Assembly: GCA_022641095.1 (NCBI GenBank)
Contig: JALCDB010000002.1
Coordinates: forward strand, 62,792-126,791
DNA from: Bacilli bacterium
GTDB taxonomy: Bacteria; Bacillota_I; Bacilli_A; RFN20; CAG-826
Direction of reading: 5' to 3'
Length of the DNA stretch: 64,000 nucleotides
The notes beneath the pieces were generated by a model, which worked only from the letters and a program-made list of their open reading frames with translations, was not told the origin of the DNA and made no database searches. Made by a program: the position numbers and the translations under genes. Below, one piece after another: positions 1 through 64,000 of this stretch (positions are counted from its first letter, which is position 1; every line of letters starts with the position of its first letter).

Positions 1-904
1 TGAGGACCCCCTCCCCATGCTGCGGATGTCGATTGCGCCGAAAACGGCAGCGCAAAGAGAACGGCTGCTGGACGCTCTTACGCAACTTGCGGATACTGAC
101 CCGCTTTTGCGCTGCGAGGTGGATTCCATCACCCATGAGATCATTCTTTCTTTTTTGGGCCGGGTGCAGTTGGAGGTTGTTTCCGCTTTGCTGTCGGAAA
201 AATACAAGCTTGAAACAGTGGTAAAGGAACCCACCGTCATTTATATGGAGCGGCCGCTCAAAGCAGCCAGCCACACCATCCATATCGAGGTGCCGCCCAA
301 CCCGTTTTGGGCATCCATCGGACTGTCTGTTACACCACTCCCGCTTGGCTCCGGTGTACAATACGAGAGCCGGGTTTCGCTGGGATACTTGAACCAGAGT
401 TTTCAAAACGCTGTCAGGGATGGTATCCGTTACGGGCTGGAGCAGGGCTTGTTCGGCTGGAACGTAACGGACTGTAAGATTTGCTTTGAATACGGGCTTT
501 ATTACAGTCCGGTCAGCACGCCGGCGGACTTCCGCTCATTGGCCCCGATTGTATTGGAACAGGCATTGAAGGAATCAGGGACGCAACTGCTGGAACCTTA
601 TCTCTCCTTCACCCTCTATGCGCCCCGGGAATATCTTTCCAGGGCTTATCATGATGCACCGAAATACTGTGCCACCATCGAAACGGTCCAGGTAAAAAAG
701 GATGAAGTTGTCTTTACTGGCGAGATTCCCGCCCGCTGTATACAGGCATACCGTACTGATCTGGCCTTTTACACCAACGGGCAGAGCGTATGCCTTACAG
801 AACTGAAAGGGTATCAGGCCGCTGTCGGCAAGCCAGTCATCCAGCCCCGCCGTCCAAACAGCCGCCTGGACAAGGTGCGCTATATGTTTCAGAAGATAAT
901 GTAA
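1..904 (+). CDS. tet(W): Ribosomal-protection tetracycline resistance protein, Tet(W)-like; C-terminal ~295 aa only, 5' end lies outside the window
   Basis: Translation (…[35 protein letters not shown]…[15 protein letters not shown]) aligns colinearly with the C-terminal domains IV/V of TetM/TetO/TetW-family RPPs. The exact allele call (W vs O/32) is from memory of the family. Confidence 0.8.
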
Positions 905-935
905 CGTCTTGCGCAATCGATTTATCACGCACGCA

Positions 936-965
936 TAGACAAAACGGCTCTAAAAGTGCTATAAT
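936..965 (+). promoter_or_regulatory. Near-consensus sigma70-type promoter, TAGACA-18 nt-TATAAT, immediately downstream of the tet(W) stop and upstream of the HTH gene
   Basis: TAGACA at 936-941 and TATAAT at 960-965 with an 18-nt spacer. GGAG ribosome-binding site (RBS) and ATG at 992 follow. Confidence 0.4.
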
Positions 966-991
966 TCTGAATAACAACTACGGAGTTTAAT

Positions 992-1183
992 ATGGACTAC
1001 GCCCGACTAATCAAAGAACTGCGTTCAAAAATGCTTTTATCACAGATGGAGTTCGCTGAGTACCTTGGCGTTTCTTTTTCTGCAGTCAACAGATGGGAAA
1101 AAGGTCGCTATGAGCCAACCATAAAAACAAAGCGTAAGTTGAAAGAGCTTTTTATTAAATATGGATTGGTGGATCGAGACTAA
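992..1183 (+). CDS. XRE-family helix-turn-helix transcriptional regulator (63 aa)
   Basis: MLLSQMEFAEYLGVSFSAVNRWEKG is a classic Cro/CI-type HTH. An RBS precedes it. Confidence 0.7.
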   Translation: MDYARLIKELRSKMLLSQMEFAEYLGVSFSAVNRWEKGRYEPTIKTKRKLKELFIKYGLVDRD

Positions 1184-1184
1184 T

Positions 1185-1841
1185 ATGGACTATAAAAAAA
1201 TAACGGAAAATATAAAAAGCGGATTCACAAAGGATCAACTAAAAAGCTTAGATTTGATCACCGGGTTTGATTCGCTCAAGCTCGCCAATGGTGGCGATAA
1301 TGATGCAGAAGGATATCAGATTTTCACCCCCGCTTTTATCGTGAAAGATATGGTCAAAGCGATAGGGGAGAAAGACGTTTTTAATCCGGATAAAACAGTG
1401 CTCGAACCGACATCAGGTGATGGGGCGTTCACTACTTATATTTTATTAAGAAGATTAGAACGTGCGTTCAAGGAAGATAAAGATGAATTCGAGATCCAGG
1501 CACTAAAGTGCTTGTCTACCATCTATTCTATAGAGATGGATAAGGATCTAATTATCAAGCAAAGAAACAACATCCTGACTGTCTTCACGATATTTGGAAG
1601 GGATCATAAAATCGATTATAGCGATGGGTATCTTGATCTCGTCCGCTGCATGATCCTAACAAATTTTATGTGGGCTATGTTCAATGCGGATATTCCTGCA
1701 ACGTTCTTAATAGTCGAGGTGGCATATAAGATGCCAGAAGCAGAAAAAGGAAAAATGAAGTCGTTAGAATTCCCCGTCTGGGATATATCTGGCAACGGCG
1801 TCACATATCACATGGAAGGAGCGGAGATTAACTATGATTGA
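1185..1841 (+). CDS. Small MTase-fold protein with N6-adenine MTase motifs X and I but no canonical (D/N)PP(Y/F/W) motif
   Basis: FTPAFIVKDMV (motif X-like), LEPTSGDGAF (motif I), YSIEMD (motif II-like). The position expected for motif IV reads ILTNFMW. An alternative in-frame start lies at 1161. The gene overlaps the next one by 8 nt (ATGATTGA). Confidence 0.5.
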   Translation: MDYKKITENIKSGFTKDQLKSLDLITGFDSLKLANGGDNDAEGYQIFTPAFIVKDMVKAIGEKDVFNPDKTVLEPTSGDGAFTTYILLRRLERAFKEDKDEFEIQALKCLSTIYSIEMDKDLIIKQRNNILTVFTIFGRDHKIDYSDGYLDLVRCMILTNFMWAMFNADIPATFLIVEVAYKMPEAEKGKMKSLEFPVWDISGNGVTYHMEGAEINYD

Positions 1842-3567
1842 TAAAAAGAAGAATGATGCTCTTGAAGCCGAACAAACCTATAAAACAGCTGTTGAATCAG
1901 CTAATGACTACATTGAGAACTTCGATATTTTAGAAACCATCACAAATGTTGGTAACGACGAGGTTTTCACACCGAGAAAAACGTGTGATATGATGCTCGA
2001 TTCTCTCCCGGATGAAGTCTGGCATAACCCGAATTATAGATGGCTGAACCCGGCCACCAAAAATGGCATTTTTGAAAGGGAGATCGCAATAAGATTAGAC
2101 GAAGGTTTAAAAGATGTGATTCCGGATCAAGAAAAACGCAGAAAGCATATCTTACAGAACATGATTCATGCTATTGGTCAAACTAAATTTACGGCCAACG
2201 TAGCGAGAAGAACACTTTATTATTGTTCATCCGCAAATAGGGCTTGTGACGGAATACTAGCCGAAGATGGACACTACGTTAATGGATACGCGATTGGAAA
2301 CGGAACGTGGTTTGCTGATGAAGAAGGCAATATTAAAACACCATGTACTGATCATGAATTTGTCGATAGTGCGGGACGAAGAATGCCATCTACATGCAAG
2401 GGCGAGGAAAGAAAAAAATATAAATGTAAATATTGCGGCATCAGTGGAGTCTCAAACTATAACGATGCAAATCAAAGAGAAAAATATGCGTACGAATTAA
2501 TCCATATTAATCATTTGATAATTGGAAAGCACATGAGCAATAGATTCTTTGGAGGTAACAAAGATATGAAATTTGACATTATTATTGGTAATCCACCTTA
2601 TCAACTTAACGATGGCGGTGCACAAGCCTCGGCCAAACCTATTTATCAGCTGTTCGTAGATCAAGCAAAAGCTTTAAATCCACATTATCTATGCATGATT
2701 ATTCCTTCTAGATGGATGGCTGGAGGAAAGGGCTTAGATGACTTCAGAGCATCAATGCTAAAAGATAGGCACATTCGAGTATTACACGACTATACTGATG
2801 CTAAAGAATGCTTCCCAAATAATGAAATAAAAGGCGGAGTTTGTTACTTCCTCTGGAACGGAAAAGAAGAAGGAAAGTGCAAAATTTATAAACATACTGA
2901 TGGCACCATTTCAACAAGCACGAGATATCTCAAAGAGGATGGTGTTGATGTTTTTATTCGTGATGAAAGACTGATTGAAATTTTAAATAAGGTTAAAGCC
3001 AAAAAGTTCAAATCTTTCATGGATATCGTATCGCCAAGAAAACCGTTCGGTTTAGCAGGTGATTTCTTTAAGGATCCAAAGAAATATGATCTCCCACCTA
3101 TTAGTGATAAAAAAATCGAAGGGGGAATAACAATCTGTGGTCTTGATGAACATTTACAAAGAGTAAAAAGATATGTTCCACAGGATTATCCACTCCCTAA
3201 AAAAACCTATTTGCATGGATACAAAATGTTTATGGCTAGAAACCAAGGAAGTGGCACATTCGGAGAACCTTTCTCTGTTCCAATGTTTGCATACGACAAT
3301 GAAATATGTACAGAAACTTTTATTGTTATAGGCACATTTAAAACTGAACAAGAGATGAAAAACTGTTATTCCTATATCAAAACTAAGTTTTTTAGAGCTC
3401 TAGTTGGCATCCGAAAATTAGATCAAAACGCATCTCAAAGCATATATGAATATGCTCCGTTGCTTGATTTTACTAAGCCGTGGAATGATAAAGAACTTTA
3501 TGCAATGTTCGGACTTAGCGATGATGACATCAAATTTATTGAAGAGAACGTTCAGGAGATGAATTGA
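1834..3567 (+). CDS. Gamma-class N6-adenine DNA methyltransferase (577 aa) with a Cys-rich insertion and a C-terminal target-recognition region
   Basis: EVFTPRKTCDMMLD (motif X), LNPATKNGIF (motif I-like), DIIIGNPPYQ (motif IV), then LCMIIPSRWMAGG as in TaqI/Eco57I-like MTases. GGAGG RBS upstream. Confidence 0.7.
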   Translation: MIDKKKNDALEAEQTYKTAVESANDYIENFDILETITNVGNDEVFTPRKTCDMMLDSLPDEVWHNPNYRWLNPATKNGIFEREIAIRLDEGLKDVIPDQEKRRKHILQNMIHAIGQTKFTANVARRTLYYCSSANRACDGILAEDGHYVNGYAIGNGTWFADEEGNIKTPCTDHEFVDSAGRRMPSTCKGEERKKYKCKYCGISGVSNYNDANQREKYAYELIHINHLIIGKHMSNRFFGGNKDMKFDIIIGNPPYQLNDGGAQASAKPIYQLFVDQAKALNPHYLCMIIPSRWMAGGKGLDDFRASMLKDRHIRVLHDYTDAKECFPNNEIKGGVCYFLWNGKEEGKCKIYKHTDGTISTSTRYLKEDGVDVFIRDERLIEILNKVKAKKFKSFMDIVSPRKPFGLAGDFFKDPKKYDLPPISDKKIEGGITICGLDEHLQRVKRYVPQDYPLPKKTYLHGYKMFMARNQGSGTFGEPFSVPMFAYDNEICTETFIVIGTFKTEQEMKNCYSYIKTKFFRALVGIRKLDQNASQSIYEYAPLLDFTKPWNDKELYAMFGLSDDDIKFIEENVQEMN

Positions 3568-3568
3568 T

Positions 3569-6500
3569 ATGAAGGTAGATGTCTATAGATCAACTGAGAT
3601 CAACACTTCTGATAGCGTTAAGATATCTGGCAAGACCAGACAGTTCTTCCTTGACGAAGCAAACGACACCGATCAAGATCTCATTCTCCTATATATGTAT
3701 ATATTGCCTTCCTTCCAGGGCCATGGCGTCAAGGTTGGCATGGCAAAATGCAGACCAGAAGAAACTTTCTGGCACGGCATTAAAGCCAGGATCGCGGAGC
3801 AAAAGCACGAGCTTGCTTTAACTGACGACCAATACAGCAAATATGGCCTCAAACGCGAGGTCGTTTACTGGGGCGTCTGCGTTGATGCCCACAATGAATC
3901 GTTTAAGGATTATCACGTCCACGATGAGATCATGCACAACTGTGCTGGGCTCGCCGAGAAAGAGCAGGAGTGGTTCCAGAACGTTCCTACTGAAGAACTA
4001 ATATCCGCCTTCGAAGCATGCAGAAAAAACGATGTTTCAAAGGATATTTACACGCCTAGAAAAGAACAGGCTAAGGTGATCGAGGATCTGAAGGAGTACT
4101 TCGGCAAATATCCAACCGGTCACAGGTTCCTTTTGAACTGCAAGATGAGGTTCGGGAAATCCTTCACGACCTACAAATATTGTGAGGAAGCCGGTCTCAA
4201 TAAGATCTTGATCTTAACGTTCATTCCGGCGGTTGAGTCCTCTTGGAGAGACGATCTCTGCCATATCAAGAAGGAATATAAGTATTTCACCGACTTCAAT
4301 CTCAGAAAGCCCACGTTCGATCTAAAATCGCACACTGAGCCCTATGTAGTGTTTTTGTCGTTGCAGAACTACTTAGGCAGGGATAGCCAAAGTGCCGATG
4401 TCAAAGCCAAGATCAAGAAACTGCAGGACGTTGATTTCGATCTAGTCGTTCTTGATGAATACCATTTCGGTGCCTGGAACACCAGAACCCAGGACACTTT
4501 CGAGGACCTTGATAAAGATTATCAAAAGAACCTGAAGGACACTAAGGACGTCATCGCCAAGTTTGCGATCAAGACGAAGAAGACGATCTGCCTATCCGGA
4601 ACGCCATTCAGAGCATTGGCCCGCGGCGAATTCAACAACGAGTCCAGCTCGACTTACTCATATTTCGATGAGCAAAGGAACAAATATCCGAAGAGCGAAG
4701 AAAACGACTTCACAGTGGTGGATCCTAAGTATGCCGAATTCCCGGATATGAAGATATTCGGCTATAACATGACGAAGCTATTCGGCAACCTAACCTCCAG
4801 CGTTTTCTCCGATGACAAGATGCTCGGAAACAAATATTTTTCATTGAATAAGTTCTTCGAGACCAAGAAGGACGTCAACTATAACGAGGATTACGTCTTC
4901 ATTTATGAAGAAGAAATAAAACAGTGGCTGGAAATCATCAAGGGTGCCTCTATCCACGGCGACAAATTCCCTTATTCCAACCCTAAGATGAAGCAGAATA
5001 ACAAGCACACCCTTTGGCTCATGCCTACGGTTAGTTCCTGTATAGCGATGGCCAGGTTGCTGAAAGCCGATGATTATTTCTGCAAATATCAAATCATCAA
5101 TCTATCGGACAAAAGCGTGGGGTCCGGAACGGATGCCTATGATTTCTTGATGGATAACATCCAAGCGGCAAAGAACACGAATAAACTCGGGAGCATAGCG
5201 ATCACGGTCAACAAACTGACGATCGGTGTAACGGTGAAGGAGTGGTTCAGTATCTTCGTTTTGAAGGATCTATCCAGCCCGGAATCCTATTTCCAAGCCA
5301 TCTTCAGAATCCAGACGCCATTCAAGAAAAACGGCCAAATTCTCAAAGAGAGTGGTTATGTTTACGACTTCAATATCGACAGGGCCGCTGCCTTGTTATT
5401 GAAATACGCCGAAGAGAGCTCAAGGGACACGAACTATACGAAGCTACAAATTGCTAGATTGATCGTTAAGTACCTGCCTATCTTCGTCAATGGCGACATG
5501 AGTCATCCGATTTCTGACAAGGTCTTCTATGAACTCGCCGAATATGGCGATGCCAGCGGCGTGCCGCTTTCAAGAAAGATCACAGACACTTCAAAAACCA
5601 CAAGGATGATGGATGACGAGGTGATTGCAGAGATGCTTAACGATAAAGAAGTAAGCGAGATCATTAAGCACGTCTTTGCTCATGCGAAATTTGGAAAAAC
5701 AAAAACACGCACAATCCCTCCTAAACCAGAAGACGGATTCCAGACCAAGATCGCCAAGGAAGGCCGCGACAAAGGCTATGCCTTAGGCTTGGAGGATTCC
5801 AAAAAATACGTTGACTTGGACGACAACGAAGTCCAGGCCGCTTTCGAGAAAGCAATCGAGGATTACGTGCTCGAGTATTGCTCCAAAGACTATGATGAAA
5901 ACCAGGTCATCTGGTATACGAACGGCTTCAAGAAAGGATACGAAGGCGGTGTCAACGCCCCGATCAAGAAGATTCAATGCGGAAAAGATGACGGCGTTAA
6001 GTTCGTGGATCAAGTCAAAGGCAAATTCGGACCTAATATCAAATATACGGAGGCTACGAAGCAGCAGATTGAGAACTTCGTCAAAGCCTATCTTAACGAT
6101 ATAAACAACATCCCTAAGGAATATAGGGGAATGCTCTACAAACGCTGGTATTGCGAGTCCTTTAGAAAAGCGGTAAGAAACGTCTTAACCCCGGTAGTGG
6201 ACAGCAAAGATAAGAATTCCGTTGAAGATGCCGATAATGTTATGAAGCATATCTTGGCCAGGCTGTTTGAATTCCTTTATATCTCCGTTTACAGAGAAAC
6301 AACCTTCCAGGAGATCTTCAGTAATGCTGACCCTAACGTTTTCTTAGAGGCTGTCGGTATCACGAAGAAGGACTTCGAGGTTTTGAATAAATATCACATC
6401 TTCCAAGAAGACGTTCTAAATAACTACATCCATGATTTCTTTGTTAACGAATCACTCGGATCAAAACTAGATCTCAATGACGCCAAGATCAAAGCCCAGT

Positions 6501-6907
6501 ACAGAAACAGCTTTGACTGGTTTGGCTTTGGTGTTGATGATGAAGGGGAAATCCATGTGGATGAGAATGTCGGAACTCAGATCATCAAAGATGAAGAACC
6601 CGAAAATGATGAGCAAGATATTGTCGAATCCGAGGTCGCTCCTGAATCTGAATCGATTATGGAAGAGGCCGCTGCAGAACCCGAACCAGAACCCGAGCCC
6701 GATCCGGAAATCGCTCCTGTTCCTGAACCAGTTAAAAAGGATCCGGTCGAACAGATAGAGGAATTGCTCCGAAAGAATCCTAAAGGAATGAAATCCGGCA
6801 AGATCGCCGAGCTTTTAGGCGTTAGCAAACGCGATATTAATAAGATCATGTACGCCAATAAAGACAAGTTTACGGTTGATTTTTTCTTCAATTGGAAACT
6901 TAAATAG
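3569..6907 (+). CDS. 1112-aa multidomain protein: N-terminal T5orf172/GIY-YIG-like domain, SNF2/SF2 helicase core, acidic PE-repeat linker, C-terminal HTH
   Basis: N-terminal LYMYILPSFQGHGVKVGMAK parallels the T5orf172 signature of the next gene. RFGKSFT (motif I), VLDEYH (DExH), LSGTPF (motif III), QAIFRIQT (degenerate motif VI). EPEPEPEPDPEIAPVPEP linker. C-terminal KSGKIAELLGVSKRDINKIMY. Confidence 0.65.
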   Translation: MKVDVYRSTEINTSDSVKISGKTRQFFLDEANDTDQDLILLYMYILPSFQGHGVKVGMAKCRPEETFWHGIKARIAEQKHELALTDDQYSKYGLKREVVYWGVCVDAHNESFKDYHVHDEIMHNCAGLAEKEQEWFQNVPTEELISAFEACRKNDVSKDIYTPRKEQAKVIEDLKEYFGKYPTGHRFLLNCKMRFGKSFTTYKYCEEAGLNKILILTFIPAVESSWRDDLCHIKKEYKYFTDFNLRKPTFDLKSHTEPYVVFLSLQNYLGRDSQSADVKAKIKKLQDVDFDLVVLDEYHFGAWNTRTQDTFEDLDKDYQKNLKDTKDVIAKFAIKTKKTICLSGTPFRALARGEFNNESSSTYSYFDEQRNKYPKSEENDFTVVDPKYAEFPDMKIFGYNMTKLFGNLTSSVFSDDKMLGNKYFSLNKFFETKKDVNYNEDYVFIYEEEIKQWLEIIKGASIHGDKFPYSNPKMKQNNKHTLWLMPTVSSCIAMARLLKADDYFCKYQIINLSDKSVGSGTDAYDFLMDNIQAAKNTNKLGSIAITVNKLTIGVTVKEWFSIFVLKDLSSPESYFQAIFRIQTPFKKNGQILKESGYVYDFNIDRAAALLLKYAEESSRDTNYTKLQIARLIVKYLPIFVNGDMSHPISDKVFYELAEYGDASGVPLSRKITDTSKTTRMMDDEVIAEMLNDKEVSEIIKHVFAHAKFGKTKTRTIPPKPEDGFQTKIAKEGRDKGYALGLEDSKKYVDLDDNEVQAAFEKAIEDYVLEYCSKDYDENQVIWYTNGFKKGYEGGVNAPIKKIQCGKDDGVKFVDQVKGKFGPNIKYTEATKQQIENFVKAYLNDINNIPKEYRGMLYKRWYCESFRKAVRNVLTPVVDSKDKNSVEDADNVMKHILARLFEFLYISVYRETTFQEIFSNADPNVFLEAVGITKKDFEVLNKYHIFQEDVLNNYIHDFFVNESLGSKLDLNDAKIKAQYRNSFDWFGFGVDDEGEIHVDENVGTQIIKDEEPENDEQDIVESEVAPESESIMEEAAAEPEPEPEPDPEIAPVPEPVKKDPVEQIEELLRKNPKGMKSGKIAELLGVSKRDINKIMYANKDKFTVDFFFNWKLK

Positions 6908-6916
6908 GTGACGAAT

Positions 6917-7579
6917 ATGGAACAAGAGAACTTTGGATATATTTATATTCTTACAAACCCGTCATTCCCGGATTACGTGAAGATCGGATACGCGGATGAC
7001 GTCAAATCGAGAGTGGAGCAGCTCAACAGAAGCGAGTGCACCCCATTCGCCTTTAGGATCTACGCCACGTATAAAGTGAGTGATCGCCTTAAAGACATCC
7101 CGGTCCATCAATTGATCGACATACTTAATCCGAGCTTGCGAAGCAAGGATGAAGTGGACGGGAAGCTTAGGGTGCGTGAATTCTATGCCATGCTCCCAGA
7201 GGAAGCATATTCGCTCCTCGAGAAGATTGCCAAGATCAACGGGTTAGAAAAGAACCTGGTCCTTTATAAGAAGACTAAGGCTGACGAGGCAGATGAGAAG
7301 GCCGCCGATAAGATCAGCCAATTAAGCAAGAATCGCCATCATTTCAGGGATTGCGAGTTTTCATCGAGCCTGACTGGGCACACATATATAGGCAAGACGG
7401 GCGATAACGGCACGCTTTGCATCATTGATAAACAAACAGGAGAGGAAGTTCCTAACAATTCCAAGCCTTCGAAAAAGGCTATTGTTAAGCAGGCAGTGGT
7501 GGACCTTGGCGGATCCGCCGATGGCCACGACACCCTCTATCAGCTGTACCATCAACTGACCAAGATCCTGGGGAAGTAG
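6917..7579 (+). CDS. T5orf172 (GIY-YIG superfamily-like, MUG113) domain protein (~220 aa)
   Basis: GYIYILTNPSFPDYVKIGYADDVKSRVEQLN matches the T5orf172 signature. The ORF track starts at a GTG at 6908; the ATG at 6917 has a GGTGA RBS. Confidence 0.6.
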   Translation: MEQENFGYIYILTNPSFPDYVKIGYADDVKSRVEQLNRSECTPFAFRIYATYKVSDRLKDIPVHQLIDILNPSLRSKDEVDGKLRVREFYAMLPEEAYSLLEKIAKINGLEKNLVLYKKTKADEADEKAADKISQLSKNRHHFRDCEFSSSLTGHTYIGKTGDNGTLCIIDKQTGEEVPNNSKPSKKAIVKQAVVDLGGSADGHDTLYQLYHQLTKILGK

Positions 7580-7592
7580 GAAGTGAATATTG

Positions 7593-8591
7593 ATGACCCC
7601 ATTAAACTACTCTCGCTTTTCACACATATTCTTCGATCACGCCATTTATAAGGATGTGACCGCTGTTTGCCGTGCGTTAATCGGAACTTTAGTCAACAAT
7701 GGGAATATAGAAAACTCGAGAGGCGAGATCTATACGATAAACAGCCAAGTAGCTAAGGAGTTCTACGATGGGACAGCCAGCATATATCCGGAATTAGCGT
7801 CCGGTGCTGATTATGTCCTTAGCAAGGATGAAGAATCCGACTCCATGTGCGAGATGATCCTCGAAGATAATGTCGCCGTTGCCCAGAGAAATGGCCTTTT
7901 TGATGACCTTCTCGAAGCCATTAAAGACGATGGTTTAATGAATGCTAGAACAAAGGCTGAGATGATCGGCTTATATGACGCCAAGGAATACGTGAAATTC
8001 TTTAGAGCGGCTTTCGCCTATGCCATGTCCACGGAGAACAAAACGGCTGCAAAAAAGGCGAAAAGAAAGGCACCATCAACTTTAAGTGAAAGAGTGGATG
8101 CGATCAAAGAGATGCTTGAAGAACTAAGACTTAAAAAGCCCGTTTTAATCGTGATTCCAGATGATCTGGAAGATAACGAAGTTATCTATGCAAGCGAGCT
8201 TTTTAAGGCTTACTCAGAGGATGCCATGGTGGCTTTCGCAACGAAGTCTGACCTTGTCGCCTATCCGAAATATGCCCGTGATTTTGAAAGGCAGAGAAAA
8301 GATTTCTATGCTGCCGAATCAATCAGGGTCGGGTTAAGGGACTGCCAATTGGAAGACAGCAACTTTGATGAGCTCAAAAAAGAAATAAATGACGGCGTGG
8401 AAATGACAGCCAGTGCTTTGTATAGTTCCGGCCTTGAAAAGATAAGATCGGTAATGGATAAGGCGGTCACCGTCCCGCTCTCATCTTTGCTGGCTTTGAT
8501 ACCTTCATGGATCGGGCCTTCAGAGAGAAAAGGCGTGGTTCACATGCTCGTCAATGACGGAAAGATAAAATGGGTGGACGAAGATGAATAA
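7593..8591 (+). CDS. Hypothetical 332-aa protein, first gene of a three-gene cassette (LmuA-position, no recognisable catalytic motif)
   Basis: ORF is coupled by an 8-nt overlap to the next gene. No motif recognised by eye. Confidence 0.4.
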   Translation: MTPLNYSRFSHIFFDHAIYKDVTAVCRALIGTLVNNGNIENSRGEIYTINSQVAKEFYDGTASIYPELASGADYVLSKDEESDSMCEMILEDNVAVAQRNGLFDDLLEAIKDDGLMNARTKAEMIGLYDAKEYVKFFRAAFAYAMSTENKTAAKKAKRKAPSTLSERVDAIKEMLEELRLKKPVLIVIPDDLEDNEVIYASELFKAYSEDAMVAFATKSDLVAYPKYARDFERQRKDFYAAESIRVGLRDCQLEDSNFDELKKEINDGVEMTASALYSSGLEKIRSVMDKAVTVPLSSLLALIPSWIGPSERKGVVHMLVNDGKIKWVDEDE

Positions 8592-9024
8592 GTTATATAA
8601 CTCCTCGTTTGAAATGGAACTAAGGACGCTCATGGTCCTTTATATCAGCCCTCTCGAATCCATGTCAGCAGACCAGATCTACTCGTTCGATTTCATCTGC
8701 TGCTACGGGGAGGATTTCGAAGTATCAGAAAATAACCTTCACGGGGACTCCGCGTATAAGTTTGGAGAACTGGCCCTGAGGAAGAGCGTGATCAACGATG
8801 CGGTCAAGGATCTGGTCGTCCGCGGTATGATCGATGTGGTCACCGGAGACGGCTTCAAATACAAGATCAACGATCGCGGGATCGAATTCATATCATCGCT
8901 GGATAACCAATATTCAGATTTATATACAAAGATCGCAGGCGATGCATTCACCAAATATGGGAAGCTCACCGAGCAAGAACTGCTAGCGATCATAAACAAA
9001 GCGGCAATGGGGAGGAATAAGTAA
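8584..9024 (+). CDS. Hypothetical 146-aa protein (middle gene of the cassette, LmuC-position)
   Basis: Translationally coupled on both sides (8591/8584 overlap; 9024/9027). Confidence 0.4.
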   Translation: MNKLYNSSFEMELRTLMVLYISPLESMSADQIYSFDFICCYGEDFEVSENNLHGDSAYKFGELALRKSVINDAVKDLVVRGMIDVVTGDGFKYKINDRGIEFISSLDNQYSDLYTKIAGDAFTKYGKLTEQELLAIINKAAMGRNK

Positions 9025-9026
9025 GT

Positions 9027-10784
9027 ATGCTTAAAATCACGAGATTATGGGCTAAATCAACAGACGGATCCATGTCGGAGATCCCTTTCACCGATGGATT
9101 GAATATTATCCACGGCCCATCAAACACCGGAAAGACTGTCATTGTCGACTGCATCGACTATATCTTCGGCGGCAAATTCACTCCAAATCCAACTCTAAAC
9201 CTCGAAGTGGTGGGAATGGATATGGATGCAAACGGGCATCATTATCACCTAAGTAGGGCATTCAATAGTCCTAACGTCCACGTTGAATCGGACGATGATA
9301 ACATCAAAGACGGAGATTACAGCTCACAGAAAAAACCTTCGCTTGGAGATATATATCTCCGTATGCTTGGAATGGAGCCTCCGATCAAGATCCTGTCATC
9401 GCTTAGCTATACCTTCCAGAACCTAACGTTTAGGGAGTTCTCCCATACCATCGTTTTGAAAGAGGATGACATAAGGGATAGAAAAAGCATTCTTATGCCA
9501 ACCCAGAAGACGTCCGAGACCGTCCTCAAATCGGCGGTACTTTATTTGATAAATGGGCTCACCTACGCGGATCCGAACATCGAGAGCCCTAAGGAGCGTG
9601 CGAAAAGGAAAAAGATCCTGGCGAAATATATCAACGAGAGGATCGGCAAATATAAAACCCTCATAGAACAATATGAGAAGGACAAAAAAGAAGGCTCTGA
9701 TCAGTTCAAGACATCGATTGACGATATTTTGGGCCAAATCGAGTCCACGCAAGGCCAGTTGAACGATAATATCGCCGCTTCGGGAAAACTATCTGGCGAG
9801 TTGATGGAAATCAGCGACAAGATCGCCGAATGCGAGAACCTTGGTGACAAATATACGATTCTTCATTCTCAATATGAGTCCGATCTCCGCAGAATGCAGC
9901 TCATCATAGATGGCGAAACGCATGCGGACGAAGTCGAGAAGATCACTAAGTGTCCGTTCTGCAACGGAGAGCTGCCTAAAGAACAGGAGCAATCCTGCGT
10001 TGAAGCGGCACAAGCTGAATTGCTTAAACTGATCCCTCAAATCAAGGACCTCGAAGATGCTCAGGGTGATCTAGTCAAGGAAAAGGAAGAACTCCAAGCC
10101 AAGAAAGCCGAACTTGAAGGAAAGATAAATGAGCTCGAGGCCAAGATCAACAGCGAGATCAAACCGCTTTTAGCAAAGCTAAGGAATCAACTCAACCTTT
10201 ACAAGGAATCTATCCATAGCGAGGCGGAATATGAAAGCGATAAAAAGATCCTCGCCGATTTGGAGAACCAGCTACGCGAATTGACCGAGGAAAAAGTCGA
10301 GAACGAACGCTTTAATCAGCTCGAGTGCTTCGATGACAGGTTCATCAACACGATAACCAGATATCTCAGAGAGGCATTGGCCGCCTCGAATTACGAGGGT
10401 GCCGAAACATGCATATTTGACATTAATCAGTTCGATGTCAGGGTTAACGGCCAAATGAAACAGCACGAAGGCGAAGGCTACCGCGGATTGCTTAATTCGA
10501 TCACGGCTGTCGCGTTCCACAGGATGCTGCTAGACAACGCCAAATATAAACCTGGATTGCTAATCATGGATTCGCCGATCCTGTCATTGAAGGAAGCGGA
10601 TAGTGTTCCGTTGGACGACTCAATGAAGAAGGGGTTATTCAACTACCTGGCACAGACCGCCGAGAACATGCAGATCATAGTGGTGGAGAACGAGCTGCCT
10701 GAATTCGACAGCGAGAAAGCCAACCTGATCCATTTCACAAAAGACGACAATGGCCGCTACGGCTTCATATCAAACGTCAGATAA
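9027..10784 (+). CDS. SMC/Rad50-like ABC ATPase with a central coiled coil bearing a CxxC hook-like motif (Lamassu LmuB / DUF3732-like)
   Basis: Walker A IIHGPSNTGKTV. Long heptad-rich middle region with CPFCNG. C-terminal GEGYRGLLNSITAVAFHRML…PGLLIMDSPILSLKE (Walker B/D-loop-like). Confidence 0.6.
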   Translation: MLKITRLWAKSTDGSMSEIPFTDGLNIIHGPSNTGKTVIVDCIDYIFGGKFTPNPTLNLEVVGMDMDANGHHYHLSRAFNSPNVHVESDDDNIKDGDYSSQKKPSLGDIYLRMLGMEPPIKILSSLSYTFQNLTFREFSHTIVLKEDDIRDRKSILMPTQKTSETVLKSAVLYLINGLTYADPNIESPKERAKRKKILAKYINERIGKYKTLIEQYEKDKKEGSDQFKTSIDDILGQIESTQGQLNDNIAASGKLSGELMEISDKIAECENLGDKYTILHSQYESDLRRMQLIIDGETHADEVEKITKCPFCNGELPKEQEQSCVEAAQAELLKLIPQIKDLEDAQGDLVKEKEELQAKKAELEGKINELEAKINSEIKPLLAKLRNQLNLYKESIHSEAEYESDKKILADLENQLRELTEEKVENERFNQLECFDDRFINTITRYLREALAASNYEGAETCIFDINQFDVRVNGQMKQHEGEGYRGLLNSITAVAFHRMLLDNAKYKPGLLIMDSPILSLKEADSVPLDDSMKKGLFNYLAQTAENMQIIVVENELPEFDSEKANLIHFTKDDNGRYGFISNVR

Positions 10785-10802
10785 AACGTTATATAAGAAC
10801 AC

Positions 10803-10834
10803 GCCTCATCACGCAAAGTGGTGGGGCTTTTTTC
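10803..10834 (+). terminator. Rho-independent terminator closing the nine-gene block
   Basis: GCCTCATCAC-gcaaa-GTGGTGGGGC hairpin (with G·U pairs) followed by TTTTTTC. Confidence 0.5.
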
Positions 10835-10907
10835 ATGTCCGAAAACAGTCTACTTATTTTCACTTATTTTGCACTTATCCTGGCTTTTTGAGTAATCGAA
10901 ATGACCT

Positions 10908-10941
10908 GGGTTAAGATGGATCCGTGGCCGATATAAAGACC
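10908..10941 (+). promoter_or_regulatory. Copy 1 of a conserved phage regulatory element (GGTTA…GTGGCCGAT(A/T)TAAAG…), upstream of the sigma-like gene
   Basis: GGTTAAGATGGATCCGTGGCCGATATAAAGACC. Compare the copies at 15851 and 40018. Confidence 0.35.
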
Positions 10942-11118
10942 ACATAAAACTTCTCGTTGAAGAGATGGGCCCATCGAAACAGCGGGATGCATCGCGGGTT
11001 CCTGGAAAGGGATCACAGCAATGCCTCCTGTTTTCAAAATGCCTTTAAAAGGCAGAAATAGGCCGATCGCTCCGCTTTGCATCCTGCTCCTCAAACGGGA
11101 GAAAGGACCAGCAAAGCT

Positions 11119-11661
11119 ATGACAAACAACGAAAAACCAAAGATCGTAATTGACGACCCATCATTACTCAAACCGACAGAGGACAGACCTTACCCTTACC
11201 AGCTCGAAGGCACGAACATCATCATCTACTTATCGGAGAAGGACTACACCCCGATCCACCGCATGGAGGAAGCCGAACGAATGGCTTCCAGACGCGAGAG
11301 CAGATGCCTGATCCCCGCCAAAGAGCGTGGCGAATGGATGAGGTGCCAGGGTGACTGCTCACAGTGCCCCCGCACCCGCACAGGTCGTCCTCTTTCTTTA
11401 GATCAGCATGCAGAAGAAACGGGAAACGAGCCGGCAGGGGATGACGATATCGCCGCCGAACTGGACAAAAAGGAGCGTTTAGAGAGCCTTTTGTACGCCA
11501 TCCCTGAATTAGATCCAATCGACCAGAAAATCGTGTCCCTGTACCTGAATTACGCAACCGAGAGCCAAATAGCTGCCGAGTGTGGGGTATCGCAGCCCGC
11601 GATAAACAAAAGACTGAAGAATCTCGTCACCAAGCTCAGGGAAATCATCAAAAAATCATGA
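11119..11661 (+). CDS. Sigma-70 region-4-like / phage transcriptional regulator with a Cys cluster
   Basis: C-terminal IVSLYLNYATESQIAAECGVSQPAINKRLKNLVTKLRE is a sigma region 4 HTH. CQGDCSQCP cluster. The track ORF starts at 11077; the ATG at 11119 is preferred. Confidence 0.5.
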   Translation: MTNNEKPKIVIDDPSLLKPTEDRPYPYQLEGTNIIIYLSEKDYTPIHRMEEAERMASRRESRCLIPAKERGEWMRCQGDCSQCPRTRTGRPLSLDQHAEETGNEPAGDDDIAAELDKKERLESLLYAIPELDPIDQKIVSLYLNYATESQIAAECGVSQPAINKRLKNLVTKLREIIKKS

Positions 11662-11665
11662 TCCA

Positions 11666-11715
11666 GGTTATAAGGCTCCCCCTAGAAGTCCGAATTAAAG
11701 TGAGGCCGATAGATG
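11666..11715 (+). promoter_or_regulatory. Copy 2 (rearranged variant) of the conserved phage regulatory element
   Basis: GGTTATAAGG…AGTCCGAATTAAAGTGAGGCCGATAGATG, followed by AAGGAGG and an ATG (a 48-codon ORF at 11725-11871). Confidence 0.35.
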
Positions 11716-11870
11716 ACCTTAAAGGAGGACCCGAATGGAAGACTTAAAAAGCCCCGCCGATGAGCTTCAGCAAGCAATCGAAGCCTTGGCGGCAATATCT
11801 CTCACCTCTGATCTTCTGGCAAAGAAGCTAATAGGCCTTTCGCTAAAGATAAAGGAGGGCCAAGACCAGA

Positions 11871-12173
11871 ATGAGCGAAAACAATCTTAAAAAGGTTGAT
11901 GAGCTAGTGGTGGACTTGATCGAAAAACTAACCGATCTCCACGAAAAGCTCAACCAACCAAAGAAGGAGAAGCAAGCTCCTGCACCCGAACCTAAGCCGG
12001 AAATCAAACTCGAAGACGTACGCCACGTACTAGCCGAGATTGCCAGGGACGGAAAGGCCGAAGAGGTGCGTAAGTTGCTCGCTAAGCACAATGCTAAGCG
12101 TCTATCCGAAGTAAAACCGGAGGAATACGCAACCTTGCTAGAAGAAGCAAAGGACCTCAGCAATGCCGGCTAA
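11871..12173 (+). CDS. Hypothetical phage protein (100 aa, charged, helical)
   Basis: ORF with RBS; first long gene of the replication module. Confidence 0.4.
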   Translation: MSENNLKKVDELVVDLIEKLTDLHEKLNQPKKEKQAPAPEPKPEIKLEDVRHVLAEIARDGKAEEVRKLLAKHNAKRLSEVKPEEYATLLEEAKDLSNAG

Positions 12174-12345
12174 AGGGCATGCGTTGCTTGGTCCATCGGC
12201 TAGCCATATATGGCTAAAATGTCCGCCTTCAGCCCGTCTATCCGAATTCATCAAGGACCAGGAAACGGAGTTCACGAAGGAGGGCGAAGCGGCACATCAG
12301 CTCGCCGAGAACAAATTAAAGGAGGCGTTATCACATGAAAGATAA
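12163..12345 (+). pseudogene. N-terminal fragment (60 aa) of the Cas4-like DUF2800 nuclease, in a different frame from the main body
   Basis: HALLGPSASHIWLKCPPSARL is the conserved N-terminus of DUF2800/Cas4-like phage exonucleases, including the N-terminal Cys ligand. Confidence 0.45.
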
Positions 12346-13294
12346 TGATCCCCGCAACTCCTCGTTCTATACCGAGGAAATGGAAGAAACCACGTCCAAC
12401 TACGTGTCCTACATCCTTGAGCTTCTTAAAGAGGTGAAGGGCACCTGCCGCGATCCGATCGTGATGGTGGAACAACAGGTCGACATATCAAAGTACGTCC
12501 CTGAGTCATTCGGAACGGTTGACGCGTGCATAGTGGGAAGTGGAATCCTCCATATCGTGGACTTCAAATATGGCAAAGGCGTCCCAGTCAGTGCCATCGA
12601 GAATCCACAGATGAAACTCTACGCCCTTGGGTGTTTGGAGATGTTCGACTGCCTGTATGAAATCGACCAAATCGAGATGCATATCTTCCAGCCTAGACTA
12701 TCCAATCTCAGCAGCTTCTCCATGAAAAAGGAGGAACTGATCAAATGGGCGGAAGAAGTCCTCATCCCGACAGCCAAATTGGCCTACGAAGGCAAAGGCG
12801 AGTTCAACGCCGGCGATCACTGCAGGTTCTGCAAGTCCAGAGCGACATGCCGAGCCAGGGCGGAGAAAAACCTAAAGCTAGCGGACTACGACAACCAGAA
12901 GCCACCTCTATTAACCGATGACGAAATCGAAGAAGTTCTGGAAAAGGTCGATGATCTGACCGCTTGGGCGAACGCCATAAAGGACTACGCTCTGCACGAA
13001 GCCATGAATGGCAAGAAATGGAAGAATTGGAAACTCGTGGAAGGGCGATCCAACCGCAAGTTCTCCGATGACCAGGCTGTGGCCGAAGCCGTAATCGCTG
13101 CTGGCTTAGATCCTTACGAAAAGAAGTTACTCAGTATTACTGAACTTCAGAAAAGGATCGGAAAAACAACCTTCGCCGAAGTGGTGGAGAGATTCGTTAT
13201 CAAGCCAGCCGGAAAGCCAACTTTAGTACCTCGATCCGATCGCAGGGAAGAAATCAACAGTGCCGCATCTGATTTTGCGGACTTAGACAATTGA
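12335..13294 (+). CDS. PD-(D/E)xK Cas4-like exonuclease, DUF2800 family (main body)
   Basis: IVDFKYGKG (PD-(D/E)xK core) and a C-terminal C-x2-C-x5-C cluster (DHCRFCKSRATCRA). Confidence 0.65.
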   Translation: MKDNDPRNSSFYTEEMEETTSNYVSYILELLKEVKGTCRDPIVMVEQQVDISKYVPESFGTVDACIVGSGILHIVDFKYGKGVPVSAIENPQMKLYALGCLEMFDCLYEIDQIEMHIFQPRLSNLSSFSMKKEELIKWAEEVLIPTAKLAYEGKGEFNAGDHCRFCKSRATCRARAEKNLKLADYDNQKPPLLTDDEIEEVLEKVDDLTAWANAIKDYALHEAMNGKKWKNWKLVEGRSNRKFSDDQAVAEAVIAAGLDPYEKKLLSITELQKRIGKTTFAEVVERFVIKPAGKPTLVPRSDRREEINSAASDFADLDN

Positions 13295-13881
13295 AAGGAA
13301 ATGTAACCAACATGACAAAAGTTAACTCCCATCCTACCAAAGTCATTACTGGCAAGGATACCAGATGGTCCTACGCAAACGTGTGGGAACCTCGTGCATC
13401 TGCAGAAGGTGCGACCCCTAAATATTCGATCTCACTCATCATCCCTAAGACTGACACCGTTACGATCGCCAAGATCAACGCTGCCATCGAAGCGGCCTAC
13501 AACGAAGGCCAATTCAAGCTCAGAGGCAACGGGAAGACTGTTCCTCCTCTTGCTTCCTTGAAAACCCCTCTCCGCGATGGAGATGTGGAACGTCCTGACG
13601 ATCCTGCTTATAAAAACGCATATTTCGTCAACGCAAACGGCACACAAGCCCCGGAGATCGTTGATGCGGCTTGTAATCCAATCCTCGTTCATTCCGAGGT
13701 CTACAGCGGCGTTTACGGAAGAGCTTCTATCTCCTTCTACGCTTACTCATCCAACGGTTCCCGCGGTATCGCCTGCGGATTGAATAATCTCCAAAAGATC
13801 CGCGATGGTGAACCTTTAGGTTCCAAATCAACTGCAGAGAGCGATTTCGCTACTGATGAGTCCGAAGACTTCCTCGACTAA
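13291..13881 (+). CDS. Phage protein, DUF2815-like (putative ssDNA-binding), partner of DUF2800
   Basis: Position and size (196 aa) are typical of the DUF2800–DUF2815–PolA module. Confidence 0.45.
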   Translation: MKGNVTNMTKVNSHPTKVITGKDTRWSYANVWEPRASAEGATPKYSISLIIPKTDTVTIAKINAAIEAAYNEGQFKLRGNGKTVPPLASLKTPLRDGDVERPDDPAYKNAYFVNANGTQAPEIVDAACNPILVHSEVYSGVYGRASISFYAYSSNGSRGIACGLNNLQKIRDGEPLGSKSTAESDFATDESEDFLD

Positions 13882-15844
13882 AACCCTGTCGATCGATATC
13901 GAGACTTATAGCAGCAACAATCTAAACGAATGCGGAGTCTACAAATATTGCGAAGCACCTGATTTTGAGATCTTGCTCTTCGGATATTCCGTGGACGGCG
14001 GTGATGTGCAGGTGGTTGATCTTGCTGATGGCGAGGTTATACCGCCGCACATCATTTCTTTAATAAAAAGCGATGACTGCCTCAAATACAGCTTCAATTG
14101 CTCATTCGAAAGGATCTGCCTATCTCGATTCCTCGGCATGAAGACCGGAGAGTACTTGGCTCCGGAAAGCTGGCGATGCACGATGGTGGCTTCAAGCTAT
14201 CTCGGGCTTCCTCTATCTCTAAAAGGCGTAGGTGCAGTTCTGGGCCTTGACGAGCAGAAAATGGAGGAGGGTAAAGAACTAATAAAGTTCTTTTGCACCC
14301 CGGTAAAACCAAGCAAGGCGAACGGTGGAGTCACCAGAAACCTATTCAAATACAACACCTACAAACGCGACATGATGATCAAGTACTGCAAACGCGATGT
14401 CGAAGTACAGATGAACATCCAGAAGCGTCTTGAAAACTACCCACTTCCCGATTGGCTATGGGCCGAATATCACCTCGATCAACGCATCAACGACAGGGGT
14501 GTGTTCCTGGACCAGGAACTCGCCGCTAAGGCGATAAAGATTGATGGAATTATCCATCAAGAGCTCGAAAAAGCCATGACCGAGATCACGGAGATCGACA
14601 ACCCGAACTCCCCAGCACAGATCAAGGTGTGGTTAGCCAAATATGGCGTTGAGCCGGAAGACCTCGGCAAAAAGAGCGTTGCGGCCCTTGAGAAGGAATT
14701 CTCCGGGAACGATATCGGCGATGTCATGAGGCTTCGCCAAATGCTCGCAAAAACGTCAACCAAAAAGTACGAACGAATGATGTCCGCGGTGTGCTCTGAC
14801 GGAAGGATCCGCGGCATGTTCCAATTTTATGGAGCGAACCGTACTGGAAGATTTTCTTCCAGACTGGTGCAGTTGCATAACCTTCCGCAGAACAAAATCC
14901 CGGAAATCGGCGTGGTCCGCGATCTGGTCCTCAAGGAAGACGTGGATTCGATCAAAATCCTCTATGAAAACGTCCCCATGGTGCTTTCGCAGCTCATCAG
15001 GACGGCCTTTATCCCAGCCAAGGGCGGAAAGTTCGTGGTTGCGGATTACGCGGCGATAGAAGCCAGGGTATTGGCCTGGTATGCCGGCGAGGAGTGGAGG
15101 ATGAAGGCGTTCGCCAACAACGAGGACATTTATTGCTCATCGGCAAGCAGGATGTTCGGCGTCCCTGTTGTCAAGAACGGCATCAACGGCGACCTCAGAA
15201 AGAAGGGTAAAATCGCCGAGCTCGCTTTGGGCTATGGCGGTGGAGCCGGTGCTTTGATCGCCATGGGTGCCTTGGACGAAGGATCCGGACTCAAGGAAGA
15301 TGACCTCGACCCATTAGTCAAAACGTGGAGAAACGCCAACCCTAAAATAACAAGATTCTGGCGACAAGTCGGCGACACCATCTTGGAAGTGGTCAAGACC
15401 GGCAAATCACTAAAACAGCCATATTCGGTGACCGTTGGAAGGCTCACTTTCACTTACCGCGGATCGATGCTCTTCATCAAACTTCCAAGCGGGAGATGCC
15501 TCTCCTACGTGAAGCCTAAGGTCGTCATTAACAAATTCGGAAGCGAATCCATCTCCTACGAGGGGATAGGCGACCAGAAGAAATGGGCGAGGCTCGAATC
15601 CTATGGGCCTAAGTTCGTTGAGAACATCGTCCAGGCAACCGCACGAGACCTCCTTTGCTACGCCATGCGTAACCTTAAGGACTACCGCATCGTGATGCAC
15701 GTTCATGACGAAGTGATCATCGAGGATTTCGATGGGGTTTCACACGCTTTCATGGAAAAGGAGATGGCCAAGATCCCGGAATGGGCATCCGGCTTGATCC
15801 TTAGGGCGGACGGCTACGAATGTCCCTTTTATCAGAAAGACTGA
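13856..15844 (+). CDS. Family A DNA polymerase (phage-type, with 3'-5' exonuclease domain)
   Basis: LSIDIETYS (Exo I), KYGVEPEDLGKKSV…, RIVMHVHDEVIIE (motif C). Confidence 0.8.
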   Translation: MSPKTSSTKTLSIDIETYSSNNLNECGVYKYCEAPDFEILLFGYSVDGGDVQVVDLADGEVIPPHIISLIKSDDCLKYSFNCSFERICLSRFLGMKTGEYLAPESWRCTMVASSYLGLPLSLKGVGAVLGLDEQKMEEGKELIKFFCTPVKPSKANGGVTRNLFKYNTYKRDMMIKYCKRDVEVQMNIQKRLENYPLPDWLWAEYHLDQRINDRGVFLDQELAAKAIKIDGIIHQELEKAMTEITEIDNPNSPAQIKVWLAKYGVEPEDLGKKSVAALEKEFSGNDIGDVMRLRQMLAKTSTKKYERMMSAVCSDGRIRGMFQFYGANRTGRFSSRLVQLHNLPQNKIPEIGVVRDLVLKEDVDSIKILYENVPMVLSQLIRTAFIPAKGGKFVVADYAAIEARVLAWYAGEEWRMKAFANNEDIYCSSASRMFGVPVVKNGINGDLRKKGKIAELALGYGGGAGALIAMGALDEGSGLKEDDLDPLVKTWRNANPKITRFWRQVGDTILEVVKTGKSLKQPYSVTVGRLTFTYRGSMLFIKLPSGRCLSYVKPKVVINKFGSESISYEGIGDQKKWARLESYGPKFVENIVQATARDLLCYAMRNLKDYRIVMHVHDEVIIEDFDGVSHAFMEKEMAKIPEWASGLILRADGYECPFYQKD

Positions 15845-15850
15845 TGTTCT

Positions 15851-15885
15851 GGTTATAGGTGGCCGATTAGATGTCCGAATTAATA
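15851..15885 (+). promoter_or_regulatory. Copy 3 of the conserved phage regulatory element, upstream of the primase gene
   Basis: GGTTATAGGTGGCCGATTAGATGTCCGAATTAATA, then GAAGGAGG and the ATG at 15905. Confidence 0.4.
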
Positions 15886-15904
15886 TGAAGGAGGTTCCAA
15901 TCTC

Positions 15905-18172
15905 ATGTTTGCATATAGAGCTGATGTTCTTATGGCAAGCGGGAACTGCAGTTATCCGAACAGGATAGAGCTGACCGATGAAGCTAGTCTACGCGAATTG
16001 GTGGTCAAGGACTACGTCTGTGCTCAATACAAGAGCAATTACCGAAGCAACGATAACTTCATCGGATCGGACTGCCTCGCACTCGATTGCGATAACGATC
16101 ATTCAGAAAACCCCGAAGACTGGGTATCGCCTAAGGACCTCAAAGACTGGTTCCCGGGCGTGAAGATCTTCATTCATTACAGCCGATCGAACATGAAGGA
16201 GAAAAATGGCAGCAAGGCCAGACCTCGCTTCCACGCACTCTTCCCGATCGAATACACGGCCGACAAAGAAGCCTACAGGGACCTGAAGAAGAAGGTTAAC
16301 GCTTACTGCCCATACTTCGATAAGCAGGCCCTTGACGCGGCCCGATTCTTCTACGGAACGGAAAACCCGGAAGTGGAAGTGATCGAAGGCGACATAAACC
16401 TTAATGAATTCCTGGACGAAGAGGAGTTCGATGCACACTTCGGCGAGAAGATCCCGTCCGGAAGCAGGAACTCAACGATGTCCAGATTCGCTGCGAAAAT
16501 CCTCAAAAAGTACGGCGACACCGAGGAGGCACACGATCTGTTTCTCGAAGAAGCGGAGAAGTGCGATCCACCCCTCGAAGACGGCGAGCTTAACGCCATC
16601 TGGGGCAGTGCGTTGAGATTCTTCGAAAAGATCTGTAAGGAAGGCGATTACATCCCTCCGGATCAATTCAACGATGACAACTCGTACAAACCCGATGACT
16701 ATTCGGATGTCGGACAGGCGGAGGTGCTTGCTAAATACTTCTCCAGCGAACTGCGTTATTCGCCGCAGACCCATTTCATCAAATTCCGCAAATATTACTG
16801 GGAGGAAAGCGAGCCGGGAAGCCAGGCGAGTGCCCAGGAACTGACCAGAAGGCAGCTCAAGGAGGCAAAACGCCTCATTGCCCAGACCCATAAGAAATTA
16901 AGGGAGACGGGCACGCTTAAGATCCTGGGGTCCGCCTCGAAGGCAAAAGCGGAAGGGCTCATGAGTGATGACCAGAGGGCCGCGTTGGCGGATTACGATG
17001 ACGCGATGAGGTACCTTGCCTTCGTTATCAAACGCAGGGACAGCAAAAACATAACAGCCACTCTTAAAGAGTGCAGGCCAATGCTAGAGATCAACGTGAG
17101 CGACCTTGACAGCGATCCGTTCCTCCTCAATACGCCTAATGCTACCTATGACCTAAGGCTCGGCCTTGCCGGTGCCAGGGATCACAAAAGCGAGGACTTC
17201 ATCACGAAGATCACCAGCGTATCACCTAGCAACAAAGGCAAAAAGCAGTGGACCGACTTCCTTGAAACCGTCTTCAGCGGCGACAAAGACCTGATCGAGT
17301 ACGTCCAGCTCATCTGCGGGCTGGCGGCGATAGGGAAGGTCTACATCGAGGCTTTGATCATCTCCTATGGAGAAGGCGGCAACGGAAAGTCCACGTTCTG
17401 GAACGCGATCGCTAAGGTGTTCGGGCTCTATTACGGGAACATATCCGCCGACACGCTGACCGTGGGGTGCAAAAGGAACGTCAAGCCGGAAATGGCGGAG
17501 GTAAAAGGGAAAAGGCTCCTGATCGCCTCCGAAAGCCAAGAAGGTGCAAGGCTCAACGACTCAACGGTCAAACAGCTATGCTCCACGGACGATATATTCG
17601 CGGAGAAGAAGTACAAGGATCCGTTCTCTTTCAAGCCATGCCACACACTTGTCCTTTACACGAATCACCTGCCCAGGGTATCAGCCAGCGATGACGGAAT
17701 CTGGCGTAGGCTCATAGTCATTCCTTTTAGGAATAAGCTCACCGGGAAGGGCGATATCAAAAACTACGGCGAGATCCTTTATGAGAACTGCGGGGAATAC
17801 ATACTCTCCTGGATCATAGAGGGTGCCCAGAAAGTCATCTCCCTGGATTTCACGATCCCGGTTCCGAAAGTGGTGCAGGACGCCATAGACGAATACAAGG
17901 AGCAAAACGACTGGTTCCATCATTTCATCGCCGACAAATGCGAGGTGGATCCAAGCTTCAAGGAAAGCTCCAATGCCCTCTACACGGCTTACCGCCTGTA
18001 CTGCACCGAAAACAACGAATTCACGCGAAGCACGACTGATTTCTACGAAGCCTTGGAACGAAACAAGTTCAAAAGGCTCACGTCAAAGCGAAAGAAGTAC
18101 TTTATCGGATTAAGGCTCAAACCCGATGGCGGCGACTTCGATGATGAAACCGAGCCAATACTTACAAAGTAA
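15905..18172 (+). CDS. Phage/plasmid primase (P4-type, D5-N/VirE-like) with C-terminal P-loop NTPase
   Basis: N-terminal primase-polymerase region and YGEGGNGKSTFWNAI Walker A. Typical 755-aa primase-helicase. Confidence 0.7.
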   Translation: MFAYRADVLMASGNCSYPNRIELTDEASLRELVVKDYVCAQYKSNYRSNDNFIGSDCLALDCDNDHSENPEDWVSPKDLKDWFPGVKIFIHYSRSNMKEKNGSKARPRFHALFPIEYTADKEAYRDLKKKVNAYCPYFDKQALDAARFFYGTENPEVEVIEGDINLNEFLDEEEFDAHFGEKIPSGSRNSTMSRFAAKILKKYGDTEEAHDLFLEEAEKCDPPLEDGELNAIWGSALRFFEKICKEGDYIPPDQFNDDNSYKPDDYSDVGQAEVLAKYFSSELRYSPQTHFIKFRKYYWEESEPGSQASAQELTRRQLKEAKRLIAQTHKKLRETGTLKILGSASKAKAEGLMSDDQRAALADYDDAMRYLAFVIKRRDSKNITATLKECRPMLEINVSDLDSDPFLLNTPNATYDLRLGLAGARDHKSEDFITKITSVSPSNKGKKQWTDFLETVFSGDKDLIEYVQLICGLAAIGKVYIEALIISYGEGGNGKSTFWNAIAKVFGLYYGNISADTLTVGCKRNVKPEMAEVKGKRLLIASESQEGARLNDSTVKQLCSTDDIFAEKKYKDPFSFKPCHTLVLYTNHLPRVSASDDGIWRRLIVIPFRNKLTGKGDIKNYGEILYENCGEYILSWIIEGAQKVISLDFTIPVPKVVQDAIDEYKEQNDWFHHFIADKCEVDPSFKESSNALYTAYRLYCTENNEFTRSTTDFYEALERNKFKRLTSKRKKYFIGLRLKPDGGDFDDETEPILTK

Positions 18173-18311
18173 GTAAAACCAAATAGCGACATGGTCTGTC
18201 ATAGTCAAATCCAAAAATCCTCTATAAGGCAGAAAAAACAGCAATATAGAAAAGTTTAGGAAATGAGTATGAACGACCGTGTCATCCAAGCCAAATTAGG
18301 AGGAAAAAATC

Positions 18312-18626
18312 ATGTTATTTCTTGGAAGACCTTATACAGACGAAAACGGGGAAATCGATCAAGCCCTCATGGAGGAGATCAATGACCCGGCGACAATCGG
18401 TCGCGTCCGCGATTGGTGCCTCAAGCACAAGCACCACATTAAAACCATCAATTGGAAGACCTCATCCCTTGACATCATGAAGATGATCAACGAGCAACTC
18501 GGCACCAGCCTCACCCACAACCAGGTCAAGGACGCTTTGGTGGACATCGATGTCTACCCGGTGGATCCCGATTCCTACGAGTGGCATTACTGCCTCAGCG
18601 ATAAATGGCTCAAGAAAAGCTTCTAG
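18312..18626 (+). CDS. Hypothetical phage protein (104 aa)
   Basis: ORF with AGGAGG RBS. Confidence 0.35.
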   Translation: MLFLGRPYTDENGEIDQALMEEINDPATIGRVRDWCLKHKHHIKTINWKTSSLDIMKMINEQLGTSLTHNQVKDALVDIDVYPVDPDSYEWHYCLSDKWLKKSF

Positions 18627-18889
18627 AGCAAAAGCTCATTAAAGCGGTGAGGAAAGTGGGAGGGCTGGCACTCAAATTCGTCAGCCCAGGCTATGCCGGC
18701 ATGCCGGACCGATTGGTGCTTATTGCCTATGGCAAGATAGCGTTCGTTGAGGTCAAATCGCCCGGCAAGAAGCCCAGGAAGATCCAGGCTGCAAGACATA
18801 AGCAGCTGAGTGATCTCGGCTTCAATGTTTACGTCCTGGATCAAGAGGACCAGATAGGAGGGATCATCGATGCAATATCAGCCACATGA
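18605..18889 (+). CDS. VRR-NUC domain nuclease
   Basis: GMPDRLVLIAYGKIAFVEVKSPGKKPRKIQAARHKQL is the VRR-NUC (PD-(D/E)xK) signature. Confidence 0.65.
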   Translation: MAQEKLLEQKLIKAVRKVGGLALKFVSPGYAGMPDRLVLIAYGKIAFVEVKSPGKKPRKIQAARHKQLSDLGFNVYVLDQEDQIGGIIDAISAT

Positions 18890-20249
18890 TTATCAAGCGT
18901 ATGCCACGCATTTCATTGAGGATAACCGCATATCCGCGATTCTCCTGGACATGGGACTTGGGAAGACGGTCATCACGCTTACCGCATTGAACGACCTTCT
19001 ATTTGATAGCTTCGAGATCCACAAGGCTTTGATCATAGCCCCGTTGAGGGTGGCGAGGGATACGTGGCCTAACGAGATCAAGAAATGGTCGCACCTGTCC
19101 GAATTGATCCCGTCTGTGGTGGTGGGGACCGAGAAAGAAAGGATCGCGGCTTTGAAGAGAAAGGCCGACATCTACATCATCAACAGGGAGAACGTCCCGT
19201 GGCTGATCGAGAAAAGCGGCACGCGATTCGACTACGATTTCATCGTCATTGACGAATTGTCCAGCTTCAAAAACCACAGGGCGAAGAGATTCCAGTCGCT
19301 TCTGAAAGCCAGGCCACTCGCATCCAGGATTGTCGGCTTGACCGGCACTCCGGCGGGAAACGGCCTCATGGACCTTTGGGCCGAATTCAGGATCCTTGAC
19401 TACGGAAAAAGGCTCGGCAGGTTCATCACCCATTACAGGAATACCTATTTCTATCCGGACAAAAGGAATGGGATGGTGATCTTCTCGTATAAGCCGCTGG
19501 CCGGTGCCGAGGAGGCGATCTTCGACCAGATCAGCGACATAACGATATCGATGAAGGCGGCCGATCATCTCGACATGCCGGATCTCATATCGACCGAGCA
19601 TAGGGTCTACCTTTCGAAGAAAGAATTCGACAAATACGAGTCATTCAGGAAATCCCTCGTCCTTGAACTAGAGGGGAAGGAGATCACCGCCCAGAACGCG
19701 GCTGTCCTGACGAATAAGCTATCGCAGGTCGCCAATGGTGCCATTTACGGCGATGGCGGGGAATCTGAAGTCATCCACTCCAAAAAGCTAGAGGCATTGG
19801 AGGATATCGTTGAATCAGCGAACGGGAAGCCGATCCTGGTGGCGTACTGGTTCAAGCACGATCTCGAAAGGATCAAGGAAAAACTCGATGAGATGGGCGT
19901 GATATACGATCAGATCGATTCCGAGGAAAGCATAAAGAAGTGGAACCGCAGGGAATTGCAGGTAGGGCTTATCCATCCGGCCAGTGCCGGGCATGGTCTC
20001 AATCTTCAAGAAGGCGGATCGACAATAGTGTGGTTCGGGCTCACTTGGAGCCTTGAGTTATACAAACAGACCAACGCCAGGTTATGGCGACAGGGTCAGG
20101 AATCCGACACGGTAGTGGTGATCCATATCATTGCCGACCAGACGGTGGATGAGATGATCCTTAAAGTCCTTAACGGCAAAGAAACGGTACAGAACGCCTT
20201 ATTCGAGGCGGTAAAAGCGGACATAGGAGGGAAAGATCATGGAAGCTAA
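18870..20249 (+). CDS. SNF2-family helicase (phage replication module)
   Basis: ILLDMGLGKT (motif I), FIVIDELSSF (motif II), LTGTPAGN (motif III), C-terminal helicase domain. Confidence 0.75.
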   Translation: MQYQPHDYQAYATHFIEDNRISAILLDMGLGKTVITLTALNDLLFDSFEIHKALIIAPLRVARDTWPNEIKKWSHLSELIPSVVVGTEKERIAALKRKADIYIINRENVPWLIEKSGTRFDYDFIVIDELSSFKNHRAKRFQSLLKARPLASRIVGLTGTPAGNGLMDLWAEFRILDYGKRLGRFITHYRNTYFYPDKRNGMVIFSYKPLAGAEEAIFDQISDITISMKAADHLDMPDLISTEHRVYLSKKEFDKYESFRKSLVLELEGKEITAQNAAVLTNKLSQVANGAIYGDGGESEVIHSKKLEALEDIVESANGKPILVAYWFKHDLERIKEKLDEMGVIYDQIDSEESIKKWNRRELQVGLIHPASAGHGLNLQEGGSTIVWFGLTWSLELYKQTNARLWRQGQESDTVVVIHIIADQTVDEMILKVLNGKETVQNALFEAVKADIGGKDHGS

Positions 20250-20661
20250 GGAATATCTTCAACAGTATTACTTCGCCAAGCTTAAGCTTGATTCTTTAAA
20301 GACCGAGCTTTTCTATCTCGAAACCCTAGCCGATGGCACCCAGGGCTGCAACTTCGATAAGCCGCGGGTGGACAAAACTCCAACCTTGGAAGCACCGTTC
20401 ATCAAATATCTGGACAGGATCGACAAGAAAAGAAAGCAGATCGATGGCCAGATCACAAAGCTTCTCGAGTTGGAGGAGGAGATAACCGAAGCGATCGCCA
20501 CGGTCGATGATCCGATGATCGAGGTAGTTCTCAGGGAACGATACATCAACTGCCTCTCCTGGGGCGACATAGGGAAGAAGCTCCATTACGCCGAAGCACA
20601 CCTCTACAGACTGCACCGAGAAGGCCTTAAGAAGATCCAAATTAAAGATGATAGCAAATGA
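20239..20661 (+). CDS. ArpU/DUF1492-like phage late transcriptional regulator (sigma region-4-like)
   Basis: LRERYINCLSWGDIGKKLHYAEAHLYRLHREGLKKI HTH at the C-terminus; 140 aa. Confidence 0.5.
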   Translation: MEAKEYLQQYYFAKLKLDSLKTELFYLETLADGTQGCNFDKPRVDKTPTLEAPFIKYLDRIDKKRKQIDGQITKLLELEEEITEAIATVDDPMIEVVLRERYINCLSWGDIGKKLHYAEAHLYRLHREGLKKIQIKDDSK

Positions 20662-20790
20662 GAGTTAAACATAGTTTAAGAGATTTGTAAAAAGGCGGTT
20701 CTTCTGTTAGTGTTAAAATAGGCGAAAGCCATATAGATACGAGTCCGCGGGAGCACCGTGGGCTTTTTCATTTCAATGCTGGAGGATCTT

Positions 20791-21279
20791 ATGCCAAAAC
20801 CAAGAGATACCTTCGAGAATTGGATAAAAAACAATCAATGGCCAAAGATCAGGAGTTTCTTGGTGGATTCGGTTAGATGCCGCATATCACAGAAAGAAAT
20901 ATGTGCACGCCTCGGAGTTACTCAATCTGTATTCTCGAAGCTGAAATCAAAACACCCTGAGATAAACGAAGCCATCGCGGAAGCGAAACTCAATTTAAAA
21001 CTCGACCTGGTCAACAAAGTCTACCAATTAGCCATGGGCTACGAAGACGTGGTGGAAGACCAGATCATCGAAGATAACGGCCAAGGTGCCACCAAAAAGA
21101 GAAAGATCCACAGGATCAAAAGGCAGGTGCCGCCGGATTTGAAGGCGATCCAATATCTTTTAATGCTGCAAGGCGGACGCGAATTCAGCCCACGCAAAGA
21201 AGAACTCGACCTTCAAGAAAAGAAAATAGACAGCAAGGAGGAATGGAACGATGAACCCGGACATGAAGATAGTGAATAA
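20791..21279 (+). CDS. HTH DNA-binding protein (terminase-small-subunit-like or regulator)
   Basis: ICARLGVTQSVFSKLK HTH. GGAGG RBS before the ATG at 20791; the track ORF starts at a GTG at 20758. Confidence 0.4.
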   Translation: MPKPRDTFENWIKNNQWPKIRSFLVDSVRCRISQKEICARLGVTQSVFSKLKSKHPEINEAIAEAKLNLKLDLVNKVYQLAMGYEDVVEDQIIEDNGQGATKKRKIHRIKRQVPPDLKAIQYLLMLQGGREFSPRKEELDLQEKKIDSKEEWNDEPGHEDSE

Positions 21280-22504
21280 ACCTATCGCCGAACTTAAGGA
21301 ATATGAGAACAACCCCAGAAAGAACGAGGCTGCCGTTGACGCGGTCGCCAACTCGATTAGGGAATTCGGCTTCAAGGTCCCGATCATTATTGATAAAGAA
21401 AACGTGATCGTCTGCGGACACACTCGTTTGCATGCGGCACGAAAACTGGGCTACGACTCCGTTCCTTGCATCATCGCCAGCGACTTGACCGATGAGCAGA
21501 TTAAAGCCTTCAGGCTTGCCGACAACAAAACCGCCGAATTGGCCGACTGGGATCTAGACAAACTCACCCAGGAACTCCAATTCATCGACAACATCGACAT
21601 GGAGCAGTTCGGCTTTGATGATCTGAAGATCCTAGAGGACGATATCAAAGATGACGACTTCGATGAGGATGAACTCATCTCTGAGAATCCATATTCGAAA
21701 CGCGGCGATATATTCGTCCTAAAGAACCACCGACTCATGTGCGGGGATAGCACCAAGCAGGAAGAAGTGGATCTTTTGATGAATAAGGAAAAGGCAAGAA
21801 TGGTCTTCACCGACCCGCCTTGGAATGTTAATTACGGTGCTGTCGAAAAGGATAATGCCCAGGGATATAAGCCTAGAGCGATCCTTAACGATTTCATGGG
21901 AACCGAGGATTTTAAGCAGTTCATGTTCAACGCATACAAGTGCATGAATTCCGTATCCGAGGACGGATGCATGACCTATGTCGTCATGTCCGCCCAGGAG
22001 TGGGGGAACTGCATGCTTACTTTGGCCCAGAATGACTATCACTGGTCAAGCACGATCATCTGGAACAAGGATCGCTTGGTCTTATCCAGGAAGGATTACC
22101 ATACAAAGTATGAGCCAATCTGGTACGGCTGGAAGGCCGGATCCAGGCTCTGTCCGTTAGACGATCGTCAGCAAAGCGATGTGTGGGACTTTGAAAGACC
22201 ACGCAAGTCGGATGAGCATCCAACGATGAAACCCGTTCCGTTAGTTGCGAGAGCGGTGGCTAACTCATCCAAGAAAGGCGATCTCATCCTTGACCTCTTT
22301 GGAGGATCCGGGACCACGCTTATCGCCGCCGATCAATGCGGCCGCAGGTGCAACATGATGGAACTCGATCCGAAGTACGTGGACGTCATCGTCAAGAGAT
22401 ACCTACGCCAGACAAAGGACTTCGAAGGGTGCTATCTCATCAGGGACGGCATCGAGATCCCTGTCGACACGATCGATGACTACAAGAACTGCATCGAGCA
22501 ATAA
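21251..22504 (+). CDS. ParB-like nuclease domain fused to a beta-class N6/N4 DNA methyltransferase
   Basis: N-terminal ParB box (VIVCGHTRLHAARKLG). MVFTDPPWNVNYG (motif IV) precedes LILDLFGGSGTTLIAA (motif I), the beta-class order. Confidence 0.75.
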   Translation: MNPDMKIVNKPIAELKEYENNPRKNEAAVDAVANSIREFGFKVPIIIDKENVIVCGHTRLHAARKLGYDSVPCIIASDLTDEQIKAFRLADNKTAELADWDLDKLTQELQFIDNIDMEQFGFDDLKILEDDIKDDDFDEDELISENPYSKRGDIFVLKNHRLMCGDSTKQEEVDLLMNKEKARMVFTDPPWNVNYGAVEKDNAQGYKPRAILNDFMGTEDFKQFMFNAYKCMNSVSEDGCMTYVVMSAQEWGNCMLTLAQNDYHWSSTIIWNKDRLVLSRKDYHTKYEPIWYGWKAGSRLCPLDDRQQSDVWDFERPRKSDEHPTMKPVPLVARAVANSSKKGDLILDLFGGSGTTLIAADQCGRRCNMMELDPKYVDVIVKRYLRQTKDFEGCYLIRDGIEIPVDTIDDYKNCIEQ

Positions 22505-22605
22505 CGACAATAAAAGCAAAAATCTCTCCTTACGCGTGCGAGGTCTAAACAACTTGCTATATCAAAGATATAGAGCGTTACTAGTGGTGTAAGGAGTTAC
22601 GCAAT

Positions 22606-23046
22606 ATGAAAAAACAACTTAACATTCGTGAGTGGTCCATCAACTTCATCATGGGGATCTACAATGATCCATCAAGGGACACTCAAATAAGAGCAGGCTG
22701 GTATGACTGGTTCTGCAAAGAAACGAGCCTCAGAAACAAAACCCGCAAGATGGGAAAGATCGTGGCGAAGATAAAAGGAGAAGGGAAGGTCGACATCGAC
22801 AAGAACTACGTATGGTTCAAAAACAACTGCCCTTTAAACGGACCTTTGTACGATGACTTCAGATTTGCGGACATGGAAGACGGCGAGGTTCAGTTCACCA
22901 TCCAAATCGACTGCTGCTGGAACGATCACAGATTCACGGTCTTCGGAAGGAAAGCCAAAGGCGGCGAATTCAGCGAGGATCCTTTATTCAAGTGCGACAC
23001 GGCAAAAGAGCTGGTCGCCTGGTTCAACGAACCTTGGGATAAATAA
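22606..23046 (+). CDS. Hypothetical phage protein (146 aa)
   Basis: ORF with RBS; no recognisable motif. Confidence 0.35.
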   Translation: MKKQLNIREWSINFIMGIYNDPSRDTQIRAGWYDWFCKETSLRNKTRKMGKIVAKIKGEGKVDIDKNYVWFKNNCPLNGPLYDDFRFADMEDGEVQFTIQIDCCWNDHRFTVFGRKAKGGEFSEDPLFKCDTAKELVAWFNEPWDK

Positions 23047-23087
23047 GCGGCGGTTATTAGATAGTCTTCTTAGAGAAGTCTATCAAT

Positions 23088-23118
23088 AAGGCATTCCGAA
23101 AGGGTGCCTTTTCTGTTT
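23088..23118 (+). terminator. Putative rho-independent terminator, preceded by a 25-bp inverted repeat at 23060-23084
   Basis: AAGGCA-ttccgaaaggg-TGCCTT followed by TTTCTGTTT. Confidence 0.35.
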
Positions 23119-23193
23119 ATATTCATTACTTTGTAATCAATATAAGTTTATCGGAAAAGAAAAAAATAAGGCTTTGCCTTAAAGGAGTCATTT

Positions 23194-23976
23194 ATGTTCG
23201 AAAAGGTTAACCCATCTCACCCAGACAAGATTGCCGACAGAATCGCAGGAGCGATCGTTGACCTCGCGTATCAAAAAGACATTAATCCCAGGATCGCGGT
23301 GGAAGTTTTAATTGGCCACGGCATTTGCCACGTCATTTGCGAAACCTCTGTCCATATCAAGAAGAAGGACGTCAAGGCGGCGGTCGACAGGATCACGGGT
23401 GGGATCGAGCTGGATTACTCCGAGTTCCCGCAGGATGTTCATCTATCCAACAACCAAGCCGGGAAGTTTAGATGCGGCGATAACGGGATCTTCAAAGGGG
23501 TGCCAGTCACCGAAGAACAGAGGAGATTGTCCGATCTGGCCCGTTCGATCTACAAGGAATACCCGTATGATGGGAAATATATCCTCGATGGCTATCGCTT
23601 GATCGTATGTCAAAGCAACGCAGCTAAATCAGAACTTGAATACAAGATCCCTGGAGCGGAGATTAATCCGATCGGGGACTGGACCGGAGGCACTGACGTG
23701 GATACCGGTGCAACGAACAGAAAGCTTGGATCTGATATGGCCGATTCCGTAACGGGAGGAGGTCTTCATGGGAAGGATCTCAGCAAAGCTGACGTGAGCG
23801 TGAACATCTACGCATTCCTCAAAGCACAAAAGACCGGAGAGCCGGTCATCTTATCATGTGCCATCGGCGATGAGTTCATTGACGGGAAGCCTTATGGCGA
23901 GATCGTCTGCATCGCCAGGGAATATATCAAATCGGTCGGAGGGTTCGAGAAGTTCGCAGAGTGGGGATTGGTCTGA
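23194..23976 (+). CDS. Truncated MetK-like protein (S-adenosylmethionine synthetase homolog, 260 aa)
   Basis: SHPDKIADRIAGAIVD matches MetK GHPDKI(A/C)DQISDA. GDNGIFKG and GGGLHGKDLSKADVS match the MetK GG(G)AFSGKDPSKVDRS loop. Confidence 0.5.
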   Translation: MFEKVNPSHPDKIADRIAGAIVDLAYQKDINPRIAVEVLIGHGICHVICETSVHIKKKDVKAAVDRITGGIELDYSEFPQDVHLSNNQAGKFRCGDNGIFKGVPVTEEQRRLSDLARSIYKEYPYDGKYILDGYRLIVCQSNAAKSELEYKIPGAEINPIGDWTGGTDVDTGATNRKLGSDMADSVTGGGLHGKDLSKADVSVNIYAFLKAQKTGEPVILSCAIGDEFIDGKPYGEIVCIAREYIKSVGGFEKFAEWGLV

Positions 23977-24269
23977 TGCTTAGCAAAAGCAAAGCCGTGA
24001 ACCGCTTTTATCGCAGCGAGGCTTGGAAACAGGCAAGGCTGCAGAAGATCGTGGCCGCAAACGGAAGATGCGAGAAGTGCGGTGGAGTCGGGGTTGACGT
24101 CCATCACATCATCCATATCACTCCGGAAAACGTCACGGATCCGGATATCACACTCAATCCTAAGAACCTGATCCTTCTGTGCAAGGATTGCCATAACGCC
24201 GAGCACGAGCGATTCAAAAAAGGAAACGCACCTAAGTTCGACAGCGAAGGGAATCTGATTCCTTATTAA
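23961..24269 (+). CDS. HNH endonuclease (packaging-associated)
   Basis: CEKCGG…HHIIHI…LILLCKDCHNAEH HNH motif, adjacent to the terminase genes. Confidence 0.75.
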   Translation: MGIGLMLSKSKAVNRFYRSEAWKQARLQKIVAANGRCEKCGGVGVDVHHIIHITPENVTDPDITLNPKNLILLCKDCHNAEHERFKKGNAPKFDSEGNLIPY

Positions 24270-24310
24270 TCCCCCCCGGGTCGGGATTGGCGATTCAATC
24301 GAAGGGTACC

Positions 24311-24349
24311 GTGGGCGGGACCTCAGAAAAACGCGGCCCACATTTTTTT
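24311..24349 (+). terminator. Possible weak terminator after the HNH gene
   Basis: GTGGGC…GCCCAC 6-bp stem followed by ATTTTTTT. Confidence 0.3.
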
Positions 24350-24395
24350 CAAAATCCAGGATTCGCAAAAAGGTCCTGTTTTCATCGGAGGTTTT

Positions 24396-24728
24396 ATGGA
24401 ACAAGTCAAAATAAACCAGGAATACGAGCGTTTGCATTCTTTATTTAAAGAAGTTGATGAAAACAAAGCGAAACTGATTGATGAGCTGCTCTGGAAAGCG
24501 GCTTTTTTGAAAGTCGAGCTGGACAACCTTGAGGCCACCGTGAAAAAGGGTGGTGCACTCCAGAAATCCAACAAGGGGAACATCCGATTGAACCCCACAT
24601 ACAAAACATTCCTCAACACGCTGACCGTCTACCAGGGGATCATCAAAACCCTCAACTCGGTGCTGGGGAAGAACGAGCTCGATGAGAATGACGAGTTCGA
24701 TGAATTCTTAAGAAACGCAAATCAGTAA
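24396..24728 (+). CDS. Terminase small subunit (P27-family-like)
   Basis: 110-aa helical protein placed between HNH and the large terminase. Pattern is typical of P27-family TerS (from memory). Confidence 0.5.
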   Translation: MEQVKINQEYERLHSLFKEVDENKAKLIDELLWKAAFLKVELDNLEATVKKGGALQKSNKGNIRLNPTYKTFLNTLTVYQGIIKTLNSVLGKNELDENDEFDEFLRNANQ

Positions 24729-24739
24729 GGAGGTCGCCT

Positions 24740-25876
24740 ATGTCCTATGAAATAAATCTAAAAGTTAACAAAAACGGCAAGCTTGAGCCGCCAAGCAAAG
24801 ACGAGGTCTTGACGATTTCGGTCTTCAAAGAAAGCAAGAGGGTGAAGCTCCTATTCACTGTCGATGAGGAGATTGACGATGAATATCATTATTTGAAATT
24901 CACCAACGCAAGAACCTCCTACCTATATAGAGTCCACAATAACGAATTCGAGATCCCTAAAGCGGTGACTGCATACGAGGGGGTCTGGGAATTGTCGTTC
25001 ATCTGCTGTGACGAACCGGCCAACTCCGATAATACGATCACGGCCGATTATATCTACGCTTCCGAGCTTTTGGCCTGCGTCATCAAACGCGGGAATCTCG
25101 GGATCGTATCCTCAACCGAGGAGCAGAGATTAATCAAGCAGATAGTGGAGGGGACCTTCGATTCTTTCACGATCCCTAACACCTGCTCGTACATCACGTC
25201 CTATTTCTTGAATAACTACACGCAGGAGTTCGGCCTTTATATCCCTGCCTCGGTTACCCTGATCAAAGATCACATCTGCTACAACTCAGGATGCACATCG
25301 ATCACATTCGAAGAGGGATCCAGCCTAACAACGCTGGAAGATTACGCCCTTTATCGAATCTTCAACGTCAGGTCTATCGTGTTCCCTAAGTCGCTATCCT
25401 CATGGGGCAAATATAACTGCGGCTACTGCGGATTCGAGGATATCTCGTTTGAAGCGAACTCAAACCTCCGCAGCCTTACGAGCTATGCCTTCTGGAACTG
25501 CACCGGCCTTAAGAGGCTCACCTTGCCGGATAAGTTGCTAAGCTTCACAGGCAACACGAACGTGATCAAGGACTGCTCGGCACTGGAGGAGATCTGGTTC
25601 CCTAACACGATAACCACAGCGATTCCGCAGAACGCGATCGCCGGGTGCGACTCGTTGACGAACATCCATCTCCAGACGAGTTTCAATATCTCCGCCAACT
25701 TCAGCAACTGCACCAACCTTTCAAGGGAGTCAATCGTTAACATTTTCAACTCATTGAAGGATCTAACTGCTGCGGGGCTCGCCTCGAAGGCACTAGTGCT
25801 TGGGTCCACCAACCTTGCGAAGGTCACGGAGGAAGAGCAAAACATCGCATTAAACAAAGGCTGGTCATTGGCCTAA
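24740..25876 (+). CDS. BspA-type leucine-rich repeat (LRR_5) protein
   Basis: Repeated C-x-x-L-x-x-I-x-(F/L)P..(L/V)..IG..AF motifs (ICYNSGCTSITFEEGSSLTTLEDYAL…FWNCTGLKRLTLPDKL). Confidence 0.6.
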   Translation: MSYEINLKVNKNGKLEPPSKDEVLTISVFKESKRVKLLFTVDEEIDDEYHYLKFTNARTSYLYRVHNNEFEIPKAVTAYEGVWELSFICCDEPANSDNTITADYIYASELLACVIKRGNLGIVSSTEEQRLIKQIVEGTFDSFTIPNTCSYITSYFLNNYTQEFGLYIPASVTLIKDHICYNSGCTSITFEEGSSLTTLEDYALYRIFNVRSIVFPKSLSSWGKYNCGYCGFEDISFEANSNLRSLTSYAFWNCTGLKRLTLPDKLLSFTGNTNVIKDCSALEEIWFPNTITTAIPQNAIAGCDSLTNIHLQTSFNISANFSNCTNLSRESIVNIFNSLKDLTAAGLASKALVLGSTNLAKVTEEEQNIALNKGWSLA

Positions 25877-26040
25877 GGAGGTTATATGGAAATCAAAGAA
25901 GAAAATGGACGTAAAGTCCTATATGCAAGCGAAGGATACGTCCTTCAAAGTGTCACAGATGGTCTTATCATTGGGCCATATCTCATCCTCGGTGCTAATG
26001 ACTCAGCTAAGCATTACCACGAGATCGAGAAGCCCGAAGA

Positions 26041-27681
26041 ATGAGCTATCTCCTCGAATATATAGATGAGATCGAATCTGGCCGCATCGTGGTAGGCCGC
26101 GAGCTGAAGACGGTTCTCGAATCTTTAAAAAGCGATCTATCCAATCCGGATTACGTCTATGACGAAAGACCCGGTCAGCTTAGGATTGATTTCATCGAGA
26201 AATTCTGCAGGCACACAAAATCCCCGTTCAATGGGATGCCGTTCAAGCTTGAACTATGGGAAAAAGCCTTCTTAGAGGCCTCCTATGGCTTCAAAATGGC
26301 TGGGACGGGATTTCGTAGGTTCAACGAAGTTTTGCTTCTCATAGCCCGCAAAAACGGGAAGACAACATTTGTCGCAGCGATCGATCTAGCCGAGTTCTTC
26401 CTGAGCAGCGGTGGGGTCGATATCATCTGTGCCTCAAACACCAACGAGCAGGCTTCGATCCTGTTCGAGGAAATCAACAACATGAGGGAACAAAGCAAAG
26501 CCCTCAGAAACGAGAAAAGATCCAGGAAAAATATCTTCTGCATCTACTCGCCTAAGAACAAGAACAAGATCAAGAAGCTCTCCGCTCAATCAAGAAACAA
26601 AGACGGCTACAACATCGAAGTGGGCTGCATTGACGAGGCCCATGAGATGACCGATGACGTGGTTTATAACGCGATCAAGCAAAGCCAGTCAACAAAGCAG
26701 GAGCCGCTGATCTTCATCATTACCACAGAGGGAACTACCGTTGATGGATTCCTGGACTCGAAGCTCGAGTACTGCAGGAAGATGATCAAAGGGGAAATCA
26801 CCGACATCCACATTCTGCCTTGGCTTTACACCCAGGACAGCGTTGATGAGGTCTTCGAGGATCCATCGACATGGACGAAAAGCAACCCTTCCTTAGGTAA
26901 CATCAAACTCGTCTCATACCTTGATGACGTGATGAACAAGGCGAGAAACGATCTATCGACCAGGGTCACGATGCTGTGCAAGGATTTTAATATCAAACAG
27001 CTCGACAGCGGATCCTGGCTCACTTATCAGGACCTCAACAATGAGGAAAAATACAACCTAGATGACTTGAAGGACAGTTACGCGATCGGCGGTGTTGACC
27101 TATCATCGACCACCGACCTAACCGCAGCGGTCCTTTTGATTATAAAAAACGGCAAGAAATATGTGATCCCGCATTTCTTCATGCCCTCAGAAGTTTTGGC
27201 TCAAAGGGCCAGCGAGGACGGAGTCCCGTACCAGCTCTGGGTCAAAAAGGGATTAATAACACTGACCGATGGGAATCAGAACGATTTCTCGCTGGTCACA
27301 AACTGGTTCTTGGAAAACGTTCGGAAGCACCAGATCAGGCCTCTCTGGATCGGATATGATCCGTGGCAATCCCAGTATTGGGTCAAAGAGATGGAAGATC
27401 AGGGCTTCACGATGGAAAAGGTAAGACAGGGCGTTTATACGCTTAGCGAGCCGATGAAGCAGCTGGAGGCGGATCTCAAAAACAAACTCATTATCTATAA
27501 CAACGATCCGATCCTCAAATGGTGCCTATCCAATACGCAGGCGAAAATAGACGTCAACGGCAACATCCAGCCATCCAAGCTCAATTCAAAGCTGAGAAGG
27601 ATAGACGGGACCGTGGCGTTGATCATCGCCTATGCCGTCCTGAACAGATTCAAGAACGACTATGAAAACATGATTCGATAG
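26041..27681 (+). CDS. Terminase large subunit
   Basis: Walker A LLIARKNGKTTFVA, Walker B VGCIDEAHEM, and a C-terminal nuclease region. Confidence 0.85.
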   Translation: MSYLLEYIDEIESGRIVVGRELKTVLESLKSDLSNPDYVYDERPGQLRIDFIEKFCRHTKSPFNGMPFKLELWEKAFLEASYGFKMAGTGFRRFNEVLLLIARKNGKTTFVAAIDLAEFFLSSGGVDIICASNTNEQASILFEEINNMREQSKALRNEKRSRKNIFCIYSPKNKNKIKKLSAQSRNKDGYNIEVGCIDEAHEMTDDVVYNAIKQSQSTKQEPLIFIITTEGTTVDGFLDSKLEYCRKMIKGEITDIHILPWLYTQDSVDEVFEDPSTWTKSNPSLGNIKLVSYLDDVMNKARNDLSTRVTMLCKDFNIKQLDSGSWLTYQDLNNEEKYNLDDLKDSYAIGGVDLSSTTDLTAAVLLIIKNGKKYVIPHFFMPSEVLAQRASEDGVPYQLWVKKGLITLTDGNQNDFSLVTNWFLENVRKHQIRPLWIGYDPWQSQYWVKEMEDQGFTMEKVRQGVYTLSEPMKQLEADLKNKLIIYNNDPILKWCLSNTQAKIDVNGNIQPSKLNSKLRRIDGTVALIIAYAVLNRFKNDYENMIR

Positions 27682-27689
27682 GAGGTTCT

Positions 27690-28910
27690 ATGGGCATCTT
27701 TAATATTTTCAAGCGAAAGCACAAAACCGTGGAACCGGTCAACTACGACACGAGGGTCTTCAATTCCACGCTTAACGTCTTCTCCGACTTCGGGGACAAC
27801 ATAAACGCAAGCGATGTGGTGAAGATCTGCATCGATCGAATAGCAACACATGCCGCAAAGCTAAAACCGCGATACATAAAGAAGCAGGACGACTCAACGG
27901 TGGTGGAGAAGAAGGGGAGCCTGGCGTTCATCCTTAAGTTCCAGCCGAATCCGATCATGTCGCCTTACGATTTCATCTATCGAGTGGTGACGCTTCTATA
28001 TCTCAACAACAACGCATTCATATATCCCGTCTATGACGAGGCCACATTCGAGCTTAAAGAGCTCTGGCCTATCAAGCCTAACTCAGTGGAAGCGTTGAAA
28101 GACGAGAGTGGGGAGTTGTATCTCCGCTTTTATTTTTCTGACAGGAAGGCGTTCACTCTCCCATACGAATCCATTATCCATCTAAGGAGGTTCTATGGGA
28201 CTAACGATATCTTCGGCGGCTCCGGTGCGATCTCAGATCATTCCGCGATCCTTAAAACGATCAAGATAAACGATTCCGTTCTACAGGGGATTGATAACGC
28301 GATCAAGAGCTCGTTCCAGATCAGGGGCCTTTTGAAAATAAACGGCATGCTCTCCGAAAAGGACAAGAACGCTCAGAAGGCCGAGTTCGACCGTGCCCTT
28401 AAAACATCGGTGGAAGACGGTGGATCATCCATCGTTCCGATCGATCTGAAGAGCGAATACGTGCCGCTGAATGTCGATCCTAAGCTGGTCAACAGCGAAA
28501 CGCTCACATTCTTGCAGAAGAAGGTCATCTCTTACTTCGGCGTGAGCGATGCAATCTACGACAACAAATACGATGAAAACCAGTACAACGCATTTTACGA
28601 AGGATGCATCGAGGGGATCGCCATCGCTTTAAGCGAGGCATTCTCAAAAGCATTGCTAACCAAGAACGCATTAGAACGAGGAGAGGAAATCGTCTTCTAT
28701 TCAGAGAGGCTCCAATATGCCTCCTGGAACACCAAGGTCACCGCGATCGAAAAATTGATGGGCCTCGGGATCCTATCTCTGAACGAGAGCAGATCCTTGC
28801 TAGGCCTTGAGCCGATCGAAGGCGGGGATCGAAGACTACAATCCCTCAACTATGTCGATGCGAACAAGGCTAATCAATATCAAGTCGGCGAGCAACCTAA
28901 GGAGGAATAA
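27690..28910 (+). CDS. Portal protein
   Basis: Size (406 aa) and position after TerL; portal-like sequence. Confidence 0.6.
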   Translation: MGIFNIFKRKHKTVEPVNYDTRVFNSTLNVFSDFGDNINASDVVKICIDRIATHAAKLKPRYIKKQDDSTVVEKKGSLAFILKFQPNPIMSPYDFIYRVVTLLYLNNNAFIYPVYDEATFELKELWPIKPNSVEALKDESGELYLRFYFSDRKAFTLPYESIIHLRRFYGTNDIFGGSGAISDHSAILKTIKINDSVLQGIDNAIKSSFQIRGLLKINGMLSEKDKNAQKAEFDRALKTSVEDGGSSIVPIDLKSEYVPLNVDPKLVNSETLTFLQKKVISYFGVSDAIYDNKYDENQYNAFYEGCIEGIAIALSEAFSKALLTKNALERGEEIVFYSERLQYASWNTKVTAIEKLMGLGILSLNESRSLLGLEPIEGGDRRLQSLNYVDANKANQYQVGEQPKEE

Positions 28911-28913
28911 CCA

Positions 28914-29525
28914 ATGCAAACCAACAATAAAGAAACCAGATTCTCCGCTATATGCAAAAGGGCGGATGAAGACGAAACCAAGATGGTAGTTGAAGGCTAT
29001 GCCATCGTCTTTGACGAAGAAACGCTCATCGGCGATGAAACGCATGGCTTTATCGAAACCATCGACAAGAACGCTTTAAACGGAGCTGACCTAAGCGATG
29101 TTCCATTTAAATACAACCACACGGACAACCACCTGATCCTAGCAAGGACCAGAAACGGATCGCTCTCATTATCTGTTGACGATCACGGCCTAAAGATCCG
29201 TGCGGAATTGCTCGACACTCAATCCAACAGGGACGTTTACAAGTCCATCGAGGCCGGGCTATTAGACAAGATGTCATTTGCTTTCACTGTAAAAAGTCAA
29301 AGCTGGGATAGAAGTGGGGATATACCGAAGAGAACGATCACGGCAATTGATCGCTTATTCGATGTATCTGTCGTGGACTTGCCGGCCTACGATTCCACCT
29401 CGATAACGGCTAGTGCACGTTCTCTAGAGATCGCGGATGCGGAACTAGAGGCATTGGAGAATGCAGAAAACGAAGCAAAAAGAGCAGTGATTAGTCAAAG
29501 ACTAAAAATCAAAACGAAAATATAG
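28914..29525 (+). CDS. Prohead (head maturation) protease, HK97 family
   Basis: VEGYAIVFDEET…YNHTDNHLILARTR…DKMSFAF is HK97-protease-like. Confidence 0.65.
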   Translation: MQTNNKETRFSAICKRADEDETKMVVEGYAIVFDEETLIGDETHGFIETIDKNALNGADLSDVPFKYNHTDNHLILARTRNGSLSLSVDDHGLKIRAELLDTQSNRDVYKSIEAGLLDKMSFAFTVKSQSWDRSGDIPKRTITAIDRLFDVSVVDLPAYDSTSITASARSLEIADAELEALENAENEAKRAVISQRLKIKTKI

Positions 29526-29540
29526 GAGGATTCATTAACC

Positions 29541-30704
29541 ATGAATTTAGAAATTCGCAAAAAAGAAATCAATGACCGTTTGGAAGAAATCCGCGGCCTT
29601 GCTGATTCCGAATCTGACGTCTCCAAACTCGAAGAACTCGACAAGGAAGCAGATTCCCTTATCAGCGAAAGAGCAGCCCTTGATAAGAAGATCGCCCTCA
29701 AAGGCAAATTCGACAGGGCCGCAAAAGTCGACACCCGTACCGCCGTCTCTGATGACGAAGAAATGGAAAAACGCGGTGTCGCACTCAAGGAAGGCAGAAG
29801 CGTAACCATTGCCTCTGACGGGGTCATCCTTCCTAATCACCAATCTAACGAATTAGGTGCCTACCCCTTCAAGGAAGTCTCCACCCTTGTCGATCAGGTC
29901 AAAGTTGTGAACCTCATCGGCGGCGAGACCTACAAGAAATCATTCGTCAAATCCCACGGCACTGGTGGATTGACTGCCGAAGGCGATCCTTACACAACTG
30001 CCGAACCTACCTTCGGTTACGCAACCATCAGCAAAGTCAAGGTCACCGCTTATGCGGAAGTCACCGAGGAATTGGAAAAGCTTCCTGCTCTTCCTTATGC
30101 TCAAGAGGTCTTAAACGGCATTACCATCGCCCTCAAAAAGAAGCTCTCCGAACAAATCCTCAAAGGTGCCGGTACTACCAACACCTTTAAAGGCATCTTC
30201 GCCAACAACGTTGAAGCCTTGGCCGATAACACCGACCTTGAAATCAGCGAAATCGATGCAAACACCCTCGATACCATCATCTATGCCTATGGCGGCGATG
30301 AAGAAGTCGAAGGCGGTGCGGCTTTGATCCTCTCCAAAAACGACTTAAGGGCATTCGCCAACTTGAGAACCAATGAAGGAAGAAAAGTCCACATCATCGA
30401 TTACCTCGCCCATACCATCGATGGCATTCCTTACGTTATCAACTCTAACTGCGGATCCATCGCAGCTTCCGGCACTGAAGCTGGTACCTATTGCATCGCC
30501 TACGGTGCTTTACACAACTACGAAGTGCCTGTCTTCTCCGGTGTCGATATCCAAAAGTCGACCGACTACAAGTTCAAAGACGGAATCATCTGCTACAAAG
30601 CGAGCGTCTTCACTGGCGGTAACGTCACCGGCTATAAGGGCTTCATCAGGGTCAAGAAGGCCGCCGCAAACGCCTCTGCCTCCGAAGAAGTCACCGAAGG
30701 CTAA
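29541..30704 (+). CDS. Major capsid protein (HK97 fold) with an N-terminal coiled-coil delta/scaffold-like segment
   Basis: 387 aa directly after the protease; charged helical N-terminal 100 aa. Confidence 0.6.
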   Translation: MNLEIRKKEINDRLEEIRGLADSESDVSKLEELDKEADSLISERAALDKKIALKGKFDRAAKVDTRTAVSDDEEMEKRGVALKEGRSVTIASDGVILPNHQSNELGAYPFKEVSTLVDQVKVVNLIGGETYKKSFVKSHGTGGLTAEGDPYTTAEPTFGYATISKVKVTAYAEVTEELEKLPALPYAQEVLNGITIALKKKLSEQILKGAGTTNTFKGIFANNVEALADNTDLEISEIDANTLDTIIYAYGGDEEVEGGAALILSKNDLRAFANLRTNEGRKVHIIDYLAHTIDGIPYVINSNCGSIAASGTEAGTYCIAYGALHNYEVPVFSGVDIQKSTDYKFKDGIICYKASVFTGGNVTGYKGFIRVKKAAANASASEEVTEG

Positions 30705-30788
30705 TATTCGCCGAAACACAGGAATGTCTCCCTTCTCCTTGCGGGCGGGGAGCTTCCTGCAAAATAGGTAGGACCAAAGGAGGTAGTT

Positions 30789-31088
30789 ATGCCAAGTGAA
30801 ACAATGTTAGAAAAGGTCAAAAAGGCTTTGCTTATCCCTACGTCAGAAACCTACGCAGATGACGAGCTAACGCTCCATATCGCCTCGTGCCGCCAGTTGC
30901 TGATAACTTCTGGAGTTCCTAGTGAAATCGCTGGGGCGGACACCGATCCTCTAGTGCAAGGACTGATATTAATATACGTGAAGACCTACTTTGGCTTTAA
31001 AAACGATGGGTCCGTTAAGGAGTTGCCTTCGGGCTTCGAGACTCTACTTAGGCAGCTTTGCCTCGTGCAGGCTTCCGAGGAGGTCTAA
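30789..31088 (+). CDS. Head-tail connector (gp6-like)
   Basis: Synteny and size (99 aa). Confidence 0.4.
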   Translation: MPSETMLEKVKKALLIPTSETYADDELTLHIASCRQLLITSGVPSEIAGADTDPLVQGLILIYVKTYFGFKNDGSVKELPSGFETLLRQLCLVQASEEV

Positions 31089-31090
31089 CT

Positions 31091-31441
31091 ATGCTAGCGT
31101 TCCCTAATTCCTATAACGCCGTCTTGATCCTATTCCGTGTTAAAACAGCTGCCGACTCCCTTGGTAACAAGGCATGGCGGTTGGTCGGGTCTAAGGAGGT
31201 GGGTGGAAGCATCTCTTCCATCTCCTCCAAGGAATTTAACATCGCATCAACAACGCAGGTGAAATACGAATTCAAAGTATCGATCCAGTGTTTTCTTTAC
31301 GATGGCAGCAAATATGCCTACTTGCCGCGTGAAGACAAGGTCTACCAGATCGGAAGGACCTACCTGAATGGGCAGTTCCTCGAACTCTATCTGAGCGAAA
31401 CCTCGATTCGATGGGAGGATATCATCAAAGATGGAAGTTGA
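31091..31441 (+). CDS. Head closure / head-tail adaptor protein
   Basis: Synteny. GGAGG RBS before the ATG at 31091; the track start at 31058 overlaps the previous gene. Confidence 0.35.
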   Translation: MLAFPNSYNAVLILFRVKTAADSLGNKAWRLVGSKEVGGSISSISSKEFNIASTTQVKYEFKVSIQCFLYDGSKYAYLPREDKVYQIGRTYLNGQFLELYLSETSIRWEDIIKDGS

Positions 31442-31808
31442 TCAGGTAACAAAAGAAATAGAAAAAGCCGTGGTGGCATATTCAAATGAGGTTGAGGCAT
31501 CGATCGACCAACGCCTCGAAGATACGGCGGATAAAATCATCGAATACATAAAATCGCACGCTCCCAGAAGCGGTGATTCGGAGGCTCTCGCTGATTCGTT
31601 CATCAAGCAGGAGTATGGCAGTGGATCCAACAAGACCATTGTCATTTTTTCTAAAACGAAGAGCGGGATCGTCCATTTGATCGAATTCGGATTCAGGCAC
31701 AGAAGCGGAAAGATGGTGGCGGCCAGGCCTTTTATGAGACCGGCCTACGAAGATCTAACACCGACCATGCTTGATGACATTAAAAAGATAATCGAGAGGG
31801 GTGGTTAG
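31431..31808 (+). CDS. Tail-component protein (HK97 gp10-like)
   Basis: Synteny and size. Confidence 0.3.
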   Translation: MEVDQVTKEIEKAVVAYSNEVEASIDQRLEDTADKIIEYIKSHAPRSGDSEALADSFIKQEYGSGSNKTIVIFSKTKSGIVHLIEFGFRHRSGKMVAARPFMRPAYEDLTPTMLDDIKKIIERGG

Positions 31809-32157
31809 GATGCTGGAAGAATTAAGGCAAGTCTTGCTGCAGGTGAATTCGAAAGTTTTCTATGCGGCCAACGAGTACGACAACGATTCCGTGACCGAAC
31901 CGCCATTCATCATTTATCAGGAAACAACGAAGAGGGCAGGACTCTTCAATGACAACAAGCCTGCGTTTTACGTGAGCGACATTCAAATCACGCTCGTCAC
32001 AAAGAAAAAGGATCCGGATCTTGAACACGTTCTAGAATCGACCCTTCTTCAGAATGATTACACGTTTGAAGTACTGTCCGAGTACAGAAATCCGGACGGC
32101 TCTATAAATAGAGTCTACGAAATTAGGCTGGAGGAATACATCAATGCCAAACAATAA
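31801..32157 (+). CDS. Tail completion protein
   Basis: Synteny and size. Confidence 0.3.
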   Translation: MVRMLEELRQVLLQVNSKVFYAANEYDNDSVTEPPFIIYQETTKRAGLFNDNKPAFYVSDIQITLVTKKKDPDLEHVLESTLLQNDYTFEVLSEYRNPDGSINRVYEIRLEEYINAKQ

Positions 32158-32713
32158 AATTACATTTGGATTACGCAACGTCCATTACTCAATTGCGACT
32201 CAAGACACACAGGGTGCCTGGTCTTTTGCTACTCCTGTAGCCTTGCCCGGTGCTCAAGAGTTCTCTAGCGACATCGTTGGAGGATCAACTTCCGTATATG
32301 CTGACGACATCATCTACTACAATCTCGTCCAAAACGCCGGTCGTACCCTTACCTTGAAACTTACCGAACTCACAGAAGAATTCAAAACTGACGTCCTTGG
32401 CTATCAAAAGCTCGCCAACGGAAACCTCGTAGAAGTGGTCAATGCCACCCCGGTTACCTTTGCTTTGGGCCTCGAATTCCAAGGCGACATCAAGGCACGC
32501 AGGGCATGGTTCTATCTCTGCAACGTTACCCCTGTGAGCGAGTCATCTAAAACCAAAGCGGACAGCATCGAAGCGAATTCTGTCACTTTGAATATCACCG
32601 CACGCCCGATCCAAGTAGGAGATGCCTTGGTGACAAACTGCGTAGCGGCCGTTGGCGATAGCAACTATACCAACTTCCTAACAACCGCTCCGGTTCTCCC
32701 GGACATCGACTAA
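32144..32713 (+). CDS. Major tail protein
   Basis: 189 aa upstream of the chaperone and tape measure genes. Confidence 0.45.
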   Translation: MPNNKITFGLRNVHYSIATQDTQGAWSFATPVALPGAQEFSSDIVGGSTSVYADDIIYYNLVQNAGRTLTLKLTELTEEFKTDVLGYQKLANGNLVEVVNATPVTFALGLEFQGDIKARRAWFYLCNVTPVSESSKTKADSIEANSVTLNITARPIQVGDALVTNCVAAVGDSNYTNFLTTAPVLPDID

Positions 32714-32728
32714 CGGGGTCTGGCGAAC

Positions 32729-33085
32729 ATGGAACGTACAGTAACGCTTAACGGGAAGGAGCTCCGCTTGGCTTCTTCCCTTTTCACAATCATCTCTTAT
32801 AGAGGCATCTTCGGAACCGAGCTATTCGAGGACGTTGATCGCTTGGAAAAAGCGGTGGAGAAGAACCAAAACGAGGTGGGGAGATTCGTTGATATCCTCT
32901 TCAGACTCGTCTATGTCCTCCACAAGCCTTTCACTAACGATTCCTATGATCAGTTCCTTCAGGGCTTCGATTTCTCGGTCCTATCCAACACCGAGGAACT
33001 CACAAACCTCGCTAAGGTGATCGGCGAACTTTTAGGCAGCATCAACTCCGACCATAAGGGGGACACTGCCTCCCCTCAAAAATAG
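32729..33085 (+). CDS. Tail assembly chaperone (G-like)
   Basis: Position immediately upstream of the tape measure protein, with a 200-nt apparent gap that is in fact open in another frame. Confidence 0.45.
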   Translation: MERTVTLNGKELRLASSLFTIISYRGIFGTELFEDVDRLEKAVEKNQNEVGRFVDILFRLVYVLHKPFTNDSYDQFLQGFDFSVLSNTEELTNLAKVIGELLGSINSDHKGDTASPQK

Positions 33086-33272
33086 GCCAAGAGAGAACGT
33101 CACGGCGAATATAATCTTCAACTTGGCCCAGTTAGGGATACCAATCCGTGATAGTGCATTCTTCGACATACAGACCTACCTTGACATAGTCAAATTGCAG
33201 AAATCGATCTATGGCGGCGAGGGGTCAAACAAGCAGGCGAGTCAATCGGATATTGACGCCTTTTTAGGCTAA
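33036..33272 (+). CDS. Start-less overlapping ORF in the +1 frame (candidate frameshift extension of the tail chaperone, GT-like)
   Basis: The +1 frame is open from 33036 to the TAA at 33270-33272 with no ATG. It overlaps the last 50 nt of the chaperone and ends just before the GGAGGG RBS of the tape measure gene. Confidence 0.35.
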   Translation, partial: AASTPTIRGTLPPLKNRPRENVTANIIFNLAQLGIPIRDSAFFDIQTYLDIVKLQKSIYGGEGSNKQASQSDIDAFLG

Positions 33273-33284
33273 GGAGGGAAAGGG

Positions 33285-35588
33285 ATGGCTGAAACCGTTA
33301 AAGGATTAAACATTAAGCTTGGTCTTGATACCACGGAACTTGAAGCTAACATCAAATCCCTCAATTCTGAGCTTAAAGAACAACAAAAAGACCTTGCTGC
33401 AATCAACAAGAACCTACGATACGATTCGGGGAACGTTGACCTCTGGAAACAGAAGCAAGAGAAACTAAACCAAATACTGACGACCACAAAGACGAAACTG
33501 GCTGAGCAAAACAGGCAGCTGGAGGAAGCCAAGAAGGCCGTTGAAATAGGTGCAATGAGTCAGGAGGAGTTCAACAAACTCAAACGATCGGTTCAATACA
33601 CCGAAGCCGAGATCAAAAATCTCAACAACCAGCTAAACCAGACCGGCGAGAAGATCGGGAATCTCTCCAAGATCGACACGGCCGCCTTAGGCAAGGTTGG
33701 TGAATCATTAACAAAATACGTTACGGCCCCCGCGATTGCTGCGGCAACAGCCCTGACTGCGTTGGCGTTAAAAACGTCTGATACGGTCAACGACATGAAC
33801 GATGCTGCCACTTCGCTAGGTGTTTCTTTAGAAACTTTGCAGGAGTGGGAATACGCCGCAAAGCAGCTCGGATCGGAAACCGAGTACATGGATAAGGCCT
33901 TCCAAAAGGTCAACACCGTGCTCGGACAGATCGCGTCTGGCAAAAGCGATGCCGCCGCCGAATCCTTGGCTTTGATCGGACTGACGATCGATGACATTAA
34001 AGGACTGAACGCGGAGCAAGCATTCCAAAAGATCAGAGCCGCACTTGCGAACGTTGAGGACGCCGCAACCAGAGTTGCCGTAGCCAACGCGTTCTTTGGC
34101 GAAAAGCTCGGCACATCACTGGCACCCGTTCTATCCGCAACCGAAGAGGAACTTCAATCGTGGAGGGAAGAAGCACAGAAGGTCGGAATCGTTTCAAGCG
34201 AGGATGCTGACGCGATCGGCGAGTGGGACAACGCTCTTTATTCGCTTAAGCAGGCTACGCTCTCGCTTTCTGCCACCTTCGCAGCAACTTTATTGCCCGC
34301 CCTTCAAAAGATCGTGGAAGCGATCAGGGACCAAATCATCCCTAAGGTCAGACAGCTAATCGAATGGTGGAAAAACCTAAGCGATTCCACGAAAAAGATA
34401 ATTGCAGTGGTAGCCGGCGTGGTGGTATCGCTTGGTCCTTTATTGGTCACGATAGCAAAGCTAGTGCCGTTGGTCAAAAGCCTAAAGATCGCCTTTACAG
34501 CGGTCCAAACGGCCCTCACAGCGGTCAAAACCGGAGTGTCCGCAGCAACAGCCGGGTGGGTCGCTCTCATCGCTATAATCGCGGTTCTATTGCTTCAGAA
34601 CGAGAAGTTCAGGGAAGTGCTGAAAAGGATCTTCGACATCCTCGGAGAACTGATCAGCAAAATCGCCTCGTTCATCGAGCAGATCGTCAACGCCTTAATG
34701 CCGGTCATAGAAGCCATCATGGAAGTTCTTAATGGCCTCATTGACGCATTGGCGGACTCGCTAAATGAGATCCTTGACGCGGTTTGCGAAGTCCTGGGGG
34801 TCATTATAGACCTCATAGAGAAGCTGATCCCGATCCTCAACGAGATTACGGAGATGATCGCTGGGATATTGGTCCCCATCATCCAGATCATCCAGAAGCT
34901 ATTATCGGCGATCTCCAAGATTGTTAAGGCGATAACAAAGTTATTAGTCCAGATAATTGAGGTGATCGTTGAGCTTATTGAATCGGTTCTAGATGCCTTG
35001 GTGGAAATCATCCAGGTCATAGTGGATATCCTCGGAGTGGTGATTAACGTGATCGTTCAGATCCTCGACATCATCATCGAGATCCTTAATCCGATCCTTG
35101 AGATCATCGTGGCTTTGATCCAGCCGATCATCGAAATCATCGGAATCGTCATCGAGATCATCTCAATGCTCATGGATCTTCTAAAACCTCTGCTGGACAC
35201 CCTTCTTTCTCCGATCACGGACATCCTGGGTGTTGTTTTCACGATCATTGAGGCACTTTCGCCTGTCCTGGTCGTGATAGCACAGGTCATCAAAGAAGTG
35301 ATATGCCCGGTTCTCGAGATCCTGTTCCAACTCCTGAAGCCTATCCTGGACATCCTTAATGCCATAATCGAGGCGGTTAAGTGGATCCTAGACAAGGCAT
35401 CCGGCGTTTTTCAATGGATCGGCGATCTTTTCACCGGGAAGCTTTTCTCGAGCGGAAACTCCGTGGAGAAGAACACGAGCAACAACACTACAAACAACAA
35501 CTCAACGACCACAAATAACGTGACCATTAACACGTCTGGTGACGTTGATATTGATTCAATCAATAAAGCTTTAGGAGGTGCTTACTGA
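33285..35588 (+). CDS. Tail tape measure protein
   Basis: 767 aa. Coiled-coil N-terminal half, TM-like segments, extensive I/L-rich helical repeats, Asn/Thr-rich C-terminus. Confidence 0.8.
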   Translation: MAETVKGLNIKLGLDTTELEANIKSLNSELKEQQKDLAAINKNLRYDSGNVDLWKQKQEKLNQILTTTKTKLAEQNRQLEEAKKAVEIGAMSQEEFNKLKRSVQYTEAEIKNLNNQLNQTGEKIGNLSKIDTAALGKVGESLTKYVTAPAIAAATALTALALKTSDTVNDMNDAATSLGVSLETLQEWEYAAKQLGSETEYMDKAFQKVNTVLGQIASGKSDAAAESLALIGLTIDDIKGLNAEQAFQKIRAALANVEDAATRVAVANAFFGEKLGTSLAPVLSATEEELQSWREEAQKVGIVSSEDADAIGEWDNALYSLKQATLSLSATFAATLLPALQKIVEAIRDQIIPKVRQLIEWWKNLSDSTKKIIAVVAGVVVSLGPLLVTIAKLVPLVKSLKIAFTAVQTALTAVKTGVSAATAGWVALIAIIAVLLLQNEKFREVLKRIFDILGELISKIASFIEQIVNALMPVIEAIMEVLNGLIDALADSLNEILDAVCEVLGVIIDLIEKLIPILNEITEMIAGILVPIIQIIQKLLSAISKIVKAITKLLVQIIEVIVELIESVLDALVEIIQVIVDILGVVINVIVQILDIIIEILNPILEIIVALIQPIIEIIGIVIEIISMLMDLLKPLLDTLLSPITDILGVVFTIIEALSPVLVVIAQVIKEVICPVLEILFQLLKPILDILNAIIEAVKWILDKASGVFQWIGDLFTGKLFSSGNSVEKNTSNNTTNNNSTTTNNVTINTSGDVDIDSINKALGGAY

Positions 35589-36412
35589 TGAGACAGTTAT
35601 ATTTAGTCAACGAAGTAGGCACTTCCTATTATTTCGATCATAGGAGCAAAACCTATATTGAAGCCCTCGATGGGCTGGGTTTCGAGTTCGACATCAAATA
35701 TCAGGAATTCGATGCCAGGTTCGTTGAGAGCAAACGATCGATCCCACAGCGTCAGATCTCCGTTGATCTCGTCTTCGAGGACGGATATGTTGGCTTCACA
35801 CGCTGGAGGGAGTTCATAACAAAAAGCAAGCAGCTGAGGCTTTTCTATTCATGCGATGGCGTGAAGTACTGCTACGTGAATATCAGAACGAGCACAAAAA
35901 CCCAGCTCGAATCCGGGATCCTAAGGACTTCCGTGCAGATCGATTGTCTATCTTTATGGCTGGTCAACAAATCGGCGACCATCGATGTGGTGGAGACCGG
36001 CGGCGGGAAGATCTACGAGTACACGTACCCTTACGTTTATTCGGTGTCTTTCAACGGAACCGTCACGGTCACTAACGCGAGTTCACGATCCGTTCCACTG
36101 AAGTTGACTATAGTCGGCAACGTGATGAACCCTAGGATCATAGTGAGACAAAACGGCGAGGATATCGCTTCGTGCAGGCTTTTCATCGATGAGAGGGAGA
36201 GTCCAATGATCGTGATAAATGCCGAGCCAACGGACCAGCACGTGGTGAAGATAGTGGGAAGTGACGAGATCGATATCTATTCGACCCAGGACTTCTCGCT
36301 CGATACCTTCCTGTTTCTCCCTCCCGGCACCAGCGAGATCTTCTTCGATCCAGGCGTAAGGGAACCTTGCACTTGCTATATCGAGTTCAAGGAAGAATAC
36401 ATCGCACATTAG
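35588..36412 (+). CDS. Distal tail protein (Dit-like)
   Basis: Gene directly after the tape measure gene; 274 aa. Confidence 0.5.
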   Translation: MRQLYLVNEVGTSYYFDHRSKTYIEALDGLGFEFDIKYQEFDARFVESKRSIPQRQISVDLVFEDGYVGFTRWREFITKSKQLRLFYSCDGVKYCYVNIRTSTKTQLESGILRTSVQIDCLSLWLVNKSATIDVVETGGGKIYEYTYPYVYSVSFNGTVTVTNASSRSVPLKLTIVGNVMNPRIIVRQNGEDIASCRLFIDERESPMIVINAEPTDQHVVKIVGSDEIDIYSTQDFSLDTFLFLPPGTSEIFFDPGVREPCTCYIEFKEEYIAH

Positions 36413-36421
36413 GAGGGAAAC

Positions 36422-37480
36422 ATGGAAATCATCTTTTTAAACGAACAGGACCTTTCGATAATCGATCATGGCTATGCCACAGATGACTATGAAATAGTTC
36501 TGGATGCCCTGATCCCCCAGAAATCATCGTTCGTGATCAACAAGCCTGGCTTGAACGTTGAGCTTGGCGATTACCTGGTGGTGCGAGATAGGGGATATTT
36601 CTACATCGGAATAATCACCGGAATCGAAAAGCAGGAAGATGAGACCACGAAGGTAAGCACTAAGGACTTCCTTGGAATCCTTGACGTGACGGTCCCTGTC
36701 TCTTCCTTCACCGGCAGCATCTCGCAGTTTCTCATTGACCTTATCAGTAGCCACTTCAAGTGGAGCGGCGATGCATACCAAAACCTGTCCTATCTAACCA
36801 CCCAGATCGATTTCACCAAAACCGGTACGCTCACCTATGATGCTGATGCCACGGCCAATATTCTCGATCTGGTCGAGGAGTTCTCAAAAACCTACGGAAT
36901 AAGACTCGCCTATGAGCTGGTCATCAGCAACGGCAGCATTACCGGCATCTGCGTTAAAGCGGTGGCGGTCACGAAAGGGATCACGATAAGAAGCGATCTT
37001 GGAACAATCACAAATCTGCTGATATCGGACGCAAACGAGAACTCCGTGAATAAAATCATCTTCTTCCCTAAATCGGACAACACCAGCCATACTGGGACGG
37101 TTTCTTACTATCTCTTGACGAATGGAACGGTGTCCACCTTGGCTACATCCCCTTATAGGATCGAGAAGGTTAGATTCAAATATCAGGCATATTCAGACAA
37201 GGACTATATGTCCTTACAGACAAAAGCAACGAGTGCGTTGATAGACTCCTCATTGGAGCACAGCATAACGTTTGACTTCTCATTCGTCACGAATGGGATC
37301 GAGGCACTTGCCGACCTTTCGATCGGTGCATTCGTTGAATTTATAACGCCGCTCAAAACCTACGAAACCCTGGTCACTAAGATCAAATACAAGGGGACGT
37401 TCGATTCCGCGGAAATAACGCTGGGCGAGTATCGAGTCTCGCTAACCGACAAATTGAAGCTACTCGACAGGAGGAAATAA
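36422..37480 (+). CDS. Tail-associated protein (Tal / tail endopeptidase-like N-terminal domain)
   Basis: Synteny; 352 aa. Confidence 0.4.
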   Translation: MEIIFLNEQDLSIIDHGYATDDYEIVLDALIPQKSSFVINKPGLNVELGDYLVVRDRGYFYIGIITGIEKQEDETTKVSTKDFLGILDVTVPVSSFTGSISQFLIDLISSHFKWSGDAYQNLSYLTTQIDFTKTGTLTYDADATANILDLVEEFSKTYGIRLAYELVISNGSITGICVKAVAVTKGITIRSDLGTITNLLISDANENSVNKIIFFPKSDNTSHTGTVSYYLLTNGTVSTLATSPYRIEKVRFKYQAYSDKDYMSLQTKATSALIDSSLEHSITFDFSFVTNGIEALADLSIGAFVEFITPLKTYETLVTKIKYKGTFDSAEITLGEYRVSLTDKLKLLDRRK

Positions 37481-37481
37481 C

Positions 37482-38255
37482 ATGGCCCTTATTAAAATCA
37501 CATTTGATTCCGCATCGGTCACTTCTAAAGAAGATGCTGATGTAAACCATTATCTTGCCGCTGGTCAGAACGGGATCATCGCGGGCTTGCTGAATGCTTG
37601 CTCGGCTTCAACCAGCAATAACTACATCACATTCCAAAGTGGCTATGTCCAGGCCTACGGCAGAAGGGTCTATGTCGAAAGCGGAACGAAAATCTCCGTA
37701 TCCCTTGATGGATCGGCCTATGGCTATGTTGTCGTCAAGATCGACATCGGAAACAACGTGGTCACCTTGGAGAAAAAGGAAAAGACCAGCGGATGGCCAA
37801 CATTGACGCAGCAGGACCTTATCAACGGAGGCTTGATTTACGAACTTCCGTTAGCGAGGTACACGAAAACAACGTCTAGCCTAACGCTTGATACCTCATA
37901 TTCGGTGCCTAAGATCCAGAACTTCGACACCATTGCGACATCCAGGGCATATACACAAAGAACCTACGTTGAAAGTGAATTCGGCCCTAAATGGCAGAGC
38001 ATTGGATCCGTTTCTTATGGAACCACATATATTTTCACCAATATTACAAGTTCTGATGCACCAGGCATCGGCTCTGTGTATGTAGGTGGCTGCACGGTCC
38101 TTTTTGATCTCAGTGCAGTTGGTGGATCTGGCGGCATTGTTTATTATCGCTACAACGGTTCGGACCGCTCATTATCGATGCAATTAACCTCGAGCGGACT
38201 CTATATCCAGGCATCGGACGGGAGCACACCTAAGTATGTCAGAGTCGTTCGATAG
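37482..38255 (+). CDS. Putative tail fiber / receptor-binding protein
   Basis: Synteny; beta-rich Ser/Thr/Gly-rich sequence. Confidence 0.3.
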   Translation: MALIKITFDSASVTSKEDADVNHYLAAGQNGIIAGLLNACSASTSNNYITFQSGYVQAYGRRVYVESGTKISVSLDGSAYGYVVVKIDIGNNVVTLEKKEKTSGWPTLTQQDLINGGLIYELPLARYTKTTSSLTLDTSYSVPKIQNFDTIATSRAYTQRTYVESEFGPKWQSIGSVSYGTTYIFTNITSSDAPGIGSVYVGGCTVLFDLSAVGGSGGIVYYRYNGSDRSLSMQLTSSGLYIQASDGSTPKYVRVVR

Positions 38256-38844
38256 CCTATTCGGCCAAAAAGTCCTAGCGATTTATCGCTGTGGATCAAG
38301 AATCTATGGATTGGAAGGCTCCGATAGTGATGAGGACTACATCGCGGTTCTTGAAGGCGACTTTCTTCCTAACGTCATCAAAGCCGACACGGCCGATTAC
38401 TTCACATACGGGAAGAATCAATTCCAAGAAGCGGTGCAGTTCAAGCCGGGCTATCTGTCATATTTCACGATATGGCTAGACAATACAACGGTTGCCGAAA
38501 AGAACCTCGTCTATATCGATCCGGACTTCAAGGACGAATTCTTAAAGATCTGCAAGGTTGAATGGGAGAAGCATTATCCGGAATGGCTCTCGGCAAACAT
38601 CGACTATTTCGCCTTGAGACTAAGCTTCGATCCGTGCGAGAAAAGCCTATATTCGCTTTATCGCCTGCATTCGATCGTTAAGCGGTACAAGGAAACTGGC
38701 ATATTCGAGTCAGCCTTCAACGATGATGACAGAATCCTGGCGGCCGATTTCAAAAACAACCCGGAAAAACGCAAGGATCACGAAGATCGCTTAAAAGCGA
38801 TTTTTTCTTATCTGCAGGATCAACTAAAGGAGGACGCACCATGA
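38236..38844 (+). CDS. Nucleotidyltransferase-fold protein
   Basis: AIYRCGSRIYGLEGSDSDEDYIAV fits the pol-beta-superfamily NTase motif G[SG]x9-13Dx[DE]. Confidence 0.4.
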   Translation: MSESFDSLFGQKVLAIYRCGSRIYGLEGSDSDEDYIAVLEGDFLPNVIKADTADYFTYGKNQFQEAVQFKPGYLSYFTIWLDNTTVAEKNLVYIDPDFKDEFLKICKVEWEKHYPEWLSANIDYFALRLSFDPCEKSLYSLYRLHSIVKRYKETGIFESAFNDDDRILAADFKNNPEKRKDHEDRLKAIFSYLQDQLKEDAP

Positions 38845-39149
38845 ACGAACTAGATATCGTGCTAACGGTCTTATCCATATCCGGCACGCTTTCATCGATC
38901 CTCTTCGCCTATTTGGCGTTCAGGAGAAACGATCGTGGCGATCACAAGCAGGAAGGGAAGAACGAAGGCGTCCTTATTTCTGACGTTGGCTACATCAAGA
39001 GCAGCATCGACAGGATCGAGAAATCGATCGACAAGCTCGAGGAAGGCCAAAATGCGACCAAGGAACGTCTAACCAAACTCGAAACGGAGGTCCAGGACCA
39101 TATCCGCAACAAAGCTATTCACAACAATATGGGAGGAAACCAAAAATGA
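38841..39149 (+). CDS. Holin-like small membrane protein
   Basis: N-terminal TM helix (IVLTVLSISGTLSSILFAYLAF) followed by a charged tail; 102 aa. Confidence 0.35.
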   Translation: MNELDIVLTVLSISGTLSSILFAYLAFRRNDRGDHKQEGKNEGVLISDVGYIKSSIDRIEKSIDKLEEGQNATKERLTKLETEVQDHIRNKAIHNNMGGNQK

Positions 39150-39523
39150 ACGAGCTTTTATTGAATATTCTATCGGTGGTGGTGACCGCGGTTATCATCC
39201 CGCTCATCTCACTCCTAGGCACTAAGCTTTATCAGCTTATTAACTCAAAGATCAAAGATCAGAAAGGTGCCACGCTCATCAAAAAAGCCACGGATATCGT
39301 GCTGAACGCAGTTCGATCCGTATTCCAGACCTATGTTGAGTCCCTCAAGAAATCCGGCGGATTCGACAGTGCGGCCCAGGCGAAGGCATTCAACATGGCG
39401 AAGACGATCATCGTTTCTCAACTTACCGAGGACGTGAAAGCCTATCTAGCCGAGAACTATGGCGATCTCGAGGAGTGGATCAGCACCCAGATCGAAGCAT
39501 CAATCAACATCCTTAAAAACTAA
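39146..39523 (+). CDS. Holin-like small membrane protein
   Basis: N-terminal TM helix (LLNILSVVVTAVIIPLISLLG); 125 aa. Confidence 0.35.
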   Translation: MNELLLNILSVVVTAVIIPLISLLGTKLYQLINSKIKDQKGATLIKKATDIVLNAVRSVFQTYVESLKKSGGFDSAAQAKAFNMAKTIIVSQLTEDVKAYLAENYGDLEEWISTQIEASINILKN

Positions 39524-39527
39524 CGAA

Positions 39528-39561
39528 CGGCCTAGTGGAGAAATCTGCTGGGCCCTTTTTT
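39528..39561 (+). terminator. Rho-independent terminator after the late (structural/lysis) operon
   Basis: CGGCCTAG…CTGGGCC hairpin followed by CTTTTTT. Confidence 0.45.
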
Positions 39562-39663
39562 AATGCAAATTTTTTTACTACAATGTAGTAATTCCGCCGA
39601 TAAAAAAATATTTTGGAAAAAATCGCATTTTCACACCTATATGTATAAGTAGGAGGACTTTTT

Positions 39664-39996
39664 ATGAAACGCGATATATCAGACGCAAAAATGACGTTCG
39701 GAGCGTTGATGGATAACATCCGCATGCTCTACAACCTTTCTATGGGAAAGGACGAAGAATCGAAAAGGGTCGATGACATCAAGCGATACCTCGATGAAAT
39801 GCACGAGAGTGGCATCATCACCGATTATATAAAGGGCAACATGGAGGATATCTTCGAGAACTGGAATAAGATCTACGGAGAAAACGGCGAAAAATACCTT
39901 AAATTGCTCTCCATGATCAACGAAGAGGTGTGCCAGATGGTCGATGAGAAGGTCAAAGAAGGGAACGAGCATTTCAAACAGACCCTTCTGAGATAA
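39664..39996 (+). CDS. Hypothetical protein (110 aa) preceded by a 15-bp perfect palindrome
   Basis: ORF with AGGAGG RBS; palindrome TACTACAATGTAGTA at 39576-39590. Confidence 0.35.
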   Translation: MKRDISDAKMTFGALMDNIRMLYNLSMGKDEESKRVDDIKRYLDEMHESGIITDYIKGNMEDIFENWNKIYGENGEKYLKLLSMINEEVCQMVDEKVKEGNEHFKQTLLR

Positions 39997-40017
39997 AAAG
40001 CCGATTTATCCGGGTTA

Positions 40018-40049
40018 GGTTATAAGTGGCCGATTAAAAGTCCGAATTA
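40018..40049 (+). promoter_or_regulatory. Copy 4 of the conserved phage regulatory element, upstream of the HTH/Zn-ribbon gene and recombinases
   Basis: GGTTATAAGTGGCCGATTAAAAGTCCGAATTA; 29/32 identical to the copy at 15851. Confidence 0.4.
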
Positions 40050-40067
40050 TGGTGGAGGTGATCCATC

Positions 40068-40436
40068 ATGAATTTGTACGACAAGCAAAAGATCCTTAAG
40101 CTCAGGAGCCAAGGGTTAAGTTACGCTAAGATCGCAGAAGCCACCGGCATACCAAAAGGTACAGTCAAATGGTTTCTGACAAAAAACGCCACCGAAAGGG
40201 ATGAACCTAAATGCAAAAACTGCGGCAAGCCCCTGAAGATAACCCCCGGAAAGAAGGCTAAGCAGTTTTGCTGTGATCAATGCCGCTGGGAATGGTGGCA
40301 TAAGCATAGAAATCTATATAAACCGAAGAAAACGATGACCTGCAATTTCTGCGGGAAGGTTTTCTCGTACTTTGGAAAAAACAGGAAGTATTGCTGCAGG
40401 GCATGCTACCTAAGGGGAAGATATGGAAGTCAGTAA
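40068..40436 (+). CDS. HTH + Cys-rich zinc-ribbon DNA-binding protein (putative recombination/lysogeny regulator)
   Basis: LKLRSQGLSYAKIAEATGIPKGTVKWF HTH; CKNCGK…CCDQCRWEW…CNFCGK…CCRACY. Confidence 0.5.
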   Translation: MNLYDKQKILKLRSQGLSYAKIAEATGIPKGTVKWFLTKNATERDEPKCKNCGKPLKITPGKKAKQFCCDQCRWEWWHKHRNLYKPKKTMTCNFCGKVFSYFGKNRKYCCRACYLRGRYGSQ

Positions 40437-40638
40437 GAAGATCGAATCCTATCTCTCCTCTTTTAAGGTCGCTGAAACCATGTTCAAAAAGGGCGTGATC
40501 AATGATGGGGAACTCAGAAAAATAGAAGCCGAACTAGCCAAGAAATACGGCCTGCCATCGAACTCAATTGTCCGAATTGACTTGCTAAGTTCTCTTACCA
40601 GAGAAAACATGAATTCGGGTGATATAAATGAAAGTTAA
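40423..40638 (+). CDS. Hypothetical small protein (71 aa)
   Basis: ORF overlapping the neighbouring genes. Confidence 0.3.
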   Translation: MEVSKKIESYLSSFKVAETMFKKGVINDGELRKIEAELAKKYGLPSNSIVRIDLLSSLTRENMNSGDINES

Positions 40639-41941
40639 AGCATTAAAAGCTTACAAAAAACTGCCGAGCAAAAGAAGGGTCGCTGCCTATGCCAGGGTCT
40701 CATCCGCCAAGGACACGATGTACCATTCGCTTTCTTACCAGATCAGCTATTACAACGCACTGATCCAGAAAAGAAACGACTGGCTCTTTTGCGGCGTTTA
40801 CGCGGACGAGGCGTTGAGCGGCACCAAGGATACTAGAAAAAACTTCCAAAGGCTGCTCCAGGATTGCAGGGATCACAAAATCGACCTGATCATCACTAAA
40901 TCGATCTCCAGGTTCGCAAGAAATACAGTGACACTGCTTGAAACTGTCAGGGAACTGAAGGATCTCGGGATCGAGGTATATTTCGAAGAGCAGAATATCT
41001 GGTCGCTATCCGGCGATGGGGAGCTGATGCTTTCGATCCTAGCATCCTATGCTCAGGAAGAGGCCCGATCGGTATCCGAGAATATGAAGTGGAGGATCAA
41101 GAAAGACTTCCAGGAAGGGCTCATCTGGGGAGGCGACCATTGCTACGGCTACAAAGTAGTGAACCGCAGGCTGGTGATAAACCCGGAAGAAGTCGAGCTC
41201 GTTAAAAGGATATTTGAAATGTACGTCAGCGGTATCGGCGACAGAGCCATTGCCACGCAATTCAACAAAGAGGGGATCCCGACCCACCAAGGCGGACCTT
41301 GGAAACAGGAAACGATCAGGGGAATCCTAAGGAATAGGAATTACACCGGTGATCTCATCCTCCAGAAAACCTATAGCTCGGACTACATAAACAAGACCAA
41401 TAAATACAATCGCGGCGAAAAGGACCTATATATCGTTGAAGATGACCATGAACCCATTATCTCTAAAGAGATGTTCGCCAAGGCCGCGGAGGTACGCAAG
41501 AACCGAGTCGAGAAAAAGCACGGCGGACTAAGAACGAAAATTAAGAGGCCATTCGATGACCTGATCGTTTGCGGAACCTGCGGAAAAGGCTACCGATTCA
41601 GGACGGGACCATACAGGGATAGCTATATCTGTAGGAACTTCGCTGATTACGGAAAATCGGCATGCCAAAGTAAGCAAATCCCGGATCGAGTCTTAAAAAA
41701 AGTGACCGCCGAGGTGCTTTCGATACCTGAATTCGATGAAAGCGTCCTTAGGGCGAATATATGCAAGATAGTGGCCAAGAACGGAAATTTGCTCGAATAC
41801 CACTTCATAAACGGCGATGTTAAAGAAATCCACTGGGACGACCCTAAGCGATCCGATGGGTGGACCGAAGAAATGAAAGCCGCAGCAAGACTCAAAGCGA
41901 AAGAAAGACAAGAAAGGAAGGAAAAAGAATGCCAAAAGTAA
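40628..41941 (+). CDS. Large serine recombinase (resolvase/invertase N-terminal domain + recombinase domain + zinc ribbon)
   Basis: VAAYARVSSAKD with catalytic Ser, …ITKSISRFARN…, and a C-terminal Cys cluster (CGTCGKGYRF…). Confidence 0.85.
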   Translation: MKVKALKAYKKLPSKRRVAAYARVSSAKDTMYHSLSYQISYYNALIQKRNDWLFCGVYADEALSGTKDTRKNFQRLLQDCRDHKIDLIITKSISRFARNTVTLLETVRELKDLGIEVYFEEQNIWSLSGDGELMLSILASYAQEEARSVSENMKWRIKKDFQEGLIWGGDHCYGYKVVNRRLVINPEEVELVKRIFEMYVSGIGDRAIATQFNKEGIPTHQGGPWKQETIRGILRNRNYTGDLILQKTYSSDYINKTNKYNRGEKDLYIVEDDHEPIISKEMFAKAAEVRKNRVEKKHGGLRTKIKRPFDDLIVCGTCGKGYRFRTGPYRDSYICRNFADYGKSACQSKQIPDRVLKKVTAEVLSIPEFDESVLRANICKIVAKNGNLLEYHFINGDVKEIHWDDPKRSDGWTEEMKAAARLKAKERQERKEKECQK

Positions 41942-43509
41942 CGATTATTCCATCAACGATCAACCAAAAAACGAGAATGCCTAAGTTATCCAAGGCAAAA
42001 AGGCGTGTTGCCGCTTACGCTCGTGTTTCAACGGATAGCGATGAGCAGTTCACATCCTTCGAGGCACAGGTTGATTATTACACCAAATTCATCATGGCCA
42101 ATCCGGACTGGGAATTCGTCAAGGTATATGCCGATGAGGGCATCACCGGAACCAACACAAAGAACCGCGTCCAATTCAACAAAATGGTGGATGACGCACT
42201 GAACGGGAAGATAGATCTCATCGTGACCAAATCGGTGAGCAGATTCGCCAGAAACACAGTGGATAGCCTTACAACGATCCGCAAATTGAAGGATAAAGGA
42301 GTGGAGTGCTTTTTTCAAAAAGAGAACATCTACACCTTCGATAGCAAAGGGGAGCTTCTTCTTACGATAATGGCATCCCTCGCCCAGGAGGAATCGAGAT
42401 CCATATCCGAGAACGTAACCTGGGGTACAAGGAAGTCGTTCAGCGATGGAAAAGTCCACCTTGCATACAAGCACTTCCTTGGATACAGAAAAGGACCGGA
42501 CGGAAGACCCGAGATCGTGGAGGAAGAAGCCGTGATCGTCAGGGCGATTTATAGAATGTTCCTTGAAGGATGTTCCTATTCCCAGATCGCGGATGAACTG
42601 ACAGCTAGAGGCTTCAAAACAACGAGGGGTAAGGATAAATGGAATCTATCGACAATAAGGTCCATTCTAAAGAATGAGAAATACAAAGGCGATGCCATAC
42701 TCCAGAAAACCTTCACCACGGACTTCCTTACGCACAAGCACAAGATCAACGAGGGCGAAGTCCCGCAATATTACGTTGAAAACAGCCACGCTGCGATCAT
42801 TGACCCGGAAGAATGGGATTTAGTTCAACTGGAGATCAAACGCCGCGAGGATCTGGGCAAAACGTATAGTGCGAAAGGCCCATTCGCATGCAAGATTGTA
42901 TGCGGTGAGTGCGGTGGCTTTTATGGCCTCAAGGTTCTCCATTCAACGGATCCATATAAAAACTCAAAATATATCTGCAACGGCAAATATAAAGGTGATC
43001 ACGTATGCGAGACTCCATCGCTTACCGAAGATCAGATCAAAGCGGCATTCGTCAAAGCATTTAATAGGTTAAACGAAAACAAGGATTCGATTCTTGAAGA
43101 TTGCGAGATGATGTATCGCTTGCTCGATAACACCGAGGAGATCGATAGGGCTATCGCCGAAACGAATGACGAGATCGAAGTGGTGACCGGGCTGACCAGT
43201 AACCTGATAAAGGAAAACAGTGCCACAGCACAGGATCAGGTCGAATATAAAAAGAAATACGATCGCCTCTGTGCCAGATACAATAGGCTCCTTGATAAAC
43301 TCTCCGACCTAACCAAAGAAAAGGAACGTAAGGCCGCACAAAAGGGCTCGTTCAGGCTATTTGCGGAAATATATAGAAGGCAACCGGAAGTCCTTGATGA
43401 ATGGGACGAGAAAGTATGGACACTGACGGTGGATCGAGTGGTGGTCAATAAGGATCGAACGCTAACCTTCGCCTTCTACTCAAATCAGAAGATCACGGTC
43501 GAGATCTGA
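41929..43509 (+). CDS. Large serine recombinase, second tandem copy
   Basis: VAAYARVSTDSDEQ…VTKSVSRFARN…CGECGGFYG. Preferred start MPKVTII at 41929; the track start is 41860. Confidence 0.85.
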   Translation: MPKVTIIPSTINQKTRMPKLSKAKRRVAAYARVSTDSDEQFTSFEAQVDYYTKFIMANPDWEFVKVYADEGITGTNTKNRVQFNKMVDDALNGKIDLIVTKSVSRFARNTVDSLTTIRKLKDKGVECFFQKENIYTFDSKGELLLTIMASLAQEESRSISENVTWGTRKSFSDGKVHLAYKHFLGYRKGPDGRPEIVEEEAVIVRAIYRMFLEGCSYSQIADELTARGFKTTRGKDKWNLSTIRSILKNEKYKGDAILQKTFTTDFLTHKHKINEGEVPQYYVENSHAAIIDPEEWDLVQLEIKRREDLGKTYSAKGPFACKIVCGECGGFYGLKVLHSTDPYKNSKYICNGKYKGDHVCETPSLTEDQIKAAFVKAFNRLNENKDSILEDCEMMYRLLDNTEEIDRAIAETNDEIEVVTGLTSNLIKENSATAQDQVEYKKKYDRLCARYNRLLDKLSDLTKEKERKAAQKGSFRLFAEIYRRQPEVLDEWDEKVWTLTVDRVVVNKDRTLTFAFYSNQKITVEI

Positions 43510-43523
43510 ATCCGATCAAAACG

Positions 43524-43556
43524 CAGGGCATCGAGATAGGGTGCCCCTTTTTCTTT
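43524..43556 (+). terminator. Rho-independent terminator after the recombinase pair
   Basis: GGGCA-tcgagataggg-TGCCC followed by CTTTTTCTTTT. Confidence 0.45.
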
Positions 43557-43575
43557 TATATAATATAAATATAGG

Positions 43576-43650
43576 GGTGGTTGGAACCTTGGCCGATTTG
43601 ATAAAAGGTGGTTGGAATATTGGCCGATTTGATAAAAAGTGGTTGGATTG
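43576..43650 (+). repeat. Tandem direct repeat, 2.4 × 31 bp (GGTGGTTGGAAyvTTGGCCGATTTGATAAAAr); candidate att/recombination or protein-binding site at the element's right end
   Basis: Copies at 43576-43606 and 43607-43637, partial at 43638-43650. They contain TGGCCGATT, shared with the four regulatory-element copies. Confidence 0.6.
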
Positions 43651-44583
43651 TATTAAAACACAGCATTACAGCCAAATGTCATAAGCGCTCGACAAAACGG
43701 GCGTTTTTGTTTTCTTTGATTACCAAAGGATCTCAGCCGATGATGTCCGAAAGCGCGTCGATCGGAGACGTCCCGGAAGCCATCGGGCAACGCGAATGCG
43801 TGTCCATGGTTTCTTTGAGCTTCCCGTGGACAAGCCCTTCAGGGACCGCCTCGAATGGATGGGGAACTTCTTGGTTTCGAGTGACTAATCGCGTTGTCGG
43901 TCCCCGCAAAGAGCGAGGACGCCGGCTCTGGCGGGACCGAGGAGTACGAGTACTATGTGATCTACCGCAAGATGAGGGCCTACACGTACAGGACCGACGC
44001 CTTCCCCGCGCTAGTGGGGCAGAAGTCGCTCGGGTCGCCCGAGGGCTACCTCGAGGCGCCGCACTACAGGGAGCTCGAACCCTCCGCGGGTGACTACGAG
44101 AGCTCGGCGAATTACATAGTCAAGACCATGGTAGACTGCATGTCCGGGTACAGGGACGCGGCGAACGGGAAGGGCGACGAAATCAGGAAAATGGCGGAAA
44201 AGGGTATCGGCGACGGACGCTGAGATCGTTCTCGCAACCATGTATGCGTTCTTTATCCACCCTAGTCTGCACATTGACACCATGGGTTGCCTTTCCTTCT
44301 GCTCCTATTATCTTGATTGCGATAAGCGATTTCTTCTCCCCCAGATTCAGCGTTAGCGAGTCAAACCAATTCTTATAGCGTTGACGACCACGTGGATTTG
44401 GCCAAAGCCATATTACACCAGTCTTCCGGCAACGAATCGACCCTGACATACGATGTCAGCGAAGAGGTCAAGATTCTCTACCCGAGTGTCTCATACATTG
44501 AAGCCCCGCTTAGTTATAGCGTTGAGACAAAACAAAGAACTATTTAGCTTTTGTTTTAAGCCGATAAGATTAAAATAAGTACA

Positions 44584-45945
44584 ATGTGTGGTATGGAACT
44601 AACTTCGCCTTTCCCTTCAATTGACATCTCAAGCAGTTCATCTCTTGCCTCTTTGGTTGTGCAGTCGAAGGCGTTCCGCAGGATGAGCGGGAAAACACAG
44701 CTTTTCAGTTCATACACAAACGATCACTATCACAATAGGCTGACGCACACCCTGGAGGTTTTTTCGGTTTCATTGAGAATGGCAGACATTTTAGATTCGG
44801 CGTCGAAAAAGTCTTCTGATAAGAAAATAAACCGTGGTTACATCGAAGCAATTTCCATAGCGCACGACCTTGGTCACACTCCTTTTGGCCACGCCGGGGA
44901 AAGATGCATCAACGAAGTGCTTATGGGAATAGACAATCTTGGCGGTCTTATCGACACTCAATTTTTGGAGCCTCTCATCTTTAAACACAACTTTTACTCA
45001 GTGAAAGTTTTGCTTGGAATCGTGAAAAATAATGACATAGATGAAAAAATTTTGACCGGTATTGTTCTTCATACGGGCCTCATTCCCAAGGATGTTGACT
45101 TAAAACGATTTTCGGACAACTTATTGTCCAACTCTCTGAATTATTATTTTGCTAACTCGAGAATTAAAGATTGTCATAGTGAAACTGATTTCGGCAAAAA
45201 TCAATCCGTTGAGGGAAAAATAGTTGCCGAAGCGGATGAGATTGCCCAGCGCGTTTCGGATCTTGACGACGCTCTCCAATCGAAGATAATCGTTGCGGAC
45301 GAGAATTTCGTAAAAAACGCGTTGCCTGATGAGCAAGACGTTTCTGTTTTTTTCAAAGAAAAAAAGCTTTTGATAACCCGTTTTCTAATCGAAGTTTCAT
45401 CGGTTATGATAGGGGGCGTTTCTTTGAAAGATGGCAATGTCTGTCTTTCTGAGTCAGGGAAAAAGACCTACGATTTTATCAAAAAACAGATTAACGAAAA
45501 GATAACACACTCCTATTTGATTCGTAGTTTCGATGAAAAGGGCAGGTTTTTTATAAGGCAACTTGCAAAGGCATTCTATAAGCACCCCAATCAGTTGGAG
45601 GATGAGACGATCGAAAAAATCTATGCCGACATTCGTATTACGCTTTTGAGCAGTTCTGAAAGTAAGTCAGAACCTCTTAGAAAAGATCCGAGGTTTTCTT
45701 GTTTCCTGCATCGCGATGATGAGACTTTTTCCGTTTATGAGAAAAGTCAGATACTCGATTCTATCTCAGAACTGGCCCTTAGAAACGAGCATTCTCCCGA
45801 AGACGAAAAATCCTCGTCAATAAAGGGGAAGGTTTTTAAGATTATTAACACGGTTTTTTTGCGTGATATAATGCTGTCGATCGCAAACATGACGGATCGC
45901 TATGCTGTTAAAAAGCACCATTCCCTGTATGAATCGGAGAGCTGA
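44584..45945 (+). CDS. dGTP triphosphohydrolase (Dgt)-like HD-domain phosphohydrolase
   Basis: KAFRRMSGKTQLF…HYHNRLTHTLEV…IAHDLGHTPFGHAGE matches the Dgt-family N-terminal and HD motifs. The gene is AT-rich relative to the host. Confidence 0.7.
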   Translation: MCGMELTSPFPSIDISSSSSLASLVVQSKAFRRMSGKTQLFSSYTNDHYHNRLTHTLEVFSVSLRMADILDSASKKSSDKKINRGYIEAISIAHDLGHTPFGHAGERCINEVLMGIDNLGGLIDTQFLEPLIFKHNFYSVKVLLGIVKNNDIDEKILTGIVLHTGLIPKDVDLKRFSDNLLSNSLNYYFANSRIKDCHSETDFGKNQSVEGKIVAEADEIAQRVSDLDDALQSKIIVADENFVKNALPDEQDVSVFFKEKKLLITRFLIEVSSVMIGGVSLKDGNVCLSESGKKTYDFIKKQINEKITHSYLIRSFDEKGRFFIRQLAKAFYKHPNQLEDETIEKIYADIRITLLSSSESKSEPLRKDPRFSCFLHRDDETFSVYEKSQILDSISELALRNEHSPEDEKSSSIKGKVFKIINTVFLRDIMLSIANMTDRYAVKKHHSLYESES

Positions 45946-46051
45946 TTAAGAATGAGGTTATCGTTTCCCTTGCGAAAGCCGTTGTGCGTTCTATAATATA
46001 GTCATAATAAGAACGGGTCGTAGACCCAAGAGTTTAAGAAACTCATTGATT

Positions 46052-46077
46052 ACACCCAAAAGGGTGTTTTCTTTTTT
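46052..46077 (+). terminator. Rho-independent terminator downstream of the dGTPase-like gene
   Basis: ACACCC-aaaa-GGGTGT followed by TTTTCTTTTTT. Confidence 0.5.
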
Positions 46078-46579
46078 AATGCGTTGTGCCTATCGTCTTG
46101 CTCTACGTCGTTTAATAAACATATGATTATCATCGGTGTTGTCAAATCACCTTTTGCGATTGCATCATGACGATGAGTTAGGCGCGAACGAAGATGGTTC
46201 CTCAGTTTTCCGCGTTCGCTTTGAATCGCAAACATCGCAACGATCTTTAACGTAATGTTTCAAAAATAAGACATGCGAATAGGGGGCTGAACGCATACTA
46301 TTTCAATTCATGCCAATCTTAGGATTTATCGATGTTTTTCAACAATAGATGGCAGCAAAAACAAAAACCGTTGATTTTTGATTTCCGCAAAATAAAATAA
46401 AACAAAAGGGTTAGCATATGCTAAGAAATAATATTCTTTTGGTAAAAGGCGTTAATAAGAGACGCGTTCTTTGGTGGGGCGGCCGCAGCGGTCGTGGATT
46501 TGCGGATTGTGGCTGGATTGAGGTTCCGCATGGTTTTCTCGAGCCCGCCGCAAATTAAAGAGAGTTTTGCAAAATCGCA

Positions 46580-48532
46580 ATGGATAAAACGAAGATAAAG
46601 GCTTTGCTCCGACTAAGCCATGGGTTTTCAGGTCATCACGGCCGTTTGGCGATGTTCTTTTTGTTAGTGGCATCAGCAATATCAAGCGTTTGCACGGTTT
46701 TGATTCCGTTTTTCGAAAAAGCCATTTTGGATGGAATTGGAACCGGAAACGGGCAGACAAGGAACATCGCCGCTTTGATCTGCGTTTGCGTGGCCTCGGC
46801 CATCGCTTTGTTTCTTTGCGCTTTCATAACCACAAAACTGTATTACTCGTTCAAGAAGGAACTTGAGTACGTTCTTCTTCATTCGCTTTCCCAGCAGGAG
46901 AGCAAAACCGTTTCCACAAAAGGCTCCGGCGCCTTCCTTGGCGCCGTTTTTGGCGATTCCGAGCAAATCGCCAGCGTGGTGGCGGTCAATTATTTCTCAA
47001 TCGCTTTCACCCTCGTCGCCTCCATCGCCTCAATTGTCATTTCGGCGGTTTGGAGCTTGACGTTCCTTTTCATCGCGGGCGTTTCCTATTTGCTTATTCT
47101 GGTGGTGATTTTCTCCGCAAACAGAATTTATCTGTCCAATCTGAAAAAAGGAAAGGAAGAGATTTATTCCCTGAATCCCAAAGTGCTGGAGTTCATAGAA
47201 AACAAGAATTCCATTCTTTCCTACAGTTCGTTTGACGCATACGAACAAAGCATGTTCGCCGGCTTCACGAGGCGCGATTCGTTTTTTATCAAAGCGAATC
47301 TTGCAAGCGACATCTCCAAGATTTCGATTTCCGTCATTCAAAGCGTGGCGTTGGCTGTTTTTTTTGCGTTCGCCGCGTTCGATTTGGAGGCCGGAAGGCT
47401 TGATGTCAGCACTTTGGTGGCCCTCATTTCATACTTCTCCGTGATTTTCCTTCCGATCGGCAGCGTGAAAGAGATGTATGAGAATATTCAAAAATTCAAT
47501 GTCTTTTTCGAGAAAGTCAAAGAGCCGCTATGCGCCAGGACGAATCTATGCATTCCTAGGGATGGCCTGATTTGTTTCGATGGGGTTTCCTGCTCTTATG
47601 GAGGGAAAGCCGTTCTTCGCGACATCACTTTCCCAGTTGATGGGAAAATCGCGCTGATCGGTCTTTCGGGCGAGGGGAAGACGACACTGATAAAACTGCT
47701 TTTCGGTTCGGCGAAACCCACCGCTGGCCAAGTCAGCATCGGTCAGCGGAAAAGCGAAAGCGTTTCGAGGAATCTGTTGTTTTCGTGCGTCCGTTATTAT
47801 TCTCAGGATCTCGAGATATTCGACGATGATTTGCTTTTCAATATAACGCTTGGGAAAAAAGGCCTTCCCGTTGAAAAATACCAAAAGGAGCGCGAACGGT
47901 ACGCGCAACGGGTTTTTGACGCTTTCTCAAAAGTGGTTGGAAACGCCGCTTTCTCCAGGAAAAACATCGCTGAGACCACTTCCGTTCTTTGCGACATCTA
48001 CGCGATCGACCCAAAGGATTTGAAAGACAAACGAATCCAGAATGAGGTTTTTTCCGCCATTTCGGCCATCGATGACATTCGGGGAACATCCAGGTTTGTT
48101 TCAGACTGCATTTTCCCCAAGAAGTTTTATTCGACGGAAAGGCTCAATCGAATCATCGCCGATCTTGAGCTGGAGAAACTTGAAGGCAGAAAATTCGGCC
48201 AAAGAGGCTCGAATATTTCCGGCGGGGAAAAAGCCAGGGTTTCGTTGGCCCGGTTTCTGTTGCCCCTCAGTGAGAATTCGTTCGTTCTGGACGAACCGCT
48301 CCTTAGCCTCGATCTTCTTGCGCAGCAGAAACTCACAAAGGTCTTAAAAAGGTATTTGGGCAGTCAAAACGGCATCATCATTACGCATGACTTGGGAATC
48401 GCGAAAGCGCTGTCCGAAAAGATTTTCATCCTCGATGACGCGACCATCAAGTGCCGTGGCACCCATGAGGAATTGCTGGCTGAATCGACCGTTTACAAAG
48501 ACCTGTATTCGGCTTATTCGAATCAAAAATAG
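46580..48532 (+). CDS. ABC transporter, fused permease + ATP-binding protein (exporter type)
   Basis: N-terminal TM helices; Walker A GLSGEGKTTL, signature ISGGEKARVSLAR, Walker B FVLDEPL. Confidence 0.8.
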   Translation: MDKTKIKALLRLSHGFSGHHGRLAMFFLLVASAISSVCTVLIPFFEKAILDGIGTGNGQTRNIAALICVCVASAIALFLCAFITTKLYYSFKKELEYVLLHSLSQQESKTVSTKGSGAFLGAVFGDSEQIASVVAVNYFSIAFTLVASIASIVISAVWSLTFLFIAGVSYLLILVVIFSANRIYLSNLKKGKEEIYSLNPKVLEFIENKNSILSYSSFDAYEQSMFAGFTRRDSFFIKANLASDISKISISVIQSVALAVFFAFAAFDLEAGRLDVSTLVALISYFSVIFLPIGSVKEMYENIQKFNVFFEKVKEPLCARTNLCIPRDGLICFDGVSCSYGGKAVLRDITFPVDGKIALIGLSGEGKTTLIKLLFGSAKPTAGQVSIGQRKSESVSRNLLFSCVRYYSQDLEIFDDDLLFNITLGKKGLPVEKYQKERERYAQRVFDAFSKVVGNAAFSRKNIAETTSVLCDIYAIDPKDLKDKRIQNEVFSAISAIDDIRGTSRFVSDCIFPKKFYSTERLNRIIADLELEKLEGRKFGQRGSNISGGEKARVSLARFLLPLSENSFVLDEPLLSLDLLAQQKLTKVLKRYLGSQNGIIITHDLGIAKALSEKIFILDDATIKCRGTHEELLAESTVYKDLYSAYSNQK

Positions 48533-48681
48533 TCAGCAGTTCGTTTTCTGCCGTTTTTCAAAAGGCCTCTTGCTTGATCTTTGTCGCTTTGTCGGTGTTT
48601 CTTTCGGCTTTTGTATTTTAAAAAAAGAGGTATCTGACGAAAGACGACTGAACTTCCGGGGGTTGACGACATGACGGATCG

Positions 48682-49197
48682 TCAAAACCTGCCGTAGTGG
48701 ATTTTGGCTTTCTCGAAACGGTCGCGGTCCTGCGCGACGTTCCTTTCCCCGGCCTTTCCGATGATGAGAAGGCTGACCGGCATATAACCATCAGGCAATT
48801 TGAAGTAACTTATGAGCTCTTTATAAAAGTCGCTGCCGAACTTGATGCCGCACCAAAGCGATCCATACCCCAAGTCATAAGCGGCCAAAAGGATATTTTG
48901 GCTAACGTTGGAGCAATCCTCGATCATGAATTCCGGCGTTGGGTTTTTGTTGCTGTCCCCGACGACGAGAACGCTCAAAGCGGCTTCGGCGGCGATGTCG
49001 CAGGTGGGTTTGGCTTTCGCAAAACCCCTCCAAAAAGCGTTGTCGACGTTGACGACGAGCTCATACGGCCGCCGATTCATGGCGCTCGGGGCTTCCAGGC
49101 CCGCCTTCAGAATAGCGTCGACGTCCTTTTGCGGGATTTCCGCCTCGACGTATTTACGGACGCTTTGGCGGCCTTCGATGCATTTCAACGTTTCCAT
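48682..49197 (-). CDS. Nitroreductase-family protein
   Basis: CIEGRQSVRKY…APSAMNRRPYELVV…GSLWCG are nitroreductase fold motifs. Confidence 0.7.
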   Translation of the reverse strand: METLKCIEGRQSVRKYVEAEIPQKDVDAILKAGLEAPSAMNRRPYELVVNVDNAFWRGFAKAKPTCDIAAEAALSVLVVGDSNKNPTPEFMIEDCSNVSQNILLAAYDLGYGSLWCGIKFGSDFYKELISYFKLPDGYMPVSLLIIGKAGERNVAQDRDRFEKAKIHYGRF

Positions 49198-49327
49198 GCG
49201 GATTCCTCCAATTTCTTAATAATTATAGCATTTTTCTGCGCTTTCCGCTCACTTTTCCTTCCTTTCCTTTAGGGTACACGCGCTCGCTCTCGCGTGCTAG
49301 AATACATGCACAGGAACCAGACAGCTT

Positions 49328-50197
49328 ATGAAAATTGCCCTCTCCGCCGAAAGCACGATCGATCTTCAGGACGATCTGCTTGAAAAATACGATATTCATA
49401 CCATTTCCTATACATTGGTCTTGGGGGACAAAACCATTCCCGACGAGGAAGTGAAGGGCGAGGAGATCTTCGCCTATACCGCCAAGACCGGCATTTTGGC
49501 CAAGACGACCGCCGTCAACGTCGCCGAATTCGAAAGGCATTTCCGAAAGCTTCTCGAGAGCCATGACGCTGTCATCCATTTCTCTCTGTCGAAGACGCTG
49601 TCATCGTCCTACAACAACGCCTGCTTGGCCGCCAAAGGGCTCAAGAACGTTTACGTCATCGATAGCGCGGAACTTTCGACCGGGATCGCCCTTGAGGCCA
49701 TTTACGCCCGCAAACTGATCGACGCCGGCAAAAAAGCCGATGAGATCGTTGGCCTTGTGAAAAGGAGAATCCCCTCGGTCCAGGCTTCCTTCTCCCTCGA
49801 GCACGTCGACTACCTTTATAAGGGCGGCCGCTGCAACGCGATGGCGCTTCTCGGCGCCAATATCCTTAACATAAAACCGGAGATCATCGTCAAGAACGGC
49901 GTCATGGTGGCCGGCAAAAAAGACCGGGGCCCGATGGAGAAGGCCACGATGAGCTATGTCGAAAACACCCTCGCGGAGTTCTCCAATCCTGATCCGGAGG
50001 AGGTTTTCGTCACTTTTTCGAGCAGTTACGAGTTACCCGAGATCAAAGCCTTGGTCGACAAAGTCGCTTCGGTTCTTAGGGCGCGCGGCTTCAAGAACGT
50101 CCACATCACCCAAGCCAACGCCACGGTTTGCTGCCACTGCGGGCCCCACACCCTCGGCATTCTCTATATTAACGACGGTCCGCACCCCATCGTTTGA
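49328..50197 (+). CDS. DegV family fatty-acid-binding protein
   Basis: MKIALSAESTIDL…YVIDSAELSTG are DegV motifs. Confidence 0.8.
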   Translation: MKIALSAESTIDLQDDLLEKYDIHTISYTLVLGDKTIPDEEVKGEEIFAYTAKTGILAKTTAVNVAEFERHFRKLLESHDAVIHFSLSKTLSSSYNNACLAAKGLKNVYVIDSAELSTGIALEAIYARKLIDAGKKADEIVGLVKRRIPSVQASFSLEHVDYLYKGGRCNAMALLGANILNIKPEIIVKNGVMVAGKKDRGPMEKATMSYVENTLAEFSNPDPEEVFVTFSSSYELPEIKALVDKVASVLRARGFKNVHITQANATVCCHCGPHTLGILYINDGPHPIV

Positions 50198-50198
50198 T

Positions 50199-51233
50199 AT
50201 GCCCTTCGCGAATTTTCGGCATATCGGCTCCTGGCTTCTTTTGCTGGGGGCTTTTTGCGCCGGGTGCGCGCCCGCCAAAGAGGAAGGGCCCGCCCTTGGC
50301 GATTATGTGAGCGAACTTCCTTTTCGCGAAGGATACGCGATCCTTCAATTGAGCGACCTCCATTTTGGGTGCGAGACCGATTTGCCGCACGAGTTGGCGT
50401 ATCTCGACGCGGTGGTCGCCGCCGCGAGACAACCCGATTTTCTCATGCTGACCGGCGATTGCTTCCTTTTGGGCAATGAGAGAATCGCCTCCGCCCTTTT
50501 CGCGCGGATTCGCTCGTATGGGGTTCCCTATGGGGTCACGTGGGGGAATCACGACGCCGACGGGTATTACCGTTTCTCGTGGCTGGAGGAGTTGGTTCAA
50601 GAAGGGGCCGGCGTTTACCGCCATCCGAAAGGCTCCCCGCTTAGCGGCGCCAGCAATTACGTGGTGAACCTCGTTCAAGGCGGGAAACCCGTTTGGCAGC
50701 TCTATTCCCTCGACAGCCACAGTTGCGTCCAGACGAGCCCCTTCCGTTACGAGCACCCGCCGATCGACGAAGGCCAGGTCTCATGGTACGAAAGCGAATG
50801 CGAAGCCGCGAAAGGATCTGACGGGTCTTACGTTCCGTCCATCGCCTATTTCCACATTCCGCTCCGGGAGACGGCGAAGGCTTACGCCGACGAGGGCGGG
50901 CTCACCACCTACCTGAAGTGGGAGAAGCACGAATCCATTTCACCGTCCTACAGGGGATCCTCTTTCTTTTCCTCCGCCAAAAAACGGAATGCCAAGGCTC
51001 TTTTCTATGGCCATGACCACGGCAACGATTTCGTGGCCGATTACGATGGGGTGACCTTGGGGTACGGGGTCAAAACGGACAAGGAACTCTATTACGCGAG
51101 AAGCGAGAAGCGGGGCTACGACCTCATCGGCGGCTCCCTTCTCACGCTCCATGAGGACGCGACGTTCGACCTGACGCACCTTTACGTTCAGGACGACGCG
51201 GTTCATACGACCTATCGGGAGGGTTACAAATGA
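50199..51233 (+). CDS. Metallophosphoesterase (calcineurin-like) lipoprotein
   Basis: Lipoprotein signal LLLLGAFCAGC; GDCF…GNHD phosphoesterase motifs. The ATG at 50199 is preferred over the track start at 49956, which overlaps degV. Confidence 0.7.
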   Translation: MPFANFRHIGSWLLLLGAFCAGCAPAKEEGPALGDYVSELPFREGYAILQLSDLHFGCETDLPHELAYLDAVVAAARQPDFLMLTGDCFLLGNERIASALFARIRSYGVPYGVTWGNHDADGYYRFSWLEELVQEGAGVYRHPKGSPLSGASNYVVNLVQGGKPVWQLYSLDSHSCVQTSPFRYEHPPIDEGQVSWYESECEAAKGSDGSYVPSIAYFHIPLRETAKAYADEGGLTTYLKWEKHESISPSYRGSSFFSSAKKRNAKALFYGHDHGNDFVADYDGVTLGYGVKTDKELYYARSEKRGYDLIGGSLLTLHEDATFDLTHLYVQDDAVHTTYREGYK

Positions 51234-52111
51234 GGCGGAGCCCGGTTCGCGCGACCCTGCTTTCGCTGGCTTTGGTTTACGCGGGCTGGTGCCTTTCGAA
51301 CCTCTTGCTTTCCCTCGCTCAGGAAATCCCGAATTTCTTTCGCTTCGCCCTCCCCTATTGGATGGGCGAGGTCTACGCGCTGGGGGTCGTCGTTTTCGCC
51401 CTCCGTCTCCTCAAGTCCGCTTTCGAGGGCATCTCCTCACGGAAGGCGAAGCGGTGGGCTTTGGCGATGGTCTTAGTCGCGTTCGCGGTGATATTGGGGA
51501 TTTGCCTCGAGGTTTCTTTCGGGGTCCTCGGTTGGTTCGCGGGGGGCTTCGACCCGCTCTATCCGCTTGAGCCCTTAATCGGCTCGTTTCTGATGCTCGC
51601 CCTCGGCTCTTGGCTTTACTTTCGGAAGCTTAACGGAGGGGACTCGCCCCAGAAAGCGCCGTCCCGTCCGTGGTGGGAGCGTTGCGGGAAGGGAATCTTC
51701 GCCCTCTTGGCCATCGCTTTCTTCGGTCTCTTCCTTAACGGCGTTTGGTTCCTCGACCCCGAAGGCGGGCATCTCCCCGGCCTCATCGGCTTTTGTCTTT
51801 ACATGGCGCTCCCTTTCGCGATGATGGTCGCTTATCTCTATCTGTCCGCCGAAGGAGGGTCTTTGCCCAAAAAGGCCGTCCCCGTCTTCTGCGGCGTCTA
51901 TTTGGCCCTTGGCCTTCTCCTCGCCCTTTGGCGTTGGATCGCCCTTGGGCTCGACCCCCTCTACCTCGCCGAAGGGGGCGCGATCCTTCTCCCCTACGAT
52001 TACATGAACCGCCTCGCCTATGGGACCGTTTTCCTTTTCGTCATCAACGTCATCGTCCCCGCCGGGGGCCTTCTCCGCTCTTGCATACGCCCGCGTAAGC
52101 GTGTATCTTAA
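51230..52111 (+). CDS. Integral membrane protein (multi-pass, unknown function)
   Basis: Multiple hydrophobic helices; ATGA overlap with the upstream gene. Confidence 0.5.
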   Translation: MRRSPVRATLLSLALVYAGWCLSNLLLSLAQEIPNFFRFALPYWMGEVYALGVVVFALRLLKSAFEGISSRKAKRWALAMVLVAFAVILGICLEVSFGVLGWFAGGFDPLYPLEPLIGSFLMLALGSWLYFRKLNGGDSPQKAPSRPWWERCGKGIFALLAIAFFGLFLNGVWFLDPEGGHLPGLIGFCLYMALPFAMMVAYLYLSAEGGSLPKKAVPVFCGVYLALGLLLALWRWIALGLDPLYLAEGGAILLPYDYMNRLAYGTVFLFVINVIVPAGGLLRSCIRPRKRVS

Positions 52112-52208
52112 ATGGTGCGGAAGACCCTCGAGCAGGCTCCGCCCAAGCTCAATAGTCGAATGTGAGTGGCCTTCTATTGGAGCCACTCTTTCTTTTGGGG
52201 AGGCAGGG

Positions 52209-52667
52209 ATGGACGAAATATCCAAAGTGACGGCGCTTCTTGAGGCGCCTTTGGCCAAAGCCGGGTACGATTTGGCCTCAGTCAAACTGACGCGCGACAG
52301 GGATGGGCTCACGCTTCATGTGGCGGTCGATCGCCTCGCGCCCATTTCGCTCGACGACATCGTTGAAGTGAGCGATCTCATCAATCCGCTTCTTGACGCC
52401 GCCGACCCCATCGAGGGTCCTTACACGCTCGACGTCAGCAGCCTCGGGGCCGAGAAGCCGATAAAGCCCGAAAGGCTCGGCGATTACGTGGGCCGTTACG
52501 TCAATCTTCACCTCTCTTGCCCTTGCCAAGGCGAGAACGTCCTTGAGGGCGTCATCGCCTCCGTCGGGGACGACATCGTCATCCGGGTCAAAAACAAGAC
52601 CCACTTCCGGGAATTCGCTTTCCCGGCCAAAAACGTCGATAAGGCCAGACTGGCCATCGAACTATAG
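52209..52667 (+). CDS. rimP: Ribosome maturation factor RimP
   Basis: MDEISKVTALLEAPLAKAGYDLASVKL… and its position upstream of nusA. Confidence 0.75.
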   Translation: MDEISKVTALLEAPLAKAGYDLASVKLTRDRDGLTLHVAVDRLAPISLDDIVEVSDLINPLLDAADPIEGPYTLDVSSLGAEKPIKPERLGDYVGRYVNLHLSCPCQGENVLEGVIASVGDDIVIRVKNKTHFREFAFPAKNVDKARLAIEL

Positions 52668-52693
52668 AAGAAAGAAAAAGAAGGAAAACAGTT

Positions 52694-54430
52694 ATGGATG
52701 CACAAGCATTCGCCAGCGCGATTCACGAAATCGCGGAATCCAAGGGTCTCACCGACGAGGCCGTCGTAAACGCCCTCAAGGACGCCCTCCAAAAAGCCTA
52801 TCTCCATTATTTGGCCCAAGGACTCGCGATTGGCGACGACGCCGTCGTGACCGTCGATATCGACATGTCCAAAGGCGAGATCGTCCTCGCTCAGGTCAAG
52901 AAGGTCGTCGACGAGGTCCAGGACGATTACCTCGAGATTAGCGTCGCGGACGCCAATAAGGGCCTTAAGAAGAAAAAATACAAGGCCGGCGACGATTTCC
53001 CCATCCCATGCCCGGCCGAGGAACTCAGCAAAATGACCGCTCAGGCCGTCAAAACGATCCTCCGTCAGAAGATCGCCGAAGCTGAGCGCGTCGCCCTTTA
53101 CGACGTTTACAAGGATCACATCGGCGAGATGATAACCGGCACCGTCGAGAAGGCGGACGACCGGAGCGTCACCGTCAACATCGGCCGTACCATGGTCGAG
53201 CTCGGCCGTCGCGAGATGATCGGCGACGAATACTTCAAAGTCGGCGACCCGATCAAGGTCTACATCCAGGAAGTCAAGGAAGCCCAGCAGGAAGGCAAAC
53301 CATCCCACGGCCCCCAGATCGAAGTCACCCGCAGCAGCGAGGGCTTCCTTAAGCGCCTCTTTGAGGAGGAAATCCACGAAATCTACGACGGCACCGTCCT
53401 CATCAAGGGCATCGCCCGCGAAGCCGGCGTGCGCAGCAAAGTCGCCGTCATGAGCACGAACGAGGACGTGGACGCTACAGGCGCCTGCATCGGCCCGAGC
53501 GGCAGCCGCATCCAAAAGATCGTGAGCCAGCTCGGAAATGGGAAGGACAAAGAGAAAATCGACATCATCGCCTATAGCGACAACCCCGGCCTTTACGTCG
53601 CGGAATCGCTTCGCCCGGCCCAGGTCCTGGGCGTGGCTTTGCAACCCGTCGACCCCGCTTCGCCGTACCAAAAGGCCATCGCCGTCGTCAAAGACGAGCA
53701 ACTGAGCCTTGCTATCGGCAAGAAAGGCGCCAATGCCCGGTTGGCCAATAAACTGACCGGCTTCAGCATCGACATCATGGAGGAGAGCGAAGCGCAGGAG
53801 GAAGCCCTCGAATACGCCACGATGGAAGAGCTTCAGAAGCAGGCCGACGACGAAAAGAAGGTCTTGGAGCGGCAGGCCTACGCCGAAAAGAGCCAGGAAG
53901 AGGCGAGAAAGCGAGCCGAGGAGGCCGCCTTGGCCGCCACCTTGGCCGCCCCGGTCGCCAAAGCCCATGAAGAAGAGGCCGATTCGCCCATCCCTGAAGC
54001 GCCGGTCGCGCAAACGGTCGCGCCCCTCCCTTCTCCGGAGACTCAAAAAGCCTCCACGAAGGAAGAGGAAATCGCGCCGGCCCCCGCCCCAATCGAGGAA
54101 AAGCCAGTCATGCCCACGCTCGTCAAGACCACCAAGACCCTCGACGAACTCGAGAAGGAGCTCGAAGAGGAGAAAAAACGCGTTCCCGAGCCGAGCGGCA
54201 AGCCTTACGAGAAACGCAAATACGGCAAGCGCCCTCGGAAGATCACTGATGAGGAGCAGGCTCACGCCAAACCGACGGAGGTCGTTCCCTCAGCCAGCGC
54301 CATGCCGATCTACTCGCAAGAGGAACTTGACGAAATCGCCAAAGAGGAGGAGGAGGCCTCCGCCGACGCCAAATCCGATGTCGAAGACCTCGATAACGAG
54401 GATTTCGACAAATACTACGATGACAAGTGA
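52694..54430 (+). CDS. nusA: Transcription termination/antitermination factor NusA with a long acidic C-terminal extension
   Basis: S1 domain (GEMITGTVEK…) and two KH domains (IGPSGSRIQKIV…; AIGKKGANARLA). A 170-aa Glu/Ala/Pro-rich tail. Confidence 0.85.
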   Translation: MDAQAFASAIHEIAESKGLTDEAVVNALKDALQKAYLHYLAQGLAIGDDAVVTVDIDMSKGEIVLAQVKKVVDEVQDDYLEISVADANKGLKKKKYKAGDDFPIPCPAEELSKMTAQAVKTILRQKIAEAERVALYDVYKDHIGEMITGTVEKADDRSVTVNIGRTMVELGRREMIGDEYFKVGDPIKVYIQEVKEAQQEGKPSHGPQIEVTRSSEGFLKRLFEEEIHEIYDGTVLIKGIAREAGVRSKVAVMSTNEDVDATGACIGPSGSRIQKIVSQLGNGKDKEKIDIIAYSDNPGLYVAESLRPAQVLGVALQPVDPASPYQKAIAVVKDEQLSLAIGKKGANARLANKLTGFSIDIMEESEAQEEALEYATMEELQKQADDEKKVLERQAYAEKSQEEARKRAEEAALAATLAAPVAKAHEEEADSPIPEAPVAQTVAPLPSPETQKASTKEEEIAPAPAPIEEKPVMPTLVKTTKTLDELEKELEEEKKRVPEPSGKPYEKRKYGKRPRKITDEEQAHAKPTEVVPSASAMPIYSQEELDEIAKEEEEASADAKSDVEDLDNEDFDKYYDDK

Positions 54431-54465
54431 GACCGTAAACGCCCTTGCTCAGGGGAAGACACCGA

Positions 54466-54761
54466 ATGGGTAAGAACGAATTAGGATTTCTAGGTCTCTT
54501 ATATAGGGGCCATCAAGCCTTCATCGGCAAGGAAGCCAAGGCGGCGTTGGCGGGGATTTCGCTCCTCGTCGTCGCCTCCGATGCCTCGCCAAGAATAGCC
54601 GGAGAATACGTTTTGCGGGCGGAGAAACGGGGCGTTCCCGTCCTCCGCGACGTGAGCAAAGCCGACTTGGGGCGCGCCCTGGGACGGAAAGAGGTCAGTT
54701 GCCTCGCCATTCTTGGCAAGAAGGCGGCGGAAAGCCTCCTAGCGAAACGAAAGGAGAATGA

Positions 54762-54765
<4 letters not shown>
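54466..54765 (+). CDS. L7Ae-family ribosomal-protein-like protein (YlxQ-like)
   Basis: LGLLYRGHQAFIGKEAKAALAGISLLVVASDASP is L7Ae/YlxQ-like; sits between nusA and infB. Confidence 0.6.
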
Positions 54766-56624
<1,859 letters not shown>

Positions 56625-56627
56625 CGT

Positions 56628-56990
56628 ATGGCGAACCGCCAAGGGCGCGTCAAGGCCCTTATCCAAAAAAACCTGAGCGACATCCTCACGCGCGAACTCC
56701 ATAATCCGCGCGTAGGGTTGCCGTCCATCAGCGAAGTCGCGGTCAACAGCGATTACAGCCTCGCCAAGGTCTATGTGAGTTTCCTCGGCGCCAAATACCC
56801 CCGCCAATGCCTTGAGGAACTGAACCGCTGCAAAGGCTACGTCCGTTCGTCTTTGGCCAAGAAAATGGACATCTACAAAATTCCGGATATCGTTTTCGTC
56901 TATGACGACCAGTTCGATAAGGCCGCCCGACTCGAAGAGGCTCTGGCCCGCGAGGAGAAAAGCCTCAAAGACGCCAAAAAAGGCAAATGA
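56628..56990 (+). CDS. rbfA: Ribosome-binding factor A
   Basis: RVKALIQKNLSDILTRELHNPRVG is RbfA-like and sits after infB. Confidence 0.8.
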   Translation: MANRQGRVKALIQKNLSDILTRELHNPRVGLPSISEVAVNSDYSLAKVYVSFLGAKYPRQCLEELNRCKGYVRSSLAKKMDIYKIPDIVFVYDDQFDKAARLEEALAREEKSLKDAKKGK

Positions 56991-57034
56991 AAGAAAGGGG
57001 ATCCGGAGCAAACCGGGTCTTTTTTTCATCGCCC

Positions 57035-58150
57035 TTATTTCTCGATTCGCCTCAGGTAGCGCTCCGTTTTGCGGCCCGGCTCTTTCCTTTTAACGAATCC
57101 CGCTTCCAATTTGGTTCGCTTCGAGCAGCCTAGAAGCACGAAAGTGACGGGATTCGCCGTTTTGCCGACGATATCCACGACTTCCTGAATCGCGATGGCT
57201 TGGGCCCTTTGCGGCCCCGAAAGCCCCTCGATGGCGAAGCGATGGCCGCTGAGGCGGCGATAGGCCACGGTCCCCACGCGCTCGTGCCGGCGCAAAACGA
57301 GATAGAGGGCCTCCCCTTCCTTAGGGGGCTTGTTGGCGAAAGGCGTTCCGACGATATCCTGAGCCGATATGATAGGTTTCAAAGCGTATGAGTGATCGCG
57401 GGCGCTTTCGAACTCAAGCGAGGAGAAATAGAGTTTGAAAGGGGCGAAATTCGTGAGCATGCTTCGGAAATTCCCCTTGGCTTCCGGCCATTGCGCGTAG
57501 ATGGATTTCAGGAGGTTTTTCGTGGCTTGGCGGTCCGTGAAGCCATTGGCTGGGCACTGGCTTTTCAAAACGGGCAGCCTCTCCTCCTCGGCGAGGAGGC
57601 TCAGGTCCCTCTCGTAGCAATAGATAAGGGGCCGAATGAAGGTCACGTGGGCCCGCTCCAGCCGCATCTTGGGTTCGAAGGTGGCGACCCTTCCCCCGTG
57701 GATCATGTTCATGAAAAGCGTTTCCGTCGCGTCGTCGCTATGATGGGCGAAGGCCACTTTGTTGTAACCAAGCTCTTTGGCGATGCCGTTCATGGCCGCC
57801 TTCTTCATCCGCGAGCAGATGCTGCAGGGAAGATGGCGGCCGGGTTTCGCGTGGGCCTTCAGGATATCATAGACGAAACGGGAATCGCTGACGTAGAGCT
57901 CGCTCCCTAACGAATGGCAGAATCCCCTGAGCGGGGACAGGTCGGGATTTCCGAAACCCAGGTCGAGATAGACCGGTTTCACTTCGAAGTTCTTCGCGGC
58001 GAAGCGGCCGTAGAGAGAAAGGGCGCGCAGCAGGCAAAGGCTGTCTTTGCCGCCCGAAAGGCCAACGAGGATTTTATCCCCCTCATCGATGAGCGAGAAG
58101 TCGCGGTCGGCTTTCCGCAGGGCCGCAAGGACGTGTCGAATGTATTTCAT
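57035..58150 (-). CDS. PP-loop ATPase, TtcA/TilS-like tRNA-modifying enzyme with a C-terminal extension
   Basis: LVGLSGGKDSLCLL PP-loop; CSICSRMK. Preferred start MKYIRHV with a GGAGG RBS; the longest ORF extends to 58354. Confidence 0.55.
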   Translation of the reverse strand: MKYIRHVLAALRKADRDFSLIDEGDKILVGLSGGKDSLCLLRALSLYGRFAAKNFEVKPVYLDLGFGNPDLSPLRGFCHSLGSELYVSDSRFVYDILKAHAKPGRHLPCSICSRMKKAAMNGIAKELGYNKVAFAHHSDDATETLFMNMIHGGRVATFEPKMRLERAHVTFIRPLIYCYERDLSLLAEEERLPVLKSQCPANGFTDRQATKNLLKSIYAQWPEAKGNFRSMLTNFAPFKLYFSSLEFESARDHSYALKPIISAQDIVGTPFANKPPKEGEALYLVLRRHERVGTVAYRRLSGHRFAIEGLSGPQRAQAIAIQEVVDIVGKTANPVTFVLLGCSKRTKLEAGFVKRKEPGRKTERYLRRIEK

Positions 58151-58178
58151 GGGGTAAAAGCGCCTCCGAGACATTATA

Positions 58179-59039
58179 ATGTCTACAAGTATGGAAAGCG
58201 GCCTTTTATTGCTCGACAAAGAGGCGGGGATGACTTCCCGCGCCGTCGACAACCGATTGCAAAAAGAATTCGGGACGAAGCGGGTGGGGCATTTGGGCAC
58301 CCTCGACCCTTTCGCGACCGGCCTTTTGCTCGTGGGGGTAGGTCGGGGAACCAAGTTCCTGCCCTATATCGACGATTCGAGAAAAAGCTATTTGGCGACT
58401 TTGAAACTGGGCGAGACGACCTCCTCGCTTGACCCCGACACCCCTGTGATCGCTAAGAAGAGCGTCCAGAGTCTCACGAACGGGGATATCGTCGAGGCTT
58501 TTTCTTCTTTTAAGGGGAAAGGCGAGCAGATTCCGCCGATGACGAGCGCCATAAAAGTGAACGGGGAACCGCTCTACAAAGCCGCCCACGAGGGCAAAGT
58601 CGTCGAACGGAAGCCGCGAAGCGTCGAGATTTTCTCGCTGAATCTCATCGAAATGAAAGATAACCTCATCGTCTTTTCGACCACGGTTTCGAGGGGAACC
58701 TACATCCGCGTTTTGGGAAGCGATATCGCCGAGCGGCTTGGCACGGTAGGGTATCTCACGTCTTTGCGGCGCCTTTCTCTCGGGCCTTTTCTCGTCGCCG
58801 ACGCCAAGAAACTCGACGCCATCGGGAAAGAGCCCTTCATCGACGGGACTTTAGCCATCACCACGATGAAACACGTCGAGATCGATGAGGAAGACCTTAA
58901 TCGCGCCAGGAACGGGGCGCCCTTCGACCTCGCCGAGGATTACGGGGCGAAGGTGCTGCTCACGCTCCATGGGGAGGCCATCGCCGTTTATAGGCGCTTC
59001 GCGGATACCCATTACCGGGCCGAAAGGGGGCTTTTCTAG
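58179..59039 (+). CDS. truB: tRNA pseudouridine(55) synthase TruB
   Basis: GLLLLDKEAGMTSRAV…GHLGTLDPFATGLL catalytic Asp motif. An alternative start lies at 58191. Confidence 0.85.
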   Translation: MSTSMESGLLLLDKEAGMTSRAVDNRLQKEFGTKRVGHLGTLDPFATGLLLVGVGRGTKFLPYIDDSRKSYLATLKLGETTSSLDPDTPVIAKKSVQSLTNGDIVEAFSSFKGKGEQIPPMTSAIKVNGEPLYKAAHEGKVVERKPRSVEIFSLNLIEMKDNLIVFSTTVSRGTYIRVLGSDIAERLGTVGYLTSLRRLSLGPFLVADAKKLDAIGKEPFIDGTLAITTMKHVEIDEEDLNRARNGAPFDLAEDYGAKVLLTLHGEAIAVYRRFADTHYRAERGLF

Positions 59040-59929
59040 TGGAACGGATCTATCTCGATTATGGCAGGATTCAGCCCCGCGAGGGCAAGCTCACCCTCCT
59101 TCTAGGCAATTTCGATGGGGTTCATCGCGGGCACAGGCGCCTGATTGAGGAAGGCAAAAAAGCCGCCGAAGGCGATTTGGGGGTCTTGCTTTTCGCCGAG
59201 AATCCGGCCGCTTTCCTGCCAAGCGGGAAAAGCCATGACGTTCTGACGAGCCTTGAGGACAAACTCCGCCTTTTTGAAGCGGAGGGCCTCGACTGCGCCT
59301 TCCTCCTCAAGGTTGACGGCGCTTTCTTCGATCTGTCCCCGGAGGCCTTCCTCGAGCGGGTCCTTAAGCCCCTTCATCCGGAGACTGTGGTCGTGGGCGA
59401 GGATTACACGTTCGGACGCGGGGGCTTGGGCCGCGCGGATCTTCTTTCGAAATCTTTCGCGGTCGCGGAGGTTCCGCTTCTTGATTACCGGGGGGCGAAA
59501 GTCTCCACTCAGCGCATCATCGCCGATTTGGCGAACGGGGACATCGCCTCCGCGAACCGCCAATTGGGGCGCGATTACGAGATCCATGGCACGGTGGGGC
59601 ACGGCTACGAGAACGGGCGCCGGATCGGCTTTCCGACGGCGAACCTTGAGATGAGAACCCCATACGCCCTTCCAAAAGCCGGCGTTTACGGGGGTCTTGT
59701 CTTCCTGCGGGGCCGCCCTTATAGATCCCTGATCAACATCGGGACCAATCCGACCGTAGGGTTATTGACTCGACCGCGGGTCGAGTGCTACCTCAAGGGT
59801 TTCGAAGGCTCGATTTACGGCGAGACGATTTACGTTTCTTTCCATGAGCGGATCCGCGATGAGATAAAATTCGCCTCCTTGAGAGATCTCGAGAGGCAAC
59901 TTAAGAAAGATATCGTCTCGCTTGAATAG
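59039..59929 (+). CDS. ribF: Bifunctional riboflavin kinase / FAD synthetase
   Basis: LLLGNFDGVHRGH (FAD synthetase) and a C-terminal riboflavin kinase region (…GFPTANLE…). GTG start overlapping the truB stop. Confidence 0.85.
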   Translation: MERIYLDYGRIQPREGKLTLLLGNFDGVHRGHRRLIEEGKKAAEGDLGVLLFAENPAAFLPSGKSHDVLTSLEDKLRLFEAEGLDCAFLLKVDGAFFDLSPEAFLERVLKPLHPETVVVGEDYTFGRGGLGRADLLSKSFAVAEVPLLDYRGAKVSTQRIIADLANGDIASANRQLGRDYEIHGTVGHGYENGRRIGFPTANLEMRTPYALPKAGVYGGLVFLRGRPYRSLINIGTNPTVGLLTRPRVECYLKGFEGSIYGETIYVSFHERIRDEIKFASLRDLERQLKKDIVSLE

Positions 59930-60015
59930 AAAGTCAGCCCCTTGATTGCGGGCTTACGGCAGGCATGGCGGCCGATGTTAGGAAAACGCGCCAATAAATG
60001 GTAATATAAAAAATT

Positions 60016-61290
60016 ATGAAAACATTGTTCACTGGCGCGAAGATCCTCACGATGAAGGACGGGGAAGGCGTATTCGACGGCGAGCTTCTCGTCGATGGGG
60101 AAAGGATTTCCTACGTGGGAAGAGGGGCCCCGCGCGAAAATATCGACAAGACGATCGATTGCCGGGGGAACCTTCTGATGCCGGGCTTTAAGAACGCCCA
60201 CACCCACAGCGCGATGAGCTTCGCCCGCTCGCTAGCCGACGATTTGGCCCTTCACGACTGGCTCTTCGAGCGCATTTTCCCGCTTGAGGGGAAACTCCGG
60301 CCCGATGACCAGTATCACCTTAACAAAGTTTCGATCCTCGAATACCTCACGAGCGGGATGACCGCCTGCTTCGACATGTATTACAACCCCGACGAGATGG
60401 CGCGGGCGGCTCAGGAGATGGGCTTTCGGACGGTCCTTCTCGGCACAGTCACCAAGGATCGCGAGTCGGTCGAGGAAATGAAAGCCTCTTACCGCCGCAT
60501 CAACGGCCGCTGCCCCCTCGTCAGCTATCGCCTTGGCTATCATGCCGAATACACGTGCACGGAGGGGATTCTGCGGGCCCTTTCGGAGGCTAGCCACGAG
60601 CTTAAATGCCCGGTTTTCACCCATATCAGCGAAACCGCGAGCGAGGTCGAGGGATGCAAAAGGCGCCATGGCGGTCTCAGCCCCGCCGAGTATATGGAAA
60701 GCCTCGGGCTTCTCGATTATGGGGGCGGCGGTTTCCATTGCGTCCATTTCAGCGACAAGGACATCGGCATCTTCAAAAAGCACGCCGCGAGCGCCATCAC
60801 TTGCCCCGGCAGCAACAGCAAACTCTCCTCCGGGATCGCCCCCTTGACGAAATTCGTCGACGCGGGGCTTAATCTCGGCATGGGAACCGATGGCCCGGCG
60901 AGCGACAACGGACTCGACATGTTCTACGAGATGCGCTTGGCTTGCGTGCTTCAGAAACTGCTTCGGAAGGATCCCTCCGCCTTCGATGCCTGGACGTCGC
61001 TAAAGGCCGCGACCGTCGGGAGCGCCAAAGCCATGGGGCTCACCGATTGCCTCTATCTTGAGGCGGGCCAAAAAGCCGATCTCATCATGATCGACCTCAT
61101 GAAGCCGAACATGCAGCCGATCAACAACATCGCCAAGAACGTGGTCTATGCCGGCGCCAAGGATGACGTCAAGATGACCATGATCGACGGCATAATCCGC
61201 TATATGGATGGAACTTTCCACGTCGGCGAGGACATAAAGGGCATCTATAGGGAAGCCCAGGGGATCACCGATCGCCTGAAAGCGGCGTAG
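60016..61290 (+). CDS. Amidohydrolase-family deaminase (MtaD / 5-methylthioadenosine–S-adenosylhomocysteine deaminase-like)
   Basis: LMPGFKNAHTHSAMS metal-binding HxH and …HISE…, …GTDG… amidohydrolase motifs. Confidence 0.65.
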   Translation: MKTLFTGAKILTMKDGEGVFDGELLVDGERISYVGRGAPRENIDKTIDCRGNLLMPGFKNAHTHSAMSFARSLADDLALHDWLFERIFPLEGKLRPDDQYHLNKVSILEYLTSGMTACFDMYYNPDEMARAAQEMGFRTVLLGTVTKDRESVEEMKASYRRINGRCPLVSYRLGYHAEYTCTEGILRALSEASHELKCPVFTHISETASEVEGCKRRHGGLSPAEYMESLGLLDYGGGGFHCVHFSDKDIGIFKKHAASAITCPGSNSKLSSGIAPLTKFVDAGLNLGMGTDGPASDNGLDMFYEMRLACVLQKLLRKDPSAFDAWTSLKAATVGSAKAMGLTDCLYLEAGQKADLIMIDLMKPNMQPINNIAKNVVYAGAKDDVKMTMIDGIIRYMDGTFHVGEDIKGIYREAQGITDRLKAA

Positions 61291-61503
61291 CCGTTGGGCG
61301 TCTTAGTTTTCTTTTCGGGCGGCCTTTTGCCCTCGAAAAAAAGCGATTTCATGCGCTTCGGCCAAGACCGATCGGTTTACGAAACCCTTTTCCTGCCTTA
61401 TTAAGTTAATTTAAGGTTACCGCCCGTTGACTTTTCGCGTTCGCGTCCCTAAAATCAAAAATAATGAATAGCGGTAAGCGCTTACTGCAACTAGGGGGAA
61501 TTT

Positions 61504-62784
61504 ATGAAAAAACTCAAATTGCTATGTTTGGCCGGGAGCCTTTCGCTCGCGGTGGCCGGGGCGGGGGCCATCGGGGCGGCTTTCTCCGCCAAGAAGGCGG
61601 CGGAGCCCGTCAAAGCGGGCGCGACGGCCCAAACGTTCTCATGCAAGGTCATGAAGAACGAGGCGATCGCCTCTTTGCCCACGACGATGTACGCCTACGC
61701 TTGGAACGCGGGGACCGATCCCGTCGAATCTCTCACGAGTCAGATGTATCGTAGCGAGGATAGCACCAGCGATTTCGCGCTGTTCGACGTGAGTTTGCCG
61801 GTCGCATACGATTCCGTCCTCTTCAAAACGGAGCAAGGGTGGTTGGGGACCCAGACGGTCGATCTCAGCGCGACCTACAAAACGGCGGTGGAAAGCGCCG
61901 GATATTCGACGATGTTCGTCGTCAGCGCGTTTAATGGCGATCATAAATGGACCGGCGATTGGGAGGTTTCCAGCCCCGAGCCCACTTTCACGAGTTCCTA
62001 TTTGCGGATGTGGCTCGATCCCACCGCGGTGTCCGCCTACTCCTATGGGCATGCCTGGACGATTCACTATTGGAAAGACGACGGGACCGTCGATGCCGAG
62101 ATTCCGCTCGATAGTTGGATCAACATCGCCGCCTCGGGGGACCGTTACGTCGTCTACGCCGATGTCCCGACCGCGATCGTCGGCTGCTTCTATCAGATTA
62201 AGATTTATAACGATATCGGCACATACGCCGATGCGGCGACCAACAAAGACGATTTGGGCGCCGATCAGGTTTACGCGACGGGGGATAACGCGGAACTCTA
62301 TTATCTCAGCGGATCCGCCGGCTCGCTCGTTTTGTCCAAAGGCATCGCCGCCAAGGACAGCGCCGAACAAACGATCGCGGTGGCCGCTTTGGAGCAAGTC
62401 ATGACCGGTTACTTCTCCTGCGCCGCCAGCGCCGATAACGGCTATGGCAATTTCAGGACCCTTGTCACCACATGGATCCATAATTTCGAAGATCCGCAAA
62501 AATGGTGGATTTCCGGCGACATGACGAGCGTCACCATGAACGACTTCTCCGGAAGCGGCACCGATCTTTATGGTAGCGGCCTTCCGCGCGAGACCACGGT
62601 CACGGTCCAAGCGAAATATGATGAGATGTCGTCGCTTTACGCCAACGCCAACCCCGAGTCCTCGGTTTTCCTCAACGCGACCGAAAGGAGCGCCGTCGTT
62701 CTTCCGACGGTCCTCGTCGCCGGAGGGGCTCTTCTCGTCGGTCTCTTCTTCCTCTTGCGGAAGCGGAAGGCCAACCTCGCCTAA
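61504..62784 (+). CDS. Secreted, C-terminally membrane-anchored surface protein
   Basis: Signal peptide MKKLKLLCLAGSLSLAVAGAGA; C-terminal hydrophobic helix plus LRKRKANLA. Confidence 0.5.
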   Translation: MKKLKLLCLAGSLSLAVAGAGAIGAAFSAKKAAEPVKAGATAQTFSCKVMKNEAIASLPTTMYAYAWNAGTDPVESLTSQMYRSEDSTSDFALFDVSLPVAYDSVLFKTEQGWLGTQTVDLSATYKTAVESAGYSTMFVVSAFNGDHKWTGDWEVSSPEPTFTSSYLRMWLDPTAVSAYSYGHAWTIHYWKDDGTVDAEIPLDSWINIAASGDRYVVYADVPTAIVGCFYQIKIYNDIGTYADAATNKDDLGADQVYATGDNAELYYLSGSAGSLVLSKGIAAKDSAEQTIAVAALEQVMTGYFSCAASADNGYGNFRTLVTTWIHNFEDPQKWWISGDMTSVTMNDFSGSGTDLYGSGLPRETTVTVQAKYDEMSSLYANANPESSVFLNATERSAVVLPTVLVAGGALLVGLFFLLRKRKANLA

Positions 62785-62955
62785 ATACCGCGAATCGAGA
62801 TTTTGATCAGGAAGGAAGGCCGGGCGGAACCGGCTTTCTTTTTTTCCCGTTTTCGAATATTCTCCATTTGTGGGTTTGGGAGAGAATATAATAAGGCATC
62901 GGAAGATTTCGTCGATCGATCGCCTGCCTTTTCGGAAGCCGAAGGAGGAACCCTC

Positions 62956-64000
62956 ATGAAAACATGCCCCGAGTGTGGCCGCCGTTTCCCAGACGGGGTC
63001 GTGACTTGTCCCGATTGCGGGACAAAATTAAGCGACGAACCATTCGATCCCGAACGGGGCTTCCGAAAGAAGAAACCGCTTGCGATCGTCATGGTCCTCT
63101 TGATTTTGGCCTTGGCTGGGCTTTTTGCCTATCTTGCCTATTTCGATGCGGCGCTCTTGTCCCTCGGCAATCCGTTTTTCGTGGGGGCCACCCTCGCTTT
63201 TCTCGTTCTTTTCCTTCTTCTTCCCCGCGCCCGCGATGAGAAGCCCTTGGGTTTGGCGACCCTTGGCGTTCTGACTATCGCCATCGCCTTCATCGTTTAC
63301 GGCCTCGTTCTCGACTACGAGGTTCAGATCGCGATCATGGTCGCTTACTTTCGCTCCTTGTTCTCGGGAGGGGTTTTCTCCATCGTCGAGTTCCTTGGTA
63401 ACTCCCTTCCGTTTTTCTACCTTTTGGGCCTTCTTTTCGCCTTCATCGCTTTTGGGGCGGTGGCAAAAGGCCTCGCCCAAATCAAGGGATCGCTTCCTCC
63501 GTGTCCGCCTGAGGTTTGCTTAGCGAAGGAAACCGAATCGGCCTCGGAAGCGGAGGCCACGATCGAAACCGCCGCGGCCGTTGTCACGCCCCCAACGGGG
63601 GTCGAGGAAGCCCCAAAACGGAAAGCGCGGGCTGCCATCGTTCTTTACTCGTTGGCTCTTTTTCTCCTCGCTTGCGGGTTCGCCTATGGCTATTTCCTTT
63701 TCTTCACGGGCCGCGACCGCAGCCTCTTCCTTCTGCTATCGCTCCTTCCTTTTCCGACCATGGCTTTGGCTTTCGCCTTCCTTTTCCCCTCGAGATCCGG
63801 CAAAAAGGCTTTTCGCGTCCTTGGCGGCGCCTTTGGGTTCATCTCCGCCGTTTTCGCTTTGGCGGTGGCTGGCCTTTTCGCATATGAGGCCTATCTTCGT
63901 CGCCCTGCTTCCTGGTCCTCTTTTCCTTCGTTTTCCCCTTATATCGGCCTTGGGCTTTTCCTTCTCGGGGGCTTGGCGGTTTTGATCGGCGCTTTCCCCG
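62956..64000 (+). CDS. Zinc-ribbon + multi-pass membrane protein (partial; 3' end outside the window)
   Basis: GAAGGAGG RBS. MKTCPECGRRFPDGVVTCPDCG zinc ribbon followed by ≥8 hydrophobic helices. The frame stays open to the window end and is absent from the ORF track because no stop falls inside the window. Confidence 0.5.
   Translation, partial: MKTCPECGRRFPDGVVTCPDCGTKLSDEPFDPERGFRKKKPLAIVMVLLILALAGLFAYLAYFDAALLSLGNPFFVGATLAFLVLFLLLPRARDEKPLGLATLGVLTIAIAFIVYGLVLDYEVQIAIMVAYFRSLFSGGVFSIVEFLGNSLPFFYLLGLLFAFIAFGAVAKGLAQIKGSLPPCPPEVCLAKETESASEAEATIETAAAVVTPPTGVEEAPKRKARAAIVLYSLALFLLACGFAYGYFLFFTGRDRSLFLLLSLLPFPTMALAFAFLFPSRSGKKAFRVLGGAFGFISAVFALAVAGLFAYEAYLRRPASWSSFPSFSPYIGLGLFLLGGLAVLIGAFP

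Follow-up and report, generated by a model that had tools for sequence, protein, structure and literature searches.

Carriage of tet(W) within a prophage-type element of a Bacillota host has a precedent in PhiSsUD.1. This phage-like element of Streptococcus suis is listed among the carriers of tet(W) in a 2026 survey, together with ICEs, IMEs, and plasmids (PMC12904643). The Streptococcus pyogenes prophages Phim46.1 and Phi1207.3 carry mef(A) plus tet(O) or msr(D) (PMC4288039, PMC4260502), and Phim46.1 is reported to be transferred (PMC4288039). The encoding and movement of antibiotic resistance genes (ARGs) by phages is disputed, and careful surveys have found very few cases, which seemed defective (PMC9723715). 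In a study of the pig gut, ARGs occurred on 0.02% of the viral contigs from total-microbiota (bacterial) assemblies, and the prophages were judged probably defective (PMC9723715).

Here, we analyzed a 64-kb stretch of DNA from a “Bacilli bacterium” metagenome-assembled genome (MAG), referred to below as the window, together with related contigs. In this genome, tet(W) lies between the intact attL and attR sites of a prophage. The first-pass annotation of the window had proposed a prophage or composite element carrying tet(W) and antiphage cargo; this proposal is supported, in that both tet(W) and the defense block fall between attL and attR. It had also put tet(W) directly upstream of the defense block and prophage on the same strand, as the map of open reading frames (ORFs) confirms, and the left boundary beyond the window, where the prophage indeed begins at window position −1561.

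Left flank and attachment sites

The window itself starts inside tet(W), and its left flank was taken from window-identical contigs and from exact-protein records of the source MAG. One such sequence (L043) comes from the end of a 142-kb JGI contig. It matches window positions 1 to 10904 at 100% identity and extends 5.4 kb further left, reaching 4.37 kb to the left of the tet(W) start. It contains, in order, glycosyltransferase and acyltransferase genes of the left host flank (about 55% GC), a tRNA-Thr(GGT) gene (L043 positions 3753 to 3826, 5′ of attL), attL, a 212-bp arm with two 31-nt repeats, the tet(W) cassette, and the phage. Because the tRNA-Thr gene, attL, and 212 bp of phage arm are found to the left of tet(W) and phage sequence resumes at window position 918, the gene is placed between attL and attR. 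A contig from a separate sample (L046) contains the host sequence, tRNA, arm, and left junction at 99.98% identity. The right junction, from tet(W) into position 918 as in the window, recurs in six samples (L001, L003, L004, L006, L008, and L010). An 80-aa ORF across the left junction (P0160) and the acyltransferase (P0163) are both recorded on a contig of 250,513 bp, the length also given for the MAG contig that carries the full Tet(W) of L001 and all window proteins looked up, which ties the structure to the source genome. Leftward extension (L043 and L046), the check that the first-pass annotation had proposed, thus revealed neither a host context for tet(W) nor an element boundary near position 1000 or 11000.

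The ends of the prophage were located using contigs that share the exact recombinase 1 protein (right) or the exact HTH protein (left). The prophage spans window positions −1561 to 43674, which gives a length of 45,236 bp; when the cassette is subtracted, about 42.96 kb remain. On the right, the attR core is CCA (43672 to 43674, + strand), with the phage ending at ...CATTACAGCCA and the host beginning at AATGTCATAAGC, and attR reads ...CAGCCA/AATGTC (slashes mark junctions). The right end in the window and in two contigs (L032 and L034) reads ...CATTACAGCCA/AATGTCATAAGCGCTCGAC... and is followed by the host genes DegV, RimP, NusA, and IF2, while L038 has the same phage right end and then a different host flank after CCA. 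A further contig, L033, is the joined attP, in which the window sequence through 43674 is followed by TAAGACAACAAGAGG... (the 212-nt left arm, TAAGACAAC..., with its two 31-nt repeats) and then by window positions 918 to 1079; it represents the tet(W)-free version. The attR core was placed at CCA because the right ends of the window, L032, and L034, of L038, and of L033 part there. On the left, attL in L043 follows the tRNA end ...GGCACCA and reads ...GGGGCACCA/TAAGACAAC.... Overall, attL was seen in L043, L007, L002, and L047 and attR in the window and L038; no tRNA or attL was found within the 64-kb window.

The attP (CAGCCATAAG) and attB (GCACCA...) sites have only CCA in common, which fits serine recombination, where a very short attP/attB identity (2-bp crossover) is expected. 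Based on this identity and on domain content, recombination between attP and attB is probably carried out by one or both of two predicted large serine recombinases, each with Resolvase, Recombinase, and Zn_ribbon domains. Recombinase 1 (437 aa) is encoded at 40628 to 41941 and recombinase 2 (526 aa as called in L033) at 41929 to 43509, both on the + strand; the longest ORF for the latter starts at 41860.

Four tet(W)-free contigs (L007, L002, L005, and L009) carry tRNA-Thr(GGT), CCA, the TAAGACAAC... arm, and two 31-nt repeats and then run directly into window position 918. One of them, L007, is 99.86% identical over 2,131 nt, and L002 and L007 are from different hosts, judging from the differences in their tRNA sequences and upstream flanks. 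In a related species (L048), the same gene order is present with an acyltransferase that is 68% identical, and the identical downstream tRNA-Thr is unoccupied. Look-ups of right-flank proteins returned matches only in phage-occupied contigs of the source host. In two Logan contigs, the assembly breaks off precisely at the attR core, with L034 ending at 43701 and L041 beginning at 43672 (SRR16379640, SRR16378897). With k = 31, such breaks point to a second path into the host flank, and occupied and empty tRNA-Thr sites appear to coexist in SRR16378897 and SRR16379640.

The tet(W) cassette and its insertion

Window positions 2 to 904 form an open frame that ends in TAA and specifies 300 residues from the C terminus of a ribosomal protection protein. 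This is the 3′ part of tet(W) (1 to 904, + strand, 301 codons including the stop), and the gene starts 1,016 nt to the left of the window. The complete 639-aa tet(W) is present in L001 and L043 (L043 positions 4373 to 6292), both of which are identical to the window. The full protein contains the GTP_EFTU, EFG_III, EFG_IV, and EFG_C domains, an EF-G-like GTPase set. By convention, a tet gene takes the name when its full-length product is at least ~80% identical to the reference Tet(W), and the gene here falls within that ~80% identity limit. The tet(W)-like ribosomal protection gene reported at 1 to 904 in the first-pass annotation is borne out by the 99.5 to 99.9% nucleotide identity of window positions 1 to 917 to plasmid genes annotated as tet(W) in Corynebacterium, Limosilactobacillus, and Lactobacillus (positions 2 to 904 are 99.8% identical to plasmid copies) and by the NCBI name for exactly the L001/L043 protein, Tet(W) (MCI1244820.1). 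A lysogen would probably be tetracycline resistant.

The cassette comprises 2,267 bp, from −338 to +13 relative to tet(W) and counting CGATTT as a 6-bp duplication, and contains only tet(W) and its upstream leader region. It keeps the leader ORF/peptide and the attenuator, a 16-bp hairpin followed by a T-run (L043 positions 4300 to 4334), and with these elements in place it looks self-sufficient for regulated tet(W) expression. At its other end, the final 13 nt (CGTCTTGCGCAAT; 905 to 917, + strand) are the point at which the canonical 3′ flank (GCAAGCGTTCATTGC...) stops. Matches to plasmid tet(W) end precisely at 917 in 8 records, and the window lacks the remainder of this flank, which 4 plasmids carry. 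The cassette end cuts through the loop of the hairpin in the canonical 3′ flank, so read-through out of tet(W) into the cargo operon may be possible.

The canonical tet(W) region of ~2.7 kb (pLR581 and Corynebacterium and L. amylovorus/L. oris plasmids) is 99.7% identical over the 2,271 nt present here. As shared by 4 plasmids, it spans about −663 to +54/+93, compared to which the phage copy is shorter at both ends (−338 versus about −663 and +13 versus +54 to +93). The insert is a subfragment of the canonical region, because the canonical span exceeds −338/+13 at both ends. The phage copy also lacks the small recombinase genes that adjoin tet(W) elsewhere.

The left cassette junction in L043 reads ...GTGGCCGATTT/CTTTTAGATAC..., and the right junction reads ...GCGCAAT/CGATTTATCACGC, which corresponds to window position 918. 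By sequence comparison, the CGATTT at 918 to 923 (+ strand) is the right copy of the duplicated target, at which the phage restarts within the second 31-nt repeat of the left arm. CGATTT occurs at both junctions, and the length of the duplication is given as 2 to 6 bp because the donor itself has ATTT at the left junction, in common with the target (donor, AAAAATTT/CTTTTAG; target, GGCCGATTT/ATCACGC). At the right junction, donor and target have no common sequence. The cassette interrupts the second left-arm repeat at a distance of 212 bp from attL, with the cargo promoter 13 bp downstream, and no phage sequence was lost. No transposase gene was found within the 2,267-nt insert, and no inverted repeat was found with both arms at the insert ends (L043 positions 4039 and 6305). 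Because the insert has neither a transposase nor terminal repeats, we infer an origin by illegitimate (microhomology-assisted) recombination, with the widespread ~2.7-kb tet(W) region as the donor. We rejected capture by a serine recombinase acting at a pseudo-site, since donor and phage do not share even a dinucleotide at the right junction. The acquisition of tet(W) is a clean 2.27-kb insertion and is datable as recent.

It is very improbable that tet(W) lies outside the prophage, as it would if the phage had integrated beside a resident tet(W) or if a deletion had fused the gene to a left-truncated, immobilized prophage. Such a history would fit the change at 917/918, where plasmid homology ends and homology to the tet(W)-free phages starts exactly, and it would fit a window with no tRNA, no attL, and no further canonical 3′ flank. 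However, L043 and L046 have the tRNA-Thr, attL, and the complete left arm directly to the left of the cassette, with no phage bases lost, and the junction ORF P0160 is on record on the source contig; both deletion and adjacency were rejected once L043 showed the left flank. The breakage of many contigs in tet(W) or at its edge (L003, L004, L006, L008, L010, and the left end of L001) might instead reflect an assembly artifact, with contigs and MAG misjoined through a multicopy tet(W). We consider this barely credible, given that the whole cassette is covered, with unique sequence to either side, in three or more assemblies (L043 fully, the MAG by its protein records, and L001 from −338 into the phage) and that assemblies from JGI, Logan, and ENA, representing more than six samples, are in agreement. 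A chimera is also unlikely because the two junctions are the halves of a single phage repeat with a target duplication.

We therefore favor, as very probable, a phage at tRNA-Thr(GGT) with cargo and with a 2,267-bp tet(W) fragment inserted near attL, so that tet(W) could move with it. A temperate tailed phage would have integrated at the 3′ CCA of the host tRNA-Thr(GGT) gene via its large serine recombinase(s), with cargo near the att site made up of a putative type IIG-like restriction-modification pair, a T5orf172 protein, and Lamassu. The tet(W) fragment would then have been inserted in the second left-arm repeat, with duplication of CGATTT and without phage loss. By excising from there, the phage could bring tet(W) to further tRNA-Thr sites.

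Defense cargo, repeats, and phage gene content

The cargo region adjoins the attachment site inside attL/attR and lies behind its own promoter-like site. All of its genes described here are on the + strand. Based on a domain match, the first encodes an HTH_3 (XRE-type) regulator (63 aa; 992 to 1183), and it is followed by a gene for a protein of 218/226 aa with no family match (1161 to 1841); no IMG/VR relatives of the 226-aa protein were found. An Eco57I-type / type II(G) DNA methyltransferase (1834 to 3567) precedes a 1112-aa protein that is like the N-terminal part of type IIG restriction-methyltransferases and is the probable nuclease partner (3569 to 6907). PADLOC identified the T5orf172-domain protein at 6908 to 7579 as the candidate defense PDC-S57. 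The adjacent Lamassu / ABC-3C system (7590 to 10784) is predicted from LmuA (7590 to 8591), LmuC (8584 to 9024), and LmuB (9027 to 10784) in one operon, with PADLOC values of 4e-54, 3e-45, and 5e-163, respectively, and the Pfam domains CTD6 and MC2.

Within the methyltransferase gene, the stretch from ~2154 to 3552 has at least three alleles (window/L007; L002; L006/L008/L010) in phages that are otherwise 99.9 to 100% identical, and this variation looks like specificity-region swapping. A short contig (L047; JGI 3300041929, 923 nt) comes from a related phage at another tRNA-Thr with the same left arm and promoter. Its HTH gene region is 69% identical, and its downstream genes are different. 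Because L047 shares the arm and differs in cargo, the attP-proximal site appears to be a cargo hot spot.

The promoter-like site ahead of the HTH and cargo genes (TAGACA-18-TATAAT with TG; 936 to 965, + strand) has 11 of 12 matches, lies 32 nt past the tet(W) stop, and is the top-scoring site in positions 1 to 3000. Promoter-like sites in that interval are no more numerous than in shuffles (7 found versus 6.7 expected). The site is conserved in tet(W)-free phages, and since L007, L002, and L033 have it, we assign it to the phage. A near-consensus promoter ~30 nt after the tet(W) stop had been noted in the first-pass annotation; the site is there, but it belongs to the phage.

The same annotation held that tandem serine recombinases and direct repeats mark the right end at ~43.6 kb. 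Both are present, but the repeats are not att sites: a reading of the 31-nt repeats as att duplications was rejected, because attP (L033) puts the crossover at CCA. The right-arm repeats (two full and one partial; 43576 to 43658, + strand) have the core TGGCCGATTTGATAAAA in common with the left-arm repeats and are internal to the phage, 35 to 98 nt before the attR core. The two full right-arm copies (43576 to 43637) are 94% identical to each other, and the two left-arm copies (L043 positions 3982 to 4038) are 100% identical over 26 nt. In the circular form, five 31-nt repeats with this core are arranged around attP, at most ~400 nt upstream of the cargo promoter (L033 positions 12950 to 13260). 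The array resembles iterons or operators, and tet(W) is in its last repeat. A partial repeat core (GTGGCCGAT) is also found at 10915 to 10932, overlapping a minus-strand gene at 10864 to 11082. That gene, the sole minus-strand gene called inside the phage, encodes 72 aa with no family and is located between Lamassu and the sigma-like gene. The idea of an att-like site at 10915 to 10932 that parts the defense block from the phage was rejected, the block being inside attL/attR.

The phage early region (11077 to 25876, + strand) encodes a sigma-like regulator, exonuclease, DNA polymerase, primase-helicase, helicase, ParB-methyltransferase, and others. The late region (26041 to 39523, + strand) encodes a large terminase, portal, protease, major head protein, tape measure, tail proteins, and holin. 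With head, packaging, and tail genes all found, the element is classed as a tailed phage. The 45-kb prophage is apparently complete, and only apparently so because neither an endolysin nor a divergent repressor module was recognized in it. A 41-nt motif (GGTTATAAG...AAGTCCGAATTA) occurs three times in intergenic positions right before gene starts (11666 to 11706, 15851 to 15891, and 40018 to 40058); since the phage has a sigma-like gene (11077 to 11661), the copies may be phage-specific promoters. Of the ORFs at 23194 to 23976 and 24740 to 25876, one encodes an S-adenosylmethionine synthetase N-terminal domain and the other BspA-type leucine-rich repeats, and these could be involved in counter-defense or host interaction.

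All long ORFs from position 1 to about 48.5 kb are on the + strand, and GC content is 38 to 52% over 1 to 49 kb versus 55 to 61% from 50 kb on. The earlier description of 43 kb of co-oriented sequence foreign to a ~60% GC host holds for orientation and low GC, but host GC is nearer 55 to 58% than 60%, and the low GC runs past the phage. Outside attR, the host flank at 43675 to 49200 is also low in GC (39 to 49%). This flank includes a dGTPase-type defense match at 44584 to 45945 and an ABC transporter gene whose frame is split or shortened in other strains (L013, L032, and L040).

Megablast searches returned no match for the prophage among deposited phages and none for the cargo region among plasmids. 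When species-representative genomes were scanned for exact patterns of the tet(W)/phage junction and the repeat core, nothing or one chance match emerged. A metagenome scan for the repeat core gave only chance matches in unrelated genes, and IMG/VR scans for the repeat core, both cassette junctions, and the left arm gave nothing related. The IMG/VR relatives of recombinase 2 are only 50 to 55% identical and those of the terminase are at most 84% identical at the amino acid level. No tet(W) was present within 10 kb of the terminase in related IMG/VR phages.

Mobility and comparison with known resistance prophages

Since tet(W) is located inside the integration boundaries, the phage could in principle spread it. 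We put the chance that the tet(W)-bearing phage is active at roughly one in three to one in two. Full activity, with excision at CCA, packaging of 45.2 kb, and lysogenization of several Bacilli species at tRNA-Thr(GGT), is a possibility to which we give distinctly less than an even chance. If this were true, the phage would deliver tetracycline resistance and three antiphage systems in one step. It would also serve one of the most abundant resistance genes of the gut as a true phage vector (through lysogenic conversion rather than transduction), with a capture event resolved to the base and isogenic tet(W)-free phages available for comparison.

Alternatively, and with close to an even chance, the insertion, other defects, or the added length may block excision or packaging, in which case tet(W) would be inherited vertically in one host lineage. 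Consistent with this, the left tet(W) junction was seen in one host context only (3 contigs), and no contig was found that has the tet(W)-bearing version in attP form, in a second host, or in IMG/VR, nor was either cassette junction found in IMG/VR. The cassette splits the repeat array beside attP, with possible impairment of regulation or recombination, and makes the genome 5.3% longer. The ARG-bearing prophages of the pig gut study likewise looked inactive (PMC9723715). On the other hand, both recombinase genes are intact, as are attL and attR. The ORF structure of the right 13 kb is that of the attP-form phage (L033), at 99.6% identity, and the left part is 99.86% identical to the copy in another host (L007). 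The contig ends at the attR core also suggest that occupied and empty sites coexist. In addition, three contigs (L006, L008, and L010) match the window at 100% identity through 2153 and diverge beyond it, so that the tet(W)/918 junction occurs with two methyltransferase alleles, which argues for ongoing recombination with related phages. Finally, the joined attP contig, which is tet(W)-free, hints at activity of the phage.

Here, then, a resistance gene is found between prophage att sites, with near-identical relatives in several hosts and a joined attP form. The prophage is thereby a specific candidate, open to experimental test, for phage-mediated spread of tet(W). It also indicates that an attP-proximal cargo site of defense genes can accept a resistance gene.

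The tet(W) phage described here belongs to a known, rare kind of resistance-bearing prophage. Like PhiSsUD.1, it carries tet(W) within a prophage-type element of a Bacillota host. It differs from PhiSsUD.1 in its insert, which measures 2.27 kb and has tet(W) as the sole resistance gene, and in its host, an uncultured “Bacilli bacterium” of high GC content. Further differences are integration at tRNA-Thr by predicted serine recombinases and the lack of sequence similarity to any deposited phage (megablast). The likeness to Phim46.1 and Phi1207.3 is that of a temperate phage whose cargo includes a resistance gene of the ribosomal protection or efflux type. Those phages have other resistance genes, hosts, and integration sites, and their transfer was demonstrated, whereas the phage here is known from sequence. 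As in other prophages with defense cargo at att sites (moron/defense hot spots), Lamassu and restriction-modification genes are clustered at the prophage end, but in this case an antibiotic resistance gene has joined the same hot spot. The distinguishing points are the minimal single-gene insert, junctions resolved at the base level, and the isogenic tet(W)-free phages and attP form, together with the targeting of tRNA-Thr by tandem serine recombinases and the position of tet(W) beside three defense systems.

What the first reader, a model, noticed from the sequence alone, without database searches (positions are those of the whole stretch)
992..10834. Nine co-directional, translationally coupled genes between tet(W) and the prophage form one promoter-to-terminator unit: candidate composite defence locus
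Every junction in 992–10784 is ≤13 nt or overlapping: 1183/1185, an 8-nt overlap at 1834–1841, 3567/3569, 6907/6917, 7579/7593, an 8-nt overlap at 8584–8591, and 9024/9027. The only recognisable promoter is TAGACA-18-TATAAT at 936–965. The only strong terminator is at 10803–10834. The block is noticeably more AT-rich than both tet(W) and the host chromosome. It combines an HTH regulator, two MTase-fold genes, a GIY-YIG-like helicase, a T5orf172 protein and an SMC-like ATPase cassette. Multigene defence systems that pair a MTase with helicase/ATPase partners are established (BREX, DISARM), but this gene set does not match any of them as far as I can recognise. It could be two adjacent systems or a single larger one.
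Basis: partly seen in the sequence, partly recalled or inferred. Interest (0 to 1): 0.75.

Follow-up and report, generated by a model that had tools for sequence, protein, structure and literature searches.

The report
Prophage-borne three-module defence island
The block is a tightly packed, probably co-transcribed stack of three separate anti-phage modules on the arm of a prophage (an uncharacterised restriction-modification-like set, a lone T5orf172 nuclease gene and a standard Lamassu system), not one new nine-gene machine.

Summary
The coordinates, the tight junctions, the promoter (936-965), the terminator (10803-10834) and the low G+C are real. There are eight genes, not nine.

The last three genes (7593-10784) are a textbook Lamassu system, LmuA-LmuC-LmuB (PADLOC E 4e-54, 3e-45, 5e-163).

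Gene 5 (6917-7579) is a free-standing T5orf172/GIY-YIG protein (PADLOC candidate PDC-S57). Its relatives sit 2-13 nt behind unrelated genes: HsdR, a Type III-like Res, glyA.

Genes 2-4 form a universally linked triad:
- a ~215-aa SAM-binding methyltransferase-like protein without NPPY;
- an Eco57I-class adenine methyltransferase with a target-recognition domain;
- a T5orf172-like/SF2-helicase protein.

The methyltransferase sits directly upstream of the helicase in 58 of 58 genome loci across phyla. In other bacteria the two are fused into one chain. This is a split, Type ISP-like ATP-dependent restriction-modification system. It is catalogued by annotation pipelines but has not been studied experimentally.

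Only 2 of 54 triad loci carry Lamassu and 2 of 54 carry gene 5, so the modules are independent. The two loci with Lamassu also carry the same phage replication genes, so the block belongs to the prophage.

Verdict: a composite defence island of mostly known kinds, of moderate interest.

The parts
936..965 (+). Sigma-70-type promoter with an extended -10 (TAGACA-18-TATAAT, TG at 957-958). It is the likely promoter of the whole block.
   Evidence: Best match in the scan. 'TAAAAGTGnTATAAT' is conserved upstream of g1 homologues in L027 and L102, while the flanking sequence is not. Function is inferred, not shown.
992..1183 (+). g1: a 63-aa HTH_3 (Xre-type) regulator, a candidate controller (C-protein-like) of the restriction-modification-like module.
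   Evidence: Pfam HTH_3 at 1.3e-10. Present upstream of the triad in 9 of 27 close relatives and absent in others. No operator palindrome was found.
1185..1841 (+). g2: a 218-aa small methyltransferase-fold subunit. SAM-binding motifs X (FTP), I (LEPTSGDGAF) and II (E-M-D) are invariant. The catalytic NPPY is replaced by N-F-x-W.
   Evidence: - The family has 268 full-length homologues; the invariant residues come from the alignments.
- AlphaFold2 gave pLDDT 85.7.
- The best Foldseek hits are the adenine methyltransferase domains of CamA, LlaGI/LlaBIII and BsaXI, but only partially (TM 0.3, E 3e-3).
- None of 39 relatives has [NDS]PP[YFW].
- A homologue lies directly upstream of g3 in essentially every locus.
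1834..3567 (+). g3: a 577-aa Eco57I/TaqI-class (gamma) N6-adenine DNA methyltransferase with a Cys-rich insert and a C-terminal target-recognition domain. NPPY lies at residues 253-256.
   Evidence: - Pfam Eco57I at 3.7e-29.
- PADLOC MTase_II at 1.4e-52, and the C-terminal part (positions 987-1321) of the fused model REase_MTase_IIG at 1.9e-31.
- NPP[YFW] is present in 71 of 76 relatives.
- The N-terminal half is conserved and the C-terminal half divergent against L004.
- It lies directly upstream of g4 in 58 of 58 loci.
3569..6907 (+). g4: a 1112-aa putative restriction subunit. It has an N-terminal T5orf172/GIY-YIG-like domain (about residues 40-150), an SF2 helicase-like ATPase (GKS 196-198, DEYH 296-299, SGTP 343-346), a helical region, an acidic/proline-rich linker and a C-terminal winged-helix domain (about 1057-1112).
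   Evidence: - PADLOC REase_MTase_IIG positions 159-595 at 1.4e-29.
- The motifs are invariant in 25 homologues.
- T5orf172 reaches only E 0.054 in g4 itself, but is significant at the same position in relatives P0275, P0306 and the Rhizobium protein.
- The C-terminus matches ORF6N/HTH_11 at 5e-4.
- Foldseek finds XPB/SNF2-type translocases on a poor model (pLDDT 59.5).
6917..7579 (+). g5: a 220-aa free-standing T5orf172/MUG113 (GIY-YIG clan) protein, matching PADLOC single-gene candidate PDC-S57. It is a gene-sized cassette between two variable defence slots.
   Evidence: - Pfam T5orf172 at 6.3e-11 and PADLOC PDC-S57 at 5.8e-59.
- The family has more than 5700 homologues.
- Homologues at 60-70% identity lie 2-13 nt behind g4, a Type III-like Res, HsdR or SHMT.
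- DNA homology starts at the RBS/ATG and ends at the stop codon.
7593..8591 (+). g6: LmuA, the Lamassu effector subunit. The C-terminal domain is CTD6; the N-terminal ~195 aa match no recognisable domain.
   Evidence: Pfam CTD6 at 5.7e-37, and PADLOC LmuA at 4.4e-54 over its full length. The N-terminus has no Pfam hit even at E 10.
8584..9024 (+). g7: LmuC, the Lamassu/ABC-3C middle component MC2.
   Evidence: Pfam MC2 at 3.6e-37 and PADLOC LmuC at 2.5e-45.
9027..10784 (+). g8: LmuB, the SMC/Rad50-like ABC ATPase of Lamassu (Walker A GPSNTGKT at residues 30-37, with a coiled-coil middle).
   Evidence: PADLOC LmuB at 4.8e-163 over its full length. There are weaker SMC, Rad50 and AAA_23 matches.
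10803..10834 (+). Intrinsic terminator closing the block.
   Evidence: A 10-bp stem (6 G-C), a 5-nt loop and a T6 run. It is the top hit of the scan, with -18.5 kcal/mol for the 60-nt context.

Best explanation
Positions 992-10784 are a defence island carried on the left arm of a serine-recombinase prophage. It is packed as one probable operon but built from three functionally independent modules.

Module A (g1-g4) is a restriction-modification-like system.
- g1 is probably a small HTH controller.
- g3 is an Eco57I-class N6-adenine methyltransferase with its own target-recognition domain. It would recognise an (inferred asymmetric) site and methylate host DNA.
- g2 is an obligatory ~215-aa methyltransferase-fold partner that keeps the SAM-binding motifs but lacks NPPY. 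It most likely acts as a non-catalytic or atypical SAM-binding subunit of the g3 complex.
- g4 supplies an SF2 dsDNA-translocase motor and a T5orf172 (GIY-YIG-clan) nuclease. On unmethylated sites it would hydrolyse ATP, translocate and cut. This is the split-gene equivalent of the single-chain nuclease-helicase-methyltransferase enzymes found in other bacteria, and has Type ISP-like logic.

Module B (g5) is a free-standing T5orf172 nuclease cassette. Its relatives recur right after different ATP-dependent restriction genes. Its role is unresolved: a defence candidate, an R-M accessory, or a homing-endonuclease-like gene marking a recombination boundary.

Module C (g6-g8) is a standard Lamassu system. 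The LmuB SMC-like ATPase with LmuC senses phage DNA or replication structures and releases or activates the LmuA effector. The effector domain here is unidentified.

Shown: the gene content, the family memberships, the linkage statistics and the phage context. Inferred: co-transcription, the enzymatic activities, the role of g2 and any phage protection.
For: Lamassu: all three proteins match their PADLOC and Pfam models over the full length, in A-C-B order with overlaps.

Triad:
- g3 is directly upstream of g4 in 58 of 58 genome loci with enough flank, from 76% down to 30% identity. These span Firmicutes, Actinobacteria, Bacteroidales, Gastranaerophilales, Proteobacteria and Fusobacteria.
- A g2-like ORF lies directly upstream of g3 in essentially all of them, and in RefSeq plasmids.
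- Fused T5orf172-ResIII-Eco57I chains exist: P0306, P0364, P0362, P0381 and L. lactis pCV56A.
- The catalytic and ATPase motifs are invariant.

Independence of the modules:
- Lamassu occurs in 2 of 54 triad loci and g5 in 2 of 54.
- The neighbours downstream of g4 are heterogeneous and often other defence genes.
- g5 relatives lie behind HsdR, behind a Type III-like Res, or alone.
- None of 12 viral CTD6-Lamassu loci has a g5-like gene.

Prophage location:
- L027 and L028 carry the same eight-gene order followed by the same DUF2800/SSB/PolA/primase module at 36-69% identity, but with uvrC rather than tet(W) upstream.
- L102 has g1-g5 followed by phage primase, HNH and terminase genes.

Operon: junctions are 13 nt or less, every start has an SD-like sequence, the extended -10 is conserved, and there is one strong terminator.

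Literature:
- Morgan 2009 (PMC2731913) predicted methyltransferase + helicase + GIY-YIG R-M systems.
- Smith 2013 (PMC3553950) noted uncharacterised Type ISP/IIL relatives with helicase subunits and GIY-YIG nucleases.
Against: - There are no experimental data for this locus or for the triad family.
- The T5orf172 assignment in g4 itself is sub-threshold (E 0.054), and the g4 structure model is poor (pLDDT 59.5).
- No sequence similarity to LlaGI or LlaBIII is detectable.
- The related B. subtilis DnmA-YeeB-YeeC cluster gave no phage protection (PMC9973331).
- The same eight-gene order recurs at 36-69% identity in L027 and L028, which could mean selection for the combination rather than mere co-inheritance.
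- g5 adjoins g4 in several lineages (window, L102, L030, L032, and a divergent MUG113 gene in L027), so it may belong functionally to Module A.
- Internal promoters cannot be excluded. A 10-of-12 match with TG lies at 1966-1994.
Confidence: 0.72

Rival explanations
1. The eight genes form one integrated defence system, in which restriction-modification-like sensing, the T5orf172 nuclease and the Lamassu SMC complex depend on each other.
For: - Translational coupling throughout, with a single promoter and terminator.
- The same eight-gene order, with similarly tight junctions, recurs in the Erysipelotrichaceae MAGs L027 and L028 at only 36-69% identity.
- LmuA here has no recognisable effector domain, and a nuclease gene lies 13 nt upstream.
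Against: - 52 of 54 triad loci lack Lamassu and 52 of 54 lack g5.
- The PADLOC Lamassu models (LmuA, LmuC, LmuB) are met in full by g6-g8 alone. That Lamassu works autonomously is established knowledge, not tested here.
- None of 12 viral CTD6-Lamassu loci carries a g5-like gene.
- In L027 and L028 the phage backbone is conserved too, so co-inheritance on one phage lineage explains the shared order.
Confidence: 0.07
2. Two systems rather than three. g1-g5 would be a five-gene YeeABC-like restriction system in which the free-standing T5orf172 protein g5 is the working nuclease or an essential partner of the g4 motor, followed by Lamassu.
For: - g5-type genes directly follow g4 in the window, L102, L030 and L032, and a MUG113+DUF4357/RAMA gene follows it in L027.
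- g5 relatives also follow other helicase-type restriction genes.
- The methyltransferase-helicase-T5orf172 order is conserved around DnmA, and homologues in Vibrio crassostreae affect phage sensitivity (PMC9973331; PMC2731913).
Against: - Only 2 of 54 triad loci in the genome survey have g5, and only 2 of 47 first downstream genes are MUG113/T5orf172.
- g4 keeps its own invariant GIY-YIG-like motif residues.
- The Type III-like Res and the HsdR that precede g5 relatives have their own nuclease domains.
- A g5 relative sits alone after glyA among housekeeping genes.
- DNA homology is limited to the g5 coding sequence.
Confidence: 0.14
3. Module A is not a restriction system. It would be an orphan or epigenetic methyltransferase complex with a relic or repurposed helicase, as proposed for B. 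subtilis DnmA, or a methylation-dependent regulatory device of the phage.
For: The B. subtilis dnmA-yeeB-yeeC cluster showed no R-M or anti-phage activity (PMC9973331). No activity data exist for the triad.
Against: - Linkage of all three genes is strict across phyla.
- The ATPase and nuclease-motif residues are invariant.
- The recognition half of g3 is hypervariable, which is typical of arms-race specificity switching.
- The triad sits in defence islands, plasmids and prophage arms next to Mrr, GmrSD, Mokosh-like helicases and similar genes.
Confidence: 0.07

Closest known systems
Lamassu (ABC-3C; LmuA-LmuC-LmuB, e.g. DdmABC of Vibrio cholerae)
   Same: g6-g8 have all three components in A-C-B order: a CTD6-bearing LmuA, an MC2-type LmuC and an SMC-like LmuB with a Walker A motif. 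All match over the full length.
   Different: The N-terminal effector domain of LmuA (~195 aa) matches no Pfam family and no solved structure by sequence. The system is prophage-borne and directly coupled to upstream genes.
[quoted passage not shown]
   Same: Taken together, g4 and g3 share the domain logic: an N-terminal nuclease, an SF2 helicase-like motor, a gamma-class N6-adenine methyltransferase and a target-recognition domain. Single-chain relatives of g4+g3 exist, many on lactic-acid-bacteria plasmids. The g2 fold search touches the LlaGI/LlaBIII methyltransferase domain.
   Different: The system is split into separate genes. The nuclease is T5orf172/GIY-YIG-like, not Mrr/PD-(D/E)xK. 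There is an extra obligatory small NPPY-less methyltransferase-like subunit. No sequence similarity to LlaGI or LlaBIII is detectable by phmmer or hmmsearch.
DnmA(YeeA)-YeeB-YeeC cluster (MmeI-like methyltransferase + SF2 helicase + T5orf172)
   Same: The parts list and order match: adenine methyltransferase with a recognition domain, then an SF2 helicase, then a T5orf172 gene (g3-g4-g5). It was predicted long ago to be a Type I-like R-M system with separate motor and GIY-YIG nuclease (PMC2731913; PMC9973331).
   Different: - g3 has no MmeI-family Pfam match.
- g4 is 1112 aa, with its own T5orf172-like domain and a winged-helix tail.
- The separate T5orf172 gene is not conserved with the triad (2 of 54 loci).
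- The conserved third partner is instead the small g2 protein upstream.
- A direct comparison with the YeeA/B/C sequences could not be made with these tools.
Type III restriction-modification (Mod/Res)
   Same: A two-subunit methyltransferase-with-recognition-domain plus an SF2 ResIII-type helicase-nuclease, for which an asymmetric site and single-strand methylation are plausible. Relatives of g4 match Pfam ResIII.
   Different: The methyltransferase is gamma-class Eco57I-type, not beta-class N6_N4_Mtase. The nuclease is N-terminal and GIY-YIG-like rather than a C-terminal PD-(D/E)xK. There is a third, g2, subunit.
PADLOC candidate PDC-S57 / phage T5orf172 homing-endonuclease-like genes
   Same: g5 matches PDC-S57 at 5.8e-59. 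Like the T5orf172 genes described at boundaries of genetic exchange in phages (PMC10448857), it sits between two variable cassettes in phage-like elements.
   Different: PDC-S57 is an unvalidated candidate. No DNA-binding or target-site information exists for g5, and no homing has been shown.

Membership tests
Lamassu (ABC-3C) | SMC/Rad50-like ABC ATPase LmuB | tested here: met
   PADLOC LmuB PDLC03867 at 4.8e-163, residues 4-584 against model positions 6-603 of 605. Walker A is GPSNTGKT. The coiled-coil region matches SMC/Rad50 models.
Lamassu (ABC-3C) | Middle component LmuC | tested here: met
   Pfam MC2 at 3.6e-37 and PADLOC LmuC at 2.5e-45, both over the full length.
Lamassu (ABC-3C) | LmuA with an ABC-3C C-terminal domain fused to an effector domain | tested here: inconclusive
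   CTD6 at 5.7e-37 and LmuA model PDLC03857 at 4.4e-54 are met. The N-terminal effector domain has no identifiable family.
Lamassu (ABC-3C) | Protection against phage or plasmids | not testable with these tools
   Needs cloning and plating assays.
Type ISP restriction-modification | Single polypeptide carrying nuclease, helicase, methyltransferase and target-recognition domain | tested here: not met
   The functions are split between g3 and g4. Fused relatives exist elsewhere.
Type ISP restriction-modification | Mrr-family PD-(D/E)xK nuclease domain | tested here: not met
   The N-terminus of g4 aligns to T5orf172 (E 0.054 in g4; 2.3e-5 to 5e-8 in relatives). No Mrr match was found.
Type ISP restriction-modification | SF2 helicase-like ATPase motor | tested here: met
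   GKS, DEYH and SGTP are invariant. Relatives match ResIII. Foldseek finds XPB/SNF2 translocases, on a weak model.
Type ISP restriction-modification | Gamma-class N6-adenine methyltransferase plus target-recognition domain | tested here: met
   g3 matches Eco57I at 3.7e-29 and has NPPY at 253-256. Its C-terminal half is divergent, as expected for a recognition domain.
Type ISP restriction-modification | Sequence homology to LlaGI/LlaBIII | tested here: not met
   No PDB hit for g3, g4, the A1 profile or the fused L. lactis protein.
Type ISP restriction-modification | ATP-driven translocation and collision-dependent cleavage at head-to-head sites | not testable with these tools
   Needs biochemistry.
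DnmA-YeeB-YeeC cluster | MmeI-like methyltransferase lacking the nuclease domain | tested here: not met
   g3 matches only Eco57I, with no MmeI_* Pfam family at E<=0.01.
DnmA-YeeB-YeeC cluster | Conserved separate T5orf172 gene downstream of the helicase | tested here: inconclusive
   It is present in the window (g5), but in only 2 of 54 triad loci and 2 of 47 first downstream genes.
Type III restriction-modification | Beta-class Mod (N6_N4_Mtase) and Res with a C-terminal PD-(D/E)xK nuclease | tested here: not met
   g3 is Eco57I-type, and g4 has no C-terminal nuclease match.
BREX / DISARM | PglZ, BrxC, BrxL (BREX) or DrmA, DrmB, DrmC (DISARM) alongside the methyltransferase | tested here: not met
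   No PADLOC match to any of these for the eight proteins at E<=0.01.
R-M controller (C) protein | Small HTH gene at the head of the operon with palindromic operator boxes (C-boxes) in its promoter | tested here: inconclusive
   A 63-aa HTH_3 protein is coupled to g2. No inverted repeat of 8 nt or more was found upstream in the window or four relatives.
PADLOC PDC-S57 | Match to the candidate's HMM | tested here: met
   PDLC05043 at 5.8e-59. The candidate itself has not been validated experimentally, and no paper in the library mentions it.

The most novel reading that the evidence does not exclude
The g2-g3-g4 triad may be a distinct and so far uncharacterised class of ATP-dependent restriction-modification enzyme. 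A T5orf172/GIY-YIG nuclease-translocase would work with an Eco57I-class methyltransferase and an obligatory, NPPY-less, SAM-binding 'half-methyltransferase' subunit. That small subunit could have a new role, such as SAM sensing or licensing of the nuclease, or non-catalytic partnering of the methyltransferase as METTL14 partners METTL3. A separate possibility is that the g5 T5orf172 cassette drives the swapping of restriction-modification cassettes at a phage defence hotspot.
Probability: 0.35. Interest if true: 0.6.

Novelty: new variant of a known kind. Interest (0 to 1): 0.38.

Why it matters
The main result is a correction. An apparently novel nine-gene system resolves into Lamassu, a T5orf172 cassette and a restriction-modification-like triad, stacked in one operon on a prophage arm that directly abuts tet(W).

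The triad is the useful lead.
- It has strictly conserved three-gene linkage across at least six phyla. The pattern scan found 341 matching stretches in species-representative genomes, plus many plasmids, including dairy lactococci and clinical enterococci.
- No experimental characterisation turned up in the literature searches.
- Its small methyltransferase-like subunit without a catalytic motif has no explained role.

The locus also illustrates how temperate phages of gut Firmicutes carry variable defence slots, here immediately next to an antibiotic-resistance gene.

Tried and rejected
- AlphaFold2 of g4 with 25 homologues gave a poor model (pLDDT 59.5). The Foldseek hits (XPB, SNF2) support only a generic SF2 motor.
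- Sequence searches of the PDB with g3, g4, LmuA, LmuB, the g4 profile and the fused L. lactis protein found nothing useful.
- NCBIfam gave no specific family for g3-g7.
- The weak PADLOC MADS (mad1, mad2, mad3) hits were rejected. They are marginal (E 1e-4 to 1e-5), partial, and better explained by generic HTH, methyltransferase and ABC folds.
- g2 as a truncated pseudogene was rejected: 268 full-length homologues of about 215 aa have invariant motifs.
- g2 plus g3 as two halves of one split methyltransferase was rejected: g3 has its own TaqI-like motifs X, I and IV.
- The search for C-box operators found none.
- Rfam found nothing in 1-12500.
- Megablast of the block against deposited phages gave no match.
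- The viral-contig scan with g5 found no relative. The scan with g4 found only two loci, which were not analysed further.
- g5 as a general Lamassu partner was rejected: it is absent from 12 viral CTD6-Lamassu loci.
- Conserved DNA flanking g5, which might have been a homing site or its own promoter, was not found.
- The minus-strand ORF at 10864-11094 looks non-coding.

Full report
**Observation.** The ORF listing and the gene calls on two metagenomic contigs that carry the identical block (L001, L002) show eight + strand genes between 992 and 10784:
- g1 992-1183
- g2 1185-1841
- g3 1834-3567
- g4 3569-6907
- g5 6917-7579
- g6 7593-8591
- g7 8584-9024
- g8 9027-10784

Each start has a Shine-Dalgarno-like sequence. 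The best sigma-70 match in 700-11500 is TAGACA-18-TATAAT at 936-965, with TG at 957-958. The best + strand terminator is at 10803-10827 plus a T-run, with -18.5 kcal/mol for the 60-nt context. Promoter-like sites inside the block are not enriched (13 found against 18.5 +/- 4.6 in shuffles), so the scan neither shows nor excludes internal promoters. The extended -10 element 'TAAAAGTGnTATAAT' is conserved about 26-30 nt upstream of the g1 homologue in two diverged relatives, while the surrounding DNA is not. This is the best available support for a real promoter. G+C is 0.378 for g1-g3, 0.446 for g4, 0.481 for g5 and 0.458 for g6-g8. This compares with 0.534 for tet(W), 0.487 for the phage and 0.543 for host DNA. 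The block is therefore AT-rich but not uniform.

**What the genes are.**
- g6, g7 and g8 are LmuA (Pfam CTD6 5.7e-37; PADLOC 4.4e-54), LmuC (MC2 3.6e-37; 2.5e-45) and LmuB (4.8e-163, full length). This is a complete Lamassu/ABC-3C system in the usual A-C-B order. Only the N-terminal ~195 residues of LmuA remain unassigned.
- g5 is a 220-aa T5orf172/MUG113 protein and matches PADLOC single-gene candidate PDC-S57 (5.8e-59).
- g1 is a 63-aa HTH_3 protein.
- g3 is an Eco57I-family adenine methyltransferase with TaqI-like motifs X and I and NPPY at 253-256. It matches the C-terminal part (positions 987-1321) of a 1359-position REBASE-derived 'Type IIG' PADLOC model.
- g4 matches positions 159-595 of that same model. 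It has invariant GKS, DEYH and SGTP helicase motifs.
- The N-terminus of g4 (residues 42-149) aligns end to end with T5orf172, but only at E 0.054. The same position is significantly T5orf172 in relatives: P0275 at 5e-8, P0306 at 6e-9 and a Rhizobium plasmid protein at 2.3e-5. The GIY-YIG-like residues Y42, Y44, K55, G57, R74 and E134 are invariant in 25 homologues.
- The C-terminus of g4 is a winged-helix/ORF6N-like domain (5e-4).

**g2.** This 218-aa protein belongs to a family of 268 full-length homologues of about 215 aa. FTP, LEPTSGDGAFT and E-M-D (methyltransferase motifs X, I and II) are invariant. N-F-x-W stands where NPPY would be expected. None of 39 relatives in the surveyed loci has a canonical [NDS]PP[YFW]. 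A confident model (pLDDT 85.7) resembles only part of the adenine-methyltransferase domains of CamA, LlaGI/LlaBIII and BsaXI (TM 0.3, E 3e-3). Distant plasmid homologues match only the first third of Pfam N6_Mtase. It is therefore a conserved, truncated, SAM-binding methyltransferase-fold protein whose catalytic competence is doubtful.

**Neighbourhood survey.** A scan of one genome per species found 341 stretches related to g4, of which 80 loci were fetched.
- Among 58 loci with at least 3 kb of upstream sequence, a g3 homologue lies directly upstream in 58 of 58. Identity runs from 76% down to about 30%. The loci span Firmicutes, Actinobacteria, Bacteroidales, Gastranaerophilales, Proteobacteria and Fusobacteria.
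- Iterative profile search finds a g2-like ORF (about 205-265 aa, or a 330-365-aa variant that matches the REBASE-type model PDLC03390) directly upstream of g3 in essentially every locus.
- RefSeq plasmids show the same thing under PGAP names. Rhizobium phaseoli pRphaN671a has 'N-6 DNA methylase' (215 aa), then 'Eco57I ... methylase' (538 aa), then 'GIY-YIG nuclease family protein' (847 aa).
- Bacillus cereus and Lactococcus lactis pCV56A have the small 'N-6 DNA methylase' followed by a fused helicase-Eco57I protein of 1437-1452 aa.
- The HTH gene g1 is detectable in only 9 of 27 close relatives.
- Among 54 loci with at least 5 kb downstream, only 2 have a g5 homologue and only 2 (L027 and L028) have Lamassu.
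- The first gene downstream of g4 is heterogeneous and often another defence gene: Schlafen-type or Mokosh-like helicases, Mrr, RAMA, GmrSD, HNH, or STAND NTPases.

So g2-g3-g4 is an autonomous and ancient three-gene unit.

**g5.** Its family is very large, with more than 5700 hits. The sampled contexts of homologues at 60-70% identity were:
- alone, 8 nt after glyA (SHMT), among housekeeping genes (L097);
- 2 nt after a Type III-like Res in an HTH-Mod-Mod-Res cassette of a phage-like element (L099-L101);
- 12 nt after HsdR of a Type I system in a related element (L107);
- after g4 without Lamassu, followed by phage primase, HNH and terminase genes (L102).

The Res and HsdR proteins have their own nuclease domains. 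DNA similarity among these contexts begins at the g5 ribosome-binding site and ends at its stop codon. The genes after g5 also vary: Lamassu, NACHT, a Sel1/TPR protein, or DUF4143/NERD. g5 is thus a gene-sized cassette sitting between two variable defence slots. This fits three readings that I cannot separate: a stand-alone defence candidate, an accessory of ATP-dependent restriction enzymes (compare YeeC; PMC2731913, PMC9973331), or a homing-endonuclease-like gene at a boundary of genetic exchange, as described for phage T5orf172 genes (PMC10448857).

**Context.**
- The DNA upstream is tet(W) at 99.9% identity to plasmid copies. That homology stops at 917, which is 19 nt before the -35 element.
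- Downstream lie a sigma-like gene, a DUF2800 PD-(D/E)XK nuclease, an Enc34-type ssDNA-binding protein, PolA, a D5-type primase and an SNF2 helicase.
- After further ORFs that were not annotated here come two large serine recombinases at 40628-43509, followed by host genes.
- In the Erysipelotrichaceae MAGs L027 and L028 the same order is followed by the same phage replication genes: HTH, g2, g3, g4, a MUG113/DUF4357 protein, LmuA, LmuC, LmuB. Identities are 36-69%, and uvrC lies upstream instead of tet(W).

The simplest reading is that the block is the cargo arm of a prophage lineage, not host DNA next to a prophage. Shared descent on that lineage then explains the repeated eight-gene order.

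**Mechanism (inferred).**
- Module A is the split-gene form of single-chain nuclease-helicase-methyltransferase enzymes, and is architecturally Type ISP-like.
- g3, with g2 bound, would recognise and methylate a site. g4 would be recruited at unmethylated sites, translocate with ATP and cut with its GIY-YIG-like domain.
- The conserved N-terminal half and divergent C-terminal half of g3 against L004 fit swapping of recognition domains.
- It is not a member of the Type ISP family: it is split, it lacks an Mrr nuclease, it has no detectable homology to LlaGI or LlaBIII, and it has an extra subunit.
- It is not Type III, because the methyltransferase class and the nuclease position are wrong.
- It is not BREX or DISARM, because no marker genes are present.
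- It is not demonstrably YeeABC, because g3 is not MmeI-like.
- The R-M literature has noted such uncharacterised relatives (PMC2731913; PMC3553950). I found no paper that characterises them.
- Module C should work as other Lamassu systems do.

**Verdict.** The interpretation as a single novel composite system is not supported. The locus is a prophage-borne, probably co-transcribed island of three independent modules. One of them, the g2-g3-g4 triad, is a widespread, annotated but experimentally unexplored variant of ATP-dependent restriction-modification, with an unexplained NPPY-less methyltransferase-like subunit.

Noticed in passing
window 1-917: tet(W) is 99.9% identical to copies on Corynebacterium and Limosilactobacillus plasmids. 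Homology ends at 917, which is 13 nt after the stop codon and 19 nt before the -35 of the defence operon. A resistance gene therefore directly abuts the prophage arm.
   Followed up: partly
window 992-3567 versus 3569-10784: G+C steps up at the g3/g4 boundary, from 0.378 to 0.446-0.48. This suggests that the g1-g3 part, which includes the specificity-determining methyltransferase, was exchanged separately from g4.
   Followed up: no
L011 12420-16220; L027 9995-13774; proteins P0029, P0039, P0048: A subset of g4 homologues is about 1260 aa long and carries a GGACT (gamma-glutamyl cyclotransferase-like, PF06094) domain. Its role in a helicase-nuclease is unexplained.
   Followed up: no
L009 15352-18435; L011 16869-19973; L034 6952-10056: In several loci a Mokosh-like (MkoA/MkoC) SF1 helicase of about 1030 aa follows g4. 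It starts 1 nt after g4 in L009, after a 215-aa unknown protein in L011, and about 20 nt after g4 in L034. This may be another recurrent partner, or simply a neighbour in a defence island.
   Followed up: partly
window 40628-43509; L033 15052-17890: Two overlapping large serine recombinases mark the far end of the prophage. In L033 a pair 48-50% identical to them lies 1.7 kb downstream of a g4 homologue. The triad may therefore also travel on other elements that use this type of recombinase pair.
   Followed up: no
window 10785-11118: A 335-nt gap without a convincing gene lies between the terminator and the first phage gene. The minus-strand ORF at 10864-11094 translates to a low-complexity-looking product, and there is no Rfam match.
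   Followed up: partly
window 1054-1070: A terminator-like hairpin followed by TTTCTTTTTC lies inside the g1 coding sequence. It is the second-best + strand hit. It could attenuate transcription of the operon, or it could be chance.
   Followed up: no
L123 3305-7663 (L. lactis pCV56A): The fused helicase-Eco57I relative common on Lactococcus and Enterococcus plasmids has DUF4145 at its N-terminus where g4 relatives have T5orf172. The nuclease or N-terminal module of this family is therefore interchangeable.
   Followed up: no
L027 13789-14484: The gene at the g5 position in the diverged eight-gene relative combines MUG113 with DUF4357/RAMA ('restriction enzyme adenine methylase associated'). 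This hints at a functional tie between this slot and R-M systems.
   Followed up: partly

What the first reader, a model, noticed from the sequence alone, without database searches (positions are those of the whole stretch)
1185..7579. Candidate undescribed restriction–modification-like module: two gamma N6-MTase-fold genes + T5orf172/GIY-YIG-like–SNF2 helicase–HTH fusion + stand-alone T5orf172 protein
The 577-aa MTase has intact NPPY and a long C-terminal domain of the kind used for target recognition. Next to it lies an 1112-aa protein whose N-terminus (LYMYILPSFQGHGVKVGMAK) parallels the T5orf172 signature of the following gene (GYIYILTNPSFPDYVKIGYAD). This is followed by an SF2/SNF2 helicase core with a DEYH box. 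A MTase plus helicase-nuclease logic resembles Type III/ISP restriction–modification. Here, though, the MTase is gamma-class and the putative nuclease is GIY-YIG-like (T5orf172) rather than PD-(D/E)xK, and a second free T5orf172 protein accompanies it. T5orf172–helicase combinations are known to be enriched in defence islands, but I do not recognise this exact architecture as a named system.
Basis: partly seen in the sequence, partly recalled or inferred. Interest (0 to 1): 0.8.

Follow-up and report, generated by a model that had tools for sequence, protein, structure and literature searches.

The report
Three-gene restriction–modification system with GIY-YIG motor nuclease
The region encodes a widespread but untested type of ATP-driven restriction–modification system, carried here on a prophage: a DNA methylase with a swappable target-recognition domain, a helicase fused to a GIY-YIG-type nuclease, and a small catalytically dead methylase-like subunit.

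Summary
Four intact genes lie at 1185-7579, with NPPY in the 577-aa methylase, a DEYH box in the 1112-aa protein, and a T5orf172 gene after it.

Profile searches confirm that the N-terminus of the 1112-aa protein is a T5orf172 (GIY-YIG superfamily) domain. 39 of 49 diverse family members hit Pfam T5orf172.

The conserved core is three genes in fixed order:
- a small half-methylase, with SAM-binding motifs and no NPPY in 0 of 72 sequences;
- an Eco57I-family methylase with a target-recognition domain (TRD);
- the T5orf172–SF2 motor protein.

This trio occurs in 59 of 59 genome loci and 65 of 67 viral loci with enough upstream DNA, across bacterial phyla. Some lineages fuse nuclease, motor and methylase in the domain order of Type ISP enzymes. 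LlaBIII is the best structural match for both modelled proteins.

A near-identical element (helicase 99%) carries a different TRD (29% identity), as expected for restriction specificity swapping.

The free T5orf172 gene (PADLOC candidate PDC-S57) and the HTH gene are occasional accessories. Lamassu follows directly downstream.

Verdict: a new variant of a known kind, a split, Type ISP/Type I-like ATP-dependent restriction–modification system. It is annotated only generically and no experimental study was found. Restriction activity itself is inferred, not shown.

The parts
936..965 (+). Promoter-like site (TAGACA, 18 nt spacer, TATAAT, extended TG) upstream of the HTH gene. Candidate promoter for the whole defence cassette.
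   Evidence: 11 of 12 matches, the best in 850-11200. This is a consensus match only.
992..1183 (+). 63-aa HTH_3 (Xre-type) regulator, an accessory and possible controller protein.
   Evidence: Pfam HTH_3 1.3e-10. A same-strand copy directly upstream occurs in L101 and L001-L005. HTH genes lie upstream of only about 10 of 70 loci.
1185..1841 (+). Small subunit (218 aa from ATG 1185; the ORF is open from 1161). It is the N-terminal SAM-binding half of a gamma-class N6A methylase fold and lacks the catalytic motif IV.
1834..3567 (+). 577-aa Eco57I-family gamma N6-adenine methylase with its own target-recognition domain (M/S subunit).
   Evidence: Pfam Eco57I 3.7e-29. PADLOC MTase_II 1.4e-52, and REase_MTase_IIG model positions 987-1321. 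NPPY is invariant in 30 diverse relatives, and H174/C198/C201/H224 are invariant, a probable Zn site.
2767..3555 (+). Variable C-terminal half of the methylase, the putative target-recognition domain.
   Evidence: There is no DNA similarity to L101 here, while the flanks are 85% and 97% identical. Protein identity falls from 95-100% to 17-38%. TRD identity is uncoupled from helicase identity in 28 pairwise comparisons.
3680..4018 (+). T5orf172 (GIY-YIG superfamily) nuclease domain of the 1112-aa protein (aa 38-150).
   Evidence: 39 of 49 family members hit Pfam T5orf172. Y42, K55, G57, D114 and E134 are invariant and R74 is at least 90% conserved. AF2 pLDDT is about 90. The Rhizobium homologue is named 'GIY-YIG nuclease family protein' in RefSeq.
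4058..5488 (+). SF2 ATPase/translocase core (aa 164-640): motif I GKS (K197), motif II DEYH (296-299), motif III SGTP, motif VI QxxFRxQ.
   Evidence: All motif residues are invariant. ResIII in 42 of 49 and SNF2-rel in 10 of 49 members. PADLOC REase_MTase_IIG model positions 159-595, 1.4e-29. Foldseek top hit is Type ISP LlaBIII 4xqk, 7.8e-11, followed by SNF2 remodellers.
5489..6448 (+). Alpha-helical C-terminal domain (aa 641-960). Conserved across the family; probable docking or coupler region.
   Evidence: tblastn matches in most loci run to query residue 957. The AF2 model is helical with pLDDT about 50-90. The function is inferred.
6743..6904 (+). C-terminal Z-alpha-like winged-helix domain (aa 1059-1112), after a disordered acidic, proline-rich linker (aa 962-1054).
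   Evidence: 17 of 20 close-clade C-termini hit Pfam z-alpha (best 4.6e-5). The profile hits ZBP1, ADAR1, PKZ, E3L and ORF112 Z-alpha structures in the PDB (8.5e-4 to 0.1). K1087, N1091, Y1095 and W1109 are conserved.
6908..7579 (+). Stand-alone T5orf172 protein (223 aa). An accessory or independent candidate defence gene, not part of the conserved core.
   Evidence: Pfam T5orf172 6.3e-11. PADLOC PDC-S57 5.8e-59. Found next to the helicase gene only in window, L101, L007 and L131.
7590..10784 (+). Neighbouring Lamassu system (LmuA with CTD6, LmuC/MC2, LmuB ABC/SMC ATPase). Context, not part of the finding.
   Evidence: PADLOC LmuA 4.4e-54, LmuC 2.5e-45, LmuB 4.8e-163. Pfam CTD6 and MC2.
10803..10827 (+). 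Strongest terminator-like hairpin, closing the eight-gene cassette.
   Evidence: 10-bp stem with 6 GC pairs and a T-run, directly after lmuB.

Best explanation
Genes 1185-6907 encode a three-subunit, ATP-dependent restriction–modification system. In effect it is a Type ISP enzyme split into separate proteins, with a different nuclease.

- The 577-aa Eco57I-family methylase recognises a target through its own C-terminal recognition domain and makes m6A, which protects host and prophage DNA.
- The 1112-aa protein is the restriction subunit. An SF2 double-stranded-DNA translocase is loaded at unmethylated sites by the methylase. It moves along DNA using ATP, and its N-terminal T5orf172/GIY-YIG domain nicks or cuts.
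- The 218-aa subunit is a catalytically dead half-methylase that keeps the SAM-binding motifs. It most likely acts as a SAM-binding structural or regulatory partner of the methylase.

The HTH gene (992-1183) is an occasional controller. The free T5orf172 gene (6908-7579) is an add-on.

Shown here: domain identities, conserved catalytic residues, strict three-gene synteny, natural fusions, recognition-domain swapping, and defence-island or prophage context.

Inferred: methylation, ATP-driven translocation, cleavage, and the role of the small subunit.
For: 1. Domains. Eco57I MTase with invariant NPPY. T5orf172 in 39 of 49 family members, with Y42, K55, G57, D114 and E134 invariant and R74 at least 90% conserved. 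All SF2 motifs invariant.
3. Synteny. The order small gene, MTase, then T5orf172-helicase on one strand holds in 59 of 59 genome loci and 65 of 67 viral loci with at least 2.6 kb upstream. These span Bacteroidota, Actinomycetota, Bacillota, Pseudomonadota, Spirochaetota, Planctomycetota, Patescibacteria and two archaeal MAGs.
4. Fusions. Proteins of 1330-1524 aa join T5orf172, helicase and Eco57I MTase. One example is E. faecium pAT02-a (1445 aa), which keeps the small gene upstream. 15 viral loci are fused.
5. Recognition-domain mosaicism. Window versus L101: helicase 99%, small subunit 97%, TRD 29%. Conversely L099 versus L008: helicase 71%, TRD 79%.
6. Context. Neighbours include Lamassu, SIR2, AAA_21, GmrSD, MrcB/NOV_C and SLFN-type helicases. 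The window copy lies on a prophage, and 175 IMG/VR contigs encode relatives.
7. T5orf172 domains are experimentally active nucleases in ICP1 Gp88/Odn (PMC8263062).
8. A related logic, MmeI-like MTase + helicase + GIY-YIG, was proposed as restriction–modification in 2009 (PMC2731913). Homologues of that cluster protect Vibrio crassostreae from some phages, as cited in PMC9973331.
Against: - There is no functional data for any member of this family. The analogous B. subtilis dnmA-yeeB-yeeC cluster showed no restriction or phage defence (PMC9973331).
- Motif I of the methylase is unusual (DPxTKSGVF instead of GxG), so its activity is not certain.
- The need for a dead half-methylase is unexplained.
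- The window protein alone does not reach significance for T5orf172 (E=0.061). That call rests on family-level transitivity.
- AF2 confidence is low for aa 660-800 and 960-1055.
Confidence: 0.65

Rival explanations
1. One five-gene system. HTH, two methylase-fold proteins, the helicase and the free T5orf172 protein work together, with the free T5orf172 protein as an essential nuclease partner, as YeeC is thought to be for YeeA/YeeB.
For: The gene order MTase, helicase, T5orf172 mirrors dnmA-yeeB-yeeC. The T5orf172 gene starts one base after the helicase stop here and overlaps it in L007. It recurs with two helicase variants only 70% identical, and in L131. No terminator separates them.
Against: The gene is absent from 59 of 59 genome loci and 66 of 67 viral loci, and from the close relatives L001-L013 and L097-L099. 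The helicase already carries its own T5orf172 domain with conserved catalytic residues. The free protein matches a single-gene PADLOC candidate, PDC-S57.
Confidence: 0.12
2. A methylation-marked defence that blocks replication without cutting, in the manner of BREX, or a methylase kept for epigenetic regulation with a decayed restriction arm, as argued for B. subtilis DnmA.
For: BREX PglX is also an Eco57I-type methylase (own knowledge; PglX and BrxX appear among weak structural hits). B. subtilis dnmA-yeeB-yeeC gave no restriction. The MTase has a non-canonical motif I.
Against: All three genes are full length here and in every relative examined. Nuclease and ATPase catalytic residues are invariant across phyla. 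Recognition-domain swapping between near-identical elements indicates selection on specificity. No BREX or DISARM partner genes are present.
Confidence: 0.13
3. A prophage tool for superinfection exclusion or host takeover, not a host restriction–modification system. The motor-nuclease would degrade competing or host DNA, while methylation marks the phage's own genome.
For: The window copy lies at the early end of a prophage, next to DUF2800/PD-(D/E)xK, PolA and D5 primase genes. L101 has the same layout. 175 IMG/VR contigs encode relatives.
Against: Most of the 589 genome hits lie in ordinary chromosomal or plasmid contexts. Mechanistically this is the same restriction–modification activity, differing only in who benefits. 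It is a variant of the main explanation, not a true alternative.
Confidence: 0.1

Closest known systems
Type ISP restriction–modification enzymes (LlaGI, LlaBIII)
   Same: Same parts: an N-terminal nuclease, an SF2 dsDNA translocase, a gamma N6A methylase and a recognition domain. Fused relatives have the same order. LlaBIII is the best solved-structure match for both the motor protein and the small subunit.
   Different: Here the parts are split over three genes, with methylase genes first. The nuclease is T5orf172/GIY-YIG, not Mrr-type PD-(D/E)xK. An extra, strictly conserved, non-catalytic half-methylase subunit is present. No sequence-level PDB hit.
B. subtilis DnmA(YeeA)-YeeB-YeeC cluster and its Vibrio crassostreae homologues
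   Same: A gamma-class methylase with its own recognition domain, an SF2 helicase and a T5orf172 nuclease, proposed as restriction–modification-like (PMC2731913). The gene order MTase, helicase, T5orf172 matches the window. The family's nuclease domain aligns with the T5orf172 domain of YeeC (24.9 bits).
   Different: The methylase is Eco57I-family, not MmeI-like. The helicase is not a YeeB orthologue (5 bits; different motif I and II contexts). The nuclease is fused to the helicase. YeeABC has no small half-methylase subunit described.
Type I restriction–modification (HsdR/HsdM/HsdS)
   Different: No HsdS; recognition is built into the methylase. The nuclease fold differs. The methylase family is Eco57I.
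PADLOC/REBASE 'Type IIG' model PDLC03626 (REase_MTase_IIG)
   Same: The 1112-aa protein matches model positions 159-595 and the 577-aa protein matches positions 987-1321. 48 of 49 family members hit it.
   Different: The model describes one polypeptide. The window has separate genes, the match covers only parts of the model, and ATP-dependent motors are not a Type II feature.
PADLOC candidate PDC-S57 (single-gene T5orf172 protein)
   Same: The 223-aa protein matches at 5.8e-59.
   Different: This applies only to the accessory gene, not to the three-gene system. No publication on PDC-S57 was found.

Membership tests
Type ISP restriction–modification | All activities in a single polypeptide | tested here: not met
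   Three separate ORFs in the window. Fused forms exist only in other lineages.
Type ISP restriction–modification | N-terminal Mrr-family PD-(D/E)xK nuclease | tested here: not met
   The N-terminal domain is T5orf172/GIY-YIG.
Type ISP restriction–modification | SF2 helicase-like dsDNA translocase | tested here: met
   Motifs I, II (DEYH), III and VI are invariant. Foldseek top hit is LlaBIII at 7.8e-11.
Type ISP restriction–modification | Gamma-class N6-adenine methylase followed by a recognition domain | tested here: met
   Eco57I Pfam domain, NPPY, and motif order X-I...IV. Variable C-terminal domain.
Type ISP restriction–modification | ATP-driven translocation and collision-dependent cleavage between head-to-head sites | not testable with these tools
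   Needs biochemistry.
Type I restriction–modification | Separate HsdS specificity subunit with two recognition domains | tested here: not met
   No HsdS-like gene is present. PADLOC, Pfam and NCBIfam give none.
Type III restriction–modification | Beta-class Mod methylase, and Res with a C-terminal PD-(D/E)xK nuclease | tested here: not met
   The methylase is gamma-class Eco57I. The nuclease is N-terminal T5orf172.
DnmA/YeeA-YeeB-YeeC cluster | MmeI-like methylase lacking the nuclease domain | tested here: not met
   The 577-aa protein hits Eco57I, not the MmeI families. Only the small subunit's relatives hit MmeI_Mtase.
DnmA/YeeA-YeeB-YeeC cluster | YeeB-type helicase | tested here: not met
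   The A1 profile versus YeeB (sequence read from Fig. S5 of PMC9973331) gives about 5 bits, which is generic SF2 similarity only.
DnmA/YeeA-YeeB-YeeC cluster | T5orf172 (GIY-YIG) nuclease component | tested here: met
   The family's N-terminal domain matches the YeeC T5orf172 domain (24.9 bits). A free T5orf172 gene is also present.
Type IIG (REBASE sense; PADLOC PDLC03626) | One protein carrying both cleavage and methylation, with no NTP-dependent motor | tested here: not met
   The match is split over two proteins, and an intact SF2 ATPase is present.
PDC-S57 (PADLOC candidate) | Match to the PDC-S57 HMM | tested here: met
   5.8e-59 for the 223-aa protein only.
Lamassu (neighbouring genes 7590-10784) | LmuA effector, LmuC middle component and LmuB ABC/SMC ATPase | tested here: met
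   PADLOC 4.4e-54, 2.5e-45 and 4.8e-163. Pfam CTD6 and MC2.

The most novel reading that the evidence does not exclude
This is a distinct and very widespread class of NTP-dependent restriction–modification system that has never been studied. It occurs in at least 589 species and at least 391 clusters at 50% identity.

Its cutting module would be a GIY-YIG/T5orf172 domain riding on a Type ISP-like motor, and it would obligatorily need a catalytically dead half-methylase as a third subunit, for instance as a SAM sensor that licenses restriction.

In the clade found here, a C-terminal Z-alpha-like domain might additionally read left-handed or under-wound DNA produced behind the translocating motor.
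Probability: 0.3. Interest if true: 0.7.

Novelty: new variant of a known kind. Interest (0 to 1): 0.5.

Why it matters
All characterised ATP-dependent restriction enzymes (Types I, ISP and III) cut with PD-(D/E)xK nucleases. A common family that couples a translocase to a GIY-YIG-type nuclease would widen the known mechanisms of motor-driven restriction.

The system also depends on a pseudo-methylase subunit, which is unexplained.

It would give current defence-annotation tools a three-gene signature they miss or mislabel as 'Type IIG' or orphan methylases. It could also account for many unassigned m6A motifs in gut-bacterial methylomes.

Here the system sits with Lamassu on a prophage next to a tetracycline-resistance gene. 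It is therefore mobile cargo that can shape gene flow in gut Firmicutes.

Tried and rejected
- Megablast of 950-7600 against plasmids and phages found no match.
- Sequence or profile searches of the PDB with the 1112-aa protein, the 577-aa protein, A1 and A3 found nothing significant.
- NCBIfam has no family for any of the four proteins.
- Extra genes between the methylase and helicase genes in 11 loci were checked as a possible fourth component. They are unrelated to one another, so they are cargo.
- Genes downstream of the helicase were checked as a conserved fourth component. None recurs apart from duplicate contigs.
- The HTH gene as a core component was rejected. It lies upstream of only about 10 of 70 loci, and some copies are divergent.
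- Orthology with YeeB was rejected.
- P0391 looked like a natural fusion of the small subunit and the MTase. It is a single 1.3-kb contig with a frameshifted end, so it was not used as evidence.
It was replaced by A5.
- Literature searches for PDC-S57, T5orf172 + helicase + methyltransferase, GIY-YIG + Type ISP, and GIY-YIG + Eco57I found no paper on this family.

Full report
**1. What is at the coordinates**

ORF listing shows a tight same-strand run.
- HTH gene, 992-1183.
- A 226-aa ORF at 1161-1841. The likely start is ATG 1185, giving 218 aa as in the near-identical locus L101.
- A 577-aa ORF at 1834-3567.
- A 1112-aa ORF at 3569-6907.
- A 223-aa ORF at 6908-7579.
- Three further genes up to 10784.

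Upstream, 17-904 is the 3' end of a Tet(M/W/O)-type ribosomal protection gene.

Pfam calls are Eco57I for the 577-aa protein (3.7e-29), T5orf172 for the 223-aa protein (6.3e-11) and HTH_3 for the 63-aa protein. The 226-aa and 1112-aa proteins get no Pfam hit.

PADLOC calls genes 7590-10784 as Lamassu LmuA/LmuC/LmuB, and the 223-aa protein as the single-gene candidate PDC-S57 (5.8e-59). It places the 1112-aa and 577-aa proteins on two different parts of one model, REase_MTase_IIG. The 1112-aa protein covers model positions 159-595 and the 577-aa protein covers 987-1321. That was the first sign of a split version of a fused helicase–methylase enzyme.

**2. The 1112-aa protein**

The family is large.
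- The word-indexed search gave more than 1849 hits.
- The exhaustive search gave 391 cluster representatives at E of 1e-30 or better.
- At least 589 species genomes encode a relative, across bacterial phyla and in two archaeal MAGs.
- 175 IMG/VR contigs encode a relative.

On its own, the N-terminal 180 aa scores only E=0.061 against T5orf172, although over the whole profile. In an alignment of 49 diverse members (A1), 39 hit T5orf172 (best 1.4e-11), 27 hit MUG113, 42 hit ResIII, 10 hit SNF2-rel, and the 6 long members also hit Eco57I.

Invariant or nearly invariant residues fit a GIY-YIG-type active site: Y42, K55, G57, R74, D114 and E134. They also fit a working SF2 ATPase: G196-K197, D296-E297-x-H299, S343-G344-T345, Q576 and R580.

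An HMM of the N-terminal domain finds the window's own free T5orf172 protein (18.5 bits) and B. subtilis YeeC (24.9 bits).

The AF2 model is confident for aa 1-160 and 165-640. Its best PDB match is the Type ISP enzyme LlaBIII (7.8e-11). SNF2 remodellers, XPB and SauUSI follow.

After a helical domain (aa 641-960) and a disordered acidic, proline-rich linker, the last 55 aa form a small winged-helix domain. In the close clade it is Z-alpha-like.

**3. The methylase**

Thirty diverse relatives (A3) keep NPPY, an unusual motif I (DPxTKSGVF), and an invariant H/C/C/H set between motifs III and IV.

The C-terminal half behaves as a recognition domain. Against L101 the flanking DNA is 85% and 97% identical, but 2767-3555 has no DNA similarity. 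Protein identity falls from 95-100% to 17-38%.

Among eight systems, recognition-domain identity is uncoupled from helicase identity. Window versus L101 gives 99% helicase and 29% TRD. L099 versus L008 gives 71% helicase and 79% TRD. This mosaic pattern is what restriction specificities show.

**4. The small protein**

It shares motif X and motif I with the methylase N-terminus (hhalign 96.5%, E 7.4e-10). Its relatives hit MmeI_Mtase (25 of 31) and N6_Mtase (13 of 31).

None of 72 relatives has an NPPY-like motif. It is therefore the SAM-binding half of a gamma methylase without the catalytic loop.

The family is very large. 7995 of the 8000 scored candidates pass E of 1e-3, nearly all are 213-245 aa, and sources name them 'SAM-dependent DNA methyltransferase' or 'restriction endonuclease subunit M'.

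**5. What belongs together**

I called ORFs in all fetched loci and searched them with HMMs of the three proteins.
- Among species genomes, 59 of 59 loci with at least 2.6 kb upstream of the helicase gene carry the small gene and the methylase gene upstream on the same strand.
- Among viral contigs the figure is 65 of 67, and 15 of them carry nuclease–helicase–methylase fusions.

RefSeq plasmids show the same trio under generic names. Rhizobium phaseoli pRphaN671a has 'N-6 DNA methylase', 'Eco57I ... methylase domain-containing protein' and 'GIY-YIG nuclease family protein'. E. faecium pAT02-a has a two-gene form next to optrA: a 248-aa small subunit and a 1445-aa fusion.

Other candidate components did not hold up.
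- Genes inserted between the methylase and helicase genes in 11 loci are unrelated cargo.
- No downstream gene recurs.
- The free T5orf172 gene accompanies the helicase only in the window, L101, L007 and L131.
- An HTH gene lies upstream in about 10 of 70 loci.

The system is thus three genes. The HTH and free T5orf172 genes are accessories.

In the window, one good promoter-like site (936-965) and one strong terminator (10803-10827) bracket all eight genes. This suggests a co-transcribed defence cassette. That is consensus evidence only.

**6. Context**

Window 11-44 kb is a prophage. It has DUF2800/PD-(D/E)xK, PolA, D5 primase-helicase, SNF2, terminase, portal and capsid genes, plus two large serine recombinases. 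L101 repeats the cassette and the first phage genes.

Relatives elsewhere sit beside SIR2, AAA_21, GmrSD, MrcB/NOV_C and SLFN-type helicase genes.

**7. Mechanism**

The most likely reading is a split, Type ISP/Type I-like, ATP-dependent restriction–modification system.
- The methylase with its recognition domain marks self DNA.
- It recruits the T5orf172-motor subunit to unmarked sites.
- The small pseudo-methylase is a structural or SAM-sensing partner.

Domain content, conserved residues, synteny, fusions and recognition-domain swapping are shown. Enzymatic activities are inferred.

T5orf172 domains are proven nucleases in phage ICP1 (PMC8263062).

The nearest described idea is Morgan et al. 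2009 for YeeA/YeeB/YeeC (PMC2731913). That cluster gave no restriction in B. subtilis, but homologues protect Vibrio crassostreae (PMC9973331). The present helicase is not a YeeB orthologue.

**8. Novelty and score**

No paper on this family was found, and no solved structure is related by sequence. However, the genes are annotated generically, relatives feed a PADLOC 'Type IIG' model, and the logic was anticipated.

I rate it a new variant of a known kind, with interest 0.5. It is a good experimental target and not a categorical surprise.

Noticed in passing
window 6743-6904 (aa 1059-1112 of the 1112-aa protein): The C-terminal domain is a Z-alpha-like winged helix. 17 of 20 close homologues hit Pfam z-alpha (best 4.6e-5). 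A profile hits ZBP1, ADAR1, PKZ, E3L, ORF112 and I73R Z-alpha structures. The K-x3-N-x3-Y spacing and a conserved Trp match the Z-DNA-contacting residues of ADAR1. The wing prolines are absent.
   Followed up: partly
homologues P0029, P0039, P0048, P0090, P0094, P0114 (e.g. L007 10001-13786): Some close relatives (about 1255-1273 aa) carry a GGACT/AIG2-like (PF06094) domain inserted before the C-terminal winged helix. The role of this domain in a restriction subunit is unknown.
   Followed up: no
window 7590-10784: A complete Lamassu system (LmuA with CTD6, LmuC/MC2, LmuB) follows the free T5orf172 gene directly. The same arrangement occurs in L101.
   Followed up: partly
window 2353-2505 (aa 174-224 of the 577-aa methylase): Invariant H174, C198, C201 and H224 lie in an insertion between methylase motifs III and IV in all 30 relatives. 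This is a probable zinc site not described for Eco57I-type methylases.
   Followed up: no
window 11077-44100: A prophage: sigma-like gene, DUF2800/PD-(D/E)xK, PolA, D5 primase-helicase, SNF2, TerL, portal, capsid and two large serine recombinases (40628-43509). GC rises from about 0.48 to about 0.57 after about 49 kb, which is probably host chromosome.
   Followed up: partly
window 17-904: The 3' end of a Tet(M)/Tet(W)/Tet(O)-family ribosomal protection gene abuts the defence cassette. Resistance and defence cargo therefore travel next to each other. In E. faecium pAT02-a, a fused relative sits beside optrA.
   Followed up: no
L021, L023, L024, L025, L032, L034, L039, L060, L064, L075, L078: Unrelated small ORFs of 148-458 aa are inserted between the methylase and helicase genes of otherwise conserved operons. 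Some are membrane-like or of unknown function. They may be hitch-hiking cargo or anti-anti-restriction genes.
   Followed up: partly
L001-L005, L010-L013, L016 (small subunit genes): A second, longer form of the small subunit (about 328-346 aa) has an N-terminal extension and a C-terminal CxxC motif. It replaces the roughly 215-aa form in some close relatives, with only about 26% identity to it.
   Followed up: partly
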